Below are positions 1 to 64,000 of a stretch of DNA of 64,000 bases, piece by piece. Under the pieces are notes generated by a model. That model ran no database searches and was not told where the DNA came from. It worked only from the letters and a program-made list of their open reading frames with translations. The stretch lies in contig JBHGNT010000018.1 in the NCBI GenBank assembly GCA_043228905.1, forward strand, positions 4,712,001 through 4,776,000. The letters are read 5' to 3'. Source of the stretch: Azolla caroliniana (Eukaryota > Plantae > Polypodiophyta). Made by a program: the position numbers and the translations under genes. The first letter of the stretch is position 1. The number at the start of each line of letters is the position of its first letter.

Positions 1-977
1 CGTTCTCCCCACTATAAAATATATGCCAATAGCACATCTTTCTTCATGGTACCAATGGAAATAGGCTTATTGTTGATAATGGCAAATGACAACTGCCAAT
101 TTCAAGGATATGTGGTAGGGTAACAACATATAGCTTAGTGGTGTTACGAGCATTTTTTACCAAGAGAATTTGATGGCTGCTACTCACGATCCTTGCATGA
201 GGGATGTGTGTCATATCAACTGGTACACATGCCAATCATGGGTGAGAGAGATGGAGGAGCTATTACTTGTGAGCATGTAGGCATAATTCATCTAGATACA
301 CATGAGACCTTTAACATTATAAAGGTCATATAAGACTTTCAGCATTACACATTTCATGTAAGTGATATTGGTAATTTGGTTATATGCTGCTATACATTCC
401 ACATGAACCAAAAGCATTCAGCCATGTAAATCGGTCAATCAGCTGGAGCTCTCCCTCTTTGTAATTAGGTTGTACCTTCACACAAAGCCATGTTTGTCTC
501 AATCCATGCACTAGGGTTCAAATCTCACTAATTGCACTGCTTGAGAGTAGAAGCCAATGCATGAACAAGTAATTTATCTTTCGCAAGATCCTTCTAATTA
601 CAAGATTTAATCACATTTGCGCCTCTAATTAGAAAGAGTGGGCATGTTCCTAATCGACCGAATCAAAATCTTAATTTTGCAAATTCTTCCGTCTAATTAG
701 AAATTTAGTACTCACACATAAGAAAAAGGAATTAAAATGTTTGCTAAAAATCTCAATGGGGCTCAAAAGTTGGGAGTACACTTGTGAATAATGTAGATAA
801 AAGACATGGAATCTACATATATAAAACCTTCAATTATGTCATGTTGTCAATGTAGATAATATAGATACATATACATCCCAAAGTTTACATATAACAACTC
901 AAATATATGAGACCAATGATCAATCATTCTTTTGGAAGGAAGACTACATTTTTGAGGGTAGAACCTATCTATTAATC

Positions 978-3547
978 TCACAACCGCATCCATTCATATC
1001 TTCCACCCCTCAAGGGCCTCCCCTTCGCGGGGTCAAAATTATATCTGCAAGAAAAAAGAGCTTAGGGTTTTAATTCAAAACAATCTAACTACTAAACAAA
1101 AACTAAAAAACCTATGAGCAAAACCCAAGATTGCATAGAAAGTTGGATGAAGAGCCGAAAACAAGAAGAACGAAAAACCCATATAAATTCCAGGAGGGCA
1201 TGAAAAAAGCAAACAAATGAAGATACGAGTTTTTCAGTATGTATCAAGCATTATCGTCATTTTATTTACCTTTCGATGAACTTCCGCCTCTCTTGTTGTT
1301 CTGCGCTGCGGAAAAACGCCTCGATCTCACCCAAAGATGGTATGTCATTGCCCCTATCAAAAGGAGGGGCACTGAAGGATCGAGTTTGGCTTCGACAAGA
1401 TCTCCGAGATCTCGACATTGATTCCCGAGGATCTACACTCCGGACATCACTATCAGGTGTACTCTCTTCTTGGGTTCTTCCCCTTCTCTGTTGCCTATTG
1501 GGTTATTACAGATAATGCTGAGATGTCTTTAAGTGGAAACAAGGTGCATTGGCACAAACATGTTAATAAAAAGTACATAATGTGGATATGCAACAAAGTA
1601 ATGTGAAATCTGCAAGAATGCAATCGTGTAATAGATTCATCGTAATCCAATGCTCAAACGTAAGAACAGATCATGGACAATCAGAAATCGCTAACTGAGA
1701 ATTTCTTTTAACATGTTAATAAAAAGTACATAATGTGGATATGCAACAACGTAATGTGAAATCTGCAAGAATGCAATTGTGTAATATATTCATCGTAATC
1801 CAATGCTCAAACCTAAGAACAGACCATGGACCATCAGAAATCGCTAACTGAGAATTTCTTTTTACTTGTATCTTAACTAGATGTATGATGGATTGCAATG
1901 TAGAAATGCATAGTGGGTGTTTATTTTTCCTTTTACCTATCTTTATGTTTGTTCGGCGGCCCCATCATCTCACTTTCATCACCAAACGACAGCTCGACCT
2001 CCTATATTTAAGACCATCATTTATTTCACTTGAGATTGATTAGACTATAAAATACATATATGATGTGCATATGTTGAATAAGACAATATTGACTGAATAG
2101 GCCATCACTTTTGCATGCTCAATCCAGTACAACAAATAATTCCTTTCTAATTTCACAAAAAATTATTTGAGAGAAATGATATTATTTTTCTCAGCCTGGT
2201 TATAAGACTAGCATATTTTGCTCAATCTACTATATGATGATGATCATTGAATGAATAAAACTACATGGCCATCACGTTTTGCATGCTCAATCCAGTACAG
2301 CAAAGATTTCCATGCTCACTACACAAATTCGATGTGAGAGAAATGATATTATTTTTCTCAGCCTAGTTATAAGACTAGCAAATTTTGCTCCAATCTACTA
2401 CATGATGATGATTGTTGTTCAATTTCATGTTAACAGAAAGACAACAGAAAGCCAAGATGAACCAAATCATACATTGGATGAGATAATCAATCCAGCATTG
2501 AAGTAGAAAGAAAACATAAGCATATACCTCAGCAGCACTAGAGCAACTCCTTGCATTAATCCTTTGAAATGCTTCTTCTTCTTCTTCGTCGTCGTTATGA
2601 CTGCATCTTCCTATTAAAATCTGTTGTCTCCTGCGATGTCTTGTGAGGATACGGAGAGATGGGCGATGGGTATTAGAAACACACACCGAATTGCTCGTGG
2701 AGGCAGTAGGGGTCAATCTCTGGACATGGATTGAGGCCTCATCATGCTGATTGTCAATGTTGGTATCAATGACTGTCATATCTGAACATTGCATTGTTGT
2801 GTATTGGGCCTTTAGTGTTCTTTGAATCGAAGAAGTAACTCTACATGCATTATCATTATCATCATCATCATGAGGAAACTTTCTTTCATGATGATGGCAA
2901 TGCAATTCATTACCACTGTCATTGCCATGACTGAATTTAGCAATACCATGATCATGAGGCAATTTATCACCGCCATCATCATTATCGCAGTACAATTTAT
3001 CATCATCACAGTCATTATCATCGTCATCATCATGCAATTTACTGCCATTGCCATCATTAACATGATCTAATTCATCGTCATCATCATCATCATGCAACTT
3101 ATCACCATCATTTTCATGAGTTAAATTGCAACTTGATATGCATTTCTTCTTCTTCTTCTTCTTCTTCTTCTCTTTCTTCTTCATCATCATTAAGCAGCTA
3201 TGGAGCTTAATAGGAGACTCTACCACAACAACCAATTTTACTTGATTGTTGGACTCTCTTCTAGAGATGGGGGGAAGCTTCTCAAGACGCCTACTTCTGA
3301 GCTCCATGTAGCTTTCATGGCTTTTAATGACAGTAGACTTAGTTTCAGTCCTAGTTTTATTAGTTTTAGTACAAGATGGAGTGAAGACTTGCTTTGGGTC
3401 TTTCTTCTTTCCAGAGATTTTTGAAACTTTTTCTTCTTCTTTTTCCTTTTCATCTTCGAATTCTTTGGTTCGAATACTTTTCTTTGAAGAATCTCCTTGA
3501 AGATCTAGCGCTAGAGCTCTAGCTCTTGTTCTCACGCCTTCTTCCAT
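978..3547 (-). CDS. KRP: ICK/KRP (Kip-related) cyclin-dependent kinase inhibitor, 4 exons: 3547-2528, 2001-1937, 1494-1270, 1044-978; about 458 aa
   Basis: KRP motifs occur in order: GVRTRA and YMELRSRRLEK (exon 1), EVELSFGDE (exon 2), ESTPDS and IPSLGEIEAFFRSAEQQERRKFIE (exon 3), RYNFDPAKGRPLRGGRYEW-stop (exon 4, CDK/cyclin-inhibitory domain). All three introns are GT-AG with consistent phases (0,2,2). The start at ATG 3547 is assumed; the ORF-track start at 3580 is GTG. Confidence 0.93.
1557..1864. repeat. Tandem duplication (~153 bp x2) in KRP intron 2
   Basis: The unit ACATGTTAATAAAAAGTACATAATGTGG...GAGAATTTCTTTT is present twice with few substitutions. Confidence 0.9.
2099..2416. repeat. 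Diverged tandem duplication (~167 bp x2) in KRP intron 1
   Basis: GGCCATCAC..TTTGCATGCTCAATCCAGTAC...GAGAGAAATGATATTATTTTTCTCAGCCT..TTATAAGACTAGCA occurs at about 2100 and 2267. Confidence 0.8.
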
Positions 3548-3995
3548 AGATGATACAGAGGGTACAGATGAGAAAAGCACGGAGTTATAAAAACACGGAG
3601 ACCAGATATATATGTGTATAGAGATGTAGATACATATAGTTATATATACAGAAAATACAGAATTGAGGAATGAAAGAGACTACAAAAAAAAAAAGGATTC
3701 AGAAATCACAAAGCTGAGAGCTCGCCACATTCATAGCTTGAGCTAAATCTATGAGACTTGAGGAAGAAATCGAAGGAAGAATGGAGAGGAGAGAGGATTC
3801 GATCAGAAGAAGGTAGAAGGGAATTCAAGAGCTTCTTCATGTTCCTTTTTCTTTCCTTCTCTCATTCATTCTGGCTATGGAGGAGGAAAATCAGAATGAG
3901 AAAGAAGGAGAGGGAGTGGGGGGGGAGCATAAAGCAAAAAGAAAAACTCAGACAGAGAACGTTGGAGACGCACGAGGGGAAGGGGTTTTACCTTT

Positions 3996-4376
3996 AACCA
4001 TGGTTGGGTTGTCTGAGGATTAGGGTTTTTCTGTTCTTCCTGCTTTTGCTTTTTTGCTTTTTGCTTTTTTGCCTTTTGCTTCTTCTTTTTTGTTGACCTT
4101 CAAAAGAAGAGAATGGACATGTAAACACATACTAGGGTTTATCTCTCCAAGGATTAGGGTTTATATCTGCTCCTGCTATTGCTTTTTGCTTTTTTGTTGA
4201 CCTTCAAAGAAGAGAATGGACATGTAAACACATACTTCCTGACCTCTAACCATGGTTGGAGTGTCCAAGGATTAGGGTTTATCTCTCCAAGGATTAGGGT
4301 TTATATCTGCTCCTACTTTTGCTTTTGGCTTTTGGCTTTTTTGTTGACCTTCACATAAGAGAATGGACATGTAAAC
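3996..4376. repeat. Three imperfect tandem units upstream of KRP, containing five telo-box motifs (TAGGGTTT)
   Basis: The unit GGATTAGGGTTT...GCTTTT...GTTGACCTTCA..AGAGAATGGACATGTAAAC is repeated. TAGGGTTT occurs at 4021, 4133, 4155, 4273 and 4295. Confidence 0.85.
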
Positions 4377-4785
4377 CTGTCCCTCCCAACCCGGTCCCAT
4401 CTTTATGCTCGTTATCAGGGTCCCCCTTCTTCATTGACTCGATGGATATCCCTCCAACACGTCCTCGCCTCTAGTTGCCCACAACTTCTCTTCTCTCCAA
4501 CACCTAAATTAGGCACAACTTTCCTGTTATACCGAATGAGTCGTGCTTTGTTGCTTAAGCCTCCGTCGATTAGCCATCTAGTTGGCCACAAACATGCCTA
4601 TTGTCCTGACATGTCCACCTAATCATACATGTCCTATGTCGTGTCCAAACACATACTGGTTGCCCACAATAGGTTGGGTGAATTGGGTGCAAGCCTATCT
4701 TGTTGTCGTGGGTCTAGTGTTTGGATGTTCATCTAACTGCAAACAATCTATTTGGTGTGAGTCCATCTAGCTTGCCCATGGTTTA

Positions 4786-5021
4786 TCGTTTGAATTTTCA
4801 TATGATTGCCTACAACACGTTGATGCTCCCTATATGATGTTTTTGGCATAGCGTATGAGAAAAGGGAGAAGTCATCAATATAGATCATTAAGTGGCGTAT
4901 TGTTTGAATGTTCATTTGATCACTTGCCTACAACACGCTGATGCACCTGATATGATGTCTTTCTTTGGCATAGCTCACGAGATAAGGGAGAGGTCATCAC
5001 CATAGATCATTAAGGGGTGTA
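4786..5021. repeat. Diverged tandem duplication (~118 bp x2)
   Basis: TTGCCTACAACACG..GATG...TTTGGCATAGC...AAGGGAGA.GTCATCA..ATAGATCATTAAG occurs twice. Confidence 0.75.
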
Positions 5022-8000
5022 AACAGAAATTACTTTATTTTGACCATGATTTATTTATTATAACCTTCTTACCTTTAGAAGGCATCCCTTTGGGGCCCCT
5101 TTAGTTTCAAAATGATGACTGATTTCATATATTCATGGAATGAATTTATGATACAATTTGGCCCATTTATTCCATATGCACCCTTCTCCTTGCACAAAGT
5201 TTTGTTGGTGCTACAATGTTTGAGTCTTAGTGACTAAAATGGAATTTTTGTAGCCTATTTGACTATGTTATGTTACGGATTTAGGATTGGAGATAATTTT
5301 GTTCCACTTATAGATGGATTCTATTTTTTTGCACATAACATCAAATTACTATCCAATGATATGCTTTTAGTTGAGGAATTTGTACGCATGTCAAATTTTG
5401 TTCACTTATAAACTAAACTAGTGTTATGGTGCAAGTAATGTTTCTCTATGTTCTTATTGATGAATGCATCACTCAACAACACAAGATTAACTAGATAATC
5501 ATGACATGTGTAATTTCGTAAAAGTGAAGGATGTCCCTACTTTATTGAATATTCATCCATTTCCGTCTTTTAGAATGTATTCTTGATTGCTATTGTCTCC
5601 CATTTATAACTAGATTTGGTTTAAATAAGGCGAGGGTTTAGGATGTGCACACAACTAATGACAAAATTGGAATGGATATATGTATAAAGGAAAGAGAGAG
5701 GATATGTACATGTACGGTGTGAGATAAAAATTTCATAATGGGAGAATATGTAGTATACTCTTTCAATCATCCAAGAATCTATATTTATATTGTCAGAATT
5801 GTAATCTTACCCAATCTAAAGCAGACCTTTAGTGCCACAAATTGGTTGTACTACATGACAAATCAATCAACGAAGGGGAATATTGCACGAGAAGAATACA
5901 ATGACCGCTTCCAAGTTCATATTGATGGGTTTGTAACTTAAAGTAAAAATCAAAACAACTTTGTCTAGCTTCCAAATGTGACAATAAGCGTATAAATAAG
6001 TGGGTTAGAACACTCATTGTCTTCAAGCTTAATAAATACTTATTGCAATGTGTGAACGGAAAAACAACAAAGGACAATAAGATTTTGTTGTCACCTATTC
6101 ACTACCATTATGAAGGTTGGGCAACATGGCAACATTTGTACTTTTTTAGTTTTTGTTGTGTGGTTCTTAGTACTTACATTGTGATTGCTCGGGTCAGAGT
6201 TCACATGGCCCAACTTGTGAATTACATGGACAATGGGAGCTCTCATGTTCTATAATGTAATACTCAAATCCATAACTTTTCCTTTTAGTTTTTAATGTAG
6301 ATTATGTTGTATCTCTATGTTGTAAGTTTGCTCGAATTTTCAATGACATTGATGCAATGCTTGTGTATGGGCATGCAAGTAGAGGGGTGCAAGGAGGACA
6401 AAGTTTTGAATGTCAAAGGAGAGCTATGGTCATGAAGTGGCACAACTCGTGATTTGCGACACATAAGTTACAATTTCAAATTTCAAGCAACGGGTAAGGT
6501 GATCCACATTCATTATATGATAGCTCCACATTTATAATCTGATTTCCCCATAAAAAAAATTTCACAGTTCAAAAGTTGAAAACAATATATAAATGCTTTC
6601 TTAAGACAACACTTAAAATTATTGATCGGAGAGGAACCGACATGAGTCTTTTGTCAGAATCCTCTTTTTTTGTTTGGGATAATTAACTTTAACATAAATT
6701 AAGCTTGTTGTGCTAGACCCCATGTCCAAAGGTACAAATAATAGAGCTTTTATGCACACTATGGGGTTATGTGCCTTGATATCCCAACAATTTTCTCCTA
6801 AAAAGCTTTTCACAACCTAGGGGTCGAAAACAATGTGTCGACCTACCTCTAGGCATTGCCAAATAAAATGGCGCCTTCTACAAAGCTATATAAATTTGGT
6901 AACATTCCACACATAGTTACTATGGAGAATATAATCTAAAATACTTTACGACAAAACCAAACGGTCTGGAATACGATACCACAACATCATCTCTCAACCA
7001 AAAGCTGCTAGAAAATGCATCCCCATGGATTTCTCCAACAATCCACACAAACATCTATATAAGCCTCGACGTGACGCAAAGAAGCTATGCAAATGAGCTA
7101 GCAAGACCATGCAATCAGAGAGGCAACGAAAGCACGTTCGTGATCGTAATGATAAAGTGTGATGGACGACGAGCTTCCGATGGACGCGAAGATCGCATGG
7201 CATGGTCTGGCAATTTGCATACCTCATCCCATGGCTCGGGCGTGAGCGAAAGAGAAGGCAACTGGGCAAGCCAATGCTTCCTTCTAGGGGTGCTTGTACT
7301 GCGAAGATTGTGTGTGTTAATTTAGAGAGGTGTGTTCATTGGTTTGTGAAGACAAGAAGGTTGCATGAGTTAAATTTAATATATCTATGTATAATGTGGG
7401 CATAAAGACCTCATGTACAAAAAGCCCGGGGGGGGGGGGGGGGGGGTGGCCGTCAAATACTAACGGCAAAGGGCCCCGCCGTTCCATTTGCCGTCTAAAC
7501 TAACGGCAGCCGGCCGTCGCCGAACCTCCTCGGATCCTATTTATCCATTTATATTTTATTTCTCTCTTTGCGGAAAAGTGAGACCAATTATGTATTTTTT
7601 ATTATTATTATATATTTTTTCAAAAATTATTATATTATTGTTTGATTAAAAGCCAGAAATTATTACGTGCCCTCCCCCCCCCCCCCCTTCCCCAAATTTC
7701 AGCCGTTCGTTTTTATTTGTACCTATTTTTAAATTAAAATAACAAATAATAAAAAACAAATCCTGTCTTTTGAGAGAACCAATACTATTAATTTAATCGA
7801 TAAAAAACTTAAACGATATTTAAATTTTAACAATAATAGAGGGAAAAAAACAGTTAATTTTGACATAATAAAATAAGGAAATTTATGAATTCATTAATGA
7901 ACTTCCTCAAAAGAAAATAAAATTTATTATTTAATTTTCCAAGAGATATAGCTATTTGTTTAATTTATTTAACTCGAATTTCTAGTTTATTATTAATTAT

Positions 8001-8392
8001 TACTCAAATAAAAAAAACATTTGTAGATAATTATAAAGTTATCCGTTTCACACTCCAAAAAATCGAGAAATTGATACTATTACTAATATATGCTTTAACT
8101 CTTGTTTAAAGAGTATGTAGTTCAAAGAAAATGAAGATTTTTAAAACAAAATTTTAATTTATTATCTTTACTCCATTTCATGTTAAACCATGATCAAAAG
8201 AAGGTGCATCAACGGTCGAGGTATCATGCTTACTGATTCGATTCTAGGATAAAAACAACAAGAAGGTGCAATAACAACTTCACATGATGTGCCTTCTCCG
8301 CCATCTCTAGGGAGTGAGGACACATTATTTAGTATTAATCCATGGCCAAAAACGTGTTAAAGTCTCAAAACCCTAATACATCTTTGCCACTT

Positions 8393-8734
8393 TTGGTTCA
8401 TGACTTAAAGATATTGCACAATTCTCGAAAACCAATGAATGTCGTCGGATTGTATCCCTTGAACCTACACCCATGTATCGAGGAACCTCTTAAACAAGGA
8501 CTTAAAAGAGAATAACAATTGATCCATGGCATAGAATGCGGCACAGATCTCCGCACTAATGCATATGCATCGTCAATACTGGTTTTTGAATTTGTGCTCC
8601 ATTCTCTAGTTGCGGATCAATAATGTCCCCTCATTTAAGATGCCCCTTGAGATAGGGGTGTAGGTTCATGGGGCACAATCTCATGACATGTAATGGTTTT
8701 TGAGATTTGTGCAATATCCTAAGTCATGAACAAA
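8393..8734. mobile_element. Fold-back element / MITE (long imperfect palindrome)
   Basis: 8393-8500 is the imperfect reverse complement of 8629-8734 (GTTCATGACTTA..GATATTGCACAA / TTGTGCAATATC.TAAGTCATGAAC). Inner arms 8519-8548 and 8590-8620 also pair. No TSD was identified. Confidence 0.7.
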
Positions 8735-9137
8735 TAACCTCTCCTCATTTAAGAGTCTCTTGATACAGTGATGAAGAGGCATTGCACTTTGGACAAGCCC
8801 AAAAAAGCAGGAAAACTTTATGGATTGGCTACGAGACATGTATTGAGAAATTTAATGTGATGCTATTATGGACATTCGCCTTGATAATTTATTTCTCAAT
8901 GTCATTACATATTAGGCCCACAACTATGTCTCTAGTACCCATACATCCAAATGGGTGCAGTGCTAGTAGTATGAAAGCCCATGTTGAACCTTTAGACGAG
9001 TTATCACATTTTTAATTGGAAAGAGGATAGCAGTTCCCATGAATAAATATGAGCACAAGCCAACATCCTCATTAGAGGGTTATCAACACTCTTTGTTCTA
9101 AGTACTTGTCTAGTGTGAGATGCTAATATTAGTTGGG

Positions 9138-9139
9138 GT

Positions 9140-9221
<82 letters not shown>
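9138..9221. repeat. Compound microsatellite (GT)n(GA)n
   Basis: Read directly from the sequence. Confidence 0.97.
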
Positions 9222-9228
<7 letters not shown>

Positions 9229-9797
9229 CAAATTGGCGATGGGGAATTCAACTATTTTATCTTCGTTTGTTGCAAAATCTTTGTGCATAAGGGATTGGTT
9301 ATCGTTAAATGGTCAAAATGATGATTCAATTAGAATTTGTTAAGAAAATTAATTTACTCTCTACTTTATGTTGCATGTCAAGAAATGCATGTATGTTTTG
9401 AGCGAACTGTGTGGGATTGCTTACACTAGCTTTAATAGTCATAAACGACATATTTTGGGGCGTGAATTGGATATTTTGGGATGTTAGGGCCTACATTCCT
9501 ATTTTAGTAATAGGAATATTATAGGCTATTTTGTGTCAGAGCTCATAAGTGAGCATTAAAGTACTAGTTAGTACTTGTGTTACCTCACTATCAAAAGCTT
9601 GTATATAAAGTGCTATGTGAGCTCATTCTATGTACTAAGAATTATCGTTTTGAATTGAAGTTGTTTTGCATGCTCACTCGGTCTCTCTCTCACACTGTGT
9701 ACTTGCTCTCCACCTCTATTCTTTGTGAATACCTAACTGTCTAGTATTGCCGGTTGAGTTGACTACTTGTGTAAGCTTCTGCATATAAACTTTTACA

Positions 9798-9809
9798 TGG
9801 TATCAGAGC
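9798..9809 (+). other. Primer-binding site complementary to the initiator tRNA-Met 3' end
   Basis: TGGTATCAGAGC directly follows the LTR-terminal CA. Confidence 0.9.
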
Positions 9810-10613
9810 GTGAAGATTGAGAAACATCCTTTACAGCCGACAAGCATACTCATAGACAAAGCTTTCATCTTTAGGATAGAAGAAGAGATAGGACCATGGA
9901 CAGAGCATTGGGAAGTTCCTCGTTGACAGAGAAACTCGACAGGAACAACTCTGGATCTTGGGCATATAAGATGCATGGACGACATGAGTATTAGAGTTAC
10001 ATGGATGGAGCAAATGAAGAAGCTTCGGAGCCCCGAAGCAAGCAACAAGTCCAGTTTTGTACTGCTTGACATCGTTTGTCCACGACCAGATCCTCGAGTA
10101 CATTAGGGATGCGAAGTTGTTGAAAGAGGTGGCAAAATCTAAAGAAGATTTTTGCCACCAACACCACAACCCGTAAGTTGCAACTTAGATAGGAGCTCAA
10201 CAACATTTGACAGGGAGGAATGTAGGTAACTGACTACACCACGTTCAAAGTCAAGGAGATGTGTGACGTACTATGGTCCACCAGCGTGATGGTGGATGAA
10301 GTCGAGATGGTGCAGATATGCCTAGGTGATCTTGCTCAAAAGTACGAGACGATTCATACGACTACCTGCACAAGGGAGAAGCCGTTGTTGTTTTTTGACT
10401 TTGCAGTTGATGCTTCTTGTAGAGGAGAACCATGCAGTCGTATCGATGAGCATGCACGTCGACAACAAGATGCTGTACATAGAGGCAGATCAACCCTGTG
10501 GTTGTGGTGGACGAAGTGGATCGACGCGCACAAATGGCAACCGTTATGAGCAGAATCAAAGGCACAACATGGGTGCCAACAATAGTGAACCCTCCACGAG
10601 TAAGGGGAGTCAG

Positions 10614-10977
10614 TGTCATAGACATGATGGAATGTAGGGGGTTGAACCCATGACCTCTTGGTCTAATTGGGCGACCTTACCAATTGAGCTACATTCCATC
10701 TGCATTATTATATTGTATAAGTTTCAACTTATTACATTGTAAGTTAATCACTAGAACTTTCAAGAAACTTCTAGAGAATGCATAGACATGCACTCTCTAG
10801 AAGTTTCCATAGAAGTTTCAATGCATTCTCTAGATCTTTCCTAACTTACATGCATACCACCACATTCTTGTATAAATACTTCGATGCACCTTGATTACAA
10901 TCAAGGTGAACAACACCAGTCTCTTTCCTAATATTGGGCTCGCCTACTTGTCCTTGCCCTCGTCTACGTCCGTGACA
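10614..10977 (+). mobile_element. Solo LTR (364 bp) inserted in Copia A gag
   Basis: TGTCA...TGACA termini, 5-bp TSD GTCAG/GTCAA (1 mismatch), internal TATAAATA. Contains a tRNA-like module. Confidence 0.85.
10628..10697 (-). other. tRNA-derived (pseudo-tRNA) module within the solo LTR
   Basis: The minus strand reads GGAATGTAGCTCAATTGGTAAGG...GGTCATGGGTTCAACCCCCTACATTCCA. It has an acceptor-like stem GGAATGT/ACATTCC, A-box TAGCTCAATTGG and B-box GGTTCAACCCC. The anticodon arm does not fold. Confidence 0.75.
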
Positions 10978-11405
10978 GTCAAGATGGTGCCGGAAGCCGG
11001 CAAGCAAAAACCACTGATTTTTGGTATTGTGGTGGGAAAGGCCACAAAGAAAGCGAGTGCTAGAAGAAACGGGTTAATTCGGACAAAGTCGAATCGAGTA
11101 GAGCAATTTCCGAGTGTCAGAAAAGATCTCACTATGCGCAAGGCGTGTTCGATAGACCTTGCATTCGTCATGAAGCATAAGGCCAATCGAATGGGAGTGG
11201 GCACCTTGAAGCCGAACGAGGTGTGGTAAGTTCACTCCGGTGCATCGAACCACATGACGAATTATGAGGAATTGGTAGGAAACAGGTCCCTTCGAATGGG
11301 GAGAACAAGCCTTGGATGTGGAAGAGCGCGAGCCGGATCGGAAGGGTCTAAAGGAGAGAGAACCAGAGCGAAGTTCGACGAACAAGAGCTAGATCGGCTA
11401 GAAGG

Positions 11406-13800
11406 TGTCATGATATGGCTCCAAATGGATTCGAACCAACGTCCTTATGTTACATGGTTGAACTCATACCATTAAACCATGCATTATAATACAAAAAATA
11501 TTATTTTCATTTATTATTTCACCATAGGAGATTCATGTATATTCTAGATTACTCTGGAACATTCTAGAAATTTCAAGAGTACTCATGAGAGTACTATAAA
11601 TAGAGGCACATGGCATTATTCAGAACCAATTCAGTTCAATGCCAGTCTTAAGCCTCCTAACTACACTTGTATCTTTTCTTCATATAATATACCACTTATT
11701 ATCATCATTCTCTTCTCTCTCTCTCTCTCTCTCTCATGAGTCTCCACACATTTTTGCCCTTCTTAGTACTAATCCTTATTCTTCCTCTCTATATTTAGTA
11801 CTAGTTCTCCCTGTCCCTAGTACTATCTCTGACAGTTTGAACCGAATTGCTCATCCTCTTATCCCTCCTTCCCTTCATACTAATCCTCTTATCCTTCCTA
11901 CTAAATGACAACTGTTAGCTCAAGAATACCAATCCGTTTTCTCGGAGCTCCAATGCTTAAAAGAGAAGTTTGTAGCACTAGAACAAGAAAATCAATGTCT
12001 GTTTGGGGATCTTCAACAAATAGCTGTAGAAAAACAACAACATGGGGAGTTGATGTTACGTGTGCAACAACTTGAAGCAACTATTGTGTCACTAGAACAA
12101 CATGGATCAAGCACTCAAGGGACTCCCAAAGAACCCAAGATCGGTCTTCCTATGAAGTTTGATGGAACACGATCATAGTTTAGAGGATTTCTTAATCAGG
12201 TACGTTTGGTGATTCAAATGCATCATTCTCGAGATCCCACTGATGCATCATGAGTGGGACTAGTAGGTACACTACTTAGTGGCACAACTTTGGCATGGTT
12301 CGACCCTTTATTAGAAAAAGGCTCTTCGTTGTTAAATAATTTTGAAGAGTTTATTAGTGAGTTTAAAGAATGTTTTGGAGATACTGATAACGTTAGGACG
12401 ACAATCAACAAAATCTGAAGACTGCGTCAAGGTGATCAGCCGGCCTCAGCTTATGCCGTAGATTTCCGTCTTCTCGCCACCAATATTCCCTGGGATGACC
12501 AAGCATTGACGGAGCAATTTCTCTATGACCTACGTAATGATGTCAAGGATTTACTCTTGACTTTTCTCGAAGAACCAAAGTCGCTCACAGAAGCAATCAG
12601 TTGAGCAATACGATGCGATAACCGCCTTTTTGAACGACGTTCAGAATTTCAGTTCCAACTGCTAAGGACAAGATCAAAGCCCACCTATGCCTCAATTGTA
12701 GCAAAACCTTTTCCAAGAGAGTCATATAATGCGTTTCCAGCAAATACTCCAACTTTGATGGAAATCAACACCACACGTCGTTGCAGACCATTTTTGGAAG
12801 AGGAAAAGCAACGACGCCGAGAAAATTGACTATGTCTTTATTCTGGTGAACCAGGGCATATTGCAGTGAACTGTCTTCATAGGCCAAGAAGATAGGTAAA
12901 TCAAATAGTCGCTAATGCTGATAGTACTAAACCCGAGTCTATTTCATTAGGAATGTCAGATAGTCCTAATAACCCAAACCTATCAAACAAATTTGAAGTC
13001 CTTAGTCAATTAGAAGAAGAGTTAAACGACTAAGTCCAACCAAAATAAGAGCCGTTTGGTTGGACAGTCCTAGATATGTGCAACCCATTAGTGGTTCCAT
13101 TCCCTCTAAGCAAGTTAGCAATGTCTTCTTAGCTCAAGTAACAATTAGTACTAAAAGTAATCCTCCAGTACATGTCTTAGCACTCCTAGATTCCAGTGCC
13201 AATTCTTGATTCATGGATAAGAATTTTGCCCAAGCTCATCAGATCTCCCTAAGAAAACTCCCTTGGCCAGCATCTGTAGTAGTCATTGATGGTCGCCCCA
13301 TTGTTTCCGTAAATATCGTAGAAGAGCTAGAGCCAATTAATGTGTACTAAATAATTTGGCATTTTTAGTATCATTTAATATAATTAGTAGTCCAGAGAAT
13401 CCAATTGTTTTGGGGTTACCATGGTTCAAATTACACAATTCGGACGTAGATCGGAGAACAAGAGAAATCGGGTATCGACAACATCGAGGATCTACTCATA
13501 AGATTTCAACAATTTCGCTACATAAATTGCTTGAGGAAGGACGCAATGAAGCAATGTTTGTATTCACAGTATTAGTGAAACCTTCCAACACCGCTAAGGA
13601 GGACTCAACAATTCAACTTCCGAAGAAGTATCATCATTACGCCGACGTTTTTGATAAGGAGCTAGTACTCTTCCTCATCATCGACTGTATGATTGTTCCA
13701 TTGAGTTACAACCCGGAAAAGAACCATCGTGGAGACTGATCTACAACTTGTCACCAACCGAGCTTGAAGTTCTTCGAGCCTACATTGAGGAAAATTTGGC
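11406..13800 (+). mobile_element. Ty3/Gypsy chromovirus (Tcn1/Tf1-like) copy 1: 5' LTR 11406-11834, degenerate gag, protease, start of RT; 3' truncated
   Basis: TGTCA...TGACA LTR. Gag is homologous to ORF 17634-18422. Protease ALLDSSANS and [12 protein letters not shown]; RT N-terminus [19 protein letters not shown]. Confidence 0.88.
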
Positions 13801-13802
13801 AC

Positions 13803-16681
13803 ATCAAATATGAAGACTACGACTCATCGAACCTCTTCTTCGATGTTGATAGCTCGATGGGGTTTCACAGAGTCAAGATCGATGAATGTAATTACATAAT
13901 TGACTGCTGCCACCCTAAAGCCCTAACTCAACAGAATTTACATGAACCAATCTCTCGTCGCATTCTTTCTCATTCAAGCAATTTTCTAATATTTTGACTG
14001 TATCCACATCTGAATATTCAAGAAACATACCAGAAATTATGTGATCCCTTTCAATCATCCCTGAAGTGCACAATGCATCCAACATCTCTTCTTGCTCCCT
14101 TTATTTTGTGCATGACTTTCCACACCAAAGTAACAGGTAAATCCATCCATTGTATTAGACAAAGTATTGATTGTTTTATTAATTGGAAAACATTTTTGCA
14201 AGGAAAGAAAAGCTTTGGGACCATTGTGTCCCTGCCCATCAATGATCCTACTTAAAAATCCGACTCATAAGATGACATATCATGCTCACGTGAGTTAATT
14301 CGTAATTCTTCTTTATTTCTATCATGCTCCTGCCTAACAATAAGAAATTGAACACTTTTTTTACCATCGGTACTTCGAATCCTAGCATATGCCGAACCAT
14401 CTTCAAGCACCTTCATATCCATCCTAGAAGATGTGATGTATGGTTGACCAAGAATCACTGGGTATGATAAGGTCTTTTGGATAAAGAAATCTTGCTCCAT
14501 TGGCACATCTCCAATGGTGACTTTGATGTTTGGGCAAGCTCCATGAAGTTGCTTGGTCGTTGAATTAATCGATTTTATCCTCCACCCATGATTCGTTTCC
14601 ATTGGCCATCTGCCTTTCCTATAAATATCATAAGAAATTAGATTAATTTTTGAGCCGTGGTCAATTAAGGCCACAACCGGATCTTCAAGGTTTTCAATCT
14701 TCACGGGTGTCTCAGTTGTTGCTCTTGCCTAATGTTTCTTAGCATAGTAGCTTTTTAACTCTTTCGGCTTCTCTTCAAAAGTTGTCGTCACGATAGCTTG
14801 TGTACCAACAATGGAAGAGCTTGGTTCACCTTTGAGGACTTCCATCGTTGCTTTCTTTACTTCACTTCCTGGGGTTTCATCGGCTTCCATACTTTGTCAT
14901 TTTCTTTTAATTCCATCTATTATTGCATCATGAAATTCTTTTTTAGCTATGCCCAAAAGTTCCCTCAAGGAAAGTTCCACTTTGTTATCTAAAATTCTTT
15001 CTTCCAATACTTTTTTTAAATAAGTTGAAGCTTCAATATCAGATAATAATTTGAACGAGGGACTCTTCTTATCCTTACCTTTTTCAATGTCAGGGCTTAC
15101 CATTTTTGGATTTTCTGTCTCCCTCTTTTTAGCGCTTCTTAGCTCCCTCTTCTTGTTATCTTCATTTTCCGCCCATTTCCGTTTCTCTTCCATGATCACT
15201 TCATGGGCTTGGGTTGTTGCAACCTTCGCGAAAGCTGAGAGCCCATCCACTGGGTCTTCCTAACTAGTTTTGCTTCGGACAACATCACCTCCAGACTTCA
15301 ACTTTTCAAACTCGATTTTACCCTTTCTTGTAGCTTTCAAAATACACGACCAAAATTCAGATTCAGATCCTCCCTCACCAACATGGATGACTGTAGTTGT
15401 TGGTTGATAGACAACTTATGTCCTAGTTATTTCCACGTCTTCGATGATTCTTCTCATACCACCTCTTCTAAAGTTAGTTCGGAGAGGTAATCGAGTTTCA
15501 GAAGAATGAACCTTACCATCTTTGAAGAATATCACCCCTCCTTCTATCGCTTCTTGATAGTTATCACACCCTCCTCTTGAATGGTCAACGCTATCACACC
15601 ATATGCATCTTCTTTCATAATCTTTTTGGGGCTGTGATGATTTTTCTTCTTGTAGCTTTGCAACATGTAATGAAAGATCTTTTATACCTTTGATAAGATC
15701 GTCCATCATTGTTTCGGGTACCTTGGAAATAGTTGACGGACTCCCACTATCCTCCTTGATGGTTGTCTTCATTTCATCTTTCATACCCCCGGCAATCGAA
15801 AGATCTTCACACCATTGGGTTTTTTTCCTGATTCTGTTACAAGCTTCATGTACTCGATTCCAATCGGACACTAGACAAGTGGGTGTAGTTCAGTCTTCAA
15901 GGAATGCAACTAATTTTTCTCGATAGGATTGGTCTGATGCCTTCAAGAATAATATGACCTTCTCCGGTTCCAAAAGAGTCCTTTCGGTTGTCCTTAATTG
16001 GTTATACTGAGCTTCAAATTCTTTTAACAACTCCATCACCAAAATTTTCTTGTCCTCTTTGTCCACCCAATCTAGGAAACTCCTCATTGACACTCAGATT
16101 GTATCACCAAGCATGTACTCATTTAATAAAGCTTGCTCAAATGCAACCCAATCATTAGAACTAGTTGCGAGTTCCGAGACTCTATTTCTCAAAAGGAGTT
16201 CAACCATCCTCACAAAATTAATTTGAATATCATGTTGGTTTAACCCTTTACTACCCATCTTAGTAACATATAATTGTAAGAATTTAGATATATTTTTACC
16301 TTCAAAGAGACCTATTTACTCTACAAGCTTGTCAATAGCATGATCGATTCGTTGAAGAGTAGTTGCACGTTCTTGGCTTTGCATCATTCTTTCAATAATT
16401 TGTAAGACCACGTTGATTTGTGGCTCCACAACAGCTTCTTGGTTGATCTGTGGCTTTGAGACTGCTTGTTGGTTCTCTCTCTCTCTCTCTCTGTCTTAAC
16501 TTCCCTGTTTCATGTCAGGTTCACCACTATCGTGTTGATCTCGGGGTACGAGAGCAAACGAAAAGAAAATCGTGGATCCGGGAAGTAAGCACTATGCTTC
16601 TTGTCAAAGAAAGAGGAGAAAAGGAAATAACTTGTATTGATATTTGAAGATGATTACAAAATATTTCTTGTACAATAATAT
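13803..16681 (-). mobile_element. Ty3/Gypsy element with tRNA-Trp PBS (partial LTR 16528-16681, gag, protease), degenerate and lacking RT
   Basis: PBS at 16509-16526 (minus strand TGGTGAACCTGACATGAA). Zinc knuckle CIWCDSVDHSRGGC; aspartic protease ALIDHGS...VILGQPYI (14252-14704). The LTR end resembles TGTCGTGTTG of the 21130/35367 LTRs. Confidence 0.82.
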
Positions 16682-18741
16682 TGTCATGATATGGCAAGAC
16701 TCGAACCCACAACCTTATGTTACATGAGTCGAGCTCTTGACCATTACATTATCAATTGTAATGTATAAGATATTATTTTTATTTAAATTTTATTATAGAA
16801 AATTAATGTATATTCCAGATTTCTTTGGAACATTCTAGAAGCTTCAGGACTACTCTTGAGAACATTATAAAAGGACGCACAAGGCATTATTTCGAAACAA
16901 ATCGGTTCAACACCAGTCTTAAGCCTCCTAGCCTTCCTTGTATATTCTTCTCACATAATATATCGTTGTCATCATCATTTTCTCTCCCTCGATTTGACCT
17001 CCGAAGACGATAATATAATCTCTCTCTCTCTCTCCTTCTCTCGAGCGTTCTACACCCTCTATTCCTCTTAGTACTAATATTCCTATCTTAGTACTAATTT
17101 CTTCTCTGTCTCAGTACTATTATTGATAATTTGAACCGAATTTTCCTCCTTCCGTCTCCTCTTTTCCTCCTCTTCATTTTATCTTCTTACATATCCCCTT
17201 TTTTCCGGTCTTCTTTCCGGTTTCCTTCATCTTCTTACCCCTTTCCCCCCTTCATACTAATCCTCTTATCCTCCCTAGTAAAATGGAAACTGTTAGCGCT
17301 CAGGAATACCAATCTGGTTTCTCGGAGCTCTAGTGCTTAAAAGAGAAATTTGTAGCACTAGAACAAGAAAATCACCGTTTGTTGGGGGATATTCAACAAA
17401 TAGCGCTGGAAAAACAACAACACGGGGAGATGACATTATGTGTACAACAACTTGAAGCGACTATTGTATCACTACAACAACAAGGATCAAGCACTCAAGG
17501 GATTCACAAAGAACCCAAGATTGGTCTTCCTGCAAAATTTCATGGGACCCAATCATAGTTTAGAGGTTTTCTGAATCAGGTACGTTTAGTGATTCAAATG
17601 CATCCTTCTCGATATCCCACTGATGCATCATGAGTGGGACTAGTAGGCACTCTACTTAGTGGCTCAACATTGGCATGGTTCGCTCCGTTGTTAGAAAAGG
17701 AATCTCCATTACTAAACAATTTTGAAGAATTTATAAGTGAGTTTAAAGCTTGTTTTGGAGATACAGACAACATAAGGACAACAATCAACAAAATCCGACG
17801 ATTACGCCAAGGTGATTGTCCAACCTCCGCATACGCTGTAGATTTCCGCCTACTCGCCGCTGATATCCCTTGGGATGATCAAGCATTGATGGAGCAATTT
17901 CGTTATGGTTTACGCAACGATGTCAAGGATTTACTCTTGACCTTCCTCGAAGAACCAAAGTCGTTAACAGAAGCAATCAGTCGTGCGGTGAGATGCGACA
18001 ACCGCCTTTTCAAACGACGTTCAGAACGACAATTCCAGATGCCGAGGGCAAGATCAGAGCCCACTTACGCCTCAGTGGTTGCGAAACCTTTTCCGAGGGA
18101 GTCATATAATGTGTCTCCAGTGAGTACTCCGACTTCGATGGAGATTGACACTACACGTCGTTGCGGACCATTATCGGAAGAAGAAAAGCAGCGACGTCGA
18201 GCAAATCGACTATGTCTTTATTGCGGTGGTCCAGGGCATATTGTAGTAAATTGTCCCCATAGGCCAAGAAGACAGGTAAACCAAATAGTTGCTAGTTCTA
18301 ATTGTACTAAATCCGATTGTATTTTAGTAGGAATATCTGATAGTCCTAATAGTACTAATAGCCCAAATCTAGCGAACAAATTTGATGTCCTTAGTCAGTT
18401 AGAAGAAGAGTTAAACGACTAGGTCCAGCCAAAATAGGAGTCGTTTGGTTGGACAATCCTAGATCTGTGCAACCCATTAGTGGTTCCATTCCCCCTAAGC
18501 AAGTTAGTAATGTGTTCGTAGCCCAAGTAACAGTTAGTACTAAAAGTACCCCTCCAGTACATGTCTTAGCACTTCTAGATTCCGGAGCTAATTCTTGCTT
18601 CATGGATAGGAATTTTGCCCAAGCTCATCAGATATCTCTCAGAAAACTCCTAAGTCCAACCTCTATATTAGTCATTGATGGTCGTTCCATTGCTTCCGGA
18701 AATATCATAGAAGAGTCAGAGCCCGTTAATATTGTCCTAGA
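16682..18741 (+). mobile_element. Chromovirus copy 2, 5' part: LTR 16682-17128, gag 17283-18422 (with stops), protease
   Basis: Gag knuckle CLYCGGPGHIVVNC and protease ALLDSGANS. Interrupted at 18742 by a Copia LTR. Confidence 0.9.
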
Positions 18742-21129
18742 TGATGAGAATAATGCAGAATATTGCTCAGCCACAATCGAGTCTTGAACACTTCACTTGA
18801 ATGAAACACAGAAATGGTAAATGGAGAGTACACAAGGAAATACACAGGATGTTTACGTGGAAAACCTTGAATGGGAAAAAACTACGGGAGCCCACAGACT
18901 CCAACTATCACTATATGAGAAAGGTACACTTAGAGCCTTGGAGGCAACGACCTCAAGCTCTGTATCTACGCCAACCGACGATTACAACAGAGTATTTCTC
19001 TGTATCTTACACACTCTCTCTCTCTGTCGCTCTCTGTACAACAGTTACAACAATATGACAACAACCTTATCAAAGTGATTGCCCTAAGTCATATTTATAC
19101 TTATATGAACTTAGGGCTATTTACAAATATAGCCTCAATAGGCTTACTCAAGACATATTTACAGATATGTGGTGAGAGAGAGATGATAGAAAAGAGAGAT
19201 AAATAAGATATATATATCCAAAACCACAAAGATCTATTGATAATGAAAAATCATGATGGAAGGAAGAGGAAAAGAAGATACATAAATCCAAGTCTACAAA
19301 GATATATGGATAACAACACAACCACACTACATGAATAGGCAATAGAAAACACCACAAGAAGTAGACTCCTCCTTCCACCACCTTACTCTTCTTACTTTAT
19401 ATGAAGTTCTCCTCTACTAGATAAGTTTCCCTTGCGTTCTTTTCCACACTTTTTTTAGAGCTTTTCCATCTCCTATTCTTAGCTATGACACAACTATCTT
19501 CTAATCGTCGTATCTCCCTCATCCAAGCTCCAAAATTAGAGCTTTAAAAAGCTAAGGATAGCTCTCTTCATAAGCTTTCCAACCCATATTTGAACATGAT
19601 ATTTGGCTTCCAAACGAATTAGTAATGAGCGTTCGTTTCAGACTGTATTTTGGTGGCCCGCTTTTTTCTTCTTTTACTTTTCTCCATCTTTCTTGCTTTT
19701 AGTTTGAGTTATCCTTGAGACCTGCCCTCCGGATGTGAATGCACCATACCTTATATTCTTGTAGACTTCAATACCTTAAATTCTAAAAACACTTTCACAA
19801 TATGTCTTCTCTTTCGGTTCTCACCAGCTTTCCTCCGGTCTCCGGATCTCGTCCGGTTCTCACCTGGTCCTCTTTATTCATCACCGGATCCCATCCAGAG
19901 AGACCGATTTCCCAACAATCTCCCCTTTCACTCCGGCATGGGATATCTTGTCAACCCGATCTACTTTCGGCACGCGTCTTGCTTGTCGGTTGTTAGGACC
20001 TTGGTCAGCATGTCCGACCCGTTCTTCTCTGTGTGGATCTTCGTTAGCATGAACTCTTGATCTTCTACTCTCTCCCGGATCTAGTGGTACCTCCGCTGGA
20101 TATGTTTCGTCCGGGAATAGTAGGCCACGTTCTTTGCAAGGTGGATGGCACTTTGACTGTCACAGTAGAGCCGGTATTCCTCCTGTTGGATCCCTAGCTC
20201 TCCGATGAAGCCCTTCATCCAGATTATCTCCTTGCCAGCTTCTACAGCTGCCATGTACTCCGGCTCTGTGGTTGACAATGCAACCGTCTTTTGCAACCTC
20301 GACTGCCATGAAACAGCTCCCCCTGCATAAGTCATGACATATCCGGATGTCGACCAGCTAGTATCTGCATCAGCCGACATATCTGAATCCGTGAAACCAT
20401 TGAGTTGGGGTTTTCCGGACCAAACCGAAGGCACATACTTGAGGTGCCTTTCAGATACCGGAGTATCCACTTGACCACGTTCTTGTGCTCTCTTCCGGGA
20501 TTGCTCATGAACCGACTCACCACTCCGACTGCATATCCGATATCCGGCCGGTTACATACCATCGCGTACATCAAGCTCCCGACGGTAGAGGCATATGGTA
20601 TCTTCATCATATCCGTCTTCTCCGCCTTTGTCCTCAGGCTTTGTTTTCCGGATAGCTTGCAGTTTGCCGGAAGTGTCGATCTGACCGGTTTCACCTCCGG
20701 CATGTTGAATCGTTGAAGCACCTTCGTCACGTACTTTTCCTATGGCAACCACAATAGCTTCTTCGACCGGTCCCGGATGATGTGCATTCCCAATATCTAT
20801 TTTGCCGGCCCCAAGTATTTCATTGAGAAGGTCCAGTTGAGATTTCTTTAGCATCCGACGATAAGCATATCATCCACATACAGGAGGAGTATTAGGAAGT
20901 CTCCTCCATCAAATTTCTTCATAAACACGCAGTGATCGGCCTACGTCTTGTGGTACCCTTGGTCAGTCATGAAGGAGTCAAACTTCTGGTACCATTGCCG
21001 GGGAGCTTGCTGCAGTCTGTATAGGCTCTTCTTCAGCCGACACACCAGGTGCTCCTTCCCTTCCCTTTCAAATCCTTTCGGTTAATGCATGTAGATCTCT
21101 TCTTCGAGGTCGCCATGTAGGAATGCCGT
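18742..21129 (-). mobile_element. Ty1/Copia element D (Tnt1/Tork-like), 3' part: RT/RNase H remnants, PPT, 3' LTR 18742-19917
   Basis: TAFLHGDLEEE, LLLYVDDMLI, GFTDSD and SWQSRLQKTVALSTTE motifs. A purine tract AGGGGAGAT precedes TGTTGGG (19917). The LTR ends in CATCA. Confidence 0.88.
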
Positions 21130-21596
21130 TGTCGTGTTGTTCCGCTTTCGTGTAGGAAATAAGGCGGGACCACGGGGGCCTTGAACCGAGGAGCAAGAGA
21201 GAGAAGAAGGTGGAGCGAGAGAAGTGCGCACACATAAGGCCGGTTAGGCCTGTTTGCAATTGACTGCACTTGCTGGCTGGATGAACCACTAATGCGTATC
21301 TGAACAAGATGCACACTTGCGTAAAGAGAGAGACTCACAGAAACACAGAGAAAGGGAAACAAGAGATTCGATTCCAATAACAGAAAAGGTTACAGTGTTC
21401 GCAAGATTACAGCCGGATAGCCGGCGATAGACCCAACCCAGACAATCACACACTCACGCACACACACAGAAGAGCCTTGCCGGAAAGCACACGGGCTTTC
21501 CTCGAAGCAGAGGCAACCCACTCAGAAAGCCTACAAAAAACAACAATAGAGGAGGAGAGAGCTCAGTTCCCAGTTCGACAACACCTCGTCCTTGCT

Positions 21597-22284
21597 ACCC
21601 GGCTACGGAGAGCCGGATGGTGCAGACCCGATATGAACCGGATGAGGAGGACCCAGCTACGGAGAGCCGGATGGTGCAGACCTGGTATGAACCGGATGAG
21701 GAGGACCCGGCTACGGAGAGCCGGATGGTGCAGACCCGGTATGAACCTGATGAGGAGTACCCGGCTACGGAGAGCCGGATGATACAGACCCGGTGAAGAC
21801 CGGATGAGGAGTACCCGGCTACGGAGAACCGGATGAAGAGACATATTCGTAAATATGTTTCTGAGAGTCCATCGGGGCTATATTTGTAAATAGCCGGAAA
21901 GTCATATTAGTATAAATATGACTTAGGGCAAACCTTTAGTTGTGGTTATTCTTGTCTGCGCGAGATTAGTGTGCGTAACAGTACAAAGAGAGAGAGAGAG
22001 AGAGAGAAAGAGGTCGTTGCCTCTGTTGTAACCGCGGCCTGTGGCGAAGATCTGTGAGCACGAGGTCGTTGCCTCAGTGAACTCACTGCTGTACATATTA
22101 ACCTAGTGATAGTTTGCAGCTTGTGGGCTGCCGTGGTTTTTTCCCTAGTTTGGGGTTTTCCACGTAAACCTCCTGTGTATCTTCCTCTTCTTTGTGTCGT
22201 GTTTCATTTCCCGTTTTCTGTGTATGATCCTAAGCTCGGTTGTTGGCGAGCGTTGCGTATAGTGGAGCGCTGTAGTTCCCGTCA
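21597..22284 (+). mobile_element. Fragment of a Copia D-family LTR with an internal 54-bp tandem repeat (about 4.5 copies, 21597-21835)
   Basis: Shares GCTATATTTGTAAATAGCC, TATAAATATGACTTAGGGCAA, GAGGTCGTTGCCTC and GGTTTTCCACGTAAAC with the reverse complement of LTR 18742-19917. The repeat unit is ACCCGGCTACGGAGAGCCGGATGGTGCAGACCCGGTATGAACCGGATGAGGAGG. Confidence 0.8.
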
Positions 22285-22371
22285 CGTGGGACAGGACCTT
22301 GTCCGTCGGACCCACGACTTACAAAATACTAACAACATTACAGAAATTGCTTTTTAGGCGTGATCCTCCTT

Positions 22372-25300
22372 TCATTCCTCTTCTAAGATGTCGAGGATGT
22401 TTTCGGGGTCCGGGGTGGTGGCAGGGTGGTCTGGTTGGACTGTCGGTGCGGGGGGTTGAGTTTGGTCCGGGGGTGTCATATCCTCTCGGGCGTCCATCTC
22501 AAGTGCGGCCGATTCTTCTGGTGGTGGTGTGGGTTCGAGGGCGCTGACCTCTACTTTGACTGGATCTGGTACCATGTGGGCGTCCTCGGGAGGTCTGTTG
22601 GCCGGGGCGAGTTCCTCCTGTGCCGTGTCCGTGATCTCCTCGCTGGGAGGTTCTTCCTTCTGCTCTGTGGTCGTTGGAGGGCTGGTTGGGATGGCTGTGA
22701 GTCGTTCTCGTTCGAAGGCTTCTGCTTCTAGGCGAAACAACATCTGATCGTCATTGAAGTCCTCCAGCATTTGCTCGATTACCGCGGTGTGAGATTTTGC
22801 CAAGGACTGGTAATCCTCGGTTAAATCTACACGGAGGTTTTGTATGTTGGCTTCGTCCATTTTGTAAAAGCCGCGGCCCTCCTTCTGTCGGTTCTTGGCG
22901 TCAGCGCGTAAAATATGCAATTTGGCAGCTTGGGCTGCCCATTCTTCTCCTGCGCGACTTAATGTTTCCTCGACCTTTTTGGTGAGGTGCTGGCGCTGTT
23001 TCTCGATCAGTATTCTGATGCGTGTCTCATCCATGCCGGGCTGTGCTCGGACGGCTACCAATTCCTCTTTTAAGCCGTTGACCTCGGCCTGAAGCTTCTT
23101 TGTGAGTAGTTCATAGGTGGCTTGAGTGTTCTTTGCGTCTGCGGTTACGAGTTGGATAGACTGCTCGTAATGCTTGGTGAGCTCTTCGGTAGCTTTCTCC
23201 CATTCTTTTTGACACGCGGCCCGGACTTGTTCCCGTTCGATGATTCTCTCTTCTTGTAGGGCGAAGTAGGAATAAGATAATTCGTCTTTTTGCTCCGAAA
23301 GTAGCTTGCATTTGATGAAAAACTCGTCAGCCATTTCTTTAAGGGTTGTACGCTGACTCTACAACTCGGCATTCTCTGCGATCATTCTCTCCTCCCGTTG
23401 GCGATTTCTTTCCTCCTGCCGGTGGTTCCAGTCTTTCGCATTGTTGAGCGCGGCCTGTAGGTCTAGGACCTCCTTCTCTTTCTCTGCCACTGTGGCCGCG
23501 TATTCCTCCAGCTTGCTTTTGAGTTTTGCTTCTTTGCCCGCGGCTTGCGCTTGTACCCGGCCCTGTGCTTCGTTCTGCTCATGTATCCTTTGGTCAGGAT
23601 GGGCTCTAATCTCGGCCATCTGTTTGGAAGCTTCTTCTTTTAAGCGAGCCATGGCCTCTTGATGCCGTTCTTCGTGTCTCTCGGTCCGCCGTTGTTCTTC
23701 TTTAAGCTCCGCTCGGTAATCCCGAAGCGGGGGTTCTGTCTGGGTTGCCACCTCCATGGGTGGACGAGGGGGTGGTATCTCGGTCTTCTCCATGGGCGTG
23801 GCCGCCTCGGTTGTTGTGCAGGCATCGACCATTTGTAACGAGTCCGTTAGTGTGCTGGCCTGGATCGTCAGGATTGAATCCGTGACGGTGCTTTCATCTA
23901 TCAATTGTTATGCGTGGAGGGGCTGGGAAGGCCTCGGTGGTCGTGGCCGGAAGGCTCAAGAGTTGTTGTTCCGGCCGGTTTTGCTCCCAGGCTGCCAGTT
24001 TCCGTTTCGCAGCGTGCCATAATTCCGTAGCCACCTTAGCCTATTTTTGGGTTGTTTTTATCTTTCGGGCCATGTCTTTCGCTGCCCGCGTAGTGTGATC
24101 CAGGTCCCTATATGCCTCGATAAGGGCCGTGTTCAACTCGGGGACCTCCATGAGGAGAGCAGCCTGTTTTGCCTGCTTCTTCCTCCCTATTTTTTGTAAA
24201 GCCCTGTCGTCCTTGGGCTCAATTTCACCTAATAGCGCGCGTTGAATCATTTTTGTTTCGGCGTGCTCTTCCACCATTCGAGCGGCTGCCGCGACTTGGG
24301 CTCTGGCGAGGAAGTCGACCAGCTCGAATGTCGTACCGAGGCGTAGGAGCGCACTAAATTCATATGCCTCCGCGGGGAGGTCTTTATAACCGAGGACTTC
24401 ATCCTCCGAGATCTGCGTTGTCTGCCCATGCTCGATCTTTCCCTGGTTCAGCGATGCCTCCTCAGGGATGATGGCCAGGTTGCTCTGGCTAACAACTAAG
24501 GCTTGCTCCTGTTGTGGCTCTTTCTGTTCTGCTGAGGACTCGCGGTTGAGTCGTTTTTTCTTGCTCGGCTGGGTTTGGGGTTCCGGGGCCGGTGGTGTCG
24601 TTTCCTCTGCTTGCTTCCTTTTCTAGGGTCGTGGTGGTGCTGCCTATTGTGTGTTGGGGTGTGGGCTAGGCCCTGGGGGAGTTATCGAGGGGCGCGACGT
24701 TGGCTGTCGAATGGTGACATCGTCTGCCGTGTTGTCCTTCGTGGTTATCTCCTCCTCCCATTCTTGGCAGGTCTCGGAAACTACCCTTTTTTGTTGGGGT
24801 TGGGTGGGTGGTGGTGCCGATGCGAGGTTTTGGTCTGCGGCAGGAGGTGAAGGCGATGTGGGCTCCTCCCATGCTTCGTGGCTGATGGCAACCAATTTCT
24901 CTCTCTGCCTTCATGGTGGTGGTGGGGACGTGAGTGTCTGAGGGGAAGGAAGAGAAGAGGGTGGGTATAGAACCATCAAAAAGTGGGTAAGAATAGACAA
25001 CATCTTCTTACCTAACTAGAATGAGGCTAAGGCGGCGCGGAGTCCTTCTCCTGTGATGATTCCCCAATCGACTCTGTTTCCTTCATACGCGCTGATGATG
25101 ATGGCTGCCTTGTTCTGCGACATGCTCGTCGGGTTCGTATGCACGAACGCATACTCCATCAATATACAAACAATCTCCCCGAAAGCTCTGTTGGGATCGC
25201 CATACGTGCGATATGCCTTCCCTGAGGCTGAGTACTCACCGAAGTACTCTTTCAGCTTCGATGCCGGGGGTATGTCGACCTCATGGTCCCCTCCCCGTTG

Positions 25301-25468
25301 CAGGTCCAAAGCAGCCCGAAGCACGTTGTTGGTGATGGCTTCGGGACAAATACGTCTAGCCACACCTTGGGCATCCGAGTGCGCGGGGGCATCGATGATC
25401 TTCAGGTAACCGTCCATTCCTCGTTCCTGGAGCCAGGCGCGGGTTTCTGTTGAAGCGGTAAGAGGCAT
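22372..25468 (-). pseudogene. Degenerate extra (accessory) ORF downstream of integrase, about 1,030 codons: globular N-terminus, Pro-rich linker, long coiled coil
   Basis: Consecutive same-strand ORF pieces (25016-25468, 24644-24895, 24041-24277, 23359-23904, 22372-23334) are separated by single stops or frameshifts. The C-terminal half is E/K/Q/A-rich. Confidence 0.7.
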
Positions 25469-26018
25469 GGTGCAGATGGAGACGGGGTTTGACTGTGTGG
25501 AAGAGTGAGGAAGAGTGATGAGGCAAGGGCGAGATAGAGGAGGAACAACAGGAAGGGGAAGCTCGGCAGAGGGGCTATGAGAGCGAAAGAGGGCTTGAGA
25601 GCAAGAGCGTTTAGAGCGATGAGAGTGAGAAGGGGCTTCTGAGCTTGAGAGCGAAGGAGGTTGGGAGCGATAATGAACTTCTGTGTATGTGCTGCGTTTT
25701 GGAAACGGTTTTAGTAACTTACTCCTAGGGTTTTGTGCCCGAAGCGAATCCTGAAGATTCTGAGTCGTGGGTGCCATAATAAGTGACTAGCGCCACGTGT
25801 CTTGAAGGTGAGTGGGGTGCTTCGAGTGCTTTGCATGTGCTTAAATAGGTACTAAATGAGAGGTGGCTAGGGGTGCTCCTAAATTGTGGGTGCCTAGGTG
25901 GGTGGTGTAGGTGTAACTAATTGGCGGCTAAACTATGGTTAATCCTACCTAATTTATTAATTTCAAAAAGGTGGGTGAGTCCTTATTAAGGGGGACACGT
26001 GGCCTCCTTCGTGGTGGT

Positions 26019-29000
26019 CTACTGAAACTCGTTTGTGCCGTGTGGCTCGGTAAACGGGTTGGGTGGTGTAGTGCCTCGATATGGTCGAAGTCGGAAACCA
26101 TTGGCCCAACTTTTGACAGTGTTGCCGGTGAGTGTGCCGAGCTGGAACGTCCCGTTGAACTCGTCGATAATCCAGAATGGACCGGTCCACCAAAATCTTA
26201 ATTTTCCCGGCATTGACCCGAGTCGTGTTTGAAAAAGAAGAACCGGTTTGCCGATGGTGAGCTCCTTCTCTAGCCCGTTTCGATGTCGATCCACGAAAGC
26301 CTTGCGTTGTCGTTGGCGTAGTTCGAGCTGAGCCATACTCTCTATCCTGTCTTCGCCGAGTTCGAGGAGTTGTTCCAGTTGGTATTGCTCGGATTGGGCC
26401 TCGGGGAGCCGTGCTTTGACTTGAACTCGGAGGCTCGGGACTTGGAACTCGACGGGCATTACGGCTTCTAACCCGAACGCCATTCGAAAGGGGGTTGATT
26501 CGATGCTTGTTTTGAAAGTCGTACGATACGCCCACAACGCGCTCTGGAGTTTGTCATCCCAATCGGTCCTGTTTTCATTGACAATCTTCTTCAGTATGGT
26601 TCGGAGGATTTTATTGGTCGATTCCGCCAAGCCGTTCGCCTGCGGGTAGTATGGTGTGCTTTTCTTGTGCACCACCGCGTAGTGGTGTGTAAGCTCACGT
26701 GTTATATGATTGATGAAGTGCCCACCTTGGTCACTAACGAGCTCGATTGGGCATCCGTAACGGCACCAAAGATGCTCGTACACGAATTTAGCCGTGGATG
26801 CCGCCGTGTTGTCTTGGAGTGCTTAGCCTCGACCCATTTGGTGCAGTAGTCCGTGGCAACGATAATATACTTATTCCCTGTACGGGCCGCGGGTGGTTTG
26901 AAAGGGCCTACAAAATCCAAACCCCATTTTTGAAATGGGTCCAACGGAAGAATCGACTGGTGTGGCATGCGTGATTGTTCCATTGGTTGCCCCAATCGTT
27001 GGCACAAATCGCACTGCCGACAAAACTCGTGAGCGTCTCTCTTCGTTGTCGGCCACCACAATCCGCTTTGCCAAACTTTCCTTGCCGTGGAATCCCCGGC
27101 ATAGTGCCCCCCAGCTACTCCCTGGTGGGCCTCTTGAAGAACGGCGTTCTTCTCGAATTGCCGAATCGCTCGGCGCCATATGCCGTCCGAGCCTTTGTGG
27201 TAGAGAATGTTCGAGACAAGGCAAAAATTCCGGCTATGCACTGCTAGGCGTTTTCTCGTGTCAAGGGGCATATGCTCGGGAGGAAAACCGGTAGTGAGAA
27301 AATGGGTCATCTCCGTGATCCATTCATCTTCGTTCTCGTCTGGCATCGTGGTCAGGTTAAATAGGTTGGCATCGGTAGCTCTTCGTACGTTGTTTTCGCC
27401 GGTTCCCCTGACTCAAGACGGCTCAAGTAGTCGGCGATGGCGTGTTGTACCCCGGGTCGATGCTGAATCTGGAAATCAAACTCTTGGAGTAGGAGCATCC
27501 ACCGAGCCAACCGTCCGGTGAGGGCTTGTTTATTGACCAAATAAAGAAGGGCCGAGTGATCCACGTGAAAGGTAAACTTCCGGCCCAAGAGGTAATGCCG
27601 AAATTTATTGATGCTATAAATCATACCGAGGGCCTCCCGCTCGGTGGTGGAGTAATTCTTTTCCGCGTTCGAGAGCCGTCGGCTGGCGTAGTACACAGGC
27701 CTATACCAATTCGGGGGTGTGCATTGCATCAGGGCACTTCCGATGGCAATGTCCGAAGCATCTACGAAGACATGAAACGGTTCGGACCAAACCGGAGGCT
27801 GGACCACCAGGGCATGTGAGAGCATTAGTTTCAGGGTCTGATAGGTTGTGTCCTCGATTGACGCCCATTGGAAGGGAAGGCGATGGACTACCGCGTGTAA
27901 AGGTGTCGCGAAATCGGCCAGGTGTCGTATCATTCGGCTGTGCCACCAAATCTGTCCCAAAAATCAGCTTAGTGCCTTAGCGTTCGAGGGTGCGGAGGCG
28001 GTCAGGATGGCCTTTACTTTATCCGGGTCCATAGTGATGCCTTCTTGACTGACAATGTGGCCGAGAAGGTTGCCGCTGGTGACTAAGAACGCGCATTTCG
28101 CCGGATTTAAGCTCAATCGAGCTTGGCGACATCGGTCCAGGCAGAGTCGTAACTGGGTCATGTGTTCCCGTCGATGGCCATACATGGCGAAATCGTCGAG
28201 AAAGACTTGCATGAACGCCGGGATGTACTCATGAAAGATTTCGGTGATGATGCGCTGGAACGTAGCCGGCGCCTTTTTTAGACCGAACATCATTACTTCT
28301 ACCACAAAAACACCCCATTCCGTGACGAAAGCGGTTTTCTCTTGATCCTCCGGGTGCATTCTTATCTGGTTATAGCCGCTGAACCCGTCGAGGAAACTGT
28401 AGCATTCGTGTCCGGCTACCGTGTCGAGGACGCTGTCCGTGAAGGGGAGAGGGAAACCGTCGGTGATTGTTGCCGCGTTAAGCTTCCGATAGTCGACGCA
28501 GACACGGATTTTTCCGTTCTTCTTTGGGACTACTACGATCGGGCTCAACCACGTGGCCCGTTTAACAGGGCGAATGAAGCCCACTCGGAGTAGTTTGTCG
28601 ATTTCCTCTTTGACTTTAGCGGCGTAGTTGGGGTTCATCCTGTAGAGCCTCTGCTGAACCGGCCGAGTGTCGGGTAAGAGGTGGATTTGATGTTGGTAGT
28701 ATTGAGGATCCAGCCCCTTCATATCGGTGTAAGACCAAGCGAAAACATCCTGGTAGTCGGTGAGCAATCGTACGAGGGATGCCCGTTCTCCGGTTGGTAG
28801 ATTATTGGCAATTTGTAACGTACGGGGATTCTCGTCCGAGCCGAGGTTTATTGTTTCCAGGGTTGATGCTTTGACTCGTTGTGAAATGGCGAGTTCGCGT
28901 TCGAAAGCATCCCGAGCATGGCGTAGCTCGGCAACTGTGGTTGGATCTGGTTCATCTTGGGGTGGTGATTCCTCCATGACTTCCTCGTCTTTAGGTGGCT

Positions 29001-31490
29001 CGATGGTTGGTATGGCATTGATTTCGAAGAGAGGGATGATCGTGGGATGATCATCTAGGAAGTCATCGACCTCCTCATCGGCCAAACCGTCGAGCATATG
29101 GACCGCGTATAACGGCGAAGCGTTGAGGACCGCGGGGACGCGTTCTTCCGTGATAATTCGGACCTTTTTCTTGCCTCGTCGGAACGAGATCATGTTGCGT
29201 TGCCATTGCTGCTTGATATTCGCTGTACGCAACCATGGTCTACCTAGTAACATTGGGTAGGCGCCTTGTGTCTCCAGTCTTAGCATGACGGCTGAGATTG
29301 TGAACATGTGGCCTCCGAGTGTGAAGTCGAGGTGGTAGATTAAACCAATGGGGCGAACGGAGTGGGTGTCGGCCATCCGAAGCCAAAAGGGGCACGGTTC
29401 AAATTGATTTAGGCCGAGGTTGTGACAAGTTGTTTCGCTAATAACGTTTACGCCAGATCCGCCGTTTATGATGCATTCGTGCAAGTCTTGTCCTTTAATG
29501 ATGATTTTCACGGCTGGGTTCTGAGAATCCATGAGTGGTGGACCTGTGCTTGGTTCGGTGAGGTGAACCGGTGGCGTTACGGGCTTAGTATTGGCCTGGA
29601 GTGCAGCTAGGGTGTCCCGAAATCTCGGCATGAGTGGTAACAGCTTATGTAGGGGCAGCGAGATGCGGGAGTTGGTAAGAGCATCCCATAGTTGGTCATC
29701 CTCCGACGACGTGCATGGTACCGAGGTTTGTGGTGCTCCACTGGGCCCGTCTCTCATGTCAGTTTGCATGCGCACGACATTATTTTTATTGGCTGTGTCG
29801 ATCCATTCTTTTGTTGCCTGACGGACTTCATCCTGGATTTGCCACTGTGTAGTCTGCGCTTTACTCCGGGTAGTGACGGTTTGAACATCGGCCATGATAC
29901 TGTTCACCGCGGGTGCCTTGCCATAGTCGGTTGTTGGACATTGCGTGGCGTAGTGGCCTGGTTGGTTACATTTAAAACACGTAATGTTGGCCGAGTTGCT
30001 GGTGTCCGCTCGGTCGGTGTGTGGAAGTTGTTGCTGTTGATTCCCAATCTCGTTTGGTGGTGGGTTGGTCCGAGGTGCGTTGGAGTTGCGCTGGTCATTT
30101 TGAGGAGCGTCCCGTCGGCGGTTGTCGTTATGTCTTCTATTGTTGTGTGAGTTGCGGTTGCCGTTTCGCCGATCAATGCGTGGGTACCGTTGGTCATACC
30201 GGTCATCACGATCGTCATCATATCGAGCATAATCGTCGTGCCGGTCATCGCGATAGTGATCACGGCGGTCATCACGTCGGTAGTCGTAGTCTCGGCGCCG
30301 TCGATCCGGGGATCGCGGTCGGTCATTATCTTGGTCTCGGTAGGCATATCGCTCGTCCCGCCGAGAGTATGTATTTCTTGGCTCGATCTGGCGGACCGGT
30401 GCTGCCGTTGTGCGGTTCAACATATTATATTCGCACTGCTCGACAGTGTGAGCTCGAGACTGACACATCAGACACTGTGGTCGGTGGGGACATTCGAGGG
30501 CCAAGTGCCCTGATCCTGAACACGCCGTGCATTGGAGAGCTTGGCGAAAGCGATTGTCCGCTTGGGGAAGAGCGTTTTGTAAGGATGTCATCGAGAAGGC
30601 CGCGTCGTGCTGGGTCCGATCGAGGGCGAGAACCCACGCTATGACTTGTTCGATAGTATGGTTGGCGAAATTTGTAAGTGCGAGAGTCGTTAGGAGAGGC
30701 TCTCGTAAACTGGACAGGAAAGTGTCTGGTATATGTTGTGCCGAGACATCATCGGCCACTTGTTTGTAGAGATCCTGGAATCGGATCGTGAACTGCGCGA
30801 CCGTTTCGTGCGGTTCTTGGCATATAGAGAAGAATTGCCGGAGCAATTCCCGTTTAGGCACCTCGCAATGAAAAAGTTCAAGGAACTTTGTGCGCACGAT
30901 TTGGAAAGTGGTGGCCTCTCCTATTTCGAGGTGAGAGTACCATCGTGCGGCTGGTCCATCGAGGGAGAGTGTGAACTCGGCAATCTTTGAGGCATCGATT
31001 TCGGCCGGCGTGAGGCGGTGCGTTGAGTGGTTGGCCTGCCACGTGGATATGAAGGCACGGATGTGTGACTCCGCGTCTGGTCCGTCGGTGTATCGTGGGT
31101 ATGGGTACGGCATGATGTCGTACTCTGGGTCTTTTGGTAGCATCGGGAAAGGGTTTAGTTCCGGTTGATTGACCTCCGGAGGGCTCGGCGGGGGTTTTGG
31201 TGGTGAATCAACTCGCGATCGAGTGTCCGGTGGCGAGGATTGCACTGGGGAAGCCTCCGATTGCTCGGGAAAGGATTGGTCAGTGATCGCCGAGTCGGAA
31301 GTTCCTTCGACTGGCTCAGGGCGTCGGGCAGGTGGTCGAGACCTCGTGGTGGGAGGGGGCGCCGTAACGGCAGCTGGTGGTTACCTTCAACGAAGTTCGC
31401 TGTGCACTCACGACTGTAATCGGGCGTGCCAAATTGTGTTACCCGTTCCTTTGGGTGAACACCTTCGATAGACTTGCGGCTATCGGTATC
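26019..31490 (-). pseudogene. gag-pol polyprotein of the Athila-like element (few frameshifts/stops)
   Basis: Three CCHC knuckles; protease IINGGSG (catalytic D replaced by N); RT FLDGFSGYNQI and VFLDDF; RNase H VDASD..EREAL..VDH; integrase [16 protein letters not shown] and QANGLAE. Confidence 0.92.
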
Positions 31491-34400
31491 CAAGGGCGTG
31501 GTACGTGAAGGCTCGTAACAGAGGCGTCGTGAGGGAGAAAATGATCAGAGATAAAACACTAGCGAGATCTTGATAGGCGTGGGCGGCGCTGAAATCATAA
31601 GTATGAGCCAAAGCACAGACACATGGAGCAAAATGGGCACAAATAAGATATATTACTGCAACACCAAAAGGATTACAGAACACGGCCTACGGCCGGTGAC
31701 CTTACAGGATTATCTAGTTACAATGGACTAAGCTAGTGCTTCCGGCTATATTTTCTGCTCCCACTCTGAGGTACTGGACCTCATTTAAATAACGTTTCCC
31801 CTAATACACAGTCGAGCCGTCGGTGGCCCATGATACTCAGACTCGGCGCTCGCTGGTGTTCTTTCCTACTCGGTTACACTACCGCTGTTTGCTAATTTCC
31901 TAATTCTATATTTTTGTCCTCTGGACAACATTATTGAACTATGCGTAGTTCGGTCTGCCCATAACGCGCAAGGTAGAAGCCGTGGCCAGTTCCCGACTTG
32001 TCCTCCGCATGCCCGCACCAACGCTTTTACGATCGACCCGTGCCCACGCTCCACCTTCCCATTAGCCTCCGGATTGTATGCCGTAGTGAGGGAGAGCTTA
32101 ACCCATAGTCATCCAAACAACTCTTCTTCTTCCTGCGCATCCAACTCTCCCTAGTCAGCCACGATCTTCCCTACGCATCCATACCGACATACCACCTCTT
32201 CGATTAGGAACCGGCACACAACTGCAGTCGTCTTGTTCGCCAATGCACGACCCTCCACCTGATTCGTCAAGTCTTCTCGCGCAAGCACCATGTACCGCAT
32301 CTGCCCTACCCCCATCGACATCGTCACTAAGTCCACTATCCACTTGAAATGGACAAACGATGGGTAGGTCGGGTGTAGCTTGTCTCGATGTCAAATCGCG
32401 CAGTGCATTTGGCAGCTCTTGCACGTTGTTACGAACTAGTACACGTCCCGGTACAGCCCTGGCCACCAATACTTCTCCTTTAGCTTTTCGAATGTGGCCC
32501 ATGTCCCGCGGTGTCTAGCCCAAGGAGTCTCGTGATACGCCGTCAGCAACGCCTCTTGCTCTTCCTTCCCCGCCACTACGCGGAGTGGAACGTCGCGTCT
32601 CTTTTTCGGGAGCTTCCATATGTCCCCGTCCCATAGGAAGAATCGGTACGACTTCTTCCGGATCTGGCCAGCCTCTTCCCTTGTCCATGCCGTGTCCGGC
32701 GCCATTGTTTTCAAGAACCTGCCGATCTGGAGCCACTCCCCGTCGTACTCCCCTTCGTTGAACTTGTTAAGTGCCGGAGTGCTCCCTGCCCTTGTCGTTA
32801 CGTAAGCCGACTTGAAGAAGTCTATGCCGACTTCTTCGTCCTCCGAAACCATGCTGTCCTCGTCGTCGAACCGTGCTCTAGAAAGCATGTCGGCCACGAC
32901 GTTGTCTTTACCGGAGATGTGCCAGATCTTCGGGTTCAGAGACTTAATGTACGCGATCCACCTGAGCATTGCCAGGTCCGGCGTCGCGCATCCGGAAACC
33001 ATACCAAGGATCGGTAGGCAGTCCGTCTCGATTATCACCTCCGTCTCGATCAAGTAGTCTTTATTGGCCTTGATTGCTGAAACACTTGGGCGTATACTCG
33101 CTGTTGCTCACTCAACACCTTTGCTCCGAACCGGATGGAGAACCTCATGCCGGTTTCGTCCTCCTGGTTGACCACCCATCCTATCCTGGTCAGGCTTGTG
33201 TCTACCGTAACGTAAATTGGGACGTCCTTGCCGTAAACTGCTTTTCGGAGTGCCGGTGCCGCAGTTAGCGCCCCATTCAGTCTACGAACCGACTCCGCAT
33301 GCTCCTCACCACACTCGAATTTACGCCCCTTCTTTAGCAACCCGTAGAGCGGGTAATGCGGAATCCAGATATGGTAGAATGCGCAAGTGCCTAGGAACCT
33401 CCGCACCTCCGTAACTGACTTGTATTCTTCCTTCATTACGGAGATGACCTCTACCTTCGCGGAAGACGGTTTCTGGCCATAAGCCCTGCACAAGTGCCCG
33501 ACCACTAGGATCTCCGGCTGCCCAAAAGCCGACTTCTCTCCGGAGAAGGTGAGCCGCGCATCCTCTAGCCTTTGCAACACCTTCTCGCAGTCGCCGATGT
33601 GGTCCTCAACGAATCTCCGGCAACCATCCGGCCCAACTGATTCATCCTTTCCTTCCACCGGGCACCCTTTTATCGGGATGTCATCCAAGAATGGCATGGT
33701 GATGTTCGGGATGCAATCCCTCAGCACCTTATTCATTGCATTCACCATGTGTTCCATCGAGTTGGTCCCTGCTTGCGGCAGGGTACACATCCGCACTAAG
33801 CCGAGAGGAGTTCGCATCGTCGTAATGTCCCTGCTCTCCACAACTAGTTGGAACTGATCGTACCCTGAGTACAGATCCCCGACCGAATAGATCGAACTTC
33901 CGGCGAAGGCCTCCGCGAACTCATCTATGGTCGGTCCGATACCTACGTTCCGGATGGTCACCTTGTTGACCGGCTGCAGGTCTTGAATAAAGCGCAACGT
34001 GTCATTCTTCATTGGCACGGTAAACCACCAATTCGAATATGGAGCACTCGATGGCTCGAGGATGCCCATCTCCACCTTCTGCTTCAACAACTCCATCAAT
34101 TTCGGGATGTGAGCTATGGGTACCGGAATCGGCTTGAGATTCCACGACACATGCGGTACCGTGAAGATCACCATTGGTTGCACGATCATCGGGTCTACGC
34201 ATCCGATCTCCCCCGGCGTGATTGCGAAGGCCCTCCCGTGCCTTCTGAGCATTCTTCGAAACCGGTCCTCCTCTGGCGGCAGTAGGAAGCTACCCTCACT
34301 GACTTTGAGCTCCCGTAGCGTTATGTCGGTGAACCGGTGTCCTATACCGGACGGATTCTATAAACTTGGGTCCGATGCAACCCCCTTTTTCCGCTCTCCG

Positions 34401-35966
34401 CTGCCCTCTGGCAAGGGAGCCGTGACTGGCCTCACCTTCCGGTCCACAGTCTTGTATTTTGTATCTATGCAGGCCGTCGATCCGACCTGACCCTTTCCCC
34501 GAAGTCGGCAATGACTTCGTATATCTCCACTGAGTTGACTGGAATCACTCGATCTTCAGTGAGGCCTTCATTGATCACCTTTCCCATTTCCCCTAAGGTG
34601 TCGTTGAAAGAGACCGCCTCCACAGCGCTGCTGATTTCTTTGTCGGGGCGGAGGACTCCGTACTCCTTGAAACGTTCCTTGGCCCTCTTCTTCTCCTAGC
34701 CATCGACGCCAACTATCGTACAACCTCCGTTGTCGGAGACCCAAAACTTCCTACCTATAGTACACTTGTGGGGTTTTGCTGGAGTGTCAGGACTATCACG
34801 ACCCCACGCCTTGATAACCCTCTCTAAAAATCCCCTCGGCTGTCGCCGTCGAGGGTCTCGCGGTTACGATCATGGTTCGGTCGCACTGTCAGAAATTGGA
34901 CGGAGTGTCACCCATCTTGGCTTTTCACTCGTGCGTACGCCGAACTATTATCCAACACCTTTGTTTCCATGCGTGTTGCTGTAATGAAATCTTGCTTCGA
35001 TAGCCGAAGTGCGTCATCGAGGAGCCGCCCCTCGAACTCTTCCCAGGTCCGGCATCCGGCCTGCACCTCGAGCACCTCTGCGTGAATGCCTGGTGTTGCC
35101 ACCTGAGGGAATCCGGCCAACCGGTTGTCTTCCGGAATGTCCCTCATCACCATCCATTCTCGGTAGGCCGCCAAATAGCTCGTGGTGTCCTTCCCACCGA
35201 ACCAGCCTATTGTGCCAACAATTGCTTCAATGGCCCTGTCGAGGGCGCCCGTGCCCTTGTGAGCACTTACTATTCGATCAACTGTTGCCACTATGGCTTC
35301 GGCGACCTCTGATCCTCTCATCTTCGACTCCTCTGCCGCCTTTTTCATGTCGGGTTCACCAAATTATGTCGTGTTGTTCCGCTTTCGCATAGGAAATAAG
35401 GCGGGACCGCGGGGGCCCTGAACCGAGGAGCAAGAGAGAGAAGGAGGTGGAGCGAGAGAAGTGCGCACGCGTAAGGCCGGTTAGGCCCGTTTGCAACTGA
35501 CAACACTTGCTAGCTAAATGAACCTCTAATGCATATCTGAACAAGATGCACACTCGCGTAAAAGAGAGACTCATAGAAACACAGAGAAAGGGAAACAAGA
35601 GATTCGATTCCAATAACAGAAAAGGTTACAGTGTTTGCAAGATTACAACCGGATAGCCGGCGATAGACCCAACCCAGATAATCACACACCCACGCGCACA
35701 CACAGAAGAGCCTTGCCGGAAAGCACACGGGCTTTCCTCGAAGCAGAGATCCGCTACATCCTGGTCACATCACTTTTTTTCTCCGTCCCTTCGGACAGAG
35801 ATCCGCTTCGATTTACTAGCCTATTATTATATTCTTCCTAGGATATACACATCACGCTAGCCTATTCCTAGTTATGTACAATGTGTTGGTTTGAGAACAC
35901 ACACGTAAGTGCCTTTTCACACGCCGAATTCCATGATTCCTCCTAAGGCTGGTTTTCTCCACGACA

Positions 35967-36792
35967 CCATCTTGACGTCCAGTTGCTCTACCTCAAGGTC
36001 CATGCTTGACACTATGCCCAATACCGTCCGGATGGATGTCATCTTTACTACTGGGGCAAAGATCTCATCGAAATCCACTCCTTCCTTCTGCTAAAAGCCC
36101 TTCACCATGATTCAGGCCTTATACCTCGGTGGATTTCCGGCATCTCCCGGTTTTAACTTGTACACCCACTTGTTTTGGAGTGCTTTCTTCCCTTTGGGCA
36201 ACTCCGTCAGTTCATATGTGTGGTTCTCATGCAAGGAATCCATCTCATCCTGCATGACACTCAACCACTTGCAGTTGTGGGTGTCTCTCTTTGCTTCTTC
36301 GAAGCTTTCCGGCTCCCCTTCATCGGTTAGCAACACATGCTCTGCATCCGGAAATCTCCGGGGGGCTCTTCTCTCTTGGAGAGGATATCTCCGTCCCTGG
36401 TTTTTGACTACTGGTTCCTTCGTTTGTTCCTCCTCCGAATTTGATTTGGGATCTTGTCCGGTTCCGATGTCTTCTTCTTCTTCTTCTTCTTCTTCTTCTT
36501 CTTCGGTGGGTTCGGTTTCTTGTCCATATCCAACTGGTTCGTCGAGTGTCATCTGGTTACCGGCTAGCGTCCGGTTTTCAACTGGGTAAGTCCTTGTGTC
36601 CTCAAGCCGGTTTTCAAATATAGCCCCAGTGGGCTCTCTAGAACATATTTACATATATGTCCCTTCATCTGGTGAGAGGGTCTCATCGGGCCTGCAACAT
36701 CCGGTTCTCACCAGGTCTTCCGTTGCCGGGTACTCATCATCTGGTTCACGCCGGGTACTCATATCCCATCCGGAGGGACCGAAATCCTAACA
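35967..36792 (-). mobile_element. Copia D, 5' part: first ~190 bp of LTR (36600-36792) fused to the INT-RT linker and RT N-terminus
   Basis: Minus-strand start TGTTAGGA at 36792. Motifs DEGEPESFEEA, MQDEMDSLHENHTYEL, KWVYKLK and EQLDVK. Confidence 0.85.
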
Positions 36793-39475
36793 CGATCTAC
36801 AATTTGTCACCAACCGAGCTAGAAGTCCTTCGAGCCTATATAGAGGAGATTTTGGAAAATGGTTTCATTCGGCATTCGAAATCTCCAGCTGGCGCACCCA
36901 TTTTATTCGTCAAGAAAAAGGATGGATCACTTCGTCTCATTGTAGATTACCGTGGCCTGAATAAGGTCACCATAAAAAATAGGTATGCACTTCCCCTTAT
37001 CTCAAGTCTTTTAGAACGGATCAATGGTGCAAGGTTCTTCATGAAGATCGACTTACGAGGAGCATATAACCTCATACGGATCTGACCAGGAGATGAATGG
37101 AAGACCGCGTTTCGCACCAGATATGGGCACTTCGAGTATACAGTCATGTCGTTCGGCCTCACTAATGCGCCAACAGTCTTCTAGCACATGGCAAATGATA
37201 TATTCCGAGATCTCTTGGATGTTTGTTTGATCATCTATTTGGATGATCTACTGGTTTATTTGAAGACCCAAGAAGAGCACGATTCTCATGTACTATTAGT
37301 ACTAAAACGACTTCGAGAACATGGACTTTATGCAAAGCTTGAAAAATGTAGTTTCGGGTGCAACCAAGTGGAATTTCTGGGCTATGTCATCTTGTTGAAA
37401 CGCATCTCCATGGATCCAGCTAAGGTCAAAACGGTGGTAGAGTGGTAAACTTCGCATTTGTTGCGAGATGTGCAATGCTTTTTAGGCTTTGCTAATTTCT
37501 ACCGCAAGTTTATACAGGATTACTCAAACCTTGTTCTGTCTCTCACACAACTTACTAAGAAGGGTCAATCGTTCATTTGGTCTGAAGAAGCGGACATGGT
37601 TTTTGAGAATCTTAAGAAGGAATTTACATTGGCTCCTATTTTGGCTCACGCTAATCCAGAAAAACCATTCATCATGGAAGCGGACGTGTCGGATTTCGCA
37701 TTGGGTAACATTCTGTCACAACAAGGTAATGATGAAAAGCTACATCTTGTGGCTTTCCACTCACGCAAGTTTGATGACGCCGAAATCAATTATGAAATTC
37801 ATGATAAGGAGCTATTAGCAATAGTGGACTCTTTTACGCAATGGGGGCATTTTCTAGAGGGATCCTCTCATCAAGTCACCGTATTCAGCGATCACAAAAA
37901 CCTTGCCTACTTTAAGAGTACTCGTGTGTTAAATTGATGTCAAGCTCGATGGGCCCAATTCCTCATGCGTTTTGACTTCAAAATTACATATCATCTGGGG
38001 AAGCACCAAGGGAAGGCAGATGCATTATCACGACGTTCGTATCTAGCACCGTGTCTTGGTGAGCCAACTTTCGATAACCAAAAGCAAGTAATCTTGGGAC
38101 CGGCACGACTACAAGCAACACAGGTCTTCGGCATGCACTTGGATTCCCACGTTATCGATACCATACGTGAGGACTTGAAGACAGATGATTTCGCCCAAGC
38201 CATTCTAGCACATATTGATCCCTCTCGAGCATCTTGTTCATAGTCGCAACAACCAGGTACGGACTATCGACAATTCGAATGTCATGATGGATTACTATTC
38301 TTTAAGAAACTCTTGTATGTTCCTAATGGTTCTTGCCGCCTTCGAGTAGTTCAAAACTGTCATGACACATATACAGTTGGGCATTTTGGTAGTACTAAGA
38401 CATTAGATTTAGTACAATGATCATTCTGGTGGCCATGTATGCGACAATTTGTCGAAGATTTTGTTCAGACTTGTGATACATGTTGCAGAGAAAAAATGCC
38501 AAGGCATCATCCATATGGTTTATTAGAACCATTACCAACTCTAAGCAAGTCGTGGCTATCTATTGCTCTAGATTTCATCACAGATCTTCTAGTCTCTAAG
38601 GGATTCAATGCGATTTTAACAGTAGTAGATCAATATACGAAGATGGCTCATTTCCTACCATGTACTAAGGAAATCTCCAGTGAAGAAACCGCCGAAATTG
38701 TCGTGCGGGAACTATGTCGGCATCATGGCCTTCCTGATAATATCATCAACGACCGTGGACCCCAGTTCGTCTTGAAATTCTGGAAGCACCTTTTTAAAAT
38801 GCTCAAGGTCACTTGTAACCTCTCCTCCGGCTACCACCTGCAAACCAATGGCCAAGCAGAACGAACAAATAAAACACTGGAGTAGTATCTTCGGTGCTTT
38901 CTAAGCTATCTATCATCAGGATGATTGGGCAGATATTCTCCACTTCGCAAAATTTTCCTATAATAACTCTGTCCACTCATCGACTAAAGTTACGCCAGTT
39001 TATGCTTATACGGGTTGTCACCCCCGGTGGTGTGTATTTGAAACCCCAGAGTTACCCACAAATCCTTGCGCAGAGGATCGTTTGGAGTAGTTACGCAAGA
39101 TACAAGCAGATTTATCTACTCATCTACAACAAGCTCAACAAACACACAAGGTTTACGTGGATTGTCATCGGCTTCCATCCAGTTTTAACATTGGAGATCG
39201 GGTATGGCTACTACGACGACACATCAAGACTACTCACCCATGCAAGAAGTTGGATTATCGGCGATTAGGTCCTTTCCGTATTATCGGAAAGTCTGATTAA
39301 TGATGTCGCTTTTCGTCTCTATCTACCCCCGCAATTTTGCATACATCCGGTGTTTCATAGTTCTCTCCTCGAACCCTATCAAGACAACACCATCCCAGGA
39401 CGTATTCCACAACCTCCACCCCCAATCGAGCTTGAAGATGGACTTGAGTACGAGGTTTCCGCCATCCTCGTGACA
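36793..39475 (+). mobile_element. Chromovirus pol (RT, RNase H, integrase, GPF motif, start of chromodomain); probably the continuation of copy 2
   Basis: [70 protein letters not shown] and EDGLEYEVSAIL (chromodomain start, truncated). Confidence 0.92.
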
Positions 39476-39477
39476 CT

Positions 39478-39764
39478 TGTCATGACATTAAAATATAGCT
39501 TTAAAAGAACAAATGAGCTAGCCTAATGGTATGTGCCTTGTGTTTGGTATGTGAGGTTGTGCGTTCAAGTCTCTCAAATGTTATTCAATACAATATTTTA
39601 GCTTATTTTTCTATCGTGAAGCAAATCCTTCACGACACCTAGACCCCCACATGCTCCTACTCATTGAGGCTTCATACTCTATATAACCTTTTACAAAGAT
39701 TTGAATAAGCTCATATAAATTGATAGAGGTTATTTTCTCATCGTGGCATGGAAACGTCATGACA
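39478..39764. mobile_element. Solo-LTR-like element (287 bp) with a tRNA-like A/B-box module
   Basis: Termini TGTCATGAC / GTCATGACA. Plus-strand TAGCCTAATGG...GTTCAAGTCT at about 39519-39572. The flanks ACACT/ACGCG do not form a TSD. Confidence 0.7.
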
Positions 39765-42700
39765 ACGCGGTGCTAGATACGCGTATCGTGATAAAGCATC
39801 TACCTTCCCTTGCTGCTTCCTAGGACGATATGTAATTTTGAACGAAACGAGTGATGAATTTGGGCCCACTGAGCTTGACGTTGATTTAAAACACGAGCAT
39901 TCTGGAAGTAGGCAAGATTTTTGTGATCATTGAATACGGTGACTTGATGAGAAGATCCCTCTAGGAAATGCCTCCATTGCATAAAAGAGTCCACTATTGC
40001 TAATAGCTCTTTATTGTGAATTTCATAGTTGATTTCAGCGGCATCAAACTTGAGCGAGTGGAAAGCCACAGGATGTAGCTTTTCATCATCGCCTTGTTGT
40101 GAAAGAATGCTACCCAAGGCGAAATCCGACGCGTCTATCTCAATGATGAATGGTTTTCCCGGATCAACATGAGCTAGAATAGGAGCCTTCTTAAGACTCT
40201 CAAAAGCCATGTCCACTTCTTCAGACCAAACAAATGATTGCCCCTTCTTGGTAAACTGTGTGAGAGGCAGAATAATCTTGTATAAACTTGTGGTAGAAAT
40301 TCGCAAAGCCTAAAAAGCATTGCACATCTTGCAATGAACTTGGAGTCTGCCACTCTACCACAATTTTGACCTTAGCTGGATCCATAGAGAGGCCTTCCGG
40401 GGAGATGACATAACCTAGAAATTCCACCTGGTTGCACTCGAAACTACATTTTTCTAGTTTTGCATAAAGACCATGTTCTTGAAGCCGTTTTAGTACTAAC
40501 AGTACATGAGAATCATGCTCTTCTTGGGTCTTCGAGTAAACGAGTAGATCATCAAAATAGATGATCAAACAAACATCCAAGAGATCTCGGAATATATCAT
40601 TTGCCATGTGCTGGAAGACTACTGGCAGATTAGTGAGACCAAATGGCATGATTGTATACTTGAAGTGCCCATATCTGGCGGAAACGCGGTCTTCCATTCA
40701 TCTCCTGGTCGGATCCGTATGAGGTTATATGCTCCTCGTAAGTAGATCTTTGTGAAGAACGTTGCACCATTGATCCGTTCTACAAGACTTGAGATAAGGG
40801 GAAGTGCATACCTATTCCTGATGGTGACCTTATTCAAGCCACGGTAGTGTACGACGAGATGAAGTGATCCATCCTTTTACTCGAAGTGCCCATATCTGGC
40901 GGAAACGCGGTCTTCCATTCATCTCCTGGTTGGATCCATACGAGGTTATATGCTCCTTGTAAGTAGATCTTTGTGAAGAACGTTGCACCATTGATCCGTT
41001 CTACAAGACTTGAGATAAGGGGAAGTGCATACCTATTCTTGATGGTGACCTTATTCAAGCCACAGTAGTGTACGACGAGACGAAGTCCCAAAACCATGGT
41101 AATCCCAAAACAATGGGATGTTCTGGGCTACTAATTATATTGAATGATACTTCAAACGCTAAATTATCTAGGACAATATTAATTGGCTTTGACTCTTCTA
41201 TGATATTCCCGGAAGCAATGGGACAACCATCAATGACTACTACAGAGGCTGGACAAGGGATTTTTCTTAGGGATATTTGATGAGGTTTGACAAAATTCCT
41301 ATCCATGAAACAAGAATTAGCCCCGGAATCTAGGAGTGCTAAGACATGTACTGGAGGGGTACTTTTAGTACTAACTATTACTAGAGCTAAGAACACATTG
41401 TTAACTTGCTTAGAGGGAATGGAACCACTAATGGGTTGCACAGATCTAGGGCTGCCCAACCAAACGACTCCTATTTTTGCTGAACTTAGTTGTTTAACTC
41501 CTCTTCTAATTGACTAAGGACAAAAAATTTGTTCGATAGATTTGGGCTATTAGTACTATTAGGACTATTAGATATTCCTACGAAAATAGACTCGTGTTTA
41601 GTACAATTAGAACTAGCAACTATTTGGTTTACCTGTCTTCTTGGCCTATGGGGATAGTTCACTACAATATGCCCTGGTCCACTGCAATAAAGACATAGTT
41701 GATTTGCTTGGCGTCGCTGCTTTTCCTCTTCCGATAATGGTCCGCGACGATGTGGAGTATTTTGTTGGAGACGCATTATATGATTCCCTTGGAACAAGTT
41801 TTGCTACCACTGAGGCATAGGTGGGCTTTGATCTTGTCCTTGGCATCTAGAACTGACGTTCCTAACGTCGTTCAAAAAGACGGTTATCGCATCGCACCAC
41901 ACGACTAATCGCTTCTATCAATGACTTTGGGTTTTCAAGGAAAGTTAAGAGTAAATCCTTAACATCGTTATGTAGGCCAAAACGAAATTGTTCCATGAAT
42001 GCTTGGTCATCCTAGGGAATATCGATGGCGAGAAGACGGAAATCCGTAGCATAAGCCAAGGTCGGCCGCTCACCTTGGCGCAATCTCCGGATTTTGTTAA
42101 TTGCCGTCCTAACACTGTCGGTATCTCCGAAACAAGCTTTAAAATCGATAATAAACTCTTCAAAATTATTTAACAAGGAGGAGCTTATTTCTAACAGGGG
42201 GGCAAACCATGCCAAAGTTGTGCCACTAAGTAGAGTGCCTACTAGTCCCACTCTTGATGCATCGGTGGGATATCGAGAAGGATGCATTTGAATCACTACA
42301 TGTACTTGATTCAAAAAACCTCTGAACTGTGATTAGGTCCCGTCAAATTTTGTAGGAAGTTCGATCTTGGGTTCTTTGTCCTTGTTGTTGTAATGATATA
42401 ATAGTCGCTTCACGTTTTTGTACACGTAACGTCAGCTCCCTGTGTTGTTGTTTTTCCAACGCTATTTGTTGAAGATCCCCCAACAAACGGTGATTTTCTT
42501 GTTCTAGTGCTACAAATTTCTCTTTTAAGCATTGGAGCTATGAGAAAACAGATTGGTATTCCTGAGCGCTAACAGTTGCCATTTTACTAGGGAGGATAAG
42601 AGGATTAGTACGAAGGGAATGAGGGATAAGAGGATGAGGAGGGAAGGAAAAATCGGTTCAAACTATCAGGAATAGTACTAAAACAGAGAGAGAATTAGTA

Positions 42701-43113
42701 CTAGAGAAGGGAAGTACTATGAGGATCAGTACTAAGAAGAAGGGACAACGTAAGACTCACAAGAGAGGAAGAGAGAAAAGGATATATATATATAATATAC
42801 AGAGAGAGAGAGAATGATGATAACCAGACGATATATTATATGAAGAGGTAAGTACAAAATAGCTATGAGGCTTAAGACAGGTGTTGAACCGATTTGGTTT
42901 GAGAATAATGCCTTGTGCCTCATTTTATACTATTTTCAGGAGTACTCCTAAAGTTTCTAGAATGTTCCAGAGAAATATGGAATATACATCAAATTTCTAA
43001 AGTGAAATAATAAATGAAGATATTATCCTTTGTATTACAATATATAGTTTAATGGCAAGCGCTCGACCCATGTAAAATAAGGTCATGGGTTCAAATCTTG
43101 CCATATCATGACA
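39765..43113 (-). mobile_element. Chromovirus copy 3: 5' LTR 42664-43113, gag, protease, RT (internal deletion plus ~240-bp tandem duplication), RNase H; 3' truncated
   Basis: Homologous to copies 1 and 2 and to pol 36793-38050. The segment NKVTI(R/K)[17 protein letters not shown] is duplicated at about 40660-40860 and 40880-41085. Confidence 0.9.
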
Positions 43114-43955
43114 CCTGCTTTCCTCGACCCGTCCAGTTCTGCGTTACTTGACCTTCTCGGTCGGCTTGTCTACTCAGAAGGCCCTTTTCAGCTCCCTTGT
43201 TATTGCGACTTCGACACTTCTTGACCCGTTGGTCCCCTCCGTGTCGGTGTCGACTTCTGCTGCCTTCCTCGTCCATTTGCCCTTTTGTTGATTTGGCTCC
43301 TCCGAATCAAACACCTCTTCCGAATCGGCTACCTCCAATTCATTCCAACACTTGTCTGAATTGGTTGTCTCCAATTCGTCATCAACCTTCAGCCCCTTCA
43401 CCACGTCCGAGTCTTGGCCTTCTCCTTTCGGTTGGCTCTGTCCTTCTTGACTCTGCTACCGTCACCCGCTTATTCCGGCTTTATCGGATGTGCCAACTTC
43501 TTCAGTCGACTCAACTTTCCTTTTTCCTCTTGTCTCCCCCTACTTCGGTTGGCTTTGGCTTGGGCTATCCATTCTAGTGGCTCCCCCTACGTCCGGTCTT
43601 GGCTTTCTTGACCGACCTATGCACTACGACTTCTTTAGTCGGGCCAAAGTCAAAATTGGTTTCCCGACTCAGCTTTATGGTCTTCTTTTTGGAATCCTCC
43701 TTTCATTCCTCCCCCTCAAGCTCGGCAAATCGAGGTACTGGACACCCAGTGCACCGTTCTCTCGGGTGAAGTGGAACTATTGCATGTTTTGACAGTTCAC
43801 ACCCAACACTAAGCACATTGAGGTGCACTATCATTTTGTCTGAGATTGCGTTCTCTCAGGTGAAGTGGAACTGCTGCATGTTTCCCACGGATCAACAAGT
43901 GGCCAATATCTTCACCAAAACCCCTCAGCTTAGACAAGTTGCAACATTTTTCCCA
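43114..43955. mobile_element. Copia B 3' fragments: post-pol region on minus (43114-43752) and an inverted RNase H C-terminus on plus (43753-43955)
   Basis: Plus strand: TKHIEVHYHFV..DQQVANIFTK..LDKLQHF. The minus strand continues GALGVQYLDLPSLRG. Confidence 0.75.
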
Positions 43956-44367
43956 TATATAGAACACGCGTGCACACACACACACACACACATGTTGTAC
44001 ATACAATACATACATACACACATGCCATATACACAATACATACATAAGCACATGCATAGAACATACACAATTACCCAATATAGTAGATACATACATACAA
44101 CAGATGCAATATAATACATACATATGCACACACACCAAATATACATACATACGTAAGGCACATGTACACACACACACACCACACACACACACACACACTA
44201 CAACATTATTTTTAAAACGCGTGAGTACTCACGCTAATTGTTTCAAAAAAAGGGGGGAAGAAAAGGGGGAGGGGGATTACATTAGTGTTTTCGGGGGGGG
44301 GGGTACTGGAATGAAGAGAATGAAAGGGAGGGGAGTATACATATTTTGATGTGGGGCAAGAAGAGGG

Positions 44368-44910
44368 AGAGACAGATTGAAACCGTGGCGGAAAACTCAA
44401 CGGCCACAACAACTGGCTCACCTCCATTTCTTGCCCCATCATCGATGGGTACATGATTGTCTCTGCTTCTCGAGACAAGTTTCTTGTTGTGTGGTCCCTC
44501 ACCCGAGACGAAACTATGGCAATACGAAGAAATGCCCCACAAGTCATGGTCACTTCGTATAAGATGTTGCCATCTCTTCCAATAGGAAGTTTGCTCTATC
44601 AGTATCAGGGAGTTGGGATGGAGAGCTTCATCTGTGGGATCTCTACTCCGGTGCTACAAACCGCTGATTCACTAGACACTCTAAAGACGTTCTGAGCGTT
44701 GCCTTCTCTGCAGACAATCATCATATCGTTTCCACGTCGAGAGATCGATTCATCAAGCTTTGGAACACTCTCGGCGAGTGCAACTATACTATCCAAGATA
44801 GATGCACACACCGGTTGGGTATCATATGTTACTTGTCACCTGTTACTGCGAATCCTATCATGGTTTATGGTTCATGGGACAAATATGTGGTGTGGAACCT
44901 TAATAACCTT
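44368..44910 (+). pseudogene. RACK1: RACK1 (WD40 scaffold / ribosomal protein) N-terminal fragment with stops and frameshifts
   Basis: [78 protein letters not shown] and GSWDK..VWNL match plant RACK1 WD repeats 1-4 in order. Confidence 0.9.
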
Positions 44911-45197
44911 AAATCACCCACTAATTACAACAATAGGTCATAGTTGGGAGCTCCTCCACACAAAGGAATATTATATGAAAATCCATCCATGCTATTGCAA
45001 GTGAGTTGATATAAAAAGTTCGACATTATGGGTTGTATGTACAGTTGTTGTAATCATGTTGTGTAGTTTTTCTCCTCCTAATGATTTTTCCATGGGTATG
45101 GTATTTTTACGCAACAAACATTAAGAAATATGCATTTTTGTTGAAAGAATTGTCAATTTTGGGTCAGATATTAAAATAATTTTATTTATACTTGCAA

Positions 45198-46003
45198 GTT
45201 GGGAAAGTGTGGAAAATGGATCAACCAAATAATTATCCAAAAGTTGTTGTCGCATGCAGGTAATGACATGCATGTTTAATGTGTTTTGTGAGCATTTTGT
45301 TTATGCTTTCACTTCAAAAGTTTCATTGTTTAATACAATCATAAAATGTAGTTCTTGAAGAATTTTAAATTGGGATTTTTTTTTTCGAATGATTCTCAAC
45401 GCTCATAGGCGTGGCTATCATTTGGGCCTATGCATACCTCCTGACACCAATGGGAGCCTACAGACATACATGCCTTTGATGTTATTGCTTCCAATTGCTA
45501 GATTGATCGAGCGTCATTGGTTGTTTCATCACCTTGGTAATTTGAGCCATATTGATTGTTTCTATTGTTCATTGCACAATATAACATCGTTTTTGAAGTG
45601 TGGGCAATTAGATAGAGTCACCCTTTGAAAATCAATAAATATAAGTGATGCGAATGTATATCTCAATGTTATCTATTTTTGGGCAAGGAAGAACATGTAA
45701 GGGCATGATGTAACACGATGGTGAATAACACTTACATAAATGTGTTACTCATGGATAAATATTGGATACACATTTTTTGGTCATATAAAATCATTGTTCC
45801 TCTACCGATTCTCTTTTAGTAATTCCTAGTTATATATTGCAAGTTATATGTATCTAAGTTGATATTTAGATGGAACATCAAGGTTGCCGAAATTGTGAAT
45901 TTCTAAGCTTTGCATTCCTTATACTCTTCAATGGGGTGCTTCGACATTTCATGCAAGTCATATGGTCAACATGATGGTTGCAGTGCTAGTTTCCATGGTT
46001 GAG
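45198..46003 (+). pseudogene. NAT: Nucleobase-ascorbate transporter (NAT/NCS2) internal fragment: three exons (~45198-45259, 45352-45536, 45907-46003) with introns retained
   Basis: VGK.VENG...Q|gt; FLKNFK...FE*FSTLIGVAIIWAYAYLLT..GAYRH..NC*IDRASLVVSSPW|gt; LCIPYTLQWGASTFHASH...MMVAVLVSMVE|gt. These match plant NAT1/2-type motifs. Confidence 0.82.
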
Positions 46004-47450
46004 GTAAATTTGTCATGTTAAAGTATGTTACTAATACAAGAGGCATAATTGAAACTCTATTTTGGTTTTATTTGTTGTGAATTGGATACATGAATTCCCA
46101 CAATGTGTTTTCATTATGTAACAGTTAATTTGTCAAGACCAAACCTATCTATGATAAATATTGTTGTTGAGACCAAACCTTTCAGATTAGATGTTCTTGA
46201 ATCTGAACCTTTGTGGGTTCCATAGCTTACTTGCTATGTTTCTTTCGTAGAGAGATTAAGGGCTATGGCTATGGAAGAGATGTTTAAAGGTTAAAAGAAT
46301 TGTGTGTGGTTGCATTGTAGGAACTTAAGGACTTAAATGCTGAAGTTTTCTTAGAGAAAAACTCAGTATGTGTTTGTTTTGGCATTGTAGCAACTTCATG
46401 TAGTGAAGTTCTTTCTCAAGTTGAATGTTGTGAATTATTCTTGCACATCACATGGTATATTCTTGTTATGATATATCTTCTGTTAGATATATCATTTTTC
46501 ACTTCCATGAAACCACGATATATGCAATGTTACATAGGCATGTCAAAGAAGATGGCATTGAAGGTGATCCTATTCTTTGAATGAAGGTGGTGTGAAGACA
46601 CACATACTCTCCACGCTCACATACATGAAAATATACATACAAACAAGCAAACATACATTCATACATACACACACAACAAACACATTCTAAACAAAAGAAA
46701 TGTAGAAAAGAAAAACAAAAAATACAAAAATGAAGAAATAAATAAATAAATACTTGTTAAAAATAGTAAAAACAAAAAATAAACACGTTGCAAAATTATT
46801 GTATGTGAGTGATGCCAATAGTGATGAGTTTTGGCATCACCACCAACCTATTTTATTGTGACATGTATAGAATACACATTCACATAGATCTAACATGCAC
46901 ATATTTAGAACACATATATACATACATACATAGACACACTGAACATAGACACATAGACACATGGCATAATACAATACATACAACACGTGCAATACAGTAC
47001 AATACATACATACATACATAAACATGGAATACAATATAGTACATGTATACATACACATGCAATACAATACAATACATAAACATGGAATACAACACAATAC
47101 ATACATACATACACATGCAATACAATACAATACATAGACATGGAATACAACACAATACATACACATAACATATACATACATACATACAACCATGCATAAA
47201 ATATGCCCAACTCATTCAAATAATACAATGCAGATTGATATACATCTCTATGATATACATGCGTTTTTCTATGTAAGGGTATTTTAAATAGTTGTTGTCA
47301 AAATATATATTGACAATAAGGGGTATTTTTATTAACTGTTTTTTTACAAAAGGGTTCTAAAATAGTGAAAAAACATATGTATAAGGGGTTTATAAAAGAT
47401 ATCTTGAACGCACGTGATACAACCTCTTTAAATATAGTGGAGCCCCCGGG

Positions 47451-47722
47451 CCCCAAACACTTATATACGCAAGAAAGAGTAGTCCTTTTACGAGGGAGTT
47501 TGTTGGCATAAAAGCCCGACTCCTTCCGATTTGTATCCATCCTAGTGTGAACTCGTCCACATAGTTAGGGCTTAGTATATAAGCAATAACCTAACGTTGT
47601 AAAGACAGAAGAGATACACATTGTATCAAGTCTCTGCCTTCCTTCCTTTCTGTGTTGTTTTCCGAGTACGCAAACAGGTTCCCATACGCTTCCGCATATG
47701 CACACACCTACCAAACCCTCTA
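47451..47722 (+). mobile_element. LTR fragment displaced by inversion (continues the Copia C PPT end at 52003-52020)
   Basis: Begins with the TSD copy CCCCAAAC, contains TATATAA and ends CTCTACA. Confidence 0.6.
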
Positions 47723-48559
47723 CACTCTCCGGATTAGTGGATTGAATCCGAATTGGTTGAGCCGGAGTGCTCAACCGGATGACGAGCTGGCGAGTAGTGA
47801 GGACTCAGTAGTGCTCTCCCACGTAAGGAGCCGAGGAGACAGTTCATGCGCAGAGAAAAGGGGAAGAAGAAGATGCTGGAATACGACACCGACAGAGATG
47901 AGTTGGATTGGAACGAATCCGACTCCGAACAGAACGAAGATGGACCTTCTGAAGAGAAGTCCAAGATGGCCAAGAAGGCCATGAAATCGGCGAATCCGGA
48001 ATTGTGCCAATCCACCCGCCAGAAGAACCTTGTGAAGAGGTACGGGTATAATGAATATATGGCACATCATTATTGTTGAGAGGTGTTGCCATAGACTTGC
48101 ACTCAGTCATCCCGAACTTGTATAACAAGTTGAGAATGTAGTGCCGTTGGGAGATCATAATCTCGGCTACAAGCCGAATGTACCGGATACCGTCCGAACC
48201 GGATACGAGCCGAAGTGGACATCAACCAAAGTAGCCGACCAAAATTGAGCTTGAGGGGGCGTGTTGAGAATCAAGCTCAACCTAGTCTAGTGTGTGAACA
48301 CACCCTTGAGAGTGTGCACTCAAAGGTCAAAAGTCACCACTCTTATCCACACATTAACTATGTGTGATAGAATCATATTCTATGACACATAACTAATGAG
48401 CTTTCACATTCCCCATGACCCATGAGCTTCAGTAGTTAATAAAGAGAGAGAGTGACTATATAAATCACTCTCCTCCTACTTTGTAATAGGTTAATTAATC
48501 TCCTTTGTAATATACATTTGTCTTGAGTATTCTATTGTCTTTCAAATCTATCTATCTTG

Positions 48560-48600
<41 letters not shown>

Positions 48601-49890
48601 CTCACACACACTCACAACACATATCTCTAGTCTATTCCGCTACACAAGAATCACCACCGATTCTTTACAATTATGCGTACATGGCGAAGGTGGCAGCCAT
48701 GCGTGAGCCGGAGAGCTACGCAGAAGTAGCTAAGGACCCGAATTGGTGGAAGGACATGGAGGAAGAGATGCATGCACTCATGGAAAATGAGATGTGGGAT
48801 TTAGTGGATGTACCGAAAGGAGTTAAAACAATCGGTTATCGGTGGGTATACAAGTTTAAATACAACACCAATGGCTCCGTCAATAGGTACAAGGCTCGGT
48901 TGGTGGGAAAGGGCTACACGCAGCAACACGACGGTTCAGCCCCCCGAATTTTAGTATGGAATGAATACATCGGCGGTGTGCCGATTAAATATCTCCCTCT
49001 ACGGACTTAAGCATGCTTGGAACTCGAAAATCACGTAGAGACTACGTCAGATGGGGTTTGCTCTATCGAAATCAAACTCTTCACTCTTCATCCAGCAAGG
49101 TTGGAATGGACCAGTGAGCATATTGCTCTATGTGGATGATCTTGTCATCGCCAATGCCAACCTGGACGAGATCGACCACGTGAAATTCCAGCTTGTGGCA
49201 TCATTTGAGATGAAGGATCTAGGAGACGTTCACTACTTCCTCGAGATTGAAGTGATCCATACCCCCGAGGGCATACTGATCAATCAACGTCATTATGCGC
49301 TGAGTATGCTCTTCAAATTCGGTATGACGGAAAGCAAATCCGTCTCGAATACAAATCCGTCTCTACTCTTATAGACCGGAATGCGAAGCTTCGCCCCGAC
49401 TCCGGAACGGCATGCGACCTGAAAAGGTTCCGACAGATAGTCGAAAGCCTTATCTATCTGACCATCACCCGATTGGACCTTAGTTATCCAGTTGGATTGA
49501 TTAGTCAATTCATGGTGCATCTGACTGTGGAGCACCTTCAATGCGCGCACCGAATACTCAGGTATGTTAGCGGCACTAAGGACAGGGGGAGTGTTGTATC
49601 AAACCAGTGTAGCCGGACAAGTTTTCGGCTACACGGATACCGATTGGAACAGAAATGCCGGTGACCGTAGGTCTACATCCGGGTATGCATTTTCACTTGG
49701 AAGCGTTGCGGTCTCCTTGAGCAGCAAGAAGCAGCCGACAATAGCATTGTCGAGCACCGAGGCCGAGTACCGAGAAGCGGTTGTCATGACATGCGAAGCC
49801 ATATGGCTCAAGAGGCTCCTAAAGGATCTGCATGTGGAGGTATCCGATCCGACCATGATCTATTGCAATAACCTTAGCAACATCCTATTG
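47723..49890 (+). mobile_element. Copia B INT-RT linker, RT and RNase H N-terminus, inverted relative to the rest of Copia B
   Basis: REPESYAE, RYKARLVGKGYTQ, LLYVDDLVI, GYTDTDW, SKKQPTIALSSTEAEY and IYCNNLS motifs. Confidence 0.88.
48074..48669 (+). mobile_element. Small rearranged Copia insertion: inverted RT scrap, PPT and LTR (48262-48669)
   Basis: TG...CA ends with a perfect 5-bp TSD ATTAT (48069-48073 / 48670-48674). PPT GAGGGGGCG precedes TGTTGAGAA. Confidence 0.85.
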
Positions 49891-50012
49891 GCATGTGTCT
49901 ATGTATGTATGTGTTAATGTTTGTGTGTGTGTGTATTTTCTATATATGCATATGTATGTATGTATTGTATGTATCATATGTGTAGCATGTGTCTATGTAT
50001 GTATGTATGTGT

Positions 50013-50050
<38 letters not shown>

Positions 50051-50251
50051 CTATATTTCTACATATGTATGTATGTATTATGTATTGTATATATAGCATG
50101 TGTCTATGTATGTATGTGTTATGTGTGTGTATTTTCTATTGATGTACATATGTATACATATTGTATTGCAGGTGTATATATGTATGTGTGTGTGTGTGTG
50201 TGTGTGTGTACATATTGTATTGTATTGCATGTGTTGTATGTATTGTGTATG

Positions 50252-50288
<37 letters not shown>

Positions 50289-51724
50289 CTTTACATGTGC
50301 ATATGTATGTATTCCATGTATGGCATGTGTGTATGTGTTATGTGTGTGTATTCATGCATACAATACAATACACACACACACACACACACATACAACACGC
50401 ACCACATACATATATACACATGCACGTATGTGTGTGTGTAGGTATGTACATTTGTATTGTATGTATGCATGCATGTATGTACATGTATGGATGTAAGTTG
50501 GTAACATTTATAAATGTATCATTGTAGGCATGTGTACGTATGTACACAATGTATGAATGCTATATGTATGTTCATGTACGAATGCATGTATGTGTATATA
50601 TGTAATATGTATGGAATTTATGTATCTTTTCAGGGTATTTTCGTGTTTAGTATGTGTATGGCTCATATATGGATGTATGTTTGCAATCTGCACATAATAT
50701 ATATGCATATATCCAACGTATGTGTAAGTATACATATATCTAATGTGTGTGTGTGTGTATATATATGTAACTTATAAGTATTGTAATTTGTATGACCCCG
50801 TATTACCTATGTATATATATGGTGATATGTGGAATATGTATGTATGTATGTATCTGTATACATATATGCATATGTCCATGTACATGATTCGATGTGTTTG
50901 GATGTGTGTTTATAACATTTGCATAATATGTATGTATGTGTATGTGTATGTGTATGTATATATGTACTATTATATTGTGTATGACCATGTGTGTATTTGT
51001 GTTTGTGTATGTGGTGATATGTAATAATGTATGTACATATGTAATGTATGTATGTGTGTAATATGTACGTAATATGCACTCATATATATGATGTGTGTGT
51101 ATGTATGTAAATATTTAAGTATTGTAGTTTGTATGGTCCCATATAACCTATATATATATATATATATATGGTGATATGTGGAATAAATGTACATATGCAA
51201 TATATATACATATATATATATATGTAATAATGTATCTATATATGTAATGTATGTATGTGTATGTAAATTTGTATATTGTGTAATATGAATGGATTATATG
51301 ATATGTAGCATGTAATTTATTTATGTGTTTGCGTGTGTGTGTGTGTGTATATATACATATATATAACTTGTTTGTATGTATGTAGATTTGTAATACATAT
51401 AATATGTCACTATACGTATTTATGTGTATGTGTATGTGTGTGTATATATAATATGTAATTTATTTATGTATGTATATTTTTTGTGTTTGGTATGTATATA
51501 TGTATTTGTATATAATTGTGTGCATAATAATATATGTGTGTAATATGTAACATACAAAATATGTATGTAGCATATATGTATTTGTGTATGCATTTACATA
51601 TGGTAATATATATTTGTACATATATTCATATTTAGTCAGTATGCATTATAAATGTGTGTAATGCATGTATATACATATTCATGGATGTAATGTTTGAATG
51701 TAGGTATATGTGCATGTATGCATG

Positions 51725-51756
<32 letters not shown>

Positions 51757-52002
51757 TGCTACTCCAAAATTGACTATTGTTTGCATAATATATTCTTTAC
51801 TATCTAATTGAAATATCTAATATTTCATGGGCTTATGTAATTTTTTTCTATAGTGTAATTGATAACACCCTTATGTAAATATATTTTTTATCTATTTATT
51901 AATACCCTTATGTATATATATTCTGTATCTCAATGGTTAATTTAAACCCCTTTTGATGAACTCATGTGCTATCATACAAGTTTTGACAGTGAAGCCCCCG
52001 GG
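49891..52002 (-). mobile_element. Other arm of the CCCGGGGG DNA transposon: long TGTA/TG low-complexity array and AT-rich subterminal region
   Basis: Ends ...AGTGAAGCCCCCGGG at 52002 followed by GTTTGGGG. The array is the reverse-complement polarity of the TACA arrays at 43965-44200 and 46620-47200. Confidence 0.75.
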
Positions 52003-55000
52003 GTTTGGGGTATCTCCCCGTAAATCTAGATTACAAGATTATCCTAAATTTACATTACAAGTCAGTCGGCATGCGGCCGAGTTGGCAGAGGTATAGTAAG
52101 TGTAGATAGAGTTGTTCTGATTAGGTCTTACCTACTGTCCCTCGTTCGGTTTTCTTCTGCTCGATCGCTTGTCATAGTCCCATCTTCGTCCTTAGTGCTT
52201 TGAAGCGTACATTTGGGAGTGGCTTCGTCAGGCAATCAATGATGTTCACCTCGGTGTCGATCTTCCGGACTTCAAGCTTCTTCTCGGTTACGAGCTCGCG
52301 GATGTGATGATACTACACCTCAATATGCTTCTTCTTTGCGTGGTAGACGGGATTGTTGATGAGGTGTATTGCGCTCTGTGAGTCGCAATGGATGGTTGGC
52401 GATAGCCGGTCATTTCTACTTCGGTGCAACCAGATCACTTCCTCTGCTGCTTCCGATGCCGCTGTGTACTTGGCTTCTGTAGTAGACAAAGTCGTGCACG
52501 CTTGAATTTTCGACCTCCAAGATATTGCACAACCACCATAGGTGAAGATGTAGCCTGATGTTGATTTCTGATTATCTGTATTTCCAACATAGTCGGAATT
52601 GGTGTAGCCTTCAACTTCGGTTGAGGTTGTCAAACCGAAAGTCAGCTGTGTATCTTTGGTCCCTCTCAGGTACCTGAAGATGTTCTTGACGGCCTCCCAA
52701 TGCTTCCGTCCTGGGTTAGACATGTATCGGCTGACCACCCCTACAACATAGGCTAGGTCAGGTCGGTCGTCACCATTGCGTACATGATACTTCCTACGGC
52801 CGATGCGTAGGGCATCTTTCCATTAAGCTCTCTCTCCTTGTCCGTTGAAGGAGAGTCTTTGTTCGGTAGTCGGATCGACGTCGGAAGCGGTGTTGGTGTT
52901 GGCTTTGCATTCTCCATGTTGAAGCGCTTCGGCACCTTCTGGATATGGTCGGAATGGGAGAGTCAGAGAATCTTGGTCGTCCGATTTCGCTCGATCCTCA
53001 TGCTCGGTATGTGTCAGGCTTGTCCGAGTTCCTTCATCACGAACTTGTCGTGAAGTCTCCGCTTCAACTTTTCGATCTCTACTTGATTGCTTCCTACAAT
53101 CAGCATGTCGTTGACATATAGGATCAGATAGATCCTGGACTCGTCGGCCAGTTGCCGAACATACATACATGGGTCGAAGTCAGTTCAGCGGTATCCAAGT
53201 TGCCTGATGTAAGAGTCAAACTTCTGGTACCACATCCTCGGCACTTGTTTCAAGCCATATAGACTTTTCTTTAATCGACATACGAGGTGTCTTTCCTCCC
53301 CCGTTGCCGAGAAGCCTGCCGGTTGAGACATGTAGATCTCAACCCCGTCTTTACGTCCATCTGCTCAAGCTCAAGGTCTTCTGTCGCTACAACTCCTAGT
53401 AGGAGTCAAAGGGTGGTCATCTTGACTACTGCTGAGAATATCTCATTGTAGTCGACCCCATGTTCTTGCTTGAACCCTTTCTCGACAAGCCGAGCTTTGT
53501 ACTTAGGTTTTTCTGAGTTAGATACATACTTGTATTGGAATACCCATTTCCAAGGTAGCGGCTTTCTTCTAGCTAGTAGTTCAACCAACTCCCAAGTTTG
53601 ATTCTGGTGAATCGAGTCCATTTCAGATTTCATGGCTTGTAGCCATGTTTCGGCGTCTGGTGCGGCCATAGCTTCTTCATATGTGCGTGATTCGCCTGCA
53701 TCAGTGTAGTTGACGTAGTTGAGGCCCGATTGGTAGAACTTTGTTTGCCTTCGAGCTCGTCCAGATCTCTTAAGTGCCGAGTTAAGAGGTTTGGAGTCTT
53801 CGATCGGTTCTGTAGATCGATCGGTACTTGTTGAACCGTTTGTGTCAGGAGTCTTGTTAGGTGACCCGCCCCCATGTCGGGATTTCGATGGTGTCACGTT
53901 GTTCTCCCCTATGGACTTTGTCGTCTCGGTTTTGTTTCCTACTCACATCTTGTTGACTTTGCCTGCTTCGACTCTTGTCGAATCGGCTTTGTCGTCGGTG
54001 GCTTTGTCTTCAAGTTCGACTAGTGGACTTCCTACCGATTCAGAGTCGGCAGGTATGTTGTCGACTTGTTCGAGTTCAACTATTTGTTGAATCTTTGAGT
54101 TGGCCCAGTGGGTCGGTCCTTCTATGACATCTCTGTCATCTTGAAAGGATACCTTTTTACCAACTATTTTCTGTTGGTTCCGCTGAAAGAAGATAGAGCT
54201 TCATTGAAGACTATGTCATTGCTCCGAATCGATTTTCGGTTCTCAAGGTCGCATAGCCTGTAGCCGAATTCCCCATTGGTTCCATAGCCGAGAAATATGC
54301 ATTTCGTTGCTTGGGGTGCCAATTTTGTCCTTTTATCCCTGGGGATGAACGCGTAGGCTTCGCATCCGAATATACGGAGCCTATCGTAGGTCGGTGGTTT
54401 GTCTGACCATAGTGCCTATGGCACTTCGAGCCTAATTGCTCTTGACGGTGCCAAATTTATCAGGTATACTACCGTTTGCAATGCTTCTGCCCAAAATTCC
54501 ATCTTCAGTCCGGCTTGTTGAAGCATTGCCCTCACCCTCTCCTGGATCGTTCTGTTGATCCGTTCTACCATTCCATTTTGCATGGGCGTGTAGGGAATGA
54601 TCTTTTGATGTCGGATCCCTTTGTTGGACAAGTATTGCTTGAAGGCTCTAGAGGTATATTCACCTCCATTGTCGGATCGGAGTATCCTTACTCTGTGTCC
54701 TGACCGGTTCTCCATTTCATATATCCACCGAGTGAAGACCACGAGTGATTCGTCTTTGGACCTGATGGACTATGCCCAAACTTTTCGCATACAGTCATCT
54801 ACAAATGTGATGAAGTACCGGGAGCCTCCTAGTGATCGCTCTGCCATGGGCTCACATATATCTGTGTGCACGAGCTCTAGGGGTTGTTGTATTGTCTCGT
54901 AGTGGAGAGAGTGCAGACTTCGGGTCTCTTTCCCATATCGACAGTGCTCACAGAAGTCTGTCTTTGCTTGGAGTTTCAAGATGTAGCCTTAGTGAGCAAC

Positions 55001-55911
55001 CGGCCTTCTGTAATCCATATCCCGTCTGCCATGTTGGCCTCCGCCAGTCCGAACAGTTGGCTCTGGTTCCTTCTTCACACTCGCCTCTCCGTTCGATCAA
55101 CCTATCGACAGGTCGTTTGTCGCGATCTTCTCTTGTACACATGCTCGTCCTGTGGCCCTTGATCAACCGTATGCACGCTCCTCACTTCCTGTATACCCGG
55201 TGTCCTCCGCGTTCGAGGAACACCCCGTAGTGGCCTGCTTGGCCTCTACCGATCTTCACGATGCCGTGATTGCTTGTTTGGTGCCATTGTTCACTATTGC
55301 CCTTGTCCCCTTGCCGCCACTGTCCATCTCCCTCGGTCTCACGTTGCCACGTCGGCCGAACTGTCGAGATCTCTGGAATTGGTGTGAAGGATCCTTCTTC
55401 GGCCGTCGATGCTCTTTGAGGCTACCAACCTATGCAATCTGTCTTCGCACCAGGAGTCTGCTGCCAAGCCGCCGATCGGGGACCTCTCGGGGTCGTCGCG
55501 CCGAGCGGGGTCTTGCACAGGAGACAGAGCAGAAGCGAAAACCCCACAGGACATACAAGCTCTTCACCGGACTAAACCCTAAACAAACGCGAAGACTCAA
55601 CCCACACGACGAAGAAGAAGAAGAAGAACTCAAAGAACTCTAACACAAAACGAGAAAGTAAGAAAAGGAAAGATTATCATACCTTGGACCTAATGGGCAA
55701 ACCCTCTACAAGGGACCCTCCCTTCCTTTTATAGCACAAGGAGGGAGGTGCGTAACAATGTGGGATAAATCCCGTATTACATGGGATTCTCTATCCCAAC
55801 TTAACTCCTATTCAGCGCCATAAAGGCACCCCTATTATTCACACATTTATACAAGGATAAGTGCACATGATTCACTTCGCCAATGCCACTAACTTCTCCG
55901 GTTTTCTCACA
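52003..55911 (-). mobile_element. Ty1/Copia element C (Tnt1/Tork-like): LTR-like 5' region, integrase, RT, RNase H, PPT; gag deleted
   Basis: LELVHTDIC, LRSDNGGEY, QNGMVERINRT, KYKARLV, EGYTNSD and SWRSKIQACTTLSTTEA motifs. PPT GGGGAGAT at about 52011-52019. Putative 5' end TGTGAG at 55911. Confidence 0.85.
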
Positions 55912-58134
55912 ATGGTTGTGAATCTTCACGACACCGGATCATCAACAGCAATCGGCTCGAGTTCAGGTGGAGAGAAGTACCAGGATACCGATTCATCGAA
56001 AACGACATCTCCGCTGACTCGAACCGCTTTCGATCGGGGGGGTTATAACACTTATAACCCTTCTGTTCATTCGAGTAGCCCACAAGAATGCACTTTTCGG
56101 CTTTCGCATCTAACTTCCTCTGTTTTTCCTTTGGTACATGCACATATGCAATGCTACCGAACACCCGAAGGTGTGCCAAATTCAGCTTCCGCTCAAAATA
56201 GAGTTCGTGTGGTGACACCTTTATCCCTGAGGCAGATATCTTATTCTAGATGTAGACGGTTGTCTGAATTGCTTCGACCCAATAAAACTTGGGCATGCTT
56301 TTCTCCTCAAGCATCACCCTTGCCGCTTCTTCTAGCGTCCTATTCTGATGCTCGGTCACGCCGTTTTGCTCCAGCGTGTATCTGCAAGAGAATTCCCGTT
56401 GATTCCCTTCGTCTATAGATAACTCGTGAACTGGCCGGAAAAGTACTCTTTTCCACCATCCGATCTCAGACACTTGATCTTTCTTCCGGTTTCATGTTCG
56501 ACAAGGTTCTTCAGATCCCGGAAGCACGAGAAGACTTCGCCTTTCTTCTCGATTAGATAGATCCAAGTGTGTTGGGTGAAATCATCGATGATGAACACGA
56601 AATATCGACTCCCACCAATGCTCACATTTTGTGCCAGTCCCCACACATCTGAATGGATGAGATCAAGTCGATTCTGGCTCCGATTCTTCTCATTGGGGAA
56701 GGGAAGCCTACACTGCTTTTGAGCTGGCAAGCTTCACATATTTGGCCTGTCCAGCCACTGAACTCTAGCAGTCCGAAAACTACGTGTTCCGACTGCATCT
56801 CGTGAAGCTTCCAGAAGTTGATGTGGTCGATCCGCTTGTGCCACAGGTCGATGTCCGACTCGACCTTCTGCCCTTTCGCGAACATAGCAATGCCTACATC
56901 ATTGGTGTCAAGTATAAACATCCTCCCGTCTCGGTGCTCTTGTGTGATGATCCGGCCCTCTTCCTCAATGAAGCACCCAAGGTGCGTAAACCACACCTGC
57001 ATCCCCTGGTCGACGATTTGTCCGACCGACACCAGTTTCTTTGTGATTGTCGGGACATGGAGCACGTTCATAAGCTTCCCTTTTTATCCGGCATGACTCA
57101 AGATAACTTCTTCGACATGCACGATCGGGTGAGGAGTGTCGTCTCTGGTTTTGACAACTCCGGTACATAACTCTACTTGCCGCTTGTTCCCAAGTCGGGA
57201 AGTCCCTGTGTGCCGCATCAGGTGTTGTATCATTAGCTCTGTCAACATAACTCCAGTAACCGTGCCCGAGCAGATACTGGTGCATCTTGTATGACCAAGA
57301 TGCATAGTTCGATTTGTCAAGCTTCTCCATCGGAAGCGAGCTAGATATTCCTCGGTCCATTCCATAGTATGAACCATACATACCATATGTGCATTCACAT
57401 TCGCGAATGTTTCAATCATTTGCGCAAGAAAAACACCCTCAAAGAATGATAAATACCATACTTTTGGATTACCTATTTATTATGAGGTACATAAGCCTAA
57501 AAGATGGGAAATAAAACACAAGAATGTTTGAATAACATTCGCATTCGTTTTCCAATGTAGGAAATTGAATGTTATGCTAGACGAACACAAATTTTACGTA
57601 CTATGGTCCATTCTAACCTTCGATTTCTGTTCCTACCGGGTGTTAGGGTTTGTCTTCAGACATAAACACTTGTCGGTTGTAGAGGTTCTCAACCCTCGCG
57701 CTCTGATACCATGTAAAAGTGAATATGCAGAAGCTAAGACAGAACCGACTTGACAGGATAGCAACAAAATACAGACAGGTTTAATGGAATCTCAAAAATA
57801 CATGTGAGAGACAAAGAGAGTAGAACACTAAAACTCAATTCAAAATAATAACACTTTATACTTACAATGTGCTCAGTGAGCACTTTTATACAAGTCCATG
57901 AAAGGACTGACAAGAGTACTAACAGGTACTTCAATGCTCATACGAGCGACTGACACTGACTCCCAAAGATATGCCTACATACTAAGGCTAGATTCGTAGG
58001 CCTCTAACGGCCTACCGGTTACAATCCGATCCGGCTCCTGGTTCCGGACACCGATCCGGTTCTCCGTTTCGGATACTGATCTGGCTTTGGCTTATTCAGC
58101 CGATCCAGATCCGGTTGAGCTTGTCCTCTCAACA
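55912..58134 (-). mobile_element. Ty1/Copia element B, 5' part: LTR 57712-58134, Met-PBS 57700-57711, gag start, deletion, integrase
   Basis: Minus-strand TGTTGAGAG...TTTTACA followed by TGGTATCAGAGC. Motifs EKLDKSNYASWSYKM, LWHKRIDH, LIHSDVWG, LRSDGGKEY and LRVFGS. Confidence 0.9.
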
Positions 58135-59639
58135 AATACTCTACAGGTAATATCAAGAGAAGGCCTTATAAGTCATGTCTAAGGAAGGGCTTCATGAAGG
58201 AAAATAACTATAATATTTGCCAATTTCTTCTCAAAGTTCAGAATTACAATTGTGTCGGTCAAATCGTGACAGACCATAGAGAGTTAGATTCTAACAAAGC
58301 TTAAGAAGTAACACAAACCTTAAAATCCAACCTCTTTGACTATAGCCTAAGATTTTATTTGAAAAGCCACTGGGAAGACAAATGAGGCCCCAACCTAATA
58401 ATTAAAGCATTTGTGAAGGTGTGTGATACGAAAGTTTGTGACTAGCAATGAGTTCTTCCATATGCACGTTATGGCCAGATTGAACGACCCACAACAAAGT
58501 AACAAGTTACATGCCCAGTGAGTCTATGATAGGATACTAATTAGTAATTCTAATCAAGAATACAATTTTCACTTGGGTTCAGTTATCGTGGAAAGAAGGG
58601 ATGCCGAGAGAGGAATAACTTGTAGGTTGAATTCGATAAGTCAAAAAGTGATTGGTGAATGTTGTTAACCACTTTAATATACTTGAATGTTGGTCTATAT
58701 CCTTCTTTATCCTGAACCCCGTGGCTTAGAGACAAGTTTAGTTCAATCAAAATATGTTGTCCCCTAAAGTGTGAGAGTATTTTGTTGAACCATTTCCAAG
58801 CCCAAATAATCCACTAGCATTGTTTTTGCTCTACCATATCCACATTGGTGAGTTACCTTAAACAACCAGCCTCTTGACAAGCACACTACCAACCTATTTG
58901 TCAAGAGCATGGAAACACTCCACATCCCCATCATTACCAAGCTTAGATTACTCCAACTTAGTAGAGCTCATGTATCCATGTAATTTGGCAATGGCAATGA
59001 TAGAGGATGACTTAGTAGAAGCCGCAATGGTGATGAAGCTCTCCATCAGATAGCTAGAAGGATGTTTTCAGCCATAATCAACCGAGATAAGCAGAAGTCA
59101 AGCTTTTTGGGACATTGTCTACATATTGCTATAGCCATATGACTTTCGAGGAAGTCTATGCAAGAGCAATTGCAAACTCTGTCTTCAATCATCCTAGTCA
59201 AAATCTTGATGATAAAGAGAATGATAATGATTGTTAGGATGGTTCACACAAGAAGACCATCACCTCTCCACTTACATTGATTTATACACTACATTTGACA
59301 TTAACATAAAGTAAACCACCATCCACTTGAACTTTTCAAATTTCCAAGTGGGATATCTCTAATGTTACTTGGCATTAAATTTGCCATATGTCTCATCACA
59401 AACATTGCACCATGGTCATCGTGGTAAGAAATGGTAGCACAATTGATGAGTTGTAGATTGATCATGGCATCACTCTTGTTCTTGCAACAATATGCCTTGA
59501 TGTAGTTTATCTTGCTATAATACCATCTTCCAATTCATCAATGCATAGACCAAATAGAGTTTGTGAAAGTGGATATCATTGCTTAACACTAATAATAGTA
59601 TTGAAAAAAACTAAAAGTTTATCGCTCATACACACACAA

Positions 59640-60300
59640 CACATAACCTTCTCATAGATTTAGGATATTGCAAGCATATATTCACTTAGCACCTCGTGTT
59701 ATTCCATTCACCTCCAAAGATGCTCATGAGGTACCATATCAAAAGCTTTCTTGAAGTTTATGAAGACACAATATAAACCTTTACTTCTAAAGTGACTTTC
59801 CTCCATTAATACTCGAAAGGTGACAAGGTGATCAATAGTGTTATGGTGTTTTCAAAAGCCAACTTGTCCATGCTCTCTTACCATTTTTTTTCGCCCATGC
59901 ACTTATCTTTGATTCCATTATACATCCAAATAGTTTTGCCATTAGCAAGCCAACCATGATGGTTTGATAGTTGTTTGCATTATTTACTGTTGGGAAACAT
60001 TTACATCTCCACCTTTATGTAAAGGTTTGATTTAATTTGTAATCCAATCATATGACATGCCATGTTGCAATGCATGATTAAGCATATCACTTATCCATGC
60101 ATTTGCTTCCTTTCCTATCCATTTGAGCATTTCAACCTTTATACATTGAAGATCACTTGCCTTTCGAGAGGCCAATGCCTTAAGTTTTATGCATATATCT
60201 TCAATTGTAAAGAAGGGAGATATATGTGAAAGAGAACCGTAACACATCATCTTTCCGGTTAGAGATTGCTCATATAAATTCTTACAATGCATAGACGAGT
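59640..60300 (-). mobile_element. Degenerate non-LTR retrotransposon (LINE, RTE-like) reverse transcriptase fragment
   Basis: FTIEDI..KASD..., IKPLHKGGD, NNYQTIMV, QVGF...TIDHLVTFRVLMEE and CVFINFKKAFDMV motifs. Confidence 0.75.
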
Positions 60301-61711
60301 CAAGAAGAGTTAAGTCACTATAACTCTCAATGGATTTTCCCTTTAGATTTTCCCTTTAGATTTCCCCAAATTTGAGAGAGAGAGAGAGAGAGAGATACCC
60401 CAAGGAGCATAATTATTTTAAGTGCAATGGGCAAGCTATACAAAGGTGGGAGACCAATTGATGAGTGTCTACACGCAATAGCACTACAATAGTATCTAAG
60501 CAAATAACAAGACAATGATGTTTACACACAAAGAAACAACCAAGGTAGAGAGTTAGAGAATGAAAAGAAGACAATGTAACACGAGAGTGTTGGCAAAGTG
60601 AGACACTCTTAATCAAAATTTGATACCAAACAATCTTATATGTCACAAGACTTGGCATCCAATCCCTAGATTACCTTCTTTTATAATTAGGGTTCAAGGA
60701 TTTGTTTGCACTTTGCTAGTCTAGGTAGTTGTCCTTTCCACCCAATATGTACTAGTTACAACAATTATGTGGATCCAATTCTTATGGTGTGAGACAATAT
60801 TTGGACATTGCATGTCAACCGAATGCATTATGAAACTACATATTGATGGTAATATGGGCGTGAAAGCTTAAGATGAAATTCCACTCTTAGAGGCTAAACA
60901 TATTTGTGTTGGTCTCAAATATAATTCCAGAGACCCTTGTGTATATCAAAATATACTTAGCTTGGGGTGTGAGAGGTAGGTTGTTGACCAATAATGCTCT
61001 AGAGAGAGTGTATTAAAACTAGTCAGTGACTCTTGCTATTTGGAGAGACATGGTAGCAACATCTATATCTACATAATATATACTTGCGTTCACAATCATA
61101 ACCACTAAAAAGCAATGGGAGAGAGACATAGAGAGAGAATATATATGTAGGTGCTAATGTAAAAAGGTAGTCTCATTATAATGGGAATGGTAAAAAGTTG
61201 TTGGGTTTCCATTCATATGGTGAGATCACACATGAACACACACGTAGAACAACGAATGACAACTTTAATATGGCTACATGGGCTCCAACCCTAGAAAGAG
61301 CTTGATCACTATTATTCATTAGTTATATGGTTTCTTTTTGGGAAGCTATTTATGTTAGAGGCCCAAGTTGTTGCAATCTGTAATATTGTACTTTCCCTTA
61401 AATTGTTGGGGGTATCTTGAGTCATTTTTTGTGATCCTAATCTAGAGTTCTAAGGATGTAACCCTCTTGTCCACTTCCAAAAAGGAGAGTGCAGCATACT
61501 AGCATCCTCCACTAACATTGCTTTATTTTTCACTCCCAATTATGTTGAAACTTACAAGAGATCGGGAACACTTGCTATTGAAATTCCGAATTTGTAATAA
61601 AAATATTCATTTCTTTTCTCCTTTCACTTTTCGATTAGAAAGTATGATATTGGGAGCCTAAAATGTACCATTGTGTTCACATTTATATGAAAAACATTTT
61701 GTCTACTAGTA

Positions 61712-64000
61712 CTACACCAACTTTTTGACTATGATAGGAGCACCAAACTTAGGCCTTATGGTAACCATCAACTCTGGAGCATGTTTGTAGGATGGAGATG
61801 GAATGAATGAGAACTTCAAAAGGAGAGTCGCAAGCACAAGCTTTGCCTCCATCAATGCAAATGTCTGACCGATGCAATTACGTGGCCCATGAGCAAAAGG
61901 TAAAAAAGCCATGGGATGCTTCGCCGCTTTGCTAATGCCACTCGAGAATCTTGCAGGGTTGAAATCATAAACTGTCTCACCCCATAACTCTGGGTCCAAG
62001 TGTATGGCTACAATAGGAATTAAAACGGACATGCCCCTTGGTACAAATAAGTCTCCCAACTTCAAATCACACAAAGCCACCCTAATCACAGAGTTTGCCG
62101 GTGAGAACAACCTCAATGTCTCATACAATATCATTTCCACCTACAAAACATAAATTATTAGATTGTGCATATTAGATAAAAAATAAATCTTCTCAATGAA
62201 ATCAACAAGCACAAATGTACATACATGATTCGTGCTCCATTGACTTTAGCATTGATAAAAGAACATGATGATAAACCTTGTACATCATGCGATCAAATGC
62301 TAGGTGGGACGAAATGCTCGACAATATTTTCAAACTTTACATCACCATTATATTCCTTTTATGGTGCACAATAAATATGTACAAACAAACTAAGAGGAAT
62401 GATATTTAAGCCTTAAATGGTCGACAAAAAAAACTTTCCTAAACGTGGCTACAAGTCAAAATGCCCCATAGAGAAAAAAGATGGAGAAGTACTTGTAAAT
62501 GTGTAATGTTATTATGAATCCCTCAAGGAGACACTATTGTTTTTTACTATGCACATAGGTGTACAAAAAGAATGAGGTAATATGTTTAAAGCCCTTAATT
62601 TGTAGACAAAGAGGTAAAAGACATTGATTGAAATCATATCTAAGACCTTGATCGACAAGAATCTTACTGTCTTCATCTTCGAAGCCGAATCGAAATCCGG
62701 GAGCTTTGCCTCACACATGTCAACAACTTCCAACCGAGCTTTCTCTTGCCAACGTGTATTGTGGGCAAGTAGTAGCAATGCCCATGTCAAGAGCAATGCC
62801 GTGGTCTCATGACCCGCAAAGAAGAAGGTTTTGCATTCATCCACGATTTGTTGAACACTAAAATTCTCGCCCTCACTTAACATTAAACCCAACAAGTCAA
62901 CTCCATATGGTGATGACATATTTCCACCTAGTTTGGCTCGAGCTATTGCTTTCCGTTCCTCGACAATCTCTCGGATTGACGTCTCTACAACCCTTTTGAG
63001 ACTTCGTAGCTTCATAAAGATAGGGAGTGGTACATAACTGTAGTTCAAGCAAAATATAGATTGAATGACTACCATGGATAAGCACTAGCTACTTTGTCTT
63101 AGGTCAAGCAATAGGAAAGTATCACTTAGCATCGATGCCTAGCCTCAAATGTTTTAACATCATTTTGTATAAGCAGAGACTAGTATTATATAGCCTTACC
63201 TCATCCCAGGGATAGTCAATAGGTGCCCATGTTTGAAGACAAATTCCTTGAGCTCCTCGAGGTATTGGAACACCTTCCTCCCTCTCTCGTAGCTACTCCC
63301 GAACTGCGTGTGCGCAATAATGTCGGCCGTAAGAGCAACCATGCTCTTCTCAATATCAATCTCGAATTGTCCGTTGTGACTCTTGATTCCTTGACACCAT
63401 TCTTCCACCATAGCCATTGTGAGACCAACCATAACTTGAGAAAAATCCTACACAATAAGCACGAGCATGATTCACAAGGTGTACATTGAATACATCGTGG
63501 ATGGATCCATCCCTCGAGAGACGGGGGGGCCATGGCCAATCAAATGGTCATCCACATGGAGCTCAAACAATTTTGAACCAACCCCCTACCCCCCCCTGCC
63601 CCCCATGGGGCATTGTGAGGAAAAGAATGAAAACTTAGGAGTAAGACCTTTGTTTCTAAACAATAATTTAAAATAATCGCAGGTACCTTGAGCCTTAGGG
63701 AGTGGAAGGCAGGGGCAACAATTTTCCTCTGGTGTGCCCAAGTGTCACCATTGGCTAGGATGAGGCCACTAAGGCCCGTGATGGGCTCGAGGAAGCGTTG
63801 GAGCAATGGAGACTTCCCCATGGCCGATGGAGAGAGGAAATTGTTGTCATTGTACTCATTGCTCTTATTGTGTTTGTTTGTGTTGTTGGCATTGGCATTG
63901 GCATTGTCACTCTTAAGCATGGTAGTCGAAGACGACATGAGTAGTGTGTCCTTCACAACCTTCATGTCAGTAGTGACTACGTGCGGATCGGGACCAATCC
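61712..64000 (-). CDS. Cytochrome P450, CYP72 clan (closest by eye to CYP735/CYP715/CYP714), 5'-partial; exons >64000-63687, 63447-63200, 63037-62668, 62140-61712
   Basis: C-helix WAHQR, I-helix DECKTFFFAGHETT, K-helix ETLR, PARF and heme motif FAHGPRNCIG. GT-AG introns give a continuous frame and are consistent with the usual 5-exon CYP72-clan layout. Confidence 0.93.

What the first reader, a model, noticed from the sequence alone, without database searches (positions are those of the whole stretch)
43956..52010. Pack-type DNA transposon with CCCGGGGG termini and 8-bp TSD that fits none of the usual plant superfamilies
Seen: two ends, AGTGGAGCCCCCGGG (47436-47450) and AGTGAAGCCCCCGGG (51988-52002), are followed by CCCCAAAC and its exact reverse complement GTTTGGGG. 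This is an 8-bp TSD once one inversion is undone. A second imperfect repeat (TGAACGCACGTGATA / TGAACTCATGTGCTA, 12/15) starts exactly 45 nt inside each end, and several AAGGG(G)T motifs run in the same element-strand direction at both ends. The reconstructed element is about 5.6 kb, has no recognisable transposase, and holds TACA arrays plus host-gene pieces. Established: plant hAT ends start (C/T)A, Mutator usually G with ~9-bp TSD, CACTA has a 3-bp TSD, PIF uses TWA and Mariner TA. Inference: very short TIRs plus subterminal inverted repeats plus an 8-bp TSD resemble Zisupton/KDZ-type elements, so this may be an unrecognised gene-capturing superfamily in this plant lineage.
Basis: partly seen in the sequence, partly recalled or inferred. 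Interest (0 to 1): 0.85.

Follow-up and report, generated by a model that had tools for sequence, protein, structure and literature searches.

The report
Gene-carrying fern transposon, probably P-like
This is a real, broken, 5.6-kb cut-and-paste jumping element with unusual ends that carries pieces of two host genes; it most likely belongs to a plant branch of the fruit-fly P-element family rather than to Zisupton, but I could not reach its enzyme to prove that.

Summary
Observation confirmed. The two 15-bp ends, the 8-bp duplication CCCCAAAC, the second in-register block and the AAGGG motifs are all present. Removing the element restores a continuous Copia 3' region (pol end, UTR, PPT, LTR), and the same TACA array runs across the break, so this is one 5.6-kb non-autonomous TIR element. 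A later three-break rearrangement split it (not one simple inversion; no break is at an element end). It carries decayed RACK1 and intron-bearing NAT pieces and no transposase. Nothing supports Zisupton/KDZ beyond the TSD length. The scan found this family before on other DNA (s1-516941, s1-512237, s1-500947, s1-514347); two of those follow-ups report a P-element-like transposase. I could not reach that enzyme. My own supporting clue: the enriched subterminal repeats (TAAGGGTA, TAAGGGGT, AAAGGGTT) are one base from the verified Drosophila P-transposase site TAAGGGTT. Best reading: Pack-type P-superfamily element of a fern, about 60%.

The parts
51988..52002 (-). Terminal inverted repeat, end 1 (reads CCCGGGGGCTTCACT inward)
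52003..52010 (-). Target site duplication copy 1 (CCCCAAAC on minus strand)
51957..51971 (-). Second in-register block, bases 32-46 from end 1
   Evidence: 12/15, p about 0.012
51868..51953 (-). Three subterminal (T/A)AAGGG motifs, 50, 93 and 130 nt from end 1
49894..51760 (-). TACA/CA microsatellite-derived arrays of the element's first arm (about 111-nt higher-order unit near 49900-50130)
43954..44200 (+). Continuation of the same TACA array on the other side of the break
   Evidence: same unit, 73% over 176 nt
44381..44905 (+). Captured, decayed RACK1 (WD40) gene piece with stops and frameshifts
   Evidence: translation; name from my own knowledge of the protein, not database-tested; agrees with note s1-504377
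45400..46003 (+). Captured nucleobase-ascorbate transporter (NAT) piece: two exons (ending 45536 and 46003) with GT donors and an AG acceptor at 45906-45907, so captured from genomic DNA
   Evidence: name from my own knowledge, not database-tested; agrees with s1-504377
46600..47200 (+). TACA arrays of the second arm
47274..47387 (+). Four subterminal (T/A)AAGGG motifs, 64-172 nt from end 2
47405..47419 (+). Second in-register block, bases 32-46 from end 2
47436..47450 (+). Terminal inverted repeat, end 2 (14/15 to end 1)
47451..47458 (+). Target site duplication copy 2 (CCCCAAAC)
47459..47724 (+). Target element (Copia A), downstream part: rest of 3' UTR, polypurine tract 47492-47498, LTR 47501-47724 (TG...CA)
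52011..54990 (-). Target element (Copia A), upstream part: integrase, RT/RNase H remains and start of 3' UTR
   Evidence: rve and SH3 domains
47725..49893 (+). Copia B segment carried in the inverted block (RT, start of RNase H), itself holding an LTR-element remnant 48074-48669 with ATTAT duplication
   Evidence: RVT_2
43797..43953 (+). Displaced 160-bp Copia B RNase H piece; its end joins in frame to the minus strand from 43755 downward
43755..43789 (+). 35-nt filler, 91% identical to 43849-43883, at the third break

Best explanation
A non-autonomous, Pack-type cut-and-paste element of a divergent P-superfamily lineage in a fern-like genome. Shown: it inserted into the 3' UTR of a Copia element and made an 8-bp duplication; it carries genomic pieces of two host genes between TACA arrays; it was later split by a three-break rearrangement that left the two ends in direct orientation, so it can no longer move as a unit in its original form. 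Inferred: a P-like transposase supplied in trans binds the repeated TAAGGG sites inside each end, pairs the 15-bp TIRs plus the block at 32-46, cuts the element out and inserts it with an 8-nt stagger; host DNA was copied in during repair of excision gaps; the rearrangement came from break repair (filler DNA, one break in the array), not from the transposase.
For: TIR, TSD and restored Copia 3' region; array continuity and in-frame Copia B junction. P makes 8-bp TSDs, and its verified binding sites are TAAGTGTA, TAAGTGGA and TAAGGGTT twice (PMC3698922 Table 1); six subterminal 8-mers here are one base from those, against 1.6 in shuffles (p 0.004), and only 0.2% of all 8-mers are that close. 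A divergent marine P element found here ends CAAGGGAG / CAGGGGAT, the same C-x-x-GGG start. Unchecked scan notes on other CCCG-ended, 8-bp-TSD copies report a transposase that folds like P.
Against: I never reached a transposase linked to these ends: DNA scans were blank, and none of the P-like proteins whose source I could look up was named as a plant or came from the fern-like samples. The three P elements whose ends I could see all start CA, not CC. The TAAGGG sites point the same way at both ends, whereas in D. melanogaster P they are inverted. One note calls the plant enzyme's N-terminus non-THAP, which would make the site match a coincidence. GGG-rich subterminal repeats also occur in hAT elements (my knowledge). 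I looked for the P site after seeing the notes.
Confidence: 0.6

Rival explanations
1. Zisupton/KDZ-type non-autonomous element: same mechanics, moved by a KDZ transposase.
For: Zisupton and Dileera make 8-bp TSDs (PMC12730594); short TIR plus a second inner block.
Against: TSD length is shared with several superfamilies; no KDZ gene seen; the words are absent from all other notes on this genome; other copies were linked to a P-like enzyme in unchecked notes.
Confidence: 0.08
2. An atypical hAT or Mutator-like (Pack-MULE-type) family whose termini drifted to CC...GG.
For: 8-bp TSD, short TIR and clustered subterminal repeats are hAT-like; gene capture is typical of MULEs (established knowledge); Mutator-like elements are noted elsewhere in this genome.
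Against: Ends begin CCC, not (C/T)A or G (reference termini from my knowledge); TIR is far shorter than in Pack-MULEs; no such transposase nearby.
Confidence: 0.17
3. A TIR element of an unclassified DDE superfamily, neither P nor any named plant group.
For: CC...GG ends with an 8-bp TSD match no standard entry (my knowledge); divergent P profiles did not reach a fern protein.
Against: My searches were insensitive to such divergence; P-like reports exist for sister copies.
Confidence: 0.12
4. Two unrelated truncated elements, or an assembly error, give the look of one inverted element.
For: The ends are in direct orientation as assembled; no reads could be laid.
Against: Perfect 8-bp duplication, restored Copia UTR-PPT-LTR, shared array unit across the break, in-frame Copia B junction and a diverged filler. 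An assembly error could explain the inversion only, not the element.
Confidence: 0.03

Closest known systems
P superfamily (D. melanogaster P element; BuT5 MITE and repleta-group P, PMC3698922)
   Same: 8-bp TSD; subterminal sites one base from TAAGGGTT; short TIR with a second inner block, as in BuT5 (3-bp TIR, 16-17-bp sub-TIR); non-autonomous copies with interiors unrelated to the master copy.
   Different: Ends CC...GG rather than CA...TG; sites in direct rather than inverted arrangement; kilobase host-gene cargo and TACA arrays; land-plant host; transposase not seen here.
Pack-MULE / Pack-CACTA (Pack-TYPE elements)
   Same: Non-autonomous TIR element with intron-containing pieces of several host genes in one orientation.
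   Different: 15-bp CCCGGGGG TIR and 8-bp TSD fit neither MULE (long G-starting TIR, about 9 bp) nor CACTA (3 bp); reference values from my knowledge.
Zisupton / KDZ
   Same: 8-bp TSD (Zisupton, Dileera), short TIR.
   Different: No KDZ transposase or accessory gene; Kyakuja has 7-bp TSD and CA...TG ends without TIR.
Plant hAT (Ac, Tag1)
   Same: 8-bp TSD, short TIR, clustered short subterminal repeats.
   Different: Termini do not begin (C/T)A; no hAT transposase seen.

Membership tests
TIR cut-and-paste element (non-autonomous) | Terminal inverted repeats flanked by a target site duplication, with a restorable empty site | tested here: met
Pack-type element | Host-gene pieces captured from genomic DNA inside the TIRs | tested here: met
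   translations and splice signals; gene names from my knowledge, not database-tested
P superfamily | 7-9-bp (typically 8-bp) TSD | tested here: met
   reference PMC3698922
P superfamily | Partner transposase with RNase H fold, D(2)H motif and GTP-binding insertion | tested here: inconclusive
   none in the window; no fern partner reached; reported only in unchecked notes
P superfamily | CA...TG termini | tested here: not met
   ends are CC...GG; P elements fetched here start CA; only the C-x-x-GGG pattern is shared with one of them
P superfamily | Subterminal transposase (THAP) sites like TAAGGGTT | tested here: inconclusive
   six sites within one base, enriched, but orientation differs and the DNA-binding domain of the partner is unknown
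Zisupton/KDZ | 8-bp TSD | tested here: met
Zisupton/KDZ | KDZ transposase in autonomous partners | not testable with these tools
hAT | (C/T)A...T(A/G) termini | tested here: not met
   reference from my knowledge
MULE | G-starting, usually long TIRs with 9-11-bp TSD | tested here: not met
   15-bp TIR starting C, TSD exactly 8 bp; reference from my knowledge

The most novel reading that the evidence does not exclude
Ferns hold an abundant, gene-capturing lineage of P-superfamily transposons with changed CC...GG ends that has kept P-type TAAGGG binding sites: a P lineage in land plants, where I found no paper describing one, and a new carrier of Pack-type gene shuffling that standard pipelines would label hAT or miss.
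Probability: 0.5. Interest if true: 0.65.

Novelty: new variant of a known kind. Interest (0 to 1): 0.5.

Why it matters
P elements are a model transposon and a genetic tool in flies, and the distribution given in PMC3698922 lists protozoa and animals, not plants; my paper searches found no land-plant description, though most subscription papers are not held. A fern lineage with altered ends would extend the superfamily to land plants, add a new vehicle for exon shuffling besides Pack-MULE and Pack-CACTA, and give a natural test of how P-type enzymes read their termini (C versus A at position 2). This copy itself is dead and rearranged; its value is as a clean record of ends, target site and cargo.

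Tried and rejected
Helitron or Replitron 3' ends in tandem: rejected, because the flanks rejoin as one Copia 3' region with an 8-bp duplication. Shifting the boundary to start at GGGGG or to a 9-bp TSD: rejected, flanks then no longer duplicate. Transposase-driven (reversed-ends) inversion: rejected, no break lies at an element end. DNA pattern scans for the ends: blank in metagenome and viral contigs; the patterns were strict, so the blank says little. A tree run timed out.

Full report
Observation. The joint chance expectation in this window is about 2e-8. The inner block at bases 32-46 matches 12/15 in register (p about 0.012). [A/T]AAGGG occurs 7 times in the two 185-nt subterminal stretches against 0.49 in shuffles, always on the same element strand, spaced 32-43 nt apart.

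One insertion. Reading the minus strand from about 55000 down gives a Copia element (integrase and SH3 domains; RNase H end), then its 3' UTR up to CCCCAAAC. Continuing from 47459 on the plus strand gives the rest of the UTR, a polypurine tract (47492-47498) and an LTR (47501-47724, TG...CA). The TACA arrays have one polarity along the reconstructed element, and the array unit at 49894-50130 continues at 43954. So a single 5.6-kb element inserted into the Copia 3' UTR. I had no second copy of this Copia to serve as an independent empty site.

The rearrangement. The second Copia (RVT_2 hits) breaks at 49893 in RNase H, resumes at about 43797 on the plus strand, and its end at 43953 joins in frame to the minus strand from 43755. 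The locus therefore needs three breaks, equal to two adjacent inversions, with a 35-nt filler that is a 91% copy of a nearby stretch. No break is at a transposon end, so break repair is more likely than transposase action (inference). A mis-assembly is unlikely given the filler but was not tested with reads.

Cargo. Translation shows a decayed WD40 piece at about 44381-44905 and two transporter exons ending at 45536 and 46003 with GT donors. The retained intron shows capture from genomic DNA. P-type profiles find nothing in the window.

Host. Earlier notes call the genome a fern; I did not verify this.

Superfamily. Earlier scan notes describe at least four other elements in this genome with CCCG-type ends and 8-bp TSDs, and two follow-ups say their transposase folds like the P-element enzyme. 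These are unchecked, and they changed my reading, so I tried to test them. A motif scan gave about 110 P/THAP9-type transposase loci (Pfam support for five of six tested), none with these ends. A search with a divergent core gave 121 P-like proteins; those I could place are stramenopile, green-algal, marine or unplaced. No fern enzyme was reached, so the key test is open. Two clues from my own work lean to P. First, the verified D. melanogaster P sites are TAAGTGTA, TAAGTGGA and TAAGGGTT (PMC3698922 Table 1); six subterminal 8-mers here are within one base (1.6 expected, p 0.004; 0.2% of all 8-mers are that close). Second, a divergent marine P element has ends CAAGGGAG and CAGGGGAT, sharing C-x-x-GGG with CCCGGGGG. 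Against: every P end I saw starts CA, the sites here are in direct orientation, one note calls the plant enzyme non-THAP, and the comparison was made after seeing the notes. Because the CA...TG terminus is not met and the enzyme is untested here, I file it as P-like, not as a proven P member.

Verdict. Real element, real oddity in the ends, Pack-type cargo. Most likely a non-autonomous member of a divergent P-like lineage in a fern (0.6); atypical hAT/MULE 0.17, unclassified 0.12, KDZ 0.08, artefact 0.03. No paper found describing such elements in land plants, within a library that lacks most subscription journals.

No fetched contig was taken for human.

Noticed in passing
window 7425-7520: Another CCCGGGG... 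start followed by a long G run and repeated CTAACGGCA motifs; no partner end in the window and no TAAGGG cluster. May be the end of a different DNA element.
   Followed up: partly
window 36910-41086: Gypsy pol sequence present as 1.1-kb inverted arms (86%) around a 1.7-kb spacer, with a 221-nt tandem duplication at 40657-41086.
   Followed up: no
window 21130-35748: LTR pair 94% identical around 14 kb of nested Gypsy-type sequence, inserted in a Copia element.
   Followed up: partly
window 11400-13426, 16682-18745, 41092-43119: Three related 2-kb gag-bearing repeats at about 80-84% identity, the third inverted.
   Followed up: no
window 48074-48669: Truncated LTR element with a clean ATTAT duplication inside Copia B.
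   Followed up: partly
window 8393-8734: 340-bp imperfect fold-back, MITE-like.
   Followed up: no
window 2375-3580 (-) and 61712-63965 (-): Host genes: a 401-aa frame with a motif I recall from KRP/ICK cyclin-kinase inhibitors (no Pfam hit) and cytochrome P450 exons (Pfam p450).
   Followed up: partly
L122 3742-4221 (-), L127 3303-5018 (-), L123 3078-5024 (-): Several non-animal P-like loci carry a facing second reading frame; for L122 and L127 it matches the C-terminal extension fused to the 1342-aa P transposase P0050 (pairwise E about 5e-8). The domain seems to occur either fused or as a separate convergent gene.
   Followed up: partly
L136-L142: A 7.08-kb marine P-type element, nearly identical in seven contigs with different flanks, intact 1342-aa transposase, ends CAAGGGAG / CAGGGGAT: probably recently active.
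   Followed up: partly
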